Positions 1 to 39,639 of a DNA stretch of 39,639 nucleotides are shown one piece after another. Below the pieces are notes generated by a model. It searched no databases. It saw only the letters and a program-made list of their open reading frames with translations, and was not told where the DNA came from. The stretch spans positions 1 to 39,639 of the forward strand of contig JAZSIN010000022.1 in assembly GCA_045533845.1 (NCBI GenBank). Direction: 5' to 3'. The position numbers and the translations under genes were made by a program. This stretch comes from Eubacteriales bacterium (GTDB lineage: Bacteria; Bacillota; Clostridia; Oscillospirales; CAG-272). How positions within the stretch are numbered: the stretch's first letter is position 1; the number at the start of each line of letters is the position of its first letter.

Positions 1-129
1 CCAATTTGTCTTCCTAAGACCGCTTGGCCTCCGACTTTGAAAAGTTTTTTCGAAAATTTTCAAATCTTTTTCGAACCCTTGACCCGAGCTTTTCCTCTGT
101 GGCAGCCGCCTTTTTGCGACAGCCTCCGT

Positions 130-158
130 ATTATAGCACACTTGTCCCTCGCTGTCAA
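130..158 (-). promoter_or_regulatory. Sigma-A type promoter reading leftward out of the window (TTGACA-17 nt-TATAAT with TGc extended -10)
   Basis: Minus strand reads TTGACA (158..153), a 17-nt spacer gcgagggacaagtgtgc, then TATAAT (135..130). The downstream transcript (about 122..1) is AT-rich with GGAGG/AGGAAG motifs near the window edge. The target gene lies outside the window. Confidence 0.6.
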
Positions 159-216
159 GCACTTTTTTCGAAGTTTTTTCGGTTTTCCCTCCTTGTCAAT
201 TCGGCACGATATTGCG

Positions 217-251
217 CCTTTCGGGTTGTGCAGATTGCACAACCCGAAAGG
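217..251 (-). terminator. Perfect 16-bp stem / 3-nt loop hairpin just downstream of the spoIIE stop; probable terminator or insulator without a clear U-tract
   Basis: cctttcgggttgtgca (217-232), loop gat, tgcacaacccgaaagg (236-251). It lies 20 nt after the spoIIE stop codon (272-274, minus). No T-run follows on the minus strand. Confidence 0.45.
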
Positions 252-271
252 TATCTGTATTACAGCATCGT

Positions 272-2914
272 TCAGCACGCAGCACGCGTCTCAAGACCGC
301 TTTCTATCTCCTCGCGCACCTCTTCGACCGACAAAAGGATAACCGACCGATCGTCGAGGTCCTCGGGCTTCCCTGCGGTCGCGGCACGCCGTCTGTCCAC
401 GATCCGCTCCGCCGCGCGCTTCAGCTCTCCCTCGCCCTCTGCATCTCCAACCAGCATTTCGAGGAAGGACGGATCCTCGCCGTCATCCACCACGCCGTCG
501 CTGAGCATCACCACGGTATCCCCGGGGTAGAATCGAAACGCGATCTTCTGCACGTCCGCCTCAGAGAGGATCCCGATCGGCGCCGTTCTCGAATTCAAGA
601 GGAACAGATTTCCCTCCCGCAGAACAAAGCTCGGTGCTGCGCCACTTTTCCAGAAGATCCCCTCGCCCGTATAGAGATCCAGCTCAAGGAGATCGACTGT
701 GGCGCTGATCTCTCCAATCGCACCCGCAGACAGGAAATCGTTCAGCATCCGAAGGATCACACCGATCTCTCCGCCCGTCAGAAGCATCTTCTGCAAAAAG
801 ACCGAACAGATCCCCGACAGCTGCGCCGCCTTGCGCCCGCTCCCCATTCCGTCCGACAGAAGTGCGAAGAATTTACCGTCCGCACCCTCAAAAAGCGCGA
901 TCGAGTCTCCGCAAAGCCCCTCCTCCCTGCCGCTACGCCGTGCAGGCCTCAGGGCATACGCTCGCTGCACGCGATACCTTGGCACGGCGGGAATGCGCAC
1001 GTCGTACAGCCCGCCTCCCCCCGGGATCGGGGTCAAGATCGGTACTCCGGGCAAAAAGCCGACCGCGTCAAGGAATGCGCGTCTCCCCTCGTCCTCGGAG
1101 AGCATCTCCTCTATCGCCTTGCGATCCACGCCCCACGCGTAAAGCATCCCGCGCTGTCCGCCCGAAGCGGCGACCCGCGTTGCACAGATCCCATTCTCCA
1201 AAAGAAACGCCTCGGCGCTACGGCTCCTTCCCGCGTCAATTTCGTATCGATCGGGCCCGCTGCTCGACGCGGAGCGGAAGAGTGCCGCCGCCGCGCTGTA
1301 ATCTGCGGACAAAAGCCCCGCCTTCTCGCGCTTCAGATAGGACGCCGTAAGCTCTCCCGCCTCCTCGTTGATCCGGTAAAGGATAGCGCCGCTCATCTTA
1401 CAACGGCTGAGGACCTCCTCGGGAAATGCGTCCTCTCCGACGCTTCCCTTCCTGTGAAGCTCATCCGCCATATGTCCGAGCGTCCCTGCCATACGCGCGT
1501 ATTCACTCCCCCAGCACTGCGCGCAAGAGCCACACCCGGGGCAGAACTCGTCGCACACGCGGTCGCACACCCGTCGGAATTCCTCCACGGACGGATATTT
1601 ACTGCTTTCGGTCAGTGCACGGAAAAGATCTGAGACCGACAAAAACGCGCCGCAGATCTCCTCGATCCGTTTTTCCTCGTCACGAAGCCGCTCCTCCGCG
1701 AGGGCTGAGCGCAGTGCCGCGAGGCGATCGGGCTCCTCAGCGTCCGCAAAGACCGTATTCACCTGCATTTCGGCAGAGCTTTCGCCGCGCTTTGGAAGTG
1801 CAGTATCCGATCCGTCCGTCGGCGTCCCTCCCCCGTCCGCTTCGCCGGGGAGGAGGTGCAGTCGCTCAAGAACGCAAAAAAGAAGCGCTGAGGAAAGAAG
1901 AGACGGAAACAGGACCGAGAGCGCGCCGAGTCCGTAAACGTAAAAGCCCCAAGCCATTCCAACCGACAAGGCGGAAAGCGCACCCATAAACACTGACACA
2001 CGGCGCAAAGCTCCGCTGAGAAGCGCTGAGAAGGCGTAAAGCGGTGCGCTGACGGGATCGATCAAAAGCCCGAGCAGAAGTCCAAGCAGGATGCCGTAGC
2101 TGATCCCCCGCCGATGCGTCATCCAAAGTGTTGCCCCAAGCGCCGTAAAGACCGATAGTGAGATCCCGTAGAAGGAGAGCCCCGACAGGGACAAGGTCAG
2201 CATTCCGAGCACGCCCGAAGCAGTCGCAATCCTCGAAAATCTGTCGAGCCGCAAAACGTCCCTCTGCCATAAGCCAGAAAGCAAGCAGACCGATAGCGGC
2301 ACGGTCACCATCAGAAGAAGCGAGGACAGAAGATCGTACACGCGGTATCCGCCTCCGATCATGCGGTAGAGTCCCGTAAGGAACGAAGCGACCGATCCGA
2401 CCGCCACCCGAAGCACGATATGCTCCCTGAACAGCGCCCTGCAAAACGTGCCGAAGCCGTGCACGTCAGGCTCGTCGCCGCGCTTCCACGGGAGATCGAG
2501 CGTCATCCGAGCCGCAACACGGAGCAGAACCGCGGCAGTCGCAATGACAACGGCGATCGGTCGGAAGACTCCACCGAGGATCGGGAGTGCAGAAAGAAAG
2601 ACCCCGCAGTAGATCCAGAACAGACCGCTTTCTGCGGCGCACAAAAGCGCGATCCCAAAGGGCTTAACAGAAAGAATCCATTCGCATCGCCCGAAGAGAA
2701 AGGCAAGCACAAGAAGCCCGATCCCCTTCAGAAGAAGGAGAATCCTCCTCCGCGTCATAAATCGCACGAGTCGCCCCTCGCGCCGCGAGCGCTCGTCCAC
2801 CGCTCCCTCGTTCCCATCCATTTCGGGCGCTCGCTCCTCCCGAGCGCCGCCCACGTCGACACCGGAGCGCATTTCTCCATTCTCGCGCTCCGCGCGTTCT
2901 TCCCATTCCTTCAT
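272..2914 (-). CDS. spoIIE: Stage II sporulation protein E (SpoIIE): polytopic membrane protein with a C-terminal PP2C-type phosphatase
   Basis: The N-terminal half has many hydrophobic helices. The C-terminal part carries PP2C/SpoIIE motifs (GDSIALFEGADGKFFALLSDGMGSG ... VVMLSDGVVDDGE). Start set at ATG 2914, which has a GAAAGGA RBS upstream. The ORF stays open to 3070, so the start is uncertain. Confidence 0.9.
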   Translation of the reverse strand: MKEWEERAERENGEMRSGVDVGGAREERAPEMDGNEGAVDERSRREGRLVRFMTRRRILLLLKGIGLLVLAFLFGRCEWILSVKPFGIALLCAAESGLFWIYCGVFLSALPILGGVFRPIAVVIATAAVLLRVAARMTLDLPWKRGDEPDVHGFGTFCRALFREHIVLRVAVGSVASFLTGLYRMIGGGYRVYDLLSSLLLMVTVPLSVCLLSGLWQRDVLRLDRFSRIATASGVLGMLTLSLSGLSFYGISLSVFTALGATLWMTHRRGISYGILLGLLLGLLIDPVSAPLYAFSALLSGALRRVSVFMGALSALSVGMAWGFYVYGLGALSVLFPSLLSSALLFCVLERLHLLPGEADGGGTPTDGSDTALPKRGESSAEMQVNTVFADAEEPDRLAALRSALAEERLRDEEKRIEEICGAFLSVSDLFRALTESSKYPSVEEFRRVCDRVCDEFCPGCGSCAQCWGSEYARMAGTLGHMADELHRKGSVGEDAFPEEVLSRCKMSGAILYRINEEAGELTASYLKREKAGLLSADYSAAAALFRSASSSGPDRYEIDAGRSRSAEAFLLENGICATRVAASGGQRGMLYAWGVDRKAIEEMLSEDEGRRAFLDAVGFLPGVPILTPIPGGGGLYDVRIPAVPRYRVQRAYALRPARRSGREEGLCGDSIALFEGADGKFFALLSDGMGSGRKAAQLSGICSVFLQKMLLTGGEIGVILRMLNDFLSAGAIGEISATVDLLELDLYTGEGIFWKSGAAPSFVLREGNLFLLNSRTAPIGILSEADVQKIAFRFYPGDTVVMLSDGVVDDGEDPSFLEMLVGDAEGEGELKRAAERIVDRRRAATAGKPEDLDDRSVILLSVEEVREEIESGLETRAAC

Positions 2915-3193
2915 TTTTCGCTTGTCCTTTCTGTCACTTACAAAAATCCTGCAAGGATTTTCCTTTGCCGTCATTATACCGCAGAGAGGCCGCGAAAACG
3001 CTCGAATACGGCGCGGCGTATTCTTGTCAAACCGCGAAGAACGGACGGTATACGGGGCGTATTTTTGCATAGTCCGTCGGTTCTTTTCTTATGATATACA
3101 CCCGTCCGCGCAAAAAAAGGAGAACGCCCCCGACCGTTCCCGCTTTTCGTCGAACGATTTTTTCAGGAAACAGGAATATTTTTCGTTTTTCTC

Positions 3194-3222
3194 TTTACAA
3201 AGCGGTTTCTTTCCTATATAAT
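3194..3222 (+). promoter_or_regulatory. Sigma-A type promoter (TTTACA-17-TATAAT) for the SLOG/DUF1273 gene
   Basis: tttaca at 3194-3199, a 17-nt spacer, tataat at 3217-3222. It sits about 37 nt upstream of ATG 3259. Confidence 0.55.
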
Positions 3223-3258
3223 ATTATAAGAAAAACGAACCGTGAAAGGAGGACATCG

Positions 3259-3744
3259 ATGCAAGACCCCAAAACGATATGCTGCTTTACGGGGCACCGA
3301 GCCGTCCCTGCTTCTCACGTCAGCCGCCTTTACGAGCTACTCGACGAGGAGATCCTTTTCTTATATAACAGGGGCGTCCGCACCTTTCGTGCAGGTGGTG
3401 CAATCGGCTTTGATACGATCGCCGCGCTCCGTGTCCTCTATCTCAAGTCACAAGGCTACGATGTCACGCTCTCCCTGATCCTTCCCTGCCGCGATCAAGC
3501 GAGCCGTTGGCCGAGAAGCGCCGTTCTCGACTACAACTTCATTCTGTCGCGAGCCGACTCGGTGACGTACGTTTCGGAGACCTACAACCGCTTTTGCATG
3601 CTGCAACGCGATCGTGCGCTTGTTGACGGGAGCGGATACTGCATCTCCTACCTGACCGAAAACCAAGGTGGGACCGCCTATACGGTCTCCTACGCCTTGA
3701 AGAACGGACTCGAGCTGATCAATCTCGGCGAGTGTTTCCTGTAA
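3259..3744 (+). CDS. SLOG-fold DUF1273 (YpsA/YoqJ-like) family protein
   Basis: AAAGGAGG RBS at 3246-3253, then ATG 3259. N-terminal CFTGHR motif and GGAIGFD glycine-rich Rossmann-like motif, both typical of DUF1273. About 161 aa. Confidence 0.6.
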   Translation: MQDPKTICCFTGHRAVPASHVSRLYELLDEEILFLYNRGVRTFRAGGAIGFDTIAALRVLYLKSQGYDVTLSLILPCRDQASRWPRSAVLDYNFILSRADSVTYVSETYNRFCMLQRDRALVDGSGYCISYLTENQGGTAYTVSYALKNGLELINLGECFL

Positions 3745-3765
3745 GCCCGAGCATAATAACAAAAG

Positions 3766-3794
3766 AAGAGCCCTGCGAAATTCGCAGGGCTCTT
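3766..3794. terminator. Bidirectional rho-independent terminator between convergent genes
   Basis: aagagccctgcgaa / ttcgcagggctctt, a 14-bp stem with a 1-3 nt loop. It is flanked by an A-run upstream and a T-run downstream, between the stops at 3744 (+) and 3812 (-). Confidence 0.8.
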
Positions 3795-3811
3795 TTCAGA
3801 TCTTATTTTCG

Positions 3812-6397
3812 TTATGCGCGGGAGCCGGGGCGGCGGATCTCACGGAGCTTTGCTTCCTGCTCCGCAGAAATGCGCGCGATCTCTTCCTCTCTCTTCTTCG
3901 TATTGATGCGGTGTCTTACCGTGAAGAATACGATAGCAGCAATCAGAAGGACCGAGCCCGTGACCACACCGACCACGATCCAGATGTTACGGATGTGGGT
4001 GCGGTACTGCTTCGTTCCCTTGAGGTAGCAGTTTACGAATCCCGCAGGAGCGTAGTAGTTACCCGTGGAATCGGTCAGCATATCGTCGTTGACCAGCACA
4101 GCGTTCTTGTTGTAAATGATCGGGATGACGGGCATCTGCGAAAGGAGGTATTCCTCTGCGGCGTGCAGAAGCTCCGCTCTCTTCTCGATGTCCTTTTCGG
4201 CGAAGATGTCTTCCATCATCTTGTTGTAGGTCTCATCAGAGAAGCCCGTGATATGGGTTGCGGGGATATAACGAGGCTCGCCGTATTCGTCGAAGTTCTG
4301 CATATCCATACCCATGCCCGAGAAGAGGGTCGCGAAGGGTGCGAGAACGCCGAATGCGTCGACAGAATAGGAAACCATATCCATAGCGAGAATCTCGTAG
4401 TCGCCTGCAACGAGGGCCTCGAGCCACATATCGTCCTTAACGTCCGACAGAAGCTCCTCGGTCGTCGTCCAGAAGTGCTCGTTGTCGACCGGTCTCTTGG
4501 GGTCGAGCTCAACGATGAAGCCGACAGATTCCCAAGCCGCCTTGACCGTGGTTGCGATCATCTCGTGGACCTCGTCGTACGACGCGTAGGAGAGCGTCAG
4601 AACGTAGTCCTTCGGATCGATGTCGGTCTTCTTCAGGGTCTCCTGTGCCGCCGCAAGATCGTCGGTCGCGAGGAGGTAATTTGCACCGTTCTCACGGAAG
4701 GTCTTCTTCGCAGAGGTCGAATTGAAGACTCCGGGAGGCACGAGCGCGCCTGCCGCCTCTGCAAAGACAGCCGCCTTTGCGATCGTTTCGCGGTTGATCG
4801 CCTGCGAAAGCGCAACGCGGATATTTAAGTCGGACAGAATGTTCTCGCCGAGAACGGGAAGTCCATCTTCACCGGTATAGATCTTCTTGCCCTCCTCGGT
4901 GAAGTAGATGAGCTTGCCGTTTTCGTCGTACTCGTTTTCATAACGGATCGGTCTTCCGTTTGCACCCGTCGTGATGATGTCCATCGTCTCGGGATTAAAC
5001 TGATACTGAAGGCCTGCCTTGTCGTAAAGCATCGGAATGCCGTTCTCGTCATACGAGACCCAGCTGTATCTTACGAGCGCGTTCTGATTCAAGTAGTACG
5101 CGTGCGTGGAAAGACCGTTCGTGACGGTAGCGGAATCCGCGTAGTCCGAGCGAACCGAAAGCGGAATATCGCCGACGTAGAAGATCTCCTCGTTTTCATA
5201 CGCCTCCATCAACTCCGCGTCGGTCATGCTGTAATCGATGATCAGACGGTACGGGATAACGACCGTGTCCACCTTCCAGTTGTCCTTGTCGGCATCCTTG
5301 AAGTAGTAGGAGTTACGCTCGAGAACGAGCTTCGGGGAGTTCTGGGGGGTCGTCGCGTAATCGGAGACCACGCCGCGAACCACCTCGCAGGTATTTCTGA
5401 TCTCATTGAACTTTGCAGGATCCTTCGCCTCATAGTCCGCCATCGTCAGGGGAGAGTACGCGCACGTCACGCCGTTCTCGTTGACGAAGTAGTAAACGCC
5501 CTTCTCGAGCTTTACGAGAGCCTCGGGCTCGGTCGCGTCCTGTACGTAGTAGCAGTAGAGAAATTCTCCGTTTTCGTTCAGAAGGTACTTGCCGTTGTCA
5601 TCCTTTACCGGATCGTCGGGGTATCTTGCATCACGAAGCTTGAAGGGACCCGAGCCGGGCATCGTTGCGCCCTTCTTCGCCCAGTCGTTGTAAAGACGGA
5701 TCTTCTTCTTGACCTCTTCTCCGGTCTGCGGATCGGTACCGAGGACGATCTCGTAGTACGAGCTCTTCGTCGCAATGTTCTCTCTCAAAGGAGCAAGCGC
5801 GTAGCTCGTCAAATTGCGCAGGAACTGGTTGATATCGATCGGTCCCTCGAAGAAAACCTCGACGAGCTTGTCGCTCGGCGCGGAAAGTCCGATGCTGTCG
5901 ATCGAAACGTCACCCTGATTTGCGAGACGCGCGTTCTTGATGTCGAACAGAAGGCACGCCGCACCGTAGGAGGAGTCGACCTCAATGACACGCTTCCAGG
6001 AGTAAACGAAATCGTTTGCGGAAACGTAGGTGCCGTCGCTCCAATAGGTCTCGTCGATATAGAGGGAGAGCTTATACTCATCCTTTTCGAGATCCTCAAC
6101 ATATGTATACTTCTTGATCAGGTTGCTCTTAAGGCTTCCCTTTTCATCAAGATAAAAGGTCGGCTCGTACAGAAGGCTGATGATCTTCATCGCCGCCTCG
6201 TTGTTATATGCATTGGCAGGGTCGAAGTCGTAGATCATATCAGTCAGATACATTGAAATCTGACCGCCCTTCAGCTCCTCCTCCTCTTCCTCCGTCAGTA
6301 TCTCCTCTTTCTTCTCCTCGAACTGGAAACTGCAGGATGCAAAGCAGGACAGCAGCATCAGAAGGCAAAGCGTCAAAGCAAAAAAGCGCTTCATCAT
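3812..6397 (-). CDS. ABC-transporter family-5 (peptide/oligosaccharide, OppA/DppA-like) solute-binding protein; oversized, with an N-terminal lipoprotein-like signal and a C-terminal TM anchor
   Basis: Signal peptide MMKRFFALTLCLLMLLSCFASCSF. SBP_bac_5-like core (LLYEPTFYLDEKG..., WSDGTYVSANDFVYSWKR). C-terminal helix IWIVVGVVTGSVLLIAAIVFFTV followed by a basic tail. GGAGG RBS. 861 aa. Confidence 0.75.
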   Translation of the reverse strand: MMKRFFALTLCLLMLLSCFASCSFQFEEKKEEILTEEEEEELKGGQISMYLTDMIYDFDPANAYNNEAAMKIISLLYEPTFYLDEKGSLKSNLIKKYTYVEDLEKDEYKLSLYIDETYWSDGTYVSANDFVYSWKRVIEVDSSYGAACLLFDIKNARLANQGDVSIDSIGLSAPSDKLVEVFFEGPIDINQFLRNLTSYALAPLRENIATKSSYYEIVLGTDPQTGEEVKKKIRLYNDWAKKGATMPGSGPFKLRDARYPDDPVKDDNGKYLLNENGEFLYCYYVQDATEPEALVKLEKGVYYFVNENGVTCAYSPLTMADYEAKDPAKFNEIRNTCEVVRGVVSDYATTPQNSPKLVLERNSYYFKDADKDNWKVDTVVIPYRLIIDYSMTDAELMEAYENEEIFYVGDIPLSVRSDYADSATVTNGLSTHAYYLNQNALVRYSWVSYDENGIPMLYDKAGLQYQFNPETMDIITTGANGRPIRYENEYDENGKLIYFTEEGKKIYTGEDGLPVLGENILSDLNIRVALSQAINRETIAKAAVFAEAAGALVPPGVFNSTSAKKTFRENGANYLLATDDLAAAQETLKKTDIDPKDYVLTLSYASYDEVHEMIATTVKAAWESVGFIVELDPKRPVDNEHFWTTTEELLSDVKDDMWLEALVAGDYEILAMDMVSYSVDAFGVLAPFATLFSGMGMDMQNFDEYGEPRYIPATHITGFSDETYNKMMEDIFAEKDIEKRAELLHAAEEYLLSQMPVIPIIYNKNAVLVNDDMLTDSTGNYYAPAGFVNCYLKGTKQYRTHIRNIWIVVGVVTGSVLLIAAIVFFTVRHRINTKKREEEIARISAEQEAKLREIRRPGSRA

Positions 6398-6653
6398 TTT
6401 TGGGAATTCCTCCTCGTGAAAATAGGTTCTACGGATATCTCATATCTCAAAACAAGCATATCTATTCATAGTATCAGTTATTATAACACAAAAGCGTCAA
6501 AGAATCAACGATTTTCCGCAAGGTAACATAATATTCGGATGAATGCACAATTCGTTTTTTGAAAATATGTGCATTTTCACAAGACCGTCCCGCAGAGTCC
6601 CGCCGCTTCGCGTTTTTTTGCCGTTCCCCACGCGTCTTCCTCTCCCCTTCTTT

Positions 6654-6682
6654 GAATATTGACCGCTTCTCTGCGCAATACT
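6654..6682 (+). promoter_or_regulatory. Candidate forespore (sigma-F/G-like) promoter upstream of gpr
   Basis: GAATA (6654-6658), 17 nt, then CAATACT (6676-6682). This resembles the GNATR-N17/18-CATNNTA pattern but does not match the -10 exactly. Confidence 0.3.
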
Positions 6683-6703
6683 CAAGTCGGAGGTGATACA
6701 GCT

Positions 6704-7684
6704 ATGAAGAAAAAAGAAGCAACGGATAGAAAGACCGAGGCTGAGGGACCCACGCGCCCATGTGACACCGCGCGCTTTCTCAGGACCGACCTTGCCTGCG
6801 AGGTCCCCGATCCCGAGGCGCTGAAGCACGGGACGGGCGCGTCGTATCGCGAATACCGCCGCGGACGGCTTTCGGTCGCCCGATTACAGATCGAAGATAA
6901 GGCAGGGGAAGCGCGCTTCGGGCGCGAGATCGGCACCTACGTTACGGTCACCACGGGACCGATCCTGCTCCTCTCCCCCGAGGAGGTCGAAACACTGACG
7001 GAGATCCTCGTGACCGAGCTTCGGCAGATGGTGGAGCAGCTGACGGGTCAGCCGATCGGTGAGTCGCTCCGCGTTCTCGTCGCAGGGCTTGGAAACGCGC
7101 ATCTGACAGCAGACGCGCTCGGTCCCGAGGCAGTCCGAACCCTCCCCGTCACAAGACACCTCCGCGGCATCGACGATCCTGCACTTTTGAACGAGGGGAA
7201 GCGGTATGCGTGCATTTCCGCCATCTCGCCCGGCGTGCTTGCGGACACAGGAATCGAAACACGCGAATTGATCCGCGCAGCCATAGAGCCCGTCCGTCCC
7301 GATCTTCTGATCGCGGTCGATGCGCTTGCGGCAAGGAGCTGTGAGCGGCTCGCCGCCACCGTTCAGCTTTCGAGCACGGTAATCCGTCCGGTTTCGGGTG
7401 TCGGGACCGCGCGCGAGGCACTAAACCGCGAATCGATCGGCTGTCCTGTGATCGCGATCGGCGTTCCCACCGTCGTTGATTCCTCAACGCTCGTCTACGA
7501 CGCGCTCACCGAGGCGGGCGTCCGCGAGAGCGAAATCGACGAAAGACTGCTTCGTGTACTCGAAAACGGAAAGAGCTTTTTCGTTTCACCAAAGGAGATC
7601 GACGCGTTGACGCGAGCGTTCGCACAGCTTATTTCGGGCGTGATCGCCGAAGCACTCTCGGTCAAGCGCGCCCTCGCCACCTAA
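6704..7684 (+). CDS. gpr: Germination protease GPR (spore SASP endopeptidase)
   Basis: Motifs RTDLACE, VAGLGN..TADALGP, ISPGVLADTGIET, AVDALAARS, SGVG, PVIAIGVPTVVD match the GPR family. GGAGGTGA RBS precedes ATG 6704. The ORF is open from TTG 6659. Confidence 0.9.
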   Translation: MKKKEATDRKTEAEGPTRPCDTARFLRTDLACEVPDPEALKHGTGASYREYRRGRLSVARLQIEDKAGEARFGREIGTYVTVTTGPILLLSPEEVETLTEILVTELRQMVEQLTGQPIGESLRVLVAGLGNAHLTADALGPEAVRTLPVTRHLRGIDDPALLNEGKRYACISAISPGVLADTGIETRELIRAAIEPVRPDLLIAVDALAARSCERLAATVQLSSTVIRPVSGVGTAREALNRESIGCPVIAIGVPTVVDSSTLVYDALTEAGVRESEIDERLLRVLENGKSFFVSPKEIDALTRAFAQLISGVIAEALSVKRALAT

Positions 7685-8400
7685 TTGCACCCCGTCCCGC
7701 GAATGACGGATGCGACGGTCCGCAGAAGAATCCTCACGTCGCCGCGAAAAGACAGCGTTCGCGCGTAAACGGCGTCGAGCATCGCCTTCTCCTCTGCCGT
7801 CCGGTCGTCCCTTCCGCTGACCTGTGCAAGTCCCGTAATCCCCGGGCGCAGGTGCGACGCGCCCAGCAACGTGCGCAGCTCCGTGAGATGTGCTTCGCCG
7901 AGGATCACAGGGCGCGGTCCAACGAGCGACATCTCGCCCCTCAGCACATTCCACAGCTGCGGAAGCTCGTCGATCCCCGTACGTCGCAAAAATCGCCCGA
8001 TCCGCGTGAGGTAGCGTGCTCTATAGGTCTCCGAAAGCTCCCTTGACGCGCATTCGGGCGCACGAACCGTCATCGTGCGGAATTTATACACCGTAAAAGA
8101 GGAAAGATCTCTGCCCGTCCGTGTCTGACGGAAGATCGCGGGGCCGTAAGAGTCACACCGTATCCACACCGCGATGAGGAACAGAGGAAGTGCGAGAAGA
8201 AGGAGAAGCACCGCGGAAAGAAGCATGTCGAGGATCCGCTTCACCGGCGCATACGCCGCATATTTACGAAAAGAAACGCCCTCCCCGAGGAGAAGGACAG
8301 CCGTCCGTTCCTCCCCAAGAGAGAACGTTTTTTGTATGGAGGCGGGAATCTCCGCCGCAAAAACAGCGCTGAACTCCCGCGCTTTAATACCGTTTCCCAT
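7681..8400 (-). CDS. Bacterial sugar transferase (polyprenyl-phosphate hexose-1-phosphate transferase, WbaP/EpsL C-terminal type)
   Basis: KRILDMLLSAVLLLLLALPLFLIAV TM helix, GPAIFRQTRTG, YKFRTM, DELPQLWNVLRGEMSLVGPRP. Start is ambiguous (ATG 8400 or GTG 8445). Confidence 0.85.
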   Translation of the reverse strand: MGNGIKAREFSAVFAAEIPASIQKTFSLGEERTAVLLLGEGVSFRKYAAYAPVKRILDMLLSAVLLLLLALPLFLIAVWIRCDSYGPAIFRQTRTGRDLSSFTVYKFRTMTVRAPECASRELSETYRARYLTRIGRFLRRTGIDELPQLWNVLRGEMSLVGPRPVILGEAHLTELRTLLGASHLRPGITGLAQVSGRDDRTAEEKAMLDAVYARTLSFRGDVRILLRTVASVIRGTGCN

Positions 8401-8500
8401 AAGCCAGACACCACCGTAAGAATTATGCGGCAAGGCTTGCCCCACGGCTTTAGTATTCCCGGCAAAAGAAACGCGTATCCAAGGCGGATAAAAAAGGAGA

Positions 8501-9175
8501 TCAGGAGGAGCGCGCCGAAAAGGCCGCGCGGATCTCGTGCATCGTATAGCCGTTTCGCATCAGCGTTGCAACGACCTTCTTCCTTGAGAGCGCGTCCGAA
8601 AGTGCCGCCGCGTACCGTTCCTCGATCAGTCTCCCGCAAAGCTCCACGAAATCAACCTCGTCGAGGTAACGCTCGGCTGATGCAACAGCGTCGGCACCGA
8701 AGCCCTTCTGATAGAGCGCAGCAAGAATGCGATTCCGCCCGCGCAGTCTTTTCACGTGCCGTTCTGCTTCTCTGACGGCATCCCGATCCTCGTCTATGTA
8801 TCCGCGTTTCGAAAGATAACAAGACGCCTCCTCTGCCGTTTCGCGCGCAACACCCTTGCGGCAGAGCTTATTTTCGAGCCCGCGTCGCGTGCTTGCGCCG
8901 AACGCGAGAAGCCGAAGCCCCATACGGACCGCCTCGCTGAACTCCGCCGCCCGTTCAAGGGACAAAAAGGTCGCTTCGTCGATCACGCCCTTCGCAGGAC
9001 GGATCTCCGCATAGCGGTCGAGGAGGAGCGCGAGCTCGCGGACCTCACGCTGTGGCTTGCGATGCGCCCCCGCAGCGCTTTCCGCTACGTCGAAAACATC
9101 CTCGGAAAGCTCCACGCGAATGAGGATTTCCGCCCCACCGTCGCGGGCGGTCATAGATAATACACGGATCTGCAT
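8501..9175 (-). CDS. recX: Recombination regulator RecX (with an extra N-terminal region of about 90 aa)
   Basis: It begins 9 nt after the recA stop. RecX-like three-helix repeats are present (RRGLENKLCRKGV..., YLSKRGYIDE, ILAALYQKGF, VATLMRNGYT). Confidence 0.8.
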   Translation of the reverse strand: MQIRVLSMTARDGGAEILIRVELSEDVFDVAESAAGAHRKPQREVRELALLLDRYAEIRPAKGVIDEATFLSLERAAEFSEAVRMGLRLLAFGASTRRGLENKLCRKGVARETAEEASCYLSKRGYIDEDRDAVREAERHVKRLRGRNRILAALYQKGFGADAVASAERYLDEVDFVELCGRLIEERYAAALSDALSRKKVVATLMRNGYTMHEIRAAFSARSS

Positions 9176-9184
9176 CGCCGATTA

Positions 9185-10321
9185 TCAGAGCCCCACGTCT
9201 CCGTCTGAGCCGAGCATACGGATGTCGAAATCAACCTCGTCGCCGTCCTCTTCAAGCACGAACTCGTCCTCATTGCCCGCTCCGCCGTTTGCGAGCGCGG
9301 CACGGACCTTCTCCTCGACCTCGAGCGCAAGCCCGGGATTGCTCTCCAGCATCTTACGGACCGAATCCTTTCCCTGCCCGATCCGCTCGCCCTCGTACGA
9401 GAACCACGAGCCACTCTTTTTGATGATATCGAGCGAGATCGCATAGTCGATGATCTCGCCGTCGCGGGAGATCCCCTTTCCGTAGAGAATGTCGAACTCC
9501 GCAACGCGGAAGGGCGGCGCCACCTTGTTCTTGACGATCTTACACTTCACGCGGTTGCCGTAGATCTCGGTACCGTTCTTCAGCTGATCGGTCTTGCGGA
9601 TGTCGATACGGACCGACGCATAAAATTTCAGCGCGCGACCGCCCGTCGTCGTCTCGGGATTTCCGTACAGAACGCCTACCTTTTCTCTCAGCTGGTTGAT
9701 GAAGATAACAATCGCGTTGGTCTTCGAAATAATGGCAGAAAGCTTACGCATCGCCTGTGACATCAGGCGCGCCTGCACACCGACCATGCTCTGTCCCATA
9801 TCGCCCTCGATCTCCTGACGCGGAACGAGTGCTGCGACCGAGTCGATGACGACGACGTCGATCGCACCCGAGCGCACGAGTGCCTCGGTGATCTCCAACG
9901 CGTCCTCACCGCAATCGGGCTGAGAAACGAGCAAGTTATTGATGTCAACGCCGAGTGCCTTCGCGTATACAGGATCGAGCGCGTGCTCGGCATCGATAAA
10001 CGCTGCCTCGCCTCCCGATTTCTGTACCTCAGCAATGATATGCAGTGCAACGGTCGTCTTACCCGAGGATTCGGGGCCAAAGATCTCGATGATACGTCCG
10101 CGCGGAACGCCGCCGATCCCGAGTGCGGTATCGAGCGCGATCGATCCCGTATGGACTGCCTGTACCTCCATACGGCTGTTCTCCCCAAGCTTCATGATCG
10201 TACCTGCGCCGTAATCGCGCTCAAGCTGTGAGATCGCAGTCTTCAGCGCCTTGATTTTTGCTTCCTTATCCGCGCCGTTCTCAATCGCTCCTACGTTCTT
10301 CTTACTCGACTTTGTTGCCAT
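9185..10321 (-). CDS. recA: Recombinase RecA
   Basis: Walker [10 protein letters not shown] and the canonical RecA core ([45 protein letters not shown]). ATG 10321 is preceded by an AAAGGAG RBS. The ORF is open to 10390. Confidence 0.97.
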
Positions 10322-10381
10322 TTTAAGTCTCCTTTGTGAACAAATTATTTCGTTGTTGTCTCGAAATTCCATTACGGCTCT

Positions 10382-10410
10382 ATTATACACACTTTTACTC
10401 GACTTGTCAA
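10382..10410 (-). promoter_or_regulatory. recA promoter, perfect sigma-A consensus
   Basis: Minus strand reads TTGACA (10410..10405), 17 nt, TATAAT (10387..10382). It lies about 60 nt upstream of the recA ATG. Confidence 0.7.
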
Positions 10411-10501
10411 GTGTTTTTTGAAAGTTTTATTCCGATTTTGGAATTATTTTAATATTTCGCTTTCCACACCCGATGTCCACATCAATCGAATCCCTTCCCT
10501 C

Positions 10502-10530
10502 TTGACAAGCAAACGAAAGTATATTATAAT
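10502..10530 (+). promoter_or_regulatory. ridA promoter, perfect sigma-A consensus
   Basis: TTGACA 10502-10507, a 17-nt spacer, TATAAT 10525-10530. Confidence 0.7.
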
Positions 10531-10594
10531 GGCACCATACAAACAAACTTCCGAGACACCTCGGTGCATCACGAAAAAAGAGGTACACATTGTA

Positions 10595-10972
10595 ATGATG
10601 AAGAAAATCGCAACCGAAAAAGCCCCCGCAGCAATCGGGCCTTACTCGCAGGCGGTCGTTGCAAACGGCATTCTCTACACCTCGGGACAGATCGCGATCG
10701 ACCCGAAGGTCGGCGACATTGTCGCGACAGACATCGAAGGACAGACCGAGCAGGTGATGCAGAACCTCGCGGCGGTCCTTGACGCGGCGGGCTCATCCTT
10801 TGATAAGGCGGTGAAGACCACTTGCTTCCTCGCAGATATCAAGGACTTTGCCGCATTCAACGGCATCTACGGCAAGTATTTTTCATCGAAGCCCGCACGC
10901 TCCTGCGTCGCGGTAAAGGATCTCCCCAAGGGCGCACTCGTCGAGGTCGAGGTCATTGCTCTCGTTGACTGA
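10595..10972 (+). CDS. ridA: RidA/YjgF-family reactive intermediate (enamine/imine) deaminase
   Basis: APAAIGPYSQAV..., LYTSGQIAIDP, KTTCFLADIKDFAAFN, PARSCVAVKDLPKGALVEVEVIA. RBS AAAAGAGG before ATG 10595. Confidence 0.92.
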   Translation: MMKKIATEKAPAAIGPYSQAVVANGILYTSGQIAIDPKVGDIVATDIEGQTEQVMQNLAAVLDAAGSSFDKAVKTTCFLADIKDFAAFNGIYGKYFSSKPARSCVAVKDLPKGALVEVEVIALVD

Positions 10973-10990
10973 TCGCATTTGAACCAAACA

Positions 10991-11020
10991 AAAAATCGGC
11001 TGAAATTCAGCCGATTTTTT
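10991..11020. terminator. Bidirectional rho-independent terminator (ridA / serpin, convergent)
   Basis: aaaaatcggctgaaattcagccgatttttt: a GC-containing stem atcggct/agccgat flanked by an A5 run and a T6 run. Confidence 0.8.
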
Positions 11021-11031
11021 GCTTTATCTGA

Positions 11032-12537
11032 TTATTTCAGGTTATTCACGACCCCGACGAAAAGCGGTAGCCCGACCTCGGAGGTGATCACAAAGAGAAA
11101 TGGACGGTCAACAGTGAATTCGACCTCGTCCTGCGGCGCCGCAGAGCCCGCGGCAAGCATAACCGTATATGCCGCTGCCACAACGCCCTCCTCGTCGATC
11201 GCAACGCGCACACCGTGCTGCACCTCGCTGAGAGCAACGCCGCCCGAGCCTTCACCAAAGAGATGTGAAAAATCCGCGCCGTGTGAAGAAAACACCGACG
11301 TTACGCCCATTTCTCGGATCACGGACGAAAGCTCTTTTTGCGAGGAAACGTCAAACTTGGGAATATGCATCGTGATCTTGCAGTACTGCGACTTTTCCGA
11401 GAGGCTCTGCCTTTCAAGCAGCTCATAAAGATCACTTCCCATAAGCACGTCATCGACCGTTTTCCCCTCATCGGGCAAAACGAAATACATTGAGCCGCCC
11501 TCCGCAAAGGGGAGGGAGACCGCGGAGTATTCTTCACCCCAATAATACTGCCCGAATGATACACGGTTCATATAGTCGCTCAGCACGTCACCCGAAGCAC
11601 CGTGGAAAACACGCTGATCGTTTTCCGCCTCTTCAAACACGTGCTGCCATCTTGCGGTATAATAAACCGTCGTGGCAAGCGCAAATACCGTCTCGGGGTA
11701 CATTTCGAGCGATTCCAGCCCCTCTGAAAGAATGCCTCCCGTCTGCGTATTGATCCAAGCACGAAGCGCCTCGTTATACTCCTCTGAGCCCATTTCTCCT
11801 TGGAAGGAGGATGCGTAATACAGCTCCGCTATCCGCTCTACCGTTTCCGTAACGTAGGAAATATCCTTGTCGAGCCACACCGACGACGCGAGAATGCTGG
11901 TTACTGCACCATCGTCGCAGTAATGCGCGTTCCAGATCGCCCCCGCCGTTATGCGGAGCGACTCGATGCTCTCTTCTCCAAGCACATCAAGGATCTCTCG
12001 TCTGCTCTCTCCCTCGACCGTCTCAGCGAGCATCGCCAGCGCCATATAAATATTCACGGGCGAGCAAAGCACGTTCTCTCCCTCGGAATCACCGAGCATC
12101 GTTCGGACCAGGGACTCAAAAAACGCCGTCGGAAGGCTTTCGAGCGACCGAAACGCTTCTTTCTGTGCGCGTCTCTCCTGCCGCCACACGTCGTAATCCT
12201 TCGACCACTTCTCGTAGTTTTCAACGAGCGAATCTTCCGATGGGTACTGCACCATCGTGGGATATCCTCTCGCCATAAGCGTGAACGGGGCAAGGAGCAC
12301 AGCGTCATATCGAAGATTTGGGTCTACCCGGTTCTGCGTATACCGCCCCGTGGTTTCGGAAAACGGGGATCCCCCGTTCCACGGCTGAAGGAATGCGCCG
12401 ATCAGGATCACAAGAGCGAGCGCGGCTGCAACCGCCGACACAGGGATCCACGGGCGTTTTTTCTTTTTATGCCTCGCGTCGGCAACGTACGCGTCGTCCG
12501 CGTCGCCGATGCGGTCAAATAAATCCTCGGGTTTCAT
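11032..12537 (-). CDS. Membrane-anchored serpin-domain protein: short cytoplasmic N-terminus, one TM helix, a linker, then a serpin domain
   Basis: N-terminus MKPEDLFDRIGDADDAYVADARHKKKKRPW, then TM IPVSAVAAALALVILIGAFL. The C-terminal region carries a serpin hinge and signature, AIDEEGVVAAAYTVMLAAGSAAPQDEVEFTVDRPFLFVI. Strong AAGGAGG RBS. It starts 22 nt after the sigma gene stop. Confidence 0.8.
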   Translation of the reverse strand: MKPEDLFDRIGDADDAYVADARHKKKKRPWIPVSAVAAALALVILIGAFLQPWNGGSPFSETTGRYTQNRVDPNLRYDAVLLAPFTLMARGYPTMVQYPSEDSLVENYEKWSKDYDVWRQERRAQKEAFRSLESLPTAFFESLVRTMLGDSEGENVLCSPVNIYMALAMLAETVEGESRREILDVLGEESIESLRITAGAIWNAHYCDDGAVTSILASSVWLDKDISYVTETVERIAELYYASSFQGEMGSEEYNEALRAWINTQTGGILSEGLESLEMYPETVFALATTVYYTARWQHVFEEAENDQRVFHGASGDVLSDYMNRVSFGQYYWGEEYSAVSLPFAEGGSMYFVLPDEGKTVDDVLMGSDLYELLERQSLSEKSQYCKITMHIPKFDVSSQKELSSVIREMGVTSVFSSHGADFSHLFGEGSGGVALSEVQHGVRVAIDEEGVVAAAYTVMLAAGSAAPQDEVEFTVDRPFLFVITSEVGLPLFVGVVNNLK

Positions 12538-12559
12538 ATATAACCTCCTTCAATCATAT

Positions 12560-13102
12560 TCAAAGGCGCTCGGACTCGAGAACGCGCCGCAGGCGTTCCC
12601 TTGCCCGATACAGTATGGATTTGACCCGGCTTTCGCTGAAGCCGAAGTGATTTGCGATCTCTCGGATCGGCTTACCGTAAAAGTAGCGTAGCAGAAAGAC
12701 GCGTCGATCGCGCTCTCCGAGCTTCGTGAGGAAGCGGTGGAGTGCCTCTTTTGTGAGATCATCCGATTCCCGCTCCTCTGCGGGAAGCACCTCCGAAAGC
12801 TCATCGAGAATGAGCGGGATCTCTCCGCCTCCACGCTTTTCTGCGGTGCGGTAGCGGATGCGGTCGACCGATACCCGCCGCACGAGCTTCCCGAGATAGG
12901 TGCGGAGCTCTGAGGGGCGGTTCGGCGGAATGCTGTTCCAAACCGACAGCCACGTGTCGTTCACGCACTCCTCGGCATCCGCGTCGCTTCCGAGCAGATT
13001 CCGTGCTATGGCGTGACAGTACGAGCCGTATTTCTCCGCCGTTGCATCGATCGCCTGCTCCGACCGTTCAAAATACAGTTCTACGATGTCCTTATCCTCC
13101 AT
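12560..13102 (-). CDS. ECF-type sigma-70 family RNA polymerase sigma factor
   Basis: Region 2 (CVNDTWLSVWNSIP) and a region 4 helix-turn-helix (LLRYFYGKPIREIANHFGFSESRVKSILYRARERL). About 180 aa. GTG 13105 and ATG 13102 are tandem start candidates after GAGGTGG. Confidence 0.88.
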   Translation of the reverse strand: MEDKDIVELYFERSEQAIDATAEKYGSYCHAIARNLLGSDADAEECVNDTWLSVWNSIPPNRPSELRTYLGKLVRRVSVDRIRYRTAEKRGGGEIPLILDELSEVLPAEERESDDLTKEALHRFLTKLGERDRRVFLLRYFYGKPIREIANHFGFSESRVKSILYRARERLRRVLESERL

Positions 13103-13173
13103 CACGCCACCTCGCCTTCACCCTCTACTCGTAAAATTTCCCATTTGGTTGTATTTTATATCGAAAAAGCCTC

Positions 13174-13206
13174 AAAAAAACCCGAAAGAGATTCGTCTTT
13201 CGGGTT
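13174..13206 (-). terminator. Rho-independent terminator of prs
   Basis: On the minus strand: aacccgaaaga, a 6-nt loop, tctttcgggtt, followed by TTTTTTT (plus-strand A-run 13174-13180). Confidence 0.8.
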
Positions 13207-13222
13207 CGTTTATTTTTCTGAT

Positions 13223-14383
13223 TTAATTCTTGAGTTCCATCTTGATCTGACTGCCGGGCTGACTCTCCAGCTCCTTACGGTGACGTTCCATCAGCGCATT
13301 GATGCGGTTGATGGGATTGAGGAGCGTCGAGATCGAGCCGTCGTGGTTCATCGTGTCGATGAAGTACGCCGTGTACTTGCACATATTGACCTCGCAGTAC
13401 CACGGGCGAACAAGCAGCTCGGGCGCACGGTAGACCGTATTGGTCGTAAAGACGCTGGTAATCGTACCGTTCTTATACGCCTCGTCAAACTTCTCGTATC
13501 CGTCGGTGAAGAGACCGAAGGAAGCAAACGCGAAGATACGCTTCGCGCCCTTCTCCTTCAGCTTGCTTGCAACGTCGAGGAGCGATTCTCCCGAGGAGAT
13601 CATATCGTCGACGATGATCGCGTCCTTTCCTGTGAGATCCGCACCGAGATATTCGTGCGCGACGATCGGATTCTTGCCTCCGATCACGACCGAATAGTCT
13701 CTGCGCTTGTAGAACATACCGATGTCGACACCAAGCACCGAGGAATAGTACATACAACGGCTCATCGCGCCCTCGTCGGGCGAAATGATCATCAGATTAT
13801 CATTTTCAAGACGGATGTCGGGCACGGCGCGAACGAGTGCCTTAATCATCTGATATGCAGGACGGACATCGTCGAAGCCCACGAGCGGGATCGCGTTCTG
13901 CACGCGCGGGTCATGCGCATCGATCGTCAGAATATTCGAAACGCCCATCGCGTGAAGCTCCTGGAGCATCAAAGCGCAGTCAAGCGACTCGCGCGAGGAG
14001 CGCTTATGCTGTCTACCCTCGTAGAGCATCGGCATAATGACCGTGATGCGGTGCGCCTTGCCTGCCATTGCGGCAATGATACGCTTCAGATCGGCATAAT
14101 GCTCGTCCGGACTCATCGGGACGGTCATACCGCGCATCTTGTAGGTAACGCCGTAATTGAAAATATCGCAAATGATGTACACGTCGTGTCCGCGCATCGA
14201 CTCGTGAATAAGTCCCTTACCTTCACCCGTTCCAAAACGAGGGCACTCGACGTCAACAACGTAGGAGGCTGATTCTCCCGAGTGGTTTCTCCATTCCTTC
14301 AAGTAGTAATCGACCTGCTTTACGAAGTCCTCGCAGCCCTTCATACCGATGACGCTGAGCTCTGCAACCTGTGTATCACGCAT
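13223..14383 (-). CDS. prs: Ribose-phosphate pyrophosphokinase (PRPP synthetase), long form
   Basis: FGTGEGKGLIHESMRGHDVYIICD, IISPDEGAMSR, and the PRPP-binding loop AIIVDDMISSGES. ATG 14383 has an AAAGGAAC RBS. The ORF is open to 14410. Confidence 0.85.
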   Translation of the reverse strand: MRDTQVAELSVIGMKGCEDFVKQVDYYLKEWRNHSGESASYVVDVECPRFGTGEGKGLIHESMRGHDVYIICDIFNYGVTYKMRGMTVPMSPDEHYADLKRIIAAMAGKAHRITVIMPMLYEGRQHKRSSRESLDCALMLQELHAMGVSNILTIDAHDPRVQNAIPLVGFDDVRPAYQMIKALVRAVPDIRLENDNLMIISPDEGAMSRCMYYSSVLGVDIGMFYKRRDYSVVIGGKNPIVAHEYLGADLTGKDAIIVDDMISSGESLLDVASKLKEKGAKRIFAFASFGLFTDGYEKFDEAYKNGTITSVFTTNTVYRAPELLVRPWYCEVNMCKYTAYFIDTMNHDGSISTLLNPINRINALMERHRKELESQPGSQIKMELKN

Positions 14384-14462
14384 TTTTCGTCGTTCCTTTC
14401 TTTTTGTCAAGCCCGTCGGCGCGTCGTGAAGCGGACGCCTCTCTTCCGACTATAACGAAATA

Positions 14463-14491
14463 ATTATACCACACTTTCCGTGTCTTGTAAA
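14463..14491 (-). promoter_or_regulatory. prs promoter (TTTACA-17-TATAAT with TGg extended -10)
   Basis: Minus strand reads TTTACA (14491..14486), a 17-nt spacer ending in TGG, then TATAAT (14468..14463). Confidence 0.6.
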
Positions 14492-14555
14492 ACCCTTTTT
14501 TCGCTTTTTTTCGAAAATTCGACGGTTTTGTGGATTTTACACAATTCGAAGCCAT

Positions 14556-14582
14556 CGCTAAAGTGCAAATTGCACTTTAGCG
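14556..14582 (-). other. Perfect 12-bp palindrome spanning the mutS2 stop codon (possible weak terminator or protein-binding dyad)
   Basis: cgctaaagtgca aat tgcactttagcg. No U-tract follows on the minus strand. Confidence 0.3.
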
Positions 14583-16973
14583 CAACTCCACAACGGTCAC
14601 GCCGCTGTCTCCCTCACCCTGCTTTCCAAGGCGATAGGATGCAACGCGGTCGTCATTCCCAAGGTGCTGCCAGAGCTCACGCCTGAGCGCTCCCGTTCCC
14701 TTTCCGTGGATCAAATGAACGGTCTGAAGTCCCGAAAGCTGCGCCTCATCAAGGTATTTATCCACCTGCATCCAGCCCTCGTCCCCCGTCAGACCGCGCA
14801 GATCGATCTCGTGCGAAGCAGCGCGGAACACGCCCGCATAGGAGGCGTATTTCGATGCAGGCTGCTCCTTGCCCTTTCTGTCGATGACCTTCGGTGCATT
14901 CTCGACGAGCATCAGATCCTTTACGTTCACCTTCGTCTTGATGATGCCCGCCTTGACCTGCACGTTTCCATTCTTGTCGGGATCGGACAGAAGGAATCCG
15001 TTGACGCCGAGGCTGACGACGGTCACCTCGTCCCCCGCCTTCAGGGGGCGCGGCAGGACGTAATCTGCACTGCGTTTCCTCGTTTCAACGGGGTTAACGC
15101 GATCGTCCTGCTCACGAAGGCTGTTCCGAATCCTCCGTCTCGCATCCTCAAGCCTTTCGCCGAGGCGTTCGGATTCTCTCGCCTTCCGCACCTTATCAAG
15201 CTCTGCGAGCACGTATTCGCTCGACGCGCGTGCGCCCTCGAGGAGTGCCTTCGCCTCCGACCGCGCACGTTCAAGCGCCGCCTCGGCTTCACTCTCCTTC
15301 CGCGCAACACTCCGCTCGATCTCTTCGGCACGCGTCTCGTATTCCGCGCGCAGACGCTCTGCCTCGGTACGGTTTTTTTCCATCGTCACGCGTTCGCGCT
15401 CGAGCGCCTCGATCACGTTTTCAAAACGCTGATTGTCGGCGTTGACATAGCCCTTCGCACGGTCGAGGATGTCCTTTGGCAAACCGAGCCGCTCGGAGAT
15501 CGCAAATGCATTCGATTTTCCGGGCGCACCGATCACGAGCCGATAGGTCGGGCGGAGGGTGTCGACGTCGAATTCGCACGCCGCGTTGGTCACGCCATCG
15601 TTTTCGAGCGCGTACGCCTTTAGTTCGGCATAGTGCGTCGTGGCGGCGCAAAGCGCACCCCGTTCGCGCACCGATTCGATGACGGCAATCGCAAGCGCCG
15701 CACCTTCGACGGGATCGGTTCCAACGCCAAGCTCGTCGAAGAGGACGAGCGACCGATCGGTCACGTCCTTGAGGATCTCTACGATATGCACCATATGCGA
15801 GGAGAAGGTCGAAAGCGACTGCTCGATGCTCTGCTCGTCTCCGATATCAGCAAGCACCGTGTCAAAAAGGCAGATCGACGAGCCCTCGTCTGCGGGGATA
15901 TGCAGACCTGCCTGCGCCATCAAGGCAGAAAGCCCGAGCGTCTTCAGGGTAACCGTCTTACCGCCCGTGTTCGGACCCGTAATGACCATCGTGTCAAAGC
16001 CCTTCCCGAGATAAACGTCAACGGGAACGACCTTCTCGCGGTCGATCAGCGGGTGGCGGAAGCGAATGAGCTCCATCGAGCGGTCGCTCGACAGCGTCGG
16101 CTGAACGCCGCGCATACGGTGTGAAAGCTCCCCGCAGGCAAAGTAAAAGGCGAGCTCATTGATATTGCGGACGTTGAGATCAAGCGTACCGGACGCTGCC
16201 CCAACCTCCTGCGACAGCTCGAGAAGGATGCGCTCGATCTCGCGCTGCTCGCGTGTTTCAAGATGTCTCAGCTCGTTGTTTGCCTCGACGACCTCCATCG
16301 GCTCGATGAAGACCGTCGCGCCCGACGCGGAGGTATCGTGCAGAAGTCCCTTCACCTCGTTCTTGTGCTCGATCTTCACGGGAATGACGTAGCGTCCACC
16401 TCGCATCGTGACGATGTTGTCCTGCAGATATTTCGAGCCGCCGCCCGTGATATAGCGCTGCAGGACGCTCTTGATTCGGACGTTCTCGTGCCGCATCTTC
16501 CTGCGGATCTCCGCAAGAAGCGGACTTGCCTCGTCCGCGATCAGATCCTCCGAAACGATCGTCTTTGAGATGCGCTGCTCAAATCGGTGGTTCGCGATCA
16601 GCCGTTCAAAGATCTCGTCGAGCGAGGTCTCGAACTCGCGGTTCGTGCGGATATAATCGAGAAGGAGCCGCGCCGTCCGCCAGACGTTCGCAATGTCAAG
16701 AAGATCGCGCGTGCTGAGCGTCGCCCCTTTGACCGCGCGTGCGCAGGCGTCGGACACGTCCGTGATCAGACCGAAGGAGGGCATCCCCTTGCTGTCGCAC
16801 AGCCGCCGCGCATCGCTCGTCCGACGCTGTCTGCGGAGCACACGCTCGGGGTAGATCTCGGGCTCGAGGGAAAGTGCCATTTTCTTCGCCCCCTCGGTCG
16901 CGGCACAATCCGCGAGAAGCCCGAGTATTTTATCAAATTCCAGCTTTGCTTTACTTTTAACCGATAGCTTCAT
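14577..16973 (-). CDS. mutS2: Endonuclease MutS2 (MutS domain V ATPase plus a C-terminal Smr domain)
   Basis: Walker A ITGPNTGGKT, STFSSHM, LFDELGVGTDP, and a C-terminal Smr domain (IDLRGLTGDEG...VHLIHGKGTGALR). 798 aa. Confidence 0.95.
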   Translation of the reverse strand: MKLSVKSKAKLEFDKILGLLADCAATEGAKKMALSLEPEIYPERVLRRQRRTSDARRLCDSKGMPSFGLITDVSDACARAVKGATLSTRDLLDIANVWRTARLLLDYIRTNREFETSLDEIFERLIANHRFEQRISKTIVSEDLIADEASPLLAEIRRKMRHENVRIKSVLQRYITGGGSKYLQDNIVTMRGGRYVIPVKIEHKNEVKGLLHDTSASGATVFIEPMEVVEANNELRHLETREQREIERILLELSQEVGAASGTLDLNVRNINELAFYFACGELSHRMRGVQPTLSSDRSMELIRFRHPLIDREKVVPVDVYLGKGFDTMVITGPNTGGKTVTLKTLGLSALMAQAGLHIPADEGSSICLFDTVLADIGDEQSIEQSLSTFSSHMVHIVEILKDVTDRSLVLFDELGVGTDPVEGAALAIAVIESVRERGALCAATTHYAELKAYALENDGVTNAACEFDVDTLRPTYRLVIGAPGKSNAFAISERLGLPKDILDRAKGYVNADNQRFENVIEALERERVTMEKNRTEAERLRAEYETRAEEIERSVARKESEAEAALERARSEAKALLEGARASSEYVLAELDKVRKARESERLGERLEDARRRIRNSLREQDDRVNPVETRKRSADYVLPRPLKAGDEVTVVSLGVNGFLLSDPDKNGNVQVKAGIIKTKVNVKDLMLVENAPKVIDRKGKEQPASKYASYAGVFRAASHEIDLRGLTGDEGWMQVDKYLDEAQLSGLQTVHLIHGKGTGALRRELWQHLGNDDRVASYRLGKQGEGDSGVTVVELR

Positions 16974-17024
16974 TCTGTTTCCGTTTCCTCATTCCATCGC
17001 CGGTACGGGCGACGGAGCGTGCCG

Positions 17025-17858
17025 TCAGCCCTTTCTTACGGTGTGGAAAAATTTCAGAGACTCGAACGTCCGTTCGAGATGGTTTTCAAGATACGCCTCC
17101 GACGCCCGTACGAACGCATCCCTCGCATCCCCGTCGGGAAGCATAAAGGAATAAACACGGCGGGGCGGCGCCTCAACGACGTACTGCATCGCAGACACCG
17201 CAAGTGCAGGCAGGGGCAAAAGGATCGTCGCGCTGCCCGTTTCGTGCGGATCGGGGAGCGTGATCACCGAGGACGACGCCTTCTTCACGCAGTCCGCGCA
17301 AACAAGCGAGCCGTTCATAACGTCGAGATACCAATCTCCCTCTCCACGTGCCTCCCTCCCGCACCTTGAGCAGACGGAAAGCTCGGGAGCGTACCCCGAG
17401 ATCGCCATCACGCGGAGCTCATACGCCGCCTTGACGCGTAAGATCTCCGACTCGTCCTCGGGAGACACCCGACTGGAGAGAAGGTAAAAGGTGTTCAGCG
17501 TGAGCTGCAGAAGCTCCTCTGCGGGTACACCCTCCCCCGAAAGTTCACACGCGACGTCCGAAAGATACGCCGCAAGCATCAGGGGGAGAAGCCCGTTTCT
17601 GAGCCCGAAAAAGGATTCGTTCACCGAGACCGCGCGGATCCATCCGAGCCCGCCCTTGTCTGCGATCTCGTAGTTCCCGTAGGTGTAGGGCTGGATCCCG
17701 CCGCGCACACGGCTCTTCGTCGATCTCGCCCCCTTTGCAAGGACCGAGATCCTCCCTTTCTCTGCGGTAAGCAGACTAAACAGGCAGTCGTTCTCCCCGT
17801 ACGGAGCCTCTCTCAGCACGAGCCCGTCGATCGAATACTCTCTCGCGTGCCCGCTCAT
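17025..17858 (-). CDS. recO: DNA repair protein RecO
   Basis: N-terminal OB-fold region DGLVLREAPYGENDCLFSLLTAEKGRISVLAKGARS and a Cys4 zinc motif (CSRCG...CADC). ATG 17858 overlaps the era stop (ATGA). Confidence 0.85.
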   Translation of the reverse strand: MSGHAREYSIDGLVLREAPYGENDCLFSLLTAEKGRISVLAKGARSTKSRVRGGIQPYTYGNYEIADKGGLGWIRAVSVNESFFGLRNGLLPLMLAAYLSDVACELSGEGVPAEELLQLTLNTFYLLSSRVSPEDESEILRVKAAYELRVMAISGYAPELSVCSRCGREARGEGDWYLDVMNGSLVCADCVKKASSSVITLPDPHETGSATILLPLPALAVSAMQYVVEAPPRRVYSFMLPDGDARDAFVRASEAYLENHLERTFESLKFFHTVRKG

Positions 17859-18739
17859 TCGTCCCTGTACCCGAAATTGCCGACGAGGTTTGAGCTGTCG
17901 CGCCAATTTTCCTTGACCTTGACCCAAAGGTTCAGATAGACCTTCACACCGAAGATCCGCTCCATCTCCTCTCTCGCGTAGCTTCCGATCTTCTTCAGGG
18001 TATCGCCCTTCTTTCCGACGAGAATCCCCTTGTGCGAATCCTTTTCGCAGAAGATCTCGGCGCGAATGCGGAGAAGCGTCCCCTCATCCTTGAATTCCTC
18101 GATGACGACCGCCGTACCGTGCGGTATCTCCTTGTTCGTCGAGCGCAGGATCTTCTCGCGGATCACCTCCGCCGCGATCTGCCGCTCGGTCTGGTCGGTC
18201 ACGATGTCGTCGGGGAAGAAAAATTCAGATTCTGCAAGGAAGGGATCGCACTCGAGGAGCAGCTCCTTCACGTTCTTTCCACTTCGTGCCGAGATCGGCA
18301 CGAAGGCGTGGAAGCTGTGCCTTTCGTTATACGAAGCGAGGCAAGCGGCGATCTCCTCTTTATTCGAGAGGTCGATCTTGTTGACCGCAAGAATGGCGGG
18401 CGTTCCCGACTTCTTCAGGTAGTCGATGACGTTCTGCTCGATCCGACCGGGCTCTCTCGCAACGTCGACGACGAGGATCACGGCGTCCGCCTCGCGCATC
18501 GTCGTATCCGCCGCCTTCACCATGTAGTCACCGAGCGTATTCTTCGGCTCGTGCATACCGGGCGTATCGAGGAAGACGTACTGATTCTCCCCGACCGTAT
18601 GGATGCCGACGATCTTGTTTCTCGTGGTCTGCGGCTTCGACGAAACGATCGCCACCTTTTCCCCGAGAATTGCATTGAGCAGCGTCGATTTTCCGACGTT
18701 CGGGCGACCGACGATCGCAATAAATCCTGTCTTTTTCAT
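17855..18739 (-). CDS. era: GTPase Era
   Basis: G1 GRPNVGKST, G3 DTPG, G4 NKID, and a C-terminal KH domain (GILVGKKGDTLKKIG). ATG 18739. The upstream part of the ORF (to 18991) is Arg/Ser-rich and non-coding-looking. Confidence 0.95.
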   Translation of the reverse strand: MKKTGFIAIVGRPNVGKSTLLNAILGEKVAIVSSKPQTTRNKIVGIHTVGENQYVFLDTPGMHEPKNTLGDYMVKAADTTMREADAVILVVDVAREPGRIEQNVIDYLKKSGTPAILAVNKIDLSNKEEIAACLASYNERHSFHAFVPISARSGKNVKELLLECDPFLAESEFFFPDDIVTDQTERQIAAEVIREKILRSTNKEIPHGTAVVIEEFKDEGTLLRIRAEIFCEKDSHKGILVGKKGDTLKKIGSYAREEMERIFGVKVYLNLWVKVKENWRDSSNLVGNFGYRDE

Positions 18740-18785
18740 ATCTTCTGTCCTTTCTTCCGGAAATTCCCGTTTTCTCTCTGTCCCG

Positions 18786-19280
18786 TTATTCGGGCTTGAT
18801 CCCGCTCTTCTCAAGATACGAAAGAAATCCGTCGTCCTCGAGAAGCGAAAACTTAAAATTAAAATCATCGATGTAATTGACCATCGCGTATGCGACCTCA
18901 CCCGTGTACTTCGAGCCGCTCGTATAGCCCGACACCGTGACCGTAAGCTTGTCCCACTCGACCGAATACCGACGGATGACGTACGTTCCACCCTCGTATT
19001 CTCGTTTGCTCACCGTTTTATAGGAGAATCCCTTGAAATCCCGCCACGTGATCGCCTCGTTCTTTTCTCCGAGCCCGTGCACGTAGGTGATCGGGATCTT
19101 GTTGCCCTCCACCGTGGCAGGCTTCTTCTTAAACAGATTGCTGTTGAAAATGAGCTCCCCTGCGACCCAGATGGTCACGATCACAAGGAGCGTAACGATC
19201 GCCGCGATCAGGCGGACGTGGTTGTCGAGAAACCGCTCAAAAGAAGTCCGCTTCGTACGTCCGTAGTCTTCGAAGCCCAT
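18786..19280 (-). CDS. Hypothetical N-terminally anchored membrane protein (one TM plus an extracytoplasmic domain of about 120 aa)
   Basis: TM LIAAIVTLLVIVTIWVAG. The ATG overlaps the ybeY stop by 1 nt (TAATG). I recognise no motif. It occupies the slot where dgkA/cdd sit in the B. subtilis operon. Confidence 0.6.
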   Translation of the reverse strand: MGFEDYGRTKRTSFERFLDNHVRLIAAIVTLLVIVTIWVAGELIFNSNLFKKKPATVEGNKIPITYVHGLGEKNEAITWRDFKGFSYKTVSKREYEGGTYVIRRYSVEWDKLTVTVSGYTSGSKYTGEVAYAMVNYIDDFNFKFSLLEDDGFLSYLEKSGIKPE

Positions 19281-19759
19281 TACGCCACCTCCAGCCCGAG
19301 CCGCTTCATCACGGCTCTCTGCCTCTCGCGCATATCCCTATCCTCCGCTTCGCCTCTCTCGTGATCGTACCCGAGGAGATGGAGCACCGAATGCGCGGTC
19401 AGGAATGCGACCTCCCTCGAACGGCTGTGGCCGAATTCCTTTGCCTGCTCCTCTGCGCGTTCAAGCGACAGGACGATATCCCCGAGCGACACCGCGTCGT
19501 CCCCCTCGGGAAGTGCCTCGCCCGTAAAGAAATCAAATTGCGGAAAGGAAAGAACGTCGGTCGGGCGGTCTATCCCGCGATACGCTCGGTTGAGCTCGCG
19601 GATCCCTGCGTTGTCGGTAAAGGTAACCGAGAGCTCGCACTGATGCGTAAAGCCCTCAAAGAGAAGCGTTTCCCTGACCGTCCGTCTGATGAGACGCTTC
19701 AGGTATTCCGACACCATCCGTCCTTCCTGCTCGTTTTCAAAGTATAATTTCACCCTCAT
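19280..19759 (-). CDS. ybeY: rRNA maturation endoribonuclease YbeY
   Basis: Metal-binding motif HSVLHLLGYDH, about 159 aa. The start overlaps the phoH stop (ATGA). Confidence 0.93.
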   Translation of the reverse strand: MRVKLYFENEQEGRMVSEYLKRLIRRTVRETLLFEGFTHQCELSVTFTDNAGIRELNRAYRGIDRPTDVLSFPQFDFFTGEALPEGDDAVSLGDIVLSLERAEEQAKEFGHSRSREVAFLTAHSVLHLLGYDHERGEAEDRDMRERQRAVMKRLGLEVA

Positions 19760-20811
19760 TTCTGTCTCCGTTCACCGTTTTTCGGATTTGCGCCCGTGCG
19801 CCCGTTCTCGCGGTGATCCTCTTTCGCATTGTCCTTTTTCCGTTCCCTCGTCTCGTATGCAAGAATGATCTCCTGCACAAGGCGATGCCGTACGACGTCG
19901 CGGTCGGTGAAGCGGTGGATCGCGATATCCTCGATCCCGTCGAGGATCTCGGTCGCGTCCCTGAGTCCCGATCTCTGCCCGTACGGCAGGTCGGTCTGGC
20001 TCGGGTCGCCCGTGATCACCGCCTTCGAGCCGAAGCCGAGACGCGTCAGGAACATCTTCATCTGCTCGACCGTCGCGTTCTGCGCCTCGTCGAGAATGAT
20101 AAAGCTGTCGTCAAGCGTCCGTCCGCGCATATACGCGAGCGGTGCGATTTCGATCACCTGCTTTTCAACAAGCCGCTGATAATTCTCAACGCCGAGCATC
20201 TCGTACAGCGCGTCGTACAGGGGGCGCAGGTATGGGTCGATCTTGCTTTGAAGATCGCCCGGCAAAAATCCGAGCTTCTCGCCCGCCTCGATCGCGGGGC
20301 GGGTCAGAATGATCCTTGCGACCTGCTTCTCACGAAGCGCGCGGACCGCCATTGCAACGGCGAGGAAGGTCTTACCCGTTCCCGCAGGACCAACGCCGAA
20401 GACGATCGTATTCTTTTTCATTTTTTCAACGTATCTCTGCTGACCGACCGTCTTCGCCTTGATCGGCTTTCCCTTTGCGGTCGCGCAAATGAAGTCCTCG
20501 CCGTAGCCCTTCAGCTCCTCCTCGTCCCCACTCGCGACCGTCGAAATGATATACGCGGTCTGCTGATCGGTCACCGTCTCGTCTCTTCGCGCGATCTCAA
20601 CGAGATACGAGATCGCACGCGTGGCGCGCTCGACGCTCCCCGACTCGTCACCCGAGATCACGATCGCATCCCCATTTCCCGCGGCGCGGTTGTAGATCCG
20701 AACCGAAAACGCCTTTTCCACCGCTCGCGCGTTTTTATCATAGCTTCCAAATACGCGCGACGTCATTTCGGCGGTCTCGGTCCTTACGAGCCTTGTTTCT
20801 TCTGCGGCCAT
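19756..20811 (-). CDS. phoH: PhoH-family ATPase
   Basis: Walker A GPAGTGKTFLAV, Walker B FIILDEAQN, ITGDPSQTDLP. ATG 20811 has a GGAAGGA RBS. An alternative TTG start lies at 20838. Confidence 0.9.
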   Translation of the reverse strand: MAAEETRLVRTETAEMTSRVFGSYDKNARAVEKAFSVRIYNRAAGNGDAIVISGDESGSVERATRAISYLVEIARRDETVTDQQTAYIISTVASGDEEELKGYGEDFICATAKGKPIKAKTVGQQRYVEKMKKNTIVFGVGPAGTGKTFLAVAMAVRALREKQVARIILTRPAIEAGEKLGFLPGDLQSKIDPYLRPLYDALYEMLGVENYQRLVEKQVIEIAPLAYMRGRTLDDSFIILDEAQNATVEQMKMFLTRLGFGSKAVITGDPSQTDLPYGQRSGLRDATEILDGIEDIAIHRFTDRDVVRHRLVQEIILAYETRERKKDNAKEDHRENGRTGANPKNGERRQK

Positions 20812-20830
20812 ACGGTCACCATCCTTCCGT

Positions 20831-22054
20831 TCATTCAAACAGTTCTACTTCTATATTCTGTGTCCTTGCGATATTTTCAATGCACCTGACCGTACAGTAC
20901 AGTATGTACGCGTCCTCCCCGATCTCATATGAGAGCCTCTTTTCGAGCACGCCCTGCATCTCGGGAAGTGAAAGCAAGGCCTCCTTCAGCCGGTGATAGG
21001 CGATCTCCATCGCGCGCTCCTCGGTATATTCGCCCGTCTCAGTCACGACCGTGCGTGAGGTCAGGACCGACAGCCCGATCGGCAGAGGCTTTCCGAACAC
21101 CGACAGATACCTGAGCCGCTCCGAAGCGTGCTCCCCGTCGTAGTCCTTCCCCGTATAGAGCGTGTATTCCCGTCCGAACAGGTGAAGGACGTACCGTTTT
21201 CCCGCCGTCTCCGTGTATACGTCCCTTTCGTATCGATACGGAACGCGGATCTCAAACGTGCGCTCGGTCTCGGCATAGATCCTGCCCTCCGCACGCGTAT
21301 AGCGAATGCCCGCAGTTACCGAATCGTAGACGCCGCTGACGAGCACCTCACCCGCACGCACCGCCTGCCCCGATCTGACGAGAACATTCCCGCGCAGCGC
21401 CTCGACCGAAACGATCACGCCATCGTGCTGTGCAACGAGATTTGCAGGAGAGGTATCCCCCGTTCGGTCGGGTGCGGTCTTTTCGCGGATCTGTACCTCG
21501 GCGACGTTCCCGATCAGATTGACCGTGATCCAGGAGATGCGCTCCGAATTCAAGAGAAGCCGATTTTCGATCGAATCGACGTCGATCCCCGGAACGTAGT
21601 CGAACAGCGACAGTCCCGCCTCCGTCAGCTCCGCGATCACCTCGCTTTTCGAGAGGGTGCTGTTCCCCGTCACACGGATCTCCCACAGATGCGTCGAGGA
21701 GACGGTCGCGAGGACTACCGCGAGGAATGCGCCGACGATGAGCCCGGGGCGCAGGACGAAAAACCGTCCCGCCTCTCTGATCCCACGGCTGTTCTCCACA
21801 GCGATCGGAATTCCGTGTGCCGTGCAGAGGATCCGAAGCTTCTCTGCTGCGGCATAAGACAGGGAGAGCGAAACGCTCCCGTCCGAGCGCGTTTCAAGTG
21901 CTCCGTACGGGATCGAATGCCTGAAGGAGAGATCCAGAAGCGCGGTCGCGTACCGCGCTTCGCACGAAAGCGTCACCCGCCCGATGAAAAAGGCGAGGAG
22001 GGAGAGCCGCTTCCGTCCTTCTCCGCGTCTCCGCGAAAGGATGCGCCGCTTCAT
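20831..22054 (-). CDS. yqfD: Sporulation protein YqfD (stage IV sporulation family)
   Basis: GRVTLSCEA... N-terminal region, a central TM (LRPGLIVGAFLAVVLATV), and WEIRVTGNSTLSKSEVIAELTEAGL, typical of YqfD. ATG 22054 overlaps the yqfC stop (ATGA). The ORF is open to 22264. Confidence 0.85.
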   Translation of the reverse strand: MKRRILSRRRGEGRKRLSLLAFFIGRVTLSCEARYATALLDLSFRHSIPYGALETRSDGSVSLSLSYAAAEKLRILCTAHGIPIAVENSRGIREAGRFFVLRPGLIVGAFLAVVLATVSSTHLWEIRVTGNSTLSKSEVIAELTEAGLSLFDYVPGIDVDSIENRLLLNSERISWITVNLIGNVAEVQIREKTAPDRTGDTSPANLVAQHDGVIVSVEALRGNVLVRSGQAVRAGEVLVSGVYDSVTAGIRYTRAEGRIYAETERTFEIRVPYRYERDVYTETAGKRYVLHLFGREYTLYTGKDYDGEHASERLRYLSVFGKPLPIGLSVLTSRTVVTETGEYTEERAMEIAYHRLKEALLSLPEMQGVLEKRLSYEIGEDAYILYCTVRCIENIARTQNIEVELFE

Positions 22055-22413
22055 TCGGACTCCTCCTCGGTGCGGGGCGACGGGGATCTCTCCGAAAGCG
22101 CTTCGCCGAATCGGTCGAAATACACACCGCCGATCCGCCCCTCGATCCCGAAGAGATCTGCGAAATACGCCGTACAGGTCAAGCTCTCTCCCATAACCGT
22201 GACAGCCCCATCGCGCGTGTCGAGTCGTATTGCTTCGGGGGAATAGGACAGGATCCTTCTGCATCCCCGAACGGTGACTGTGTTCTGACCGCGAAGCTCT
22301 GCCATAAAGCCGTTTGTCAAGCCCACAGCATCCGACGGGATCCCGAGCATCGTCCCAATGCGCTCTCTCAGCGGCGTCCCTCTCTTTTCCTTCCGTTCAC
22401 GTGCCTTTCCCAT
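22051..22413 (-). CDS. yqfC: Sporulation protein YqfC
   Basis: YqfC-like core, and it sits immediately upstream of yqfD. Core sequence: AELRGQNTVTVRGCRRILSYSPEAIRLDTRDGAVTVMGESLTCTAYFADLFGIEGRI. Confidence 0.8.
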   Translation of the reverse strand: MGKARERKEKRGTPLRERIGTMLGIPSDAVGLTNGFMAELRGQNTVTVRGCRRILSYSPEAIRLDTRDGAVTVMGESLTCTAYFADLFGIEGRIGGVYFDRFGEALSERSPSPRTEEESE

Positions 22414-22502
22414 AGCTCATATCTCGCCTCCGCATCACATAAAATACCGTATCGGACGTCGAACGCCGATCGGTTCATTTTATGCAAAAGGAGCTTTCAT
22501 AT

Positions 22503-23531
22503 ATGACGGACACACGGATAGGTGCGCGGCAGGAGCGTCGCGCGAGACGGCTTTTTCATAGGGGACGCGCATCCCGTCCCAGATACGAGAGCGGCGTCAT
22601 TCTTCTGTCCGCACTGCTCTTCTGGTTTATTTTGAGAGCGCCTCTCTCTGCGGCGGAGGCTGCGCGGAACGGACTCGCACTCTCCGTGCATTCGGTCCTC
22701 CCCTCGCTCTTCCCCTTCCTCGTCCTCGCGTCCCTTTTTATGGAAAGCAGCATCGTAAGACGCATCGGGCGACGGGTATCCCCCGTCACCGAGGCTCTCT
22801 TCGGTATCTCGGGAGAGGGCGCGGGTGCGCTCCTGCTCGGACTTTTCTGTGGATTCCCGATCGGCGCACGCGCAGTCATGGGAGCGTACGAGCGCGGAAG
22901 TCTGTCAAAGGAGGAAGCCGAGCGGCTTTTGCCGCTTGCAAACGGACCGAGCTTCGCCTTTCTCTTTTCCGCGGTCGGGTGCGGACTGTTCGAAAGCCCC
23001 GCCTTCGGGCTTTCGCTCTATTTTTCTTCGGTAGCCGCGTCGCTGCTTTGCGGGATCCTGCTCCGTCTCCTGTTCGGGAAATGCGAAGGCGCCGTCGGAT
23101 GCGAAGGGTCATCTCCCCCCGAGGCACTCCCCACGCTTTTCGTCCGTGCCGTCACGGACGCGGGAGGGGCATCGGTATCGGTCACCGCCTTTATCGTCTT
23201 CTTTTCGATCCTCTCGGACGCGCTCTCGGCACTTCTTCTGTCGCTGAGGGCACCCGAATTTCTCTCGCTTCTGCTCTCGGGACTCCTTGAGCTCTCGAGC
23301 GGGACGAAAAAAGCCGCAGAAACGGTAAGCGGTCTCTGCGGCAGGATCGTTTGCGGATTTTTTGCGGGATGGGGCGGACTGTGTGCCCATCTGCAGGTGA
23401 TCGCAACGGTAGAACGCCCATTGCCGGACAGAGCACGGAGGAATACGCCTTCCTTCCGCTCTTACTTTCTTTGTAAGGTTCTGATCGGTCTGTTCACAGC
23501 CGCCCTCGTTTCGATCCCGGCAGCCCTTTGA
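22503..23531 (+). CDS. ylbJ: Sporulation integral membrane protein YlbJ (nucleoside-recognition/Gate-domain family)
   Basis: NGLALSVHSVLPSLFPFLVLASLFMES, GLFCGFPIGARAV, multiple TM helices. AAAGGAG RBS precedes ATG 22503. The ORF is open from 22482. Confidence 0.75.
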   Translation: MTDTRIGARQERRARRLFHRGRASRPRYESGVILLSALLFWFILRAPLSAAEAARNGLALSVHSVLPSLFPFLVLASLFMESSIVRRIGRRVSPVTEALFGISGEGAGALLLGLFCGFPIGARAVMGAYERGSLSKEEAERLLPLANGPSFAFLFSAVGCGLFESPAFGLSLYFSSVAASLLCGILLRLLFGKCEGAVGCEGSSPPEALPTLFVRAVTDAGGASVSVTAFIVFFSILSDALSALLLSLRAPEFLSLLLSGLLELSSGTKKAAETVSGLCGRIVCGFFAGWGGLCAHLQVIATVERPLPDRARRNTPSFRSYFLCKVLIGLFTAALVSIPAAL

Positions 23532-23537
23532 CCGTTC

Positions 23538-24101
23538 TTATTCGTACTGTGCGCGCGGACCGCCGATGTATTTCGGACGGGTCCTCGCCGCGAGGATCAT
23601 CGCTTTTCCGATCTGCCCCTTCGGCAGTCTCACGGGAACTGCGACCTCGCGAAGGTGCATTCCGATCAGCGTACCGCCGATGTCAAGCCCCGCGTGTGCG
23701 CGGATGTGCTCGACCGCAACGGGCTCCTCGAAATTTCGCCACGCCGTATACGCGAGCGAGCCACCCGCCTTCGGCTTCGGGCAGACCGAAACCGCATCGT
23801 AGCCGTATCGCTCGGCACACGCGCGTTCGAGGATGAGCGCACGGTTCAGATGCTCACAGCATTGTACGGCGAGAAAAATCCCCGCCTCCCTGAGGATCGG
23901 CGACGCCGCGCGGTAGACCGCCTCTGCGGCTTCAAGCGAGGAATTCTTGCCGATCTGTCCACCGACGATCTCGGAGGACGAGCAGCCGATGACGAGGATG
24001 TCTCCCCGTCTGAGTGCGGCAGCGTCAAGAAGCGCGCGGATCGCCTCCGCAGTCTCCTCCTCGACCGCCGCCATGTCAAGGATCACTTCGTTTCGTTCCA
24101 T
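23538..24101 (-). CDS. UPF0340 / TIGR01440-family (DUF436) protein
   Basis: LVIGCSSSEIVGGQIGKNSS, LAVQCCEHLNRAL, AGGSLA, GLDIGGTLIGMHL. About 187 aa from ATG 24101. Confidence 0.7.
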   Translation of the reverse strand: MERNEVILDMAAVEEETAEAIRALLDAAALRRGDILVIGCSSSEIVGGQIGKNSSLEAAEAVYRAASPILREAGIFLAVQCCEHLNRALILERACAERYGYDAVSVCPKPKAGGSLAYTAWRNFEEPVAVEHIRAHAGLDIGGTLIGMHLREVAVPVRLPKGQIGKAMILAARTRPKYIGGPRAQYE

Positions 24102-24117
24102 ATCGTCCGTGCAGAGA

Positions 24118-24843
24118 TCAGCCGTCGTACGCCTCGGTGTCGCAAAGCACCGTAACGTTCGGATGGAGCAGGAGAAGGGTCGCGGGGCACTCGGTCGTGA
24201 CCTTTCCTTCAAGGAGGCGCATCAATGCGTCGTGCTTTTCCTTGCCGCTGACGAGCAGGAGGATCTCCTTCGCCTTAAGGATCGTTCCGATACCCATCGT
24301 AAGCGCGTGGGTGGGGACCTCATCCTTCGATGCGAAGAAGCGCGCGTTTGCCTCGATCGTGCTTTCCGCAAGCTCGGTCACGTGGGTCTCGGGGATCAAT
24401 TCGCTTCCGGGCTCGTTAAAGCCGATGTGACCGTTCCGTCCGATGCCGAGCACCTGAATATCGACCGGTCCGAGCGACTCGACGAGCGCCTCGTATCGTC
24501 CCGCCTCTGTGGCGCCGTCTGCGGCGGTTCCGTCGGGCACGTAGGTGTTTGCCTTATTGATGTTGACGTGGTCAAAGAGGTTGTGGTTCATAAAATAGCG
24601 ATAGCTCTGCGCGTTGTCGGGCGTGATCGGATAGTATTCGTCGAGGTTGACGCTCGTAACGCCCGAAAAATCGACCTGTCCGCGCAGGAACTTGCTGACG
24701 AGGCAGCTGTACGTTCCCTCGGGGGTAGAGCCGGTCGCAAGGCCGAGAATGCTGTTCGGCTTCTGCATGATCTGCATCGCGATCATTTCGGCAGCAGCCG
24801 CAGACATTGCGTTATAGTCGGGATAAGTCTGAATTTTGAACAT
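24118..24843 (-). CDS. nagB: Glucosamine-6-phosphate deaminase
   Basis: LGLATGSTP, VTSVNLDEY, LGIGRNGHIGFNEPGS. 241 aa. Confidence 0.93.
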   Translation of the reverse strand: MFKIQTYPDYNAMSAAAAEMIAMQIMQKPNSILGLATGSTPEGTYSCLVSKFLRGQVDFSGVTSVNLDEYYPITPDNAQSYRYFMNHNLFDHVNINKANTYVPDGTAADGATEAGRYEALVESLGPVDIQVLGIGRNGHIGFNEPGSELIPETHVTELAESTIEANARFFASKDEVPTHALTMGIGTILKAKEILLLVSGKEKHDALMRLLEGKVTTECPATLLLLHPNVTVLCDTEAYDG

Positions 24844-24893
24844 GGTATTTACCGTCCCTTTATGTTGTAGTTTATTTTATATCGAAATCAAGA

Positions 24894-25808
24894 TCAGTCC
24901 TCGGAGAAACGGAGGATCGTCCGCATTCCGTCGAAGCCGCAGACTGTGTTCGGGAAGATGCTGCGCGCCTCTCTTTCGAGGAATTCCTCGGGCTCCTTCA
25001 TTGAGGGGCTGTAATGCGTCAGCCAAAGCGCTCCCACGCCCGCGTTTCCTGCAAGCGCCGCGGCATCGCGGTAGAGCATATGCCCCGCCTCCTCGGCGCG
25101 TGCCTCCTTTTCGGGATCGCCGTACATCCCTTCACATACGAGAAGGTCGCTTCCCTCTGCCATTTCGGAGATCACGGGGTTCGGACGGGTGTCGGTCGCG
25201 TACGTGACCGAAAGTCCCTTTCGCGGAGGTCCGAGCACCTGATCGGGGGTGTAGATCTCCCCGTCCCCCTCGATCGCCTCCCCCTTTTGAAGACGACTCC
25301 AATACGCCATCGGAACGCCGTTCTCCCTTGCCTTTTCGGGATCGAACCTCCCCGCACGGGAGATCGACACGCGATAACCGTAGCACGGGATACCGTGCTC
25401 AAGCTGAAAGGGCGTGATCTCGTAGTCCCCGACCGTGATCGGAGACGGAGCCTCCCCGTCGAGCTCGTACATATGGATCGGGAAGGACGGAGCACCGACG
25501 ACGAGCAGTCCGCGAAGCACCGTCTCGAGTCCCTTCGGACCGATGACGGTCAGCGGCTCCTCTCTCCCCTCGTTCCCCATCGTCAGGAGAAAGCCGGGAA
25601 GACCGCTCGCGTGGTCGGCGTGGTAATGCGTGAGGCAGAGGACGTCGATCGGCTTCATCGTGACGCCCGCCTCCTTCAGGGCGATCTGCGTCCCCTCACC
25701 GCAATCGATGAGGAGAGAGCTCCCTTGGTAGCGAAGAAGGCAGGTCGCGAGCCAACGGTCCTTTCTCGGGACGGTTCCGCCCGTTCCCGGCAAGATCACT
25801 TCAAGCAC
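24894..25808 (-). CDS. rnz: Ribonuclease Z (metallo-beta-lactamase fold)
   Basis: GTGG N-terminus, HxHxDH motif LTHYHADH, C-terminal LTHYS. GTG 25808 is preceded by GGAGGG. The upstream ORF extension to 25940 runs across the promoter and terminator and is not coding. Confidence 0.85.
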   Translation of the reverse strand: MLEVILPGTGGTVPRKDRWLATCLLRYQGSSLLIDCGEGTQIALKEAGVTMKPIDVLCLTHYHADHASGLPGFLLTMGNEGREEPLTVIGPKGLETVLRGLLVVGAPSFPIHMYELDGEAPSPITVGDYEITPFQLEHGIPCYGYRVSISRAGRFDPEKARENGVPMAYWSRLQKGEAIEGDGEIYTPDQVLGPPRKGLSVTYATDTRPNPVISEMAEGSDLLVCEGMYGDPEKEARAEEAGHMLYRDAAALAGNAGVGALWLTHYSPSMKEPEEFLEREARSIFPNTVCGFDGMRTILRFSED

Positions 25809-25854
25809 ACAAAGCCCTCCCTTCTCTACGGCATTCGCTTTTATCACATCTATT

Positions 25855-25883
25855 ATTATATCGAATCGTCCCCGATTTGTCAA
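25855..25883 (-). promoter_or_regulatory. rnz promoter, perfect sigma-A consensus
   Basis: Minus strand reads TTGACA (25883..25878), 17 nt, TATAAT (25860..25855). Confidence 0.7.
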
Positions 25884-25896
25884 GCAAAAAACAGCG

Positions 25897-25931
25897 AAAA
25901 AAAGCCGAGCCGATGCAGATTTTGCATCGGC
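25897..25931 (-). terminator. Rho-independent terminator of the LRR surface protein gene
   Basis: Minus strand: gccgatgca, loop aaatc, tgcatcggc, then tcggcTTTTTTT. Confidence 0.6.
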
Positions 25932-25948
25932 CCGTACCATTTTAACGG

Positions 25949-27112
25949 TTATTTTTTCTTTTTCTTACCGTTCTTTCCGTTCTTCTTCGGATCGTTCTTC
26001 CGAACGGTCTGCGAATCCTTCGTCACGTTCTTGCCCGAACGGACGAGGAGAACGGCACCGACGGCGATCGCGATCACGATCACAACGAGCAGAACGAGGA
26101 AGACGATCGGGGTGTCGTCAGCCTCCTCCTCGGGCTTCTCGGTCCCCGCGTCCTGCGAGGGATCGGTCGTCGTCTCGGAGGGATCGGTCGTTTCCTGTGC
26201 ATCCTTCACGTATACGACCCTGACCTCGAGATCCGCGCCCGGCATCGTACCCGAGACCGTTTCCTTTCCCGCAGGGATCGTGTAGCCCTCGACGGTCGGC
26301 GTCGTGACGCTGTATGCGCTGTCCTTCGCGTATTCCGCGACGTGCGCGGGCGCGAGCTCGTTGCCGTTTTCGTCAACGTATCTGACCGTCAGCGTACCGA
26401 CGAGCTTGATGACCGTCTTTTCGACGCCCTCGGTGTTTTCGAGCGCGGTATCATCCCATTTCGTAACGCTTTCACCCGTTGCGACCTTCTTCAGTGCCGC
26501 GCAGTTCGCGAACGCCCTTGCGGGGATCTCCGCGAGGGTGCCGCTGAGAGATGCGAATTCAAGCGCCGAGCAGCCGCGGAACGCACCGCCTCCGAGCGTT
26601 GCGAGCGACTCTGCGGAGATCGACTGCAGGGTCGTGCAGTAGGCGAACGCCTCTTCTCCGATCTCGGTCACAGTCGCAGGGATCTCGATCTCGGGAAGTG
26701 CTCTGTTCATCCAGAAGGCGTACTTACCGATCGACACGAGGTCCTTCGACTCAATATTCACCGACTCGAGTGCGGTGCAGTAATAAAATGCATAGTCACC
26801 AACCGACGTAACGCCCTCCGCGATCACAAGCTTCTTGATCGCAGGCGCGTATTCTGCCCACGGGACCTTACTGCCGGATTCATAATCGGTCATGTCTCCC
26901 GTGCCCTTGACCGTAAGACGTCCAAGCGTTCCGTTGAATTCGTACTGTACACTTGCTCCGCAGCTTCCCGCGTCGGTGTCGGGTGCCTTGACGCTCTGCT
27001 TCGAGCCGCCACAGCCCGAAAGGAGCAGCAGAGACAGGAGCATCGTGAGGACGAGCAGGACGGACAGGAGCGAGCGAAGCGCCCGTCTCCCGAATTTCTT
27101 TTTCGTGTTCAT
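25949..27112 (-). CDS. Cell-surface protein: lipoprotein-type signal, BspA-type leucine-rich repeats, a MucBP-like domain, and a C-terminal TM anchor with a poly-Lys tail
   Basis: Signal peptide and lipobox LLLLSGCGG. LRR_5-like repeats (VTSVGDYAFYYCTALESVNI, LVSIGKYAFWMNRALPEIEIP, VTEIGEEAFAYCTTLQSI, LGGGAFRGCSALEF, IPARAFANCAALKKV). MucBP-like segment TLTVRYVDENGNELAP...EGYTIP. C-terminal TM IVFLVLLVVIVIAIAVGAVLLV plus the tail ...KKNGKNGKKKKK. Confidence 0.75.
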   Translation of the reverse strand: MNTKKKFGRRALRSLLSVLLVLTMLLSLLLLSGCGGSKQSVKAPDTDAGSCGASVQYEFNGTLGRLTVKGTGDMTDYESGSKVPWAEYAPAIKKLVIAEGVTSVGDYAFYYCTALESVNIESKDLVSIGKYAFWMNRALPEIEIPATVTEIGEEAFAYCTTLQSISAESLATLGGGAFRGCSALEFASLSGTLAEIPARAFANCAALKKVATGESVTKWDDTALENTEGVEKTVIKLVGTLTVRYVDENGNELAPAHVAEYAKDSAYSVTTPTVEGYTIPAGKETVSGTMPGADLEVRVVYVKDAQETTDPSETTTDPSQDAGTEKPEEEADDTPIVFLVLLVVIVIAIAVGAVLLVRSGKNVTKDSQTVRKNDPKKNGKNGKKKKK

Positions 27113-27443
27113 AAATATTCCTCGATCTTCAAAAACCGCACGCGGCGGTCGTATTCTTACGTATTATGATACCACAAAGCAGAGAGAAATGCAAGAGCCG
27201 CGCGAGCGAATATTGCAAACAAAGCGTAAAATTTTTGTTTTCACGAAAAATCCTCCGACGCGCCTCTTGCTTTTTCCCGAAAAATCGGGTATACTTAAGG
27301 AAGAGCTTCGACAAAACGGCGCGTGTTCACATTTCTTTTACAAATTTAACCTCTGCTTCATATTCGCTTGAAGTTCGTTTGACCTTCCCCTTGTATACTG
27401 TACCCGTAAAACGGATCACCGTAGAAAGGTCAGGTACATAACC

Positions 27444-28127
27444 GTGAACGAACGCATCCTACTCGCCGAGCCGAATCCGACCCTCCGCTCGGATCTTTCC
27501 CGCTATCTGCTAAGCAATCAATTTAACGTCGAATCGGTCGATTCAGGCGCGGATGCGCTCTCTCTCGTGGAGCGGTTCTCCCCCGACCTCGTGATCCTCG
27601 ACGCACTTCTTTCGTCGGGTGGAACGCCGCTTTGCGAGGAGATCCGAAAGGATTCCTCCGTCCCGATCATTCTCACCGCTCCGCGCGCAACCGTCCAGGA
27701 GAAGGTACGCGCGCTTGAGTCGGGCGCAGACGACTTCGTTCTGAAGCCCTGCGACCCGCGCGAGCTCGGCGCACGGGCAAGGGCAGTCCTCCGCCGCAGT
27801 CAGCTCGAGGCGCGCGGGAAGGAGGACAGCACGATCAATCTCGACCGCTTTTCCCTCTCGATCGAGGAGTACGAGCTTCGTCTCGACGGAAGGCGCATCG
27901 ACCTCACGCCGAAGGAGCTTCAGCTCCTCTATTTCCTCGCATCGAACCCGAACAAGGTCTATACGCGCGATCAGCTCCTCGACAGAGTGTGGGGCTACAA
28001 CTACCTCGGAAACACCCGCACGATCGACGCGCACGTCAGAAAGGTACGCGAGAAGTGCAACGGCGTATCGGACAAGTGGGCGATCCGCACAATCTGGGGC
28101 GTCGGCTACAAATTTGAGACCGCGTGA
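27444..28127 (+). CDS. OmpR/PhoB-family response regulator with a degenerate receiver acidic pocket
   Basis: Receiver plus winged-helix domain (TPKELQLLYFLASNPNKVYTRDQLL, TIDAHVRKVR, IWGVGYKF). The N-terminus reads ILLAEPNPT where canonical regulators have ExDDP/DDD. GTG start. Confidence 0.85.
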   Translation: MNERILLAEPNPTLRSDLSRYLLSNQFNVESVDSGADALSLVERFSPDLVILDALLSSGGTPLCEEIRKDSSVPIILTAPRATVQEKVRALESGADDFVLKPCDPRELGARARAVLRRSQLEARGKEDSTINLDRFSLSIEEYELRLDGRRIDLTPKELQLLYFLASNPNKVYTRDQLLDRVWGYNYLGNTRTIDAHVRKVREKCNGVSDKWAIRTIWGVGYKFETA

Positions 28128-28212
28128 CCCCGTCTGGCCATTCTGAAAACGACACGCGAAAGCATTCCCCGTGATACGGTATTACTGAATCCAACCCCGA
28201 AAGGACACCGCT

Positions 28213-28896
28213 ATGTTTCATATTCTCGTTGCAGAGGACGATCCGAGCACACGCAAGCTGATGGCGGCGGTGCTGACCCGATACGGATACACGCCGTATA
28301 CGGCGGCAGACGGGATCGAGGCACTTGAGATCCTCGACAAAACACATATCGACCTCGTCGTCCTCGACCTGATGATGCCGCGAATGGATGGCTACGCCTT
28401 TACCGAAACGCTCCGTCAGGGTGGGAGCGATCTTCCGATCCTGATGGTGACCGCAAAGGAAAGTCCCGCCGACAAGAAGCGCGGCTTCCTGATCGGGACC
28501 GACGACTATATGGTCAAGCCCGTCGACGAGGAGGAGATGATCCTCCGCATCGCGGCGCTTCTCCGTCGCTCCCGCATCGTCAGCGAGCGAAAGCTGACGG
28601 TCGGCTCGACGACGCTCCTTTACGATTCGCTCACGGTCGAAACGCCCGAGGGGACGATCGAGCTCACGCAGAAGGAGTTCCTTCTGCTCTTCAAGCTCCT
28701 CTCTTATCCGAACAAGATCTTCACGCGCCGCTCCCTGATGGACGACGTCTGGGATATGGACAGCGAAAGCGACGAACGGACGGTCGACGTGCATATCAGC
28801 CGCCTCCGCGACCGCTTCCGCGACAATCCCGATTTCACGATCTCGACGATCCGCGGACTCGGATACAAGGCGGTCCCCACAGTAAAAGCAAAGTAA
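28213..28896 (+). CDS. OmpR/PhoB-family response regulator (canonical)
   Basis: ILVAEDDPSTR, DLVVLDLMMPRMDG, LMVTAK, DDYMVKP. Winged helix (TQKEFLLLFKLLSYPNKIFTR, TVDVHISRLR, IRGLGYK). Confidence 0.92.
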   Translation: MFHILVAEDDPSTRKLMAAVLTRYGYTPYTAADGIEALEILDKTHIDLVVLDLMMPRMDGYAFTETLRQGGSDLPILMVTAKESPADKKRGFLIGTDDYMVKPVDEEEMILRIAALLRRSRIVSERKLTVGSTTLLYDSLTVETPEGTIELTQKEFLLLFKLLSYPNKIFTRRSLMDDVWDMDSESDERTVDVHISRLRDRFRDNPDFTISTIRGLGYKAVPTVKAK

Positions 28897-28910
28897 AAGC
28901 GAGAACGACT

Positions 28911-30050
28911 ATGAAGAAACGCCGCAAAATCCACCGCGACGAGCGCGAAAAGAAGCGATACCGAAGCCTCCGGTTCGTCCTCATCTATTACGTATCCAGC
29001 CTGATGCTCGTATCGGCGCTTCTCACAGGCGCGATCATCTATCTCCTGCACCTCGCCTTCGGGATCTTCCGCTACACAGCCCCGCTCGTGCTTCTGCTCC
29101 TGATCTTCGTGCCGAGCGTCATCATCGGCTCGGCGCTTGCCGCCGTTCTCGCCTACCGAATCCTGAATCCGCTCCGCGAGACCATTCGGGTCGCGAAAAA
29201 GATCGGCGAGGGAGATTTTTCGGTCCGCGTACACGACGACGACGGCATCTTTGAGGTTGCCGAGCTACAGGAGGCGTTCAACGGAATGGCGGACGACCTC
29301 GAAAGGACCGAGATCTTCCGCAAGGATTTCATCAGCAATTTTTCCCACGAATTCAAGACACCGATCGTCTCGATCCGAGGCTTCGCACACGAGCTCCGAT
29401 ACGGCGATCTTTCCGACGAGCGTCGCGAGGAATACCTCGGGATCATCTGTAAGGAATCCGACCGACTGACACATATGGCGTCGCGCATCCTCCTTCTCTC
29501 GCAGTACGAGAATCAGACGATCGTCGGTGGAAAAACGGCGTACGATCTCGACGAGCAGCTGCGCCACTGCATCCTTCTCCTCGAAAAGGAGTGGGATCAA
29601 AAGGATCTCGTGCTTGATCTTGAATTGGATTCTGTCCGTTGCTACGCGAATGAGGAGATGCTCGCCGAGCTTTGGGTGAATCTGTTCGGAAACGCGGTCA
29701 AGTTCACCCCTGCGGGTGGTACGATCGGCGTTTCCCTTCACGCAAGCGGACAGAACGCGGTCGTCACGATTTCGGATACGGGCATTGGGATGTCCGAAGC
29801 CGTCCGCGCACGGATCTTCGACCGATTCTATCAGGGAGATTCCTCCCACAAAAGTGAGGGCAACGGGATCGGGCTGACGCTCGCGCACCGTATCGTCGAG
29901 CTTTGCGGCGGCGAGATCGCGGTCGAAAGCACCGAGAGACGGGGCAGCACCTTCACCGTCACGCTTCCGATCGCGGAGACGCTCGCAGAGCTTGAAACGC
30001 TGAATGAACCGACCGAGGAGCGACCGAATGGAACGAAAGAACACCTTTGA
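28911..30050 (+). CDS. Sensor histidine kinase: two TM helices with a minimal external loop, a HAMP-like linker, HisKA and HATPase_c
   Basis: H-box FSHEFKTP, N-box NLFGNAVKFTP, G1 DTGIGM, G2 GNGIGL. The TM helices are separated only by about HLAFGIFRYT. Confidence 0.9.
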   Translation: MKKRRKIHRDEREKKRYRSLRFVLIYYVSSLMLVSALLTGAIIYLLHLAFGIFRYTAPLVLLLLIFVPSVIIGSALAAVLAYRILNPLRETIRVAKKIGEGDFSVRVHDDDGIFEVAELQEAFNGMADDLERTEIFRKDFISNFSHEFKTPIVSIRGFAHELRYGDLSDERREEYLGIICKESDRLTHMASRILLLSQYENQTIVGGKTAYDLDEQLRHCILLLEKEWDQKDLVLDLELDSVRCYANEEMLAELWVNLFGNAVKFTPAGGTIGVSLHASGQNAVVTISDTGIGMSEAVRARIFDRFYQGDSSHKSEGNGIGLTLAHRIVELCGGEIAVESTERRGSTFTVTLPIAETLAELETLNEPTEERPNGTKEHL

Positions 30051-30762
30051 AAACAGCCGCGGCGAGGAGCTCGAGCTCCCCGTATACCGCGTGATCGGAC
30101 ATATCTACACCGACTTCCCGACGAAGTTCGGCATCCCGCGGCAGAGCGGGCTCGCGTCGTCGCTCACGGGCGTCATACGCTTCACGGGCGCATATCGGAA
30201 TCCCGATGCCCTGCGCGGGATAGAGGATTTCTCGCACCTCTGGCTCCTGTGGCTCTTTTCGGAGGCGGTGAGAGAGGGGGACGGCGAGCGCTTCACCCCG
30301 ACCGTCCGCCCACCGAGGCTCGGCGGAAACGAAAAGATGGGCGTCTTCGCGACGCGCTCCCCCTTCCGCCCGAATCCGATCGGGCTTTCATCGGTGAGGC
30401 TCGAGGGGGTACGGATCGAGGAGAACGGCGAAGCCGTGCTCGTCGTTTCGGGTGCGGATCTGATGGATGGGACGCCGATCCTTGACGTCAAGCCCTACCT
30501 TCCCTTCACCGATTCCCATCCCGACGCCGTCGGAGGCTTTGCCGACGAGCACTTCTCTTACCGCCTTGAGGTCGTCTTTCCCGACGAGCTTCTCGCAAAG
30601 CTCCCGAGAGAAAAGCGCGCGGCGATCCTTGAGATCCTTGCAGAGGACCCCCGCCCCGCATATCAGAACGACCCCGACCGCGTCTACGGCTTCCCCTTCG
30701 CGGGACACGAGATTTGCTTCACGGTAAAGGACGGAACGCTAACCGTACAGTGGGTGGAATAA
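30028..30762 (+). CDS. trmO: tRNA (N6-threonylcarbamoyladenosine(37)-N6)-methyltransferase TrmO (TsaA/YaeB family)
   Basis: IGHIYTDFPTKFGIPRQSGL, HLWLLWLF, GVFATRSPFRPNPIGLSSVRL, DGTPILDVKPY. ATG 30028 overlaps the kinase 3' end by 23 nt. The ORF is open from 30004. Confidence 0.85.
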   Translation: MERKNTFENSRGEELELPVYRVIGHIYTDFPTKFGIPRQSGLASSLTGVIRFTGAYRNPDALRGIEDFSHLWLLWLFSEAVREGDGERFTPTVRPPRLGGNEKMGVFATRSPFRPNPIGLSSVRLEGVRIEENGEAVLVVSGADLMDGTPILDVKPYLPFTDSHPDAVGGFADEHFSYRLEVVFPDELLAKLPREKRAAILEILAEDPRPAYQNDPDRVYGFPFAGHEICFTVKDGTLTVQWVE

Positions 30763-30780
30763 GCGAACAGAACAACGAAA

Positions 30781-30810
30781 AGAGCTGAGTCAATGACTCA
30801 GCTCTTTTTA
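30781..30810 (+). terminator. Rho-independent terminator after trmO
   Basis: agagctgagtc, loop aat, gactcagctct (an 11-bp perfect stem), followed by TTTTT. Confidence 0.85.
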
Positions 30811-30843
30811 TCTGTATCACGCACATTCAATCTGAAAATTCTA

Positions 30844-30872
30844 TTGACAAGCGCCTTTCGTTGTGTTATACT
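30844..30872 (+). promoter_or_regulatory. ileS promoter (TTGACA-17-TATACT)
   Basis: ttgaca 30844-30849, a 17-nt spacer, tatact 30867-30872, with an overlapping tataat at 30872-30877. The leader to ATG 30962 is about 85 nt. Confidence 0.7.
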
Positions 30873-30961
30873 ATAATAGTATATTTGTATTTTTAGGGAG
30901 ATCGATCCGCTTTAGAAGCGGAGAGGTCCGAAACCCGATAGACTCGAAAGGAATCATCACA

Positions 30962-33900
30962 ATGCAAAGCAAGCTGCACGCGCCTTACCCCTTTGTGGAA
31001 AGCGAAAAGGAGATCCTCAAATTCTGGGAGGACAACGACTGCTTCCACAAACTGAAAAAGCAGAACGAAAACGGCCGTAAATTCCGTTTCATCGACGGCC
31101 CGATCACAGCAAACAACCCGATGGGCGTCCATCACGTTTGGGGACGTACCCTGAAGGATACCTTCATCAAGTACCACGCGATGAACGGCTGCGATACCCA
31201 CTATCGCAACGGTTTCGACGCACAGGGACTCTGGGTCGAGGTCGAGGTTGAGAAGGAGCTCGGCTTTGAGACCAAGCACGATATTGAAAAGTATGGCCTC
31301 GATAAGTTCACCGACAAGTGCATCGAGCGCGTCCGCCGTTGCTCCGCGATCATCACCGAGCAGTCGAAGCGCCTCGGTCAGTGGATGGATTGGGACAACA
31401 GCTACTATACCTACACCGACGAGAACATCACGGGCATCTGGGCGTTCCTGAAGAAGTGCCACGAAAGCGGCTGGATCAAGGAGGTCTACAAGCCGATGCC
31501 GTGGTGCGTCCGTTGCGGCACCTCGCTCTCCGAGCACGAGATGACGGGCTCTTATAAGGAGGTCGAGCACGACTCGGTCTTCTTCCGTCTTCCGATCCTC
31601 AACGGCCCCCACAAGGATGCGCGCATCCTCGTCTGGACGACGACCCCGTGGACGCTCTCCGCGAACGTCGCGCTCGCCGTCAACCCCGAGATGAATTACG
31701 TCAAGTTCACCTGCACCGATGCGCCCTATCCGCTCATCGCAGGCGAATCCTACTTTAACCAGAAGTTCGCAAAGAAGGAAGGTACCTCCGTGCTCGATAC
31801 CTTCAAGGGCGAGACCCTCGAAGGCACGCTCTACGAGACCTGCTTTGAGGAGCTTCCCGCACTCGCGTTCGACCACAAGATCGTCCTGTGGGACGAGGTC
31901 ACCTCGGACGACGGCTGCGGCGTCGTACACATCGCACCCGGCTGCGGTGCGGAGGACTTTGACCTCGGCACGAAGGTCGGACTCCCGAACATCATCCCGA
32001 TCGACGAATACGGCGTATTCTACGACGGCTTCGGCTTCTACTCGGGCAAGAAGGCTCAGGACGTCAAGGACGAGGTGTTCGAGGAGCTGAAGAAGCGCGA
32101 CAAGCTCTTCTACATTGCGAAGATCAAGCACTCCTACCCCGTCTGCTGGAGATGTAAGAAGGAGATCGTCTTCCGCCTCGTGAAGGAATGGGCGATCGCC
32201 GTCGACGAGCTCCGTCCCCGCCTCATCCGCAACGCGCGGAAGGTCCATTGGGATCCGCCCTATCAGGGAAAGCGTATGGAGGATTGGCTGACGAATATGT
32301 CCGACTGGAACATTTCGAGAAAGCGCTACTACGGTCTTCCCCTTCCCTTCTACAAGTGTCCTGATTGCGGCGCGCTCACTGTCATCGGCTCGAAGGAGGA
32401 GCTCCGCGAAAAGGCGGCGAATCCCGAAGCAGTCGACGAGATCCCGCATCTCCACCGCCCGTGGATCGACAAGGTCCTTGTAAAGTGCGACGGCTGCGGA
32501 AAGCCCGTCGAAAGAATCCCTCAGGTCGGTGACGTCTGGCTCGACGCGGGCATCGTTCCCTTCTCGACCATGAAGTATTTCACCGACAAGGAATATTGGA
32601 AGGACTACTTCCCCGCAGAATACGTCCTCGAAATGAAGGAGCAGATCCGTCTCTGGTTCTACTCGATGCTCTTTATGTCCACCGTTCTCGTGGACGAGCC
32701 CCCGTACGAGCGCGTCGGCACTTACTCGGTCGTCGTTTCGGAGGATGGCTCGAAGTTCTCGAAGACCGGCTTTATGATCCGCTTCGACGAGGCAGCTGAC
32801 AAGATCGGTGCAGACGCGTCGCGTTACATCTACGCGTCCTCCCCGACCTCGACCGACGTCCGCTTCGGCTTCAACCTCGGAGACGAGGCAAAGCGCAAGC
32901 TGCTCGGCTACTGGAATCTCTGCACCTTCTTCGCGACCTACGCTGACATCGACGGCGTGAAGGTCGACCTCGAAAAGCTCGACTACTCGCGTCTCTGTGA
33001 CGTTGACCGTTGGCTCGTCCTGAAGACGAACGAGTTTATCCGCACCTGCCGCGAGCATTTTGAAAACTACACCACCCGCGAGATCATCGTCGCGTTCGAA
33101 AGCTTCGTCAACGATATCTCGAACTTCTACGTCCGCGTCAACCGCGCACGCTTCTGGAAGTCCGAGTGCGACGAGGACAAGATGAACGCTTACGCCGTTC
33201 TCTACTACGCGGTGAAGACCATCACGGGCGCTATGGCTCCAATCATTCCCTTTATGACCGAGGAAATCTGGCAGACCTTCGTGAAGGGCTACGCCGCAGA
33301 CACGGTCTCAGAATCGGTCCTCCTCAGCAAGTACCCCACGGTTCCCGCAAATCTTGCGGGCGAGGACGACGGAATCCTCCTGAACGTCGAGACCGCGCGC
33401 GAGCTCATCTCGCTCGGTCTGAAGCTCCGTAACGAGAAGCAGATCAAGGTGCGTCAGCCCCTGCCCACGATGTACGTTTCGGCAACCGACGAAAACCGCG
33501 CGGCTGTCAAGGCGTTCGGCTCGGTCATCCTTTCCGAGATGAACGTCGGCGAGATCAAGGAGCTTTCGGACACCTCTGCGCTTGAAAGCAGCTACCTCAC
33601 GGTCAACTTCAAGGTCGCAGGCCGCGTCCTGAAGGCACAGGCAAACCCTGTCAAGGCGTACCTCGCGTCCCTCGACGACGCGTCTCAGCAGGCGCTTGCC
33701 GACAAGGTCGTGAAGGGAGAAGCGATCGCGATCGAGTCTCTCGGTCTCTCGGATATCCCCGCAGACGTATTCACGGTCGAATCGAAGTCGAAGGGCAACA
33801 TCGCAGTCCACAAGGACGCAGATGGCTTCGTCGCGCTCGACTGCGAGATCTCCGAGGAGCTGATGCGCGCGGGACTTTACCGCGACGTCGTCCGTCAGTG

Positions 33901-34117
33901 CCAGGTGTTCCGTAAGAATGCGGGCTTTGACGTTTCCGACCGCATCTATGCACAGTTCGTCACCGAATCCGCGCTTCTCTCATCGGTCATCGACGAAAAG
34001 AAGGAGCAGCTCGCGTCCGACCTGCTTGCAACGATCGGCGAGGTCCCCACACCCGAATTCACGGGCGAGATCGACCTCGACGGCGCAAAGCTCACGGTTC
34101 TGCTTCGCAGAGTCTGA
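30962..34117 (+). CDS. ileS: Isoleucine--tRNA ligase, type-2-like (class I aaRS with a CP1 editing domain), with divergent signature motifs
   Basis: Architecture and many blocks parallel type-2 IleRS: GFDAQGLWVEVEVEKELG, PWCVRCGTSLSEHE, WTTTPWTLSANVA, VHIAPGCGAEDF, YPVCWRCK, DWNISRKRYYGLPLP, RVNRARFW, and a C-terminal RDVVRQCQVFRKNAGFDVSDRI. HIGH-position motif is MGVHH and the KMSKS position reads KFSKT. ATG 30962 follows an AAAGGAA RBS. Confidence 0.75.
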   Translation: MQSKLHAPYPFVESEKEILKFWEDNDCFHKLKKQNENGRKFRFIDGPITANNPMGVHHVWGRTLKDTFIKYHAMNGCDTHYRNGFDAQGLWVEVEVEKELGFETKHDIEKYGLDKFTDKCIERVRRCSAIITEQSKRLGQWMDWDNSYYTYTDENITGIWAFLKKCHESGWIKEVYKPMPWCVRCGTSLSEHEMTGSYKEVEHDSVFFRLPILNGPHKDARILVWTTTPWTLSANVALAVNPEMNYVKFTCTDAPYPLIAGESYFNQKFAKKEGTSVLDTFKGETLEGTLYETCFEELPALAFDHKIVLWDEVTSDDGCGVVHIAPGCGAEDFDLGTKVGLPNIIPIDEYGVFYDGFGFYSGKKAQDVKDEVFEELKKRDKLFYIAKIKHSYPVCWRCKKEIVFRLVKEWAIAVDELRPRLIRNARKVHWDPPYQGKRMEDWLTNMSDWNISRKRYYGLPLPFYKCPDCGALTVIGSKEELREKAANPEAVDEIPHLHRPWIDKVLVKCDGCGKPVERIPQVGDVWLDAGIVPFSTMKYFTDKEYWKDYFPAEYVLEMKEQIRLWFYSMLFMSTVLVDEPPYERVGTYSVVVSEDGSKFSKTGFMIRFDEAADKIGADASRYIYASSPTSTDVRFGFNLGDEAKRKLLGYWNLCTFFATYADIDGVKVDLEKLDYSRLCDVDRWLVLKTNEFIRTCREHFENYTTREIIVAFESFVNDISNFYVRVNRARFWKSECDEDKMNAYAVLYYAVKTITGAMAPIIPFMTEEIWQTFVKGYAADTVSESVLLSKYPTVPANLAGEDDGILLNVETARELISLGLKLRNEKQIKVRQPLPTMYVSATDENRAAVKAFGSVILSEMNVGEIKELSDTSALESSYLTVNFKVAGRVLKAQANPVKAYLASLDDASQQALADKVVKGEAIAIESLGLSDIPADVFTVESKSKGNIAVHKDADGFVALDCEISEELMRAGLYRDVVRQCQVFRKNAGFDVSDRIYAQFVTESALLSSVIDEKKEQLASDLLATIGEVPTPEFTGEIDLDGAKLTVLLRRV

Positions 34118-34135
34118 TCCGCGCGATCAAATCAT

Positions 34136-34171
34136 AAAAAAGGCGTTTCGCTTTTGCGAAACGCCTTTTTT
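34136..34171. terminator. Bidirectional rho-independent terminator (ileS / trxA, convergent)
   Basis: aaaaaaggcgtttcgc tttt gcgaaacgcctttttt: a perfect stem flanked by A- and T-runs. Confidence 0.9.
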
Positions 34172-34178
34172 CTTGTTC

Positions 34179-34496
34179 TTACAGAGCCTTGTCGAGCATC
34201 TCTGCGAGCGTGTCCTCAGAAACGAGTCCGATCGACTTATCAAGCAGCTCGCCGCCCTTAAAGACGATCACCGTCGGGATGCTCTGAATCCCAAACGATG
34301 CGGCGACGGGGTACGCCTCGTCGACGTTGACCTTGCACACCTTGACCTTTCCCGCGTAGCGCTCGGAAATGCGCTCAACGGCGGGGGCAAGCATCTTGCA
34401 GGGACCACACCAATCGGCGTAGAAATCGACCAGAACGGGGATCTCGCTGTTCAGAGCCTCGTTTTCAAAGCTTTCGATCGTCAGCTTTGTTACCAT
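34179..34496 (-). CDS. trxA: Thioredoxin
   Basis: WCGPCK active site, 105 aa, AGGGAGGG RBS. Confidence 0.95.
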   Translation of the reverse strand: MVTKLTIESFENEALNSEIPVLVDFYADWCGPCKMLAPAVERISERYAGKVKVCKVNVDEAYPVAASFGIQSIPTVIVFKGGELLDKSIGLVSEDTLAEMLDKAL

Positions 34497-34510
34497 ATCG
34501 GTTCCCTCCC

Positions 34511-34711
34511 TTATTTTTCCTTATAGTAGAGGAGGCAGTGGCAGTATCCCTCGAAATCGGGGTCTGCAATCTGCTCCTTGAATTCCCGACACATACACTT
34601 CGTATCGGGCGTCCGCTCGAGGCGACAGGGGCAATAGCCGCCCGTCCGCTCGAGTCCTTCACGGATCGTTTTCACGATCTCCTTGTCTCCATTGAGGCGG
34701 ATCTTTCCCAT
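34511..34711 (-). CDS. Small ferredoxin-thioredoxin reductase catalytic-subunit-like protein (CPC/CMC/CHC cysteine triad pattern)
   Basis: MGKIRLNGDKEIVKTIREGLERTGGYCPCRLERTPDTKCMCREFKEQIADPDFEGYCHCLLYYKEK. GGAGGG RBS before ATG 34711. The ORF's upstream extension to 34876 is Arg/Ser-rich and overlaps ppiB. Confidence 0.65.
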   Translation of the reverse strand: MGKIRLNGDKEIVKTIREGLERTGGYCPCRLERTPDTKCMCREFKEQIADPDFEGYCHCLLYYKEK

Positions 34712-34733
34712 ATTCTCGTCCCCCTCCTCGAAT

Positions 34734-35240
34734 TCACTCCGCGAGAAGCTCGATCGTTTCGATCTCGATCGTCTCCTTCGGGACATCCTGTACATAGTAG
34801 CTGATCGCGCCCGTTTTCGTCGTTGCGATCTGATCGAGCACGTCGAAGCCGTCCGTGAGCTTACCGAAGCCCGCATACTGACCGTCGAGATGCGGCGCGT
34901 CCTGATGCATCACGAAAAACTGCGACGACGCCGAGTCGGGATCCGAGGTGCGCGCCATCGACAGAACGCCGCGTGTGTGACGAAGGGTATTGTCAAAGCA
35001 GCCGTTTGCCGCAAATTCTCCGACGATCGCCCCCGTCTCACGGCTCGAGAAATCCGCCGTGTAGCCGCCGCCCTGGATCATAAAACCCTTGATGACGCGG
35101 TGGAAGATCAGCCCTCTGAAGAAGTCCTTCTCAATGAGGGCGAGGAAGTTTTCGACCGTCTTCGGCGCGTATTCGGGGTAAAGCTCCGCCGTCATCGTGC
35201 CGTAATTTTTCACCTTGATTGCAATTTTAGGATGATTCAT
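34734..35240 (-). CDS. ppiB: Cyclophilin-type peptidyl-prolyl cis-trans isomerase
   Basis: FHRVIKGFMIQGGG, SMARTSDPDSASSQFF, GFGKL. 168 aa, no signal peptide. Confidence 0.93.
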   Translation of the reverse strand: MNHPKIAIKVKNYGTMTAELYPEYAPKTVENFLALIEKDFFRGLIFHRVIKGFMIQGGGYTADFSSRETGAIVGEFAANGCFDNTLRHTRGVLSMARTSDPDSASSQFFVMHQDAPHLDGQYAGFGKLTDGFDVLDQIATTKTGAISYYVQDVPKETIEIETIELLAE

Positions 35241-35266
35241 AACCCGTTCCTTTCGTGTTCCTTAAT

Positions 35267-35713
35267 CTATTGTGATCCGTCCGTCCCCGAAATATCCGAG
35301 GAAAAGCCTCGGAGGACGGCATCCGCCGCCTCGGGGTATCCGATACGGAAAAGCACACGGATGCGGGAAAACGCACCCGCAAGATAGAGATATCCGAACA
35401 GTGCCTCCATACCCGTCGCGGCGCGGTACTGTCCGACCGTCGCACTTCTCGGCACATTCTGGATATGCCCTCTGTTGCGCGCTCTCCGATAAACACCGAG
35501 CTCCTCCTCCGACAAAGCAGGAAGGATCCGCTCGATCGCCTCAGCCTGCGCCGTTGCGCTCACGAAGGCAAGAGACGCGCGGTTGAGGTCGCCCGCATGG
35601 GCGATCCCGCTTTCAACGAGATAAGAGCGCACGCAAAGCTCGATCACGCTGTCTCCGAGATACGACAGCGTTTCTCCCGAAAGCTGTCTCGCTTCCCTTT
35701 CACCTTGTATCAT
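35267..35713 (-). CDS. mrnC: Mini-ribonuclease 3 (Mini-III, 23S rRNA maturation)
   Basis: LSYLGDSVIELCVRSYLV RNase III signature region and the RRARN motif. About 148 aa. Confidence 0.8.
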   Translation of the reverse strand: MIQGEREARQLSGETLSYLGDSVIELCVRSYLVESGIAHAGDLNRASLAFVSATAQAEAIERILPALSEEELGVYRRARNRGHIQNVPRSATVGQYRAATGMEALFGYLYLAGAFSRIRVLFRIGYPEAADAVLRGFSSDISGTDGSQ

Positions 35714-35729
35714 AGCTGCGACCCTTATT

Positions 35730-36848
35730 TTAGTCGGCGAAGCAGTCGTAATGCATCATTGCGCGGCGCATCACGCTCTCGATCTTATCTGCCATCAGGG
35801 AAAAGCCGAGATCCTGCGGGTGCGTTCCGTCCATCGTGCAGTCGGTCTCGTACTTGCCGATGAAGAAGGTCTCGCCGTCGATGTAATAGACGTTCCGGTC
35901 CCCCTTCGCACGTGCATAGCGGAAGGTATCGATGATGACGTCGCGGCGTGCGATGCACTTGTCCCTGTCCTGCGTTGCGACGTTCGGCTTCGAGATCATA
36001 ATGTACGGAATATCGGGATTCTTCGCGCGAATGATGTCATACAGCCGCTGATGGGTCTCCTTCAGATGCTCGACCGTGGGTGCGTTGTGGTCATAGTCGC
36101 AGATGAACATACACATCGGGAGAGACGCCATATATTCCGCGATCGCGATCTCTCCCTTCGCATTTCCCGAGAATCCGAGGTTCACACAGTTCATATTCAG
36201 TCTGCGCGAGAGGATATTCGGGTAGCAAAGGCCCGGTCGCGTTGCCGCCGTGCCGTGTACGATCGACGAGCCGTAAATGATGACAGGCTTCTTGTTGCGG
36301 TAGGGTCTTCCCTCCTTCAGCGTTGCATCCTCCTGAATACCGATATAGACGTTCTTCACCGCCGAATGGAGCGGGAAATGGATGACGTAGCTTCGCTCCT
36401 TCCGCTGACCGAAGCGAACGATCTGCTCGTAGCTGTCGGTCGAGCTGTAGGGTGGGAGAAAGGGCTTCAGGAAGCGGGTCGAATCGACGTCGTCGAGATA
36501 GATGTCGAAGCCCGCACTCATTGCAAGCGTCATATGCGTTGCGCGTCCGATTCCCTCGTATTCCGCACGCAGGATGATATACTGCGAGTCGGTGGTAAAC
36601 TTCAGACGTCCGCCCGCAGACTTCTTCTCAAGTCGTGCGACGCCGGGGTTCGTATTTGCCGCGACGTCGACGGGAAGCCTGTGGAAGGTCGTCTCAGTCT
36701 CGGGCTCGTAAAAATTATAAAGAGAGAACGGAGGCTTTCTTACATCGTGAAACTTTACGTCCTCGGTCTCGGGGAAGGAGGTCTCGATGATCATATTCTT
36801 ATCGACCTCGATGTCCTCCGTGCCCGTCAGCTTCTTTTCTTCTGCCAT
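35730..36848 (-). CDS. SGNH/GDSL-family hydrolase with an N-terminal GxDLY beta-sandwich domain (paralog 1, most divergent)
   Basis: GFDIYLDD (GxDLY motif). Block I IIYGSSIVHG, block II/III NLGFSGNAKGE, block V DGTHPQD. No signal peptide. AAGGAGG RBS. Confidence 0.8.
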   Translation of the reverse strand: MAEEKKLTGTEDIEVDKNMIIETSFPETEDVKFHDVRKPPFSLYNFYEPETETTFHRLPVDVAANTNPGVARLEKKSAGGRLKFTTDSQYIILRAEYEGIGRATHMTLAMSAGFDIYLDDVDSTRFLKPFLPPYSSTDSYEQIVRFGQRKERSYVIHFPLHSAVKNVYIGIQEDATLKEGRPYRNKKPVIIYGSSIVHGTAATRPGLCYPNILSRRLNMNCVNLGFSGNAKGEIAIAEYMASLPMCMFICDYDHNAPTVEHLKETHQRLYDIIRAKNPDIPYIMISKPNVATQDRDKCIARRDVIIDTFRYARAKGDRNVYYIDGETFFIGKYETDCTMDGTHPQDLGFSLMADKIESVMRRAMMHYDCFAD

Positions 36849-36863
36849 ATCTGTGTTCCTCCT

Positions 36864-37961
36864 TTACTCGCCCAAAAAGGGAACGTCGTTAAGAATACGG
36901 AGCATCGTACGGTGGACGCTGTCCGCCATCTTCAGCATTCCGATATCGTTCGGGTGGATGCCGTCAAGCGTGCATTCGCACTCGTCAGGACCCGAGAAGA
37001 AGCTCTCGCCGTCGATGTACCAGACAAGCTTATCGCCCTCGGCGCGTGCCGCGCGGAAGGTATCGATGATGACGTCTCTGCGGTCGATCGAGGCATTCGT
37101 GCGGAGCACTCCCTTCGCATTGTAGGTGTTGAAGCCCGGGCGGGAAAGGAGCAGGATCGGAATATCGGGGTGCGTCTCTCTCACGCGCTTATAGACCATG
37201 TAATGCGTCTCGCGCAGATACTCGGGGCTCGGCGCGTTGTGGTCGTAGTCGAGCACGAAAAAGCACATATCGAGCGACGCGAGGTAATCGACCATTGCGG
37301 GCTCTGCCTTTGCGGCACCTGCGAAGCCGAGATTGACGAAATCGGCGTTCAGTCTGCGGCAGACGAGCGAATTGTACGCAAGGCCCGGGCGGGACGCCGA
37401 CACACCCTGCGTGATCGACGAGCCGTAGAAGACGATCGGCTTTTCGTTCCGATACGGCAGTCCGGGCTTCAGCGTCGAGCCCTCCGCAAGTCCGATATAG
37501 AGCTCGTCAAAGCCCCTTAGAAGCGGCAGGTTCAGCGTGACCGAATGCTCGCCCTCGGGAAGACAGATCTTCCCGACGAACAGCTCTTCCGCATAGTTCC
37601 CTGCGGCGCGAAGCGAATGCACGAAGACCGAGGCGGGCTCTCTTCCGCCGACCTTCGGGTCGTCGATATAAAGGTCAAAGCCGAAGGCTCTCAGCTTTTT
37701 TCCCTTCAGAAGCAGTGCAACGTACGGGGAATCGGTTGTAAAGCGGATGCGCCCACCCGCGGTGTTGTAATTTCGTCTTGCGACCTTTACGCTCGTCGCC
37801 TCAGCGACCGATTCGGGCAGACGGCGGTAGGGTCCGCCGCCGTACGGCTCGTACAGGCCGTAGATCTTGAAGCAATCCTCTCTTGCGTCGTGGAACACGA
37901 CATCCTCATACTCCGAGGCAAGGCGAAGCTCTTCCTTCTTTTCCTCAGTCAACTCGAACAT
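36864..37961 (-). CDS. SGNH/GDSL-family hydrolase with an N-terminal GxDLY domain (paralog 2)
   Basis: GFDLYIDD, VFYGSSITQG, NLGFAGAAKAE (no Asn at the block III position), DGIHPND. No signal peptide. Confidence 0.8.
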   Translation of the reverse strand: MFELTEEKKEELRLASEYEDVVFHDAREDCFKIYGLYEPYGGGPYRRLPESVAEATSVKVARRNYNTAGGRIRFTTDSPYVALLLKGKKLRAFGFDLYIDDPKVGGREPASVFVHSLRAAGNYAEELFVGKICLPEGEHSVTLNLPLLRGFDELYIGLAEGSTLKPGLPYRNEKPIVFYGSSITQGVSASRPGLAYNSLVCRRLNADFVNLGFAGAAKAEPAMVDYLASLDMCFFVLDYDHNAPSPEYLRETHYMVYKRVRETHPDIPILLLSRPGFNTYNAKGVLRTNASIDRRDVIIDTFRAARAEGDKLVWYIDGESFFSGPDECECTLDGIHPNDIGMLKMADSVHRTMLRILNDVPFLGE

Positions 37962-38024
37962 AAGTATCTCCCTTCGTTATATAAGCATCTCGGGCCTCAC
38001 GGGAGACCCGTAAGCCACAGATCT

Positions 38025-39152
38025 TCATTCGCCCTTCAGGAATCGGGTCTTTTTCTCGATCCGAAGGAGCGCGCGGTGGACGGTGTTCGCCATTTTCAGC
38101 ATACCGATGTCGCTGGGATGAACGCCGTCGACGGTGCATTCGCATTCGTCCGGCCCCGCAAAAAAGCTCTCCCCGTCAATGAACCAAACACGCGTATCTC
38201 CCTCGGCACGCGCCCTCCGGAAGGTATCGATCACGACGTCTCTGCGCCTGATCGAGTCGTTCGTCCGAAGAACGCCCTTTGCGTTGTAGGTGTTAAAATC
38301 GGGACGAGAAAGCATCACAATCGGGATGTCGGGGTGTGTATCACGTACACGCTTATACGCCGTATAATGCGTATCCCGCAAATGAGCAAGGCTCGGCGCA
38401 TTGTGGTCATAGTCAAGCACGAAGCAGCACATATCGATCGAGGCAAGATAATCGACGATCGCCTCCTCCGCTCTCGCAGAGCCCGCAAATCCGAGGTTTC
38501 GGTAATCGGCGTTCAGTCTGCGGCAAACGATTGAGGTATAAGCAAGTCCGGGACGCGTTGCCGCCGCGCCCTGCGTGATCGAGCTTCCGTAAAACACAAT
38601 CGGCTTTTCGTTTCGGTACGGGCGACCCGCCTTCAGCGTCGCGCCCTCGGGAAGTCCGACGTAAAGTTCTTCAAAGCCGCCGTACAGCGGAAAATTGATC
38701 GTGATCGAATGCTCACCCTCGGGTAGGCGGAAGCGGTCACTGAAGGAGCCGTTCCCAAGCCCCTCGGGCGGGCGCATGGTCTGAACGAACTCAGAGTCGG
38801 CAACATCTCCGCCGACATCCTCACCGTCGATGTAAAGGTCGAAGCCGTGGCGATTGACGGGGGTCAGGATCGCTGAAAAATACTCGCTGCAGTTCTTCGC
38901 GTACAGCGCGATATACGAAGCGTCGGTCGTAAAGCGGAGACGTCCGCCCGCAGTATTCAGGTTCCGCCCCTTGACACCCTCGTTCGTTGCCTCGGCAACC
39001 GACTCGGGAATGCGGCAGTACCGTCCGCCGCCATACGGCTCGTAAAGGCCGTAGATCCGAAAGCAGTCCTCTCTCGCATCATGAAAGACCGCGTCCTCAT
39101 ATTGCGTGATGCTTCGCAGCTCCGCCTGCTTTTCAACCGTTAATTCGTACAT
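38025..39152 (-). CDS. SGNH/GDSL-family hydrolase with an N-terminal GxDLY domain (paralog 3)
   Basis: GFDLYIDG, VFYGSSITQG, NLGFAGSARAE (no Asn at block III), DGVHPSD. Closely similar to paralog 2 across the catalytic half. Confidence 0.8.
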   Translation of the reverse strand: MYELTVEKQAELRSITQYEDAVFHDAREDCFRIYGLYEPYGGGRYCRIPESVAEATNEGVKGRNLNTAGGRLRFTTDASYIALYAKNCSEYFSAILTPVNRHGFDLYIDGEDVGGDVADSEFVQTMRPPEGLGNGSFSDRFRLPEGEHSITINFPLYGGFEELYVGLPEGATLKAGRPYRNEKPIVFYGSSITQGAAATRPGLAYTSIVCRRLNADYRNLGFAGSARAEEAIVDYLASIDMCCFVLDYDHNAPSLAHLRDTHYTAYKRVRDTHPDIPIVMLSRPDFNTYNAKGVLRTNDSIRRRDVVIDTFRRARAEGDTRVWFIDGESFFAGPDECECTVDGVHPSDIGMLKMANTVHRALLRIEKKTRFLKGE

Positions 39153-39230
39153 ATAAAGGGATTCCTTTCCTGTCTTGTGTTATGCGCGCCGAGGCACATT
39201 GGGCATTCAAAACGCCATACTGTAAAGAAC

Positions 39231-39259
39231 AGTATACCATATATCCCCTTTACTGTCAA
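39231..39259 (-). promoter_or_regulatory. Promoter of the SGNH-hydrolase cluster (TTGACA-17-TATACT with TGg extended -10)
   Basis: Minus strand reads TTGACA (39259..39254), a 17-nt spacer ending in TGG, then TATACT (39236..39231). It lies about 80 nt upstream of ATG 39152. Confidence 0.65.
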
Positions 39260-39366
39260 GCAAAAATGCATGAAAAAGCGGCAGATAACAGGAAATTTTG
39301 ACCAAGTTTTCACTCAAAAAACACGAAAAACAGCAACATTTTTTCCAAAAAAGCACCCGCCGCCTC

Positions 39367-39395
39367 TTGACACACACGCTTTGTTCTGTTACAAT
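39367..39395 (+). promoter_or_regulatory. Promoter of the NuoE/HydC-like gene (TTGACA-17-TACAAT)
   Basis: ttgaca 39367-39372, a 17-nt spacer, tacaat 39390-39395. Confidence 0.6.
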
Positions 39396-39462
39396 AAATA
39401 AAGCGCCCCTTCTTCAGAGGGTGCGCGGTTCCGAACGTGAAAACTTGAAGGAGGGCTAAAAA

Positions 39463-39639
39463 ATGGCTCATATCAGTGACACGGCGGTCGCACAGATCAA
39501 CGCGATCTGTGACCGATACGCCGATGAACCCACCCCCCTCATGATGATCCTCAGCGACATCCAGAAGGAATACGGCTATATTCCGCTCGACGTCCAGGAG
39601 ATCGTCAGTAAGAGGACCGGTATCAGCGTTTCCGAGATC
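39463..39639 (+). CDS. NuoE/HndA/HydC-like [2Fe-2S] thioredoxin-fold subunit of an NADH dehydrogenase or hydrogenase complex (5' fragment, continues past the window)
   Basis: GAAGGAGGG RBS, then ATG 39463. My own translation is MAHISDTAVAQINAICDRYADEPTPLMMILSDIQKEYGYIPLDVQEIVSKRTGISVSEI, which resembles the N-terminus of the NuoE family. It is absent from the ORF track because no stop codon falls in the window. Confidence 0.6.
   Translation, partial: MAHISDTAVAQINAICDRYADEPTPLMMILSDIQKEYGYIPLDVQEIVSKRTGISVSEI

What the first reader, a model, noticed from the sequence alone, without database searches (positions are those of the whole stretch)
11032..13102. ECF sigma factor translationally linked to a membrane-anchored serpin in the anti-sigma position
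**Gene arrangement.** The gene directly downstream of an ECF sigma factor, after a 22-nt gap and with its own AAGGAGG RBS, is normally the cognate anti-sigma factor. Here it encodes these parts in order:
- a cytoplasmic segment of about 27 aa (MKPEDLFDRIGDADDAYVADARHKKKKRPW);
- one TM helix;
- a linker of about 90 aa;
- a full serpin domain facing outward.

**Serpin features.** The hinge is Ala-rich (EEGVVAAAYT), as in inhibitory serpins. I counted P17 to P1 from the hinge and also counted back from the DRPF signature. Both place P1-P1' at Ser-Ala.

**Proposal.** A protease-trapping serpin fused to a sigma-linked membrane anchor could be a protease-sensing signalling module. Covalent capture or cleavage of the reactive-centre loop would be the input to an ECF sigma. 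I do not know of such a system being described.

**Caveat.** The cytoplasmic segment is far shorter than canonical ZAS/RskA anti-sigma domains. The pairing may be only transcriptional, or may use a non-canonical short sigma-binding peptide.
Basis: partly seen in the sequence, partly recalled or inferred. Interest (0 to 1): 0.7.

Follow-up and report, generated by a model that had tools for sequence, protein, structure and literature searches.

The report
Serpin-tipped anti-sigma factor with ECF sigma
A gut Clostridia bacterium pairs a stress-type transcription factor (an ECF sigma) with a membrane protein that has the position and layout of its inhibitor and carries a complete protease-trapping serpin on the outside, so the cell may be able to sense hostile proteases and respond by making more of the trap.

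Summary
An ECF sigma gene (12560-13102, minus strand) is followed after 22 nt and an AAGGAGG site by a 501-aa protein. That protein has a 30-aa cytoplasmic head, one TM helix, a linker, and a full inhibitory-type serpin (P1-P1' Ser465-Ala466).

Comparative data support the anti-sigma reading.
- In 80 genome loci, all 45 serpins with this N-terminal motif have the same sigma clade directly upstream, with overlapping stop and start codons.
- None of 35 serpins with other N-termini (25 lipoprotein, 6 plain TM, 4 with a second motif) has it (p = 2e-23).
- The same motif plus TM occurs on many unrelated ectodomains. In all five such proteins looked up, and in the 80 nearest metagenomic relatives of the sigma, this sigma clade and a single-pass protein sit adjacent in the same order.
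- A conserved ECF-type promoter precedes the sigma genes.
- Four serpins are instead fused to a different N-terminal motif behind a different ECF sigma.

Neither Pfam nor NCBIfam recognises the module, and I found no paper linking serpins to sigma control.

Sigma binding and protease-triggered release are inferred, not shown. I rate it a new variant of a known kind (ECF sigma/anti-sigma signalling), interest 0.72.

The parts
13179..13206 (-). Terminator hairpin of the upstream prs gene. It insulates the sigma operon from read-through.
   Evidence: The terminator scan lists this hairpin on the + strand. Read on the minus strand it is AACCCGAAAGACGAATCTCTTTCGGGTT followed by a run of T (sequence). 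prs is identified.
13110..13153 (-). ECF-type promoter-like motif: TACAACC, 14 nt, TTTTACGAGTAGAGGGTGAAGG. It has an AAC-containing -35 element and a CG-containing -10 element.
   Evidence: EM motif found upstream of 42 sigma genes. In leave-one-out scoring, 39 of 42 sites exceed the 99th percentile of control windows, and the window's own site does too at 8.2 bits. This is the best hit on either strand of the 39.6-kb window. No sigma-70-type promoter was found in 10800-13400.
12560..13102 (-). ECF (group 4) sigma factor gene, 180 aa from the ATG at 13102. An alternative GTG start lies at 13105.
   Evidence: Pfam r2, r4_2 and Sigma70_ECF, plus TIGR02937 at 1e-27. The sequence scores below the curated cut-off of every NCBIfam ECF subfamily listed. 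The Lys89-Arg90 pair of the window's EKRGGGE (residues 88-94), between the r2 (24-87) and r4 (120-172) matches, is conserved across the clade; the same stretch reads DKRGGGE, AKRGGGE or QKRREGE in sigmas next to non-serpin partners.
12544..12550 (-). Ribosome-binding site AAGGAGG of the serpin gene, inside the 22-nt intergenic spacer 12538-12559.
   Evidence: Read directly.
12472..12537 (-). Codons 1-22: the cytoplasmic N-terminal motif MKPEDLFDRIGDADDAYVADAR, the proposed sigma-binding peptide. The basic cluster HKKKKR (residues 23-28) follows.
   Evidence: Family consensus is M-K-x-E-(K/D)-L-(F/L/Y)-(D/E)-A-(I/L)-G-x-(I/V)-D-(D/E)-x-(L/Y)-(I/V)-x-(E/R)-A. The AF2 model gives two short helices at 3-10 and 15-21 with pLDDT about 55-59. 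The motif is strictly linked to the sigma.
12388..12447 (-). Transmembrane helix, residues 31-50 (IPVSAVAAALALVILIGAFL). It contains an Ala-rich core conserved across the family.
   Evidence: Ala37 is invariant and Ala38 is over 90% conserved in alignment A2. The model shows a helix at 33-49.
12304..12387 (-). Juxtamembrane linker, residues 51-78. It is predicted disordered and is the candidate site-1 cleavage region.
   Evidence: pLDDT is below 50 for residues 51-76. Length and sequence vary across the family.
12130..12303 (-). Conserved N-terminal extension of the serpin, residues 79-136, with the YP.M..YP...W element. Homologues with lipoprotein anchors share it.
   Evidence: Y92, P93 and W118 are invariant, and Y98 and P99 are at least 90% conserved. 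pLDDT is 83-93, with helices at 101-130.
11041..12123 (-). Serpin domain, residues 139-499.
   Evidence: PF00079, E = 5e-60. The model has pTM 0.79. Foldseek against PDB finds alpha-1-antitrypsin, antithrombin and tengpin at E about 1e-30. phmmer against PDB finds conserpin at 2e-34.
11128..11193 (-). Reactive-centre loop, residues 449-470 (EEGVVAAAYTVMLAAGSAAPQD). P1 Ser465 and P1' Ala466 are encoded at 11140-11145.
   Evidence: Alignment to the alpha-1-antitrypsin loop. The family hinge consensus is EEGVTAAAYTVM and P1 is Ala, Ser or Gly. pLDDT is below 50 for residues 463-468. The codons TCT GCG were read.
10989..11021 (.). Bidirectional terminator hairpin shared by the serpin gene (minus strand) and ridA (plus strand).
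   Evidence: 15-bp stem flanked by an A-run and a T-run.

Best explanation
**What it is.** This is a self-contained two-gene operon with its own promoter and terminators. It encodes an autoregulated ECF sigma factor and its cognate single-pass anti-sigma factor. The extracytoplasmic domain of that anti-sigma factor is an inhibitory-type serpin.

**Proposed mechanism.**
1. At rest, the roughly 25-residue cytoplasmic head (two short helices, then a Lys/Arg cluster, then the TM helix) holds the sigma at the membrane. This would resemble the two-helix clamp of class II anti-sigma domains.
2. Outside the cell, the serpin traps serine proteases that prefer small P1 residues (Ser, Ala or Gly), such as elastase-like or subtilisin-like enzymes.
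3. When protease load is high, the ectodomain is lost through a cut in the disordered juxtamembrane linker. The cut could come from excess uninhibited protease, or could follow the conformational change of a consumed serpin.
4. A site-2 protease cleaves the Ala-rich TM stub, and cytosolic proteases remove the remaining peptide.
5. The freed sigma transcribes its own operon from the conserved ECF-type promoter. This replaces a single-use inhibitor in proportion to how fast it is consumed.

**Shown.** The gene architecture, the serpin and sigma identities, the topology, the strict co-inheritance of motif and sigma, the modular exchange of ectodomains, and the conserved promoter motif.

**Inferred.** Sigma binding by the peptide, the proteolytic cascade, and protease as the signal.
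For: 1. **Identity and anatomy.**
2. **Co-inheritance in 80 species-level genome loci.** All 45 serpins with the motif plus TM have a same-clade sigma directly upstream; phmmer E-values are 1e-29 to 1e-55, apart from one copy cut by a contig end. Stop and start codons overlap in every case. Of 25 lipoprotein-type serpins, 6 plain-TM serpins and 4 with a second N-terminal motif, none has this sigma. Fisher p = 1.7e-23.
3. **The module is generic.**
   - A 53-position N-terminal profile finds 4750 protein clusters at E <= 1e-3.
   - Ten full-length non-serpin hits from the top 150 were scanned against Pfam: four matched a beta-propeller, RHS/YD, Big_14 or DUF4367 domain, one had only sub-threshold hits, and five matched nothing.
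   - All five non-serpin proteins looked up have a gene directly upstream that overlaps their start by 4 nt. Four of those genes clearly belong to the same sigma clade (180-273 bits). The fifth is a 30-residue fragment at a contig end that still matches the clade model (26 bits, E = 2e-9).
   - All 80 nearest metagenomic relatives of the sigma carry the clade sigma. 79 are followed by an ORF and one locus ends first. 63 of those ORFs are 150 aa or longer; none is a serpin, and 50 of the 63 match the motif model.
   - In a sigma tree, serpin-coupled sigmas interleave with the others.
4. **Independent second fusion.** Four serpins carry a different N-terminal motif (MNRYKKANxxIHxP) and sit, with a 4-nt overlap, behind a different 160-aa ECF sigma.
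5. **Promoter.** A conserved motif, TGTAAC(C)-N13-TTTTGCGACT, lies 50-75 nt before most of the sigma genes. In leave-one-out scoring, 39 of 42 sites beat the 99th percentile of controls. In the window it is the top hit, and no sigma-70 promoter is present.
6. **No third partner.** No other gene is conserved next to the pair. The closest relative is syntenic.
7. **The serpin is extracytoplasmic.** Paralogues carry lipoprotein signal peptides on the same conserved ectodomain.
8. **Precedents.** RsiV is an anti-sigma factor that directly binds a hostile host enzyme, lysozyme, and is then degraded by regulated proteolysis (PMC9044953). Two-helix class II anti-sigma domains exist (PMC6101532).
Against: - No experiment or complex model shows that the peptide binds sigma. 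Its helices are predicted with low confidence (pLDDT 55-59).
- A cytoplasmic head of about 25-30 residues is much shorter than a class I anti-sigma domain. From memory, it is also shorter than the cytoplasmic part of CnrY, the class II example.
- Loop cleavage leaves the serpin body attached to the membrane, so the link between protease capture and sigma release needs an extra step that has not been identified.
- The sigma-coupled serpins do not differ from the lipoprotein-anchored ones in hinge or P1. Nothing in the serpin domain itself marks it as a sensor.
- The window's own promoter copy is weak (13.9 bits; 8.2 bits in leave-one-out scoring).
- The regulon beyond the operon is unknown.
Confidence: 0.6

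Rival explanations
1. The pair is a true sigma/anti-sigma pair, but the serpin is only cargo or an effector. The signal would be something other than protease, such as general envelope stress or a ligand bound by a non-inhibitory serpin. The serpin domain would then be just one of many interchangeable extracellular domains with no role in sensing.
For: - The same sigma and N-terminal chassis carries dozens of unrelated ectodomains.
- Serpin-coupled sigmas do not form one clade.
- Hinge and P1 are the same as in lipoprotein-anchored paralogues.
Against: - In the best-studied modular families, the variable ectodomain is the sensor. RsiV binds lysozyme directly. I recall from memory, without checking it here, that RsgI ectodomains bind polysaccharides.
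- The serpin ectodomain was recruited to two different sigma-linked N-termini independently, which suggests selection for that coupling.
- The hinge is of the canonical inhibitory type.
Confidence: 0.2
2. The pairing is transcriptional only. The sigma drives serpin expression, and the N-terminal motif has another role, such as membrane insertion, sorting or oligomerisation. The sigma would be controlled by something else.
For: - The cytoplasmic head is very short, and no anti-sigma family model matches it.
- In the window the genes are separated by 22 nt and the second has its own ribosome-binding site.
Against: - The motif is cytoplasmic and occurs only with this sigma clade: 45 of 45 serpins with it against 0 of 35 without.
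- It also occurs next to this sigma clade on unrelated ectodomains.
- Stop and start codons overlap in all 45 other pairs.
- No third conserved gene is present that could serve as the anti-sigma.
- Homologous serpins reach the surface through ordinary lipoprotein or TM anchors without the motif, so export does not require it.
Confidence: 0.12
3. The adjacency is a chance or assembly artefact, or the serpin ORF is mis-called.
For: None found.
Against: - The arrangement recurs in 45 independent genome loci, and the closest relative is syntenic.
- The Pfam match is full-length and the structure model is confident.
Confidence: 0.01

Closest known systems
SigV/RsiV (Bacillus subtilis, Clostridioides difficile)
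   Same: - An ECF sigma with a co-transcribed single-pass anti-sigma factor.
- The ectodomain directly binds a hostile host enzyme, lysozyme.
- Binding leads to a site-1 cut at the TM-ectodomain junction, then a site-2 cut by RasP, and sigma release.
- The response raises resistance to that enzyme (PMC9044953).
   Different: - RsiV's ectodomain is not a serpin and binds reversibly.
- Here the ectodomain is a suicide-substrate protease inhibitor.
- The sigma belongs to another clade, scoring below the cut-off of every NCBIfam ECF subfamily listed.
- No cleavage step has been shown for this system.
Class II anti-sigma domains (CnrY-CnrH; NepR)
   Same: A minimal anti-sigma element made of two helices that clamp the sigma (PMC6101532). 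CnrY is also a small membrane protein. That last point is from memory and was not checked here.
   Different: - No sequence similarity was detected.
- The predicted helices here are shorter (about 8 and 7 residues) and have low confidence.
- The phyla differ (Clostridia against Proteobacteria).
- Here the element carries a large ectodomain.
SigI/RsgI arrays of cellulolytic clostridia
   Same: A conserved N-terminal anti-sigma element plus one TM helix, carrying interchangeable extracellular sensor modules, in Clostridia (abstracts of PMC6582324 and PMC6056542).
   Different: - The sigma here is a two-domain ECF sigma, not a SigI type.
- The RsgI_N Pfam model does not match.
- The cytoplasmic element is about half as long.
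Protease-triggered ECF cascades (RseA/DegS/RseP; RsiW/PrsW/RasP)
   Same: Single-pass anti-sigma factors destroyed by sequential proteolysis. I recall from memory that the TM or juxtamembrane cut leaves an Ala-rich end that directs the stub to cytosolic proteases. Here the TM helix has a conserved Ala-rich core.
   Different: In those systems a dedicated bacterial site-1 protease senses the stress. Here the ectodomain is itself a protease inhibitor, and the attacking protease may be foreign.
Bacterial serpins of gut and thermophilic Firmicutes and Bifidobacterium (siropins, tengpin, B. longum/B. breve serpin, miropin)
   Same: - Inhibitory-type serpins of prokaryotes, several of which inhibit elastase-like host proteases (PMC8201313; PMC5127057).
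- Tengpin is among the best structural matches.
- B. breve serpin expression is autoregulated by a two-component system, according to the title of the paper cited in PMC8201313.
   Different: - None of these is reported to be fused to a sigma-linked membrane anchor.
- In Bifidobacterium, regulation runs through a separate two-component system, not through the serpin protein itself.
- I did not test whether siropins belong to this subfamily.

Membership tests
Serpin superfamily (PF00079) | Full-length match to the family profile | tested here: met
   Residues 139-499 match profile positions 6-369 of 370. E = 4.8e-60, 204 bits against a cut-off of 27.
Serpin superfamily (PF00079) | Serpin fold with an exposed reactive-centre loop | tested here: met
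   AF2 model: pLDDT 81, pTM 0.79, loop residues 463-468 at low confidence. Foldseek E about 1e-30 to alpha-1-antitrypsin, antithrombin and tengpin, with TM-score on the target of 0.72-0.88 among the top 50 hits.
Inhibitory serpins | Hinge consensus: P17 Glu, P15 Gly, small residues at P12-P9 | tested here: met
   The hinge is E449-E-G-V-V-A-A-A-Y-T. The family consensus EEGVTAAAYTVM is the same in sigma-coupled and lipoprotein forms.
Inhibitory serpins | Forms a covalent, SDS-stable complex with a target protease | not testable with these tools
   This needs recombinant protein and protease assays.
ECF (group 4) sigma-70 factors | Only regions 2 and 4, about 180 aa | tested here: met
   Sigma70_r2 at residues 24-87 and Sigma70_r4_2 at 120-172. 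Also matches Sigma70_ECF and TIGR02937 at 1e-27. No region 3 or 1.1 match.
ECF (group 4) sigma-70 factors | Autoregulated promoter with an AAC-type -35 element and a CG-type -10 element | tested here: inconclusive
   A conserved motif of that form lies upstream of 39 of 42 sigma genes. The window copy is the best hit in the window but is weak. Use of this promoter by this sigma has not been shown.
ECF (group 4) sigma-70 factors | Membership of a curated ECF subfamily | tested here: not met
   Every NCBIfam subfamily or equivalog model listed scores far below its cut-off. ECF Hub group assignment could not be tested.
Class I anti-sigma domain (ZAS, RskA, RseA-type) | Cytoplasmic three-helix bundle plus a fourth helix. 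I recall it as about 80-90 aa, often with HxxxCxxC; that size and motif were not checked here. | tested here: not met
   Only 30 residues precede the TM helix, and they contain no Cys and a single His. No anti-sigma Pfam or NCBIfam model matches at E < 0.1.
Class II anti-sigma domain (CnrY/NepR) | Two-helix clamp around sigma | tested here: inconclusive
   Two short helices are predicted at 3-10 and 15-21 with pLDDT of only 55-59. No complex could be modelled with the tools available.
RsgI-type anti-SigI factors | RsgI_N domain next to a SigI-type sigma | tested here: not met
   The RsgI_N model does not match. The sigma has a canonical region 4.
Membrane anti-sigma factors controlled by regulated intramembrane proteolysis | Single-pass, N-in C-out topology, encoded directly after the sigma | tested here: met
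   Positive-inside charge bias. Lipoprotein-anchored paralogues of the same ectodomain. Adjacency in 45 of 45 loci.
Membrane anti-sigma factors controlled by regulated intramembrane proteolysis | [quoted passage not shown] | not testable with these tools
   This needs interaction, reporter and degradation assays.

The most novel reading that the evidence does not exclude
A serpin works as a signal receptor. Irreversible capture of an extracellular, probably host or competitor, serine protease by the membrane-anchored serpin would be converted into release of an ECF sigma factor through loss of the ectodomain and intramembrane proteolysis. That would make it a suicide-substrate sensor that reports its own consumption.

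It would do so through a previously uncurated anti-sigma element of about 25 residues. In gut Clostridia that element serves thousands of sigma/anti-sigma pairs with interchangeable sensor domains.
Probability: 0.35. Interest if true: 0.85.

Novelty: new variant of a known kind. Interest (0 to 1): 0.72.

Why it matters
- **Prokaryotic serpins.** Their role is described as enigmatic because bacteria are thought to lack the proteolytic signalling networks that serpins regulate in animals (PMC8233489). A serpin wired directly to a transcription factor would give these proteins a regulatory role and offers a testable model.
- **ECF signalling.** It would add a new sensing principle, an irreversible enzyme trap used as the receptor. 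It would also add a very short sigma-linked N-terminal module that current domain libraries miss. That module marks a very large family: 4750 clusters at 50% identity.
- **Gut microbiology.** The carriers are abundant Oscillospiraceae and Lachnospiraceae. Related gut serpins inhibit neutrophil elastase and proteinase 3, which are associated with inflammatory bowel disease. A protease-inducible surface serpin would bear on how commensals survive inflammation.
- **Synthetic biology.** The module could serve as a protease biosensor.

Tried and rejected
- **Anti-sigma family models.** Pfam and NCBIfam gave no match for the window protein, four type-C serpins or twenty non-serpin partners.
- **Rfam.** A scan of the whole window found nothing.
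- **Promoter regex.** A strict regular expression for the promoter caught only 15 of 42 sites. I replaced it with an EM motif and leave-one-out scoring against controls.
- **Short-profile word search.** The word-indexed protein search with the 50-aa N-terminal profile returned only short fragments and no names. The exhaustive representative search was the informative one.
- **Serpin tree.** A neighbour-joining tree of serpin ectodomains with N-terminal types mapped on was blurred by my own regex misclassifying long N-termini. I use it only to say that 29 of the 40 sequences my regex classed as lipoprotein forms fall in one pure clade.
- **ECF classification paper.** Its main text does not mention serpins, and its supplements are not held. 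I could not assign an ECF Hub group.
- **Conserved neighbours.** A search for neighbouring genes such as a protease or a third regulator found none.
- **Other promoter copies.** A scan of the window for further copies of the promoter motif found nothing convincing.
Full report
**1. The observation**

Two ORFs lie head to tail on the minus strand.
- The first is 12560..13105 from a GTG start. The family consensus favours the ATG at 13102.
- A 22-nt spacer, ATATGATTGAAGGAGGTTATAT, follows. It contains AAGGAGG at 12544-12550.
- The second is 11032..12537 and encodes 501 aa.

The first ORF is an ECF-type sigma factor. It matches Sigma70_r2, Sigma70_r4_2 and Sigma70_ECF, and TIGR02937 at 1e-27. It scores below the curated cut-off of every NCBIfam ECF subfamily listed.

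The second ORF matches the serpin profile PF00079 over residues 139-499 at E = 5e-60. Residues 1-30 end in HKKKKRPW, and residues 31-50 are hydrophobic. Six of the ten residues before the helix are Lys or Arg, while the thirty residues after it are net neutral. This indicates N-in, C-out.

P17 is Glu449. Ser465-Ala466 aligns with Met358-Ser359 of the alpha-1-antitrypsin loop.

**2. Structure**

I modelled the protein with AlphaFold2, using a 41-sequence alignment. Mean pLDDT is 81 and pTM is 0.79. The model shows:
- two short helices at residues 3-10 and 15-21, with low confidence;
- a TM helix at 33-49;
- a disordered stretch at 51-76;
- a confidently modelled helical extension at 79-135;
- a complete serpin body with a flexible exposed loop.

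The nearest solved structures are conserpin, alpha-1-antitrypsin, antithrombin and tengpin.

**3. The serpin family and its anchors**

The protein search returned more than 2000 homologues, mostly from Clostridia MAGs and mostly 450-530 aa. Their N-termini fall into distinct types, all on the same conserved ectodomain with the YPEMAPYP...W element. The two commonest are:
- the motif seen here, followed by a basic cluster and a TM helix;
- lipoprotein signal peptides.

The lipoprotein forms show that this ectodomain works outside the cell.

Hinge and P1 are the same in both types. The hinge is EEGVTAAAYTVM, and P1 is Ala, Ser or Gly.

**4. Is the sigma link real?**

A scan of one genome per species returned 80 loci. 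I scored every ORF in them with the window sigma, classified the serpin N-termini, and corrected my regex by eye.

| Serpin N-terminus | Loci | Same-clade sigma directly upstream |
|---|---|---|
| Motif plus TM | 45 | 45 (one copy truncated by a contig end) |
| Lipoprotein | 25 | 0 |
| Plain TM | 6 | 0 |
| Second motif (type C) | 4 | 0 |

One further locus (L051) is cut at the serpin's N-terminus and could not be classified. L054 carries two serpins, so 80 serpins were classified in all.

- Fisher's exact test gives p = 1.7e-23.
- Stop and start codons overlap in all 45 pairs. The overlap is 4 nt in 38 of them.
- The window's 22-nt gap is the exception. Its closest relative (69% identity) sits in the same recO-mutS2-prs-sigma-serpin-ridA context and has the 4-nt overlap.
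- No other gene is conserved next to the pair.

**5. The N-terminal element is a general module**

- A 53-position profile of the motif plus TM was run against 1.84 billion representative proteins. It found 4750 clusters at E <= 1e-3.
- Among the best 150 hits, 56 are serpin-like. The rest are fragments or proteins with other ectodomains: a beta-propeller, RHS/YD repeats, Big_14, DUF4367, and several with no Pfam match.
- I looked up five of those non-serpin proteins. Each has a gene directly upstream that overlaps its start by 4 nt.
  - Four of those genes score 180-273 bits on a model built from the serpin-coupled sigmas, which is as high as the serpin-coupled sigmas themselves.
  - The fifth is a 30-residue fragment at a contig end. 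It still matches the clade model at 26 bits (E = 2e-9).
- I then searched metagenome contigs with a sigma alignment, which gave the 80 nearest relatives.
  - All 80 carry the clade sigma. 79 are followed by an ORF, mostly with a 4-nt overlap, and one locus ends first.
  - 63 of those ORFs are 150 aa or longer, and none is a serpin.
  - 50 of the 63 match the motif model. Most of the other 13 show the same pattern by eye.
- In a neighbour-joining tree, serpin-coupled sigmas interleave with the others. Mean identity is 0.45 both within the serpin-coupled set and between the two sets.

The sigma and the short N-terminal element therefore form a chassis on which ectodomains have been exchanged repeatedly.

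The motif consensus is M-K-x-E-(K/D)-L-(F/L/Y)-(D/E)-A-(I/L)-G-x-(I/V)-D-(D/E)-x-(L/Y)-(I/V)-x-(E/R)-A. Neither Pfam nor NCBIfam recognises any of the partner proteins I scanned as an anti-sigma factor.

**6. A second, independent fusion**

Four serpins (L020, L053, L061, L075) begin with MNRYKKANxxIHxP, followed by a TM helix. Each sits, with a 4-nt overlap, behind a different 160-aa ECF sigma.

The same ectodomain has thus been recruited to two different sigma-linked anchors. That argues the coupling is selected for, rather than accidental.

**7. Promoter and operon limits**

An EM search upstream of 42 sigma genes found the motif TGTAAC(C)-N13-TTTTGCGACT-TAT-AGTGAAAGG. It lies 50-75 nt before most of the start codons.
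- Its form matches an ECF promoter, with an AAC-type -35 element and a CG-type -10 element.
- In leave-one-out scoring, 39 of 42 sites exceed the 99th percentile of control windows.
- The window copy (13110-13153) is the best hit in the 39.6-kb window on either strand, but it is weak at 13.9 bits.
- The region contains no sigma-70-type promoter.
- Hairpin terminators lie on both sides, at 13179-13206 and 10989-11021.

The operon is therefore insulated and probably autoregulated.

**8. How it probably works**

*Shown:* the architecture, the topology, the co-inheritance, the modularity and the promoter motif.

*Inferred:*
- The cytoplasmic head sequesters the sigma. The closest structural precedent is the two-helix clamp of class II anti-sigma domains.
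- The protein is destroyed by sequential proteolysis, as RsiV is after it binds lysozyme. The conserved Ala-rich TM core fits that mode, but this part of the argument rests on my recollection of RseA and RsiW.
- Loop cleavage alone cannot shorten the ectodomain, so a cut in the disordered linker (residues 51-76) is needed. Two triggers are possible. Excess uninhibited protease could cut the linker. Alternatively, the conformational change of a consumed serpin could expose the linker.

My confidence that this is a sigma/anti-sigma pair is about 0.8. My confidence that protease is the signal is about 0.4-0.5.

**9. Comparison and novelty**

Full-text searches found no paper that links the two. 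I searched for serpin with anti-sigma, with sigma factor, and with extracytoplasmic function.
- The main text of the ECF reclassification paper does not mention serpins.
- A serpin phylogeny paper calls the role of prokaryotic serpins enigmatic.
- The only known serpin regulation in gut bacteria that I found is a separate two-component system in Bifidobacterium breve.

The system belongs to a known kind: an ECF sigma with a membrane anti-sigma factor. Its sensor domain has no precedent that I could find, and its cytoplasmic element is uncurated. I classify it as a new variant of a known kind.

**10. Context**

The window is core chromosome of a spore-forming member of the Clostridia. It carries SpoIIE, Gpr, RecX, RecA, RidA, Prs, MutS2, RecO, Era and IleS. 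Homologue sources point to gut Oscillospiraceae and Lachnospiraceae. I did not determine the species.

Noticed in passing
L020:3447-5407, L053:3315-5275, L061:2649-4558, L075:3324-5221: A second class of sigma-coupled serpins. The N-terminus is MNRYKKANxxIHxP plus a TM helix, encoded with a 4-nt overlap behind a distinct 160-aa ECF sigma (signature WGDxVWRLALxRT). Pfam finds no anti-sigma model in them.
   Followed up: partly
L054:1759-4434: Two serpin genes in tandem. The first has a plain TM anchor and no sigma. It is followed by a clade sigma (3232-3825) and a motif-type serpin with a long acidic/Ala-rich cytoplasmic insert; the contig ends inside this second serpin.
   Followed up: partly
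window 13110-13125 and upstream regions of L001-L080 sigma genes: Just downstream of the -10-like element, most loci share GGTGAAAGG(G/C)C. It could be an extended promoter or discriminator element, or a conserved 5' leader. In the window it overlaps the sigma's ribosome-binding region.
   Followed up: no
window 12304-12387 (residues 51-78); also P0003-P0009: The closest relatives of the window protein share a juxtamembrane linker motif, ETTGRYxP..(V/I)(D/E)P, that the rest of the family lacks. It lies in the predicted disordered stretch and could be a recognition or cleavage site.
   Followed up: no
serpin homologues P0013-P0120 and loci L005-L077: Many family members have AYA(I/V)AEA just before the YPEM element. 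That gives two Ala-x-Ala motifs of the kind signal peptidase cuts in RsiV, sometimes only about 10 residues after the TM helix. The window protein lacks them (LMARGYPTM).
   Followed up: no
window 12560-13102 (sigma residues 88-94); alignment A3: The sigma clade has a conserved basic Lys-Arg pair (window EKRGGGE, residues 88-94) between regions 2 and 4; the Gly run after it is not conserved among the serpin-coupled sigmas. It also has a conserved RRYWY-like stretch at the start of region 4 (LRYFY in the window). Both are candidate clade signatures or contact sites.
   Followed up: no
L081:2071-3397 (minus strand): Convergent with a clade sigma/anti-sigma pair lies a second pair from a different ECF clade. 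Its 285-aa single-pass partner has yet another N-terminus. These genomes appear to carry arrays of such pairs.
   Followed up: no
window 10989-11021: An almost perfectly symmetric 15-bp hairpin flanked by an A-run and a T-run. It serves as a bidirectional terminator between the convergent ridA and serpin genes.
   Followed up: yes
window 272-10390: The neighbouring genes are sporulation and recombination housekeeping genes: SpoIIE-like phosphatase, an 861-aa family-5 solute-binding protein, germination protease Gpr, a sugar transferase, RecX and RecA. The sigma-serpin cassette therefore sits in core chromosome, not in a mobile element.
   Followed up: partly
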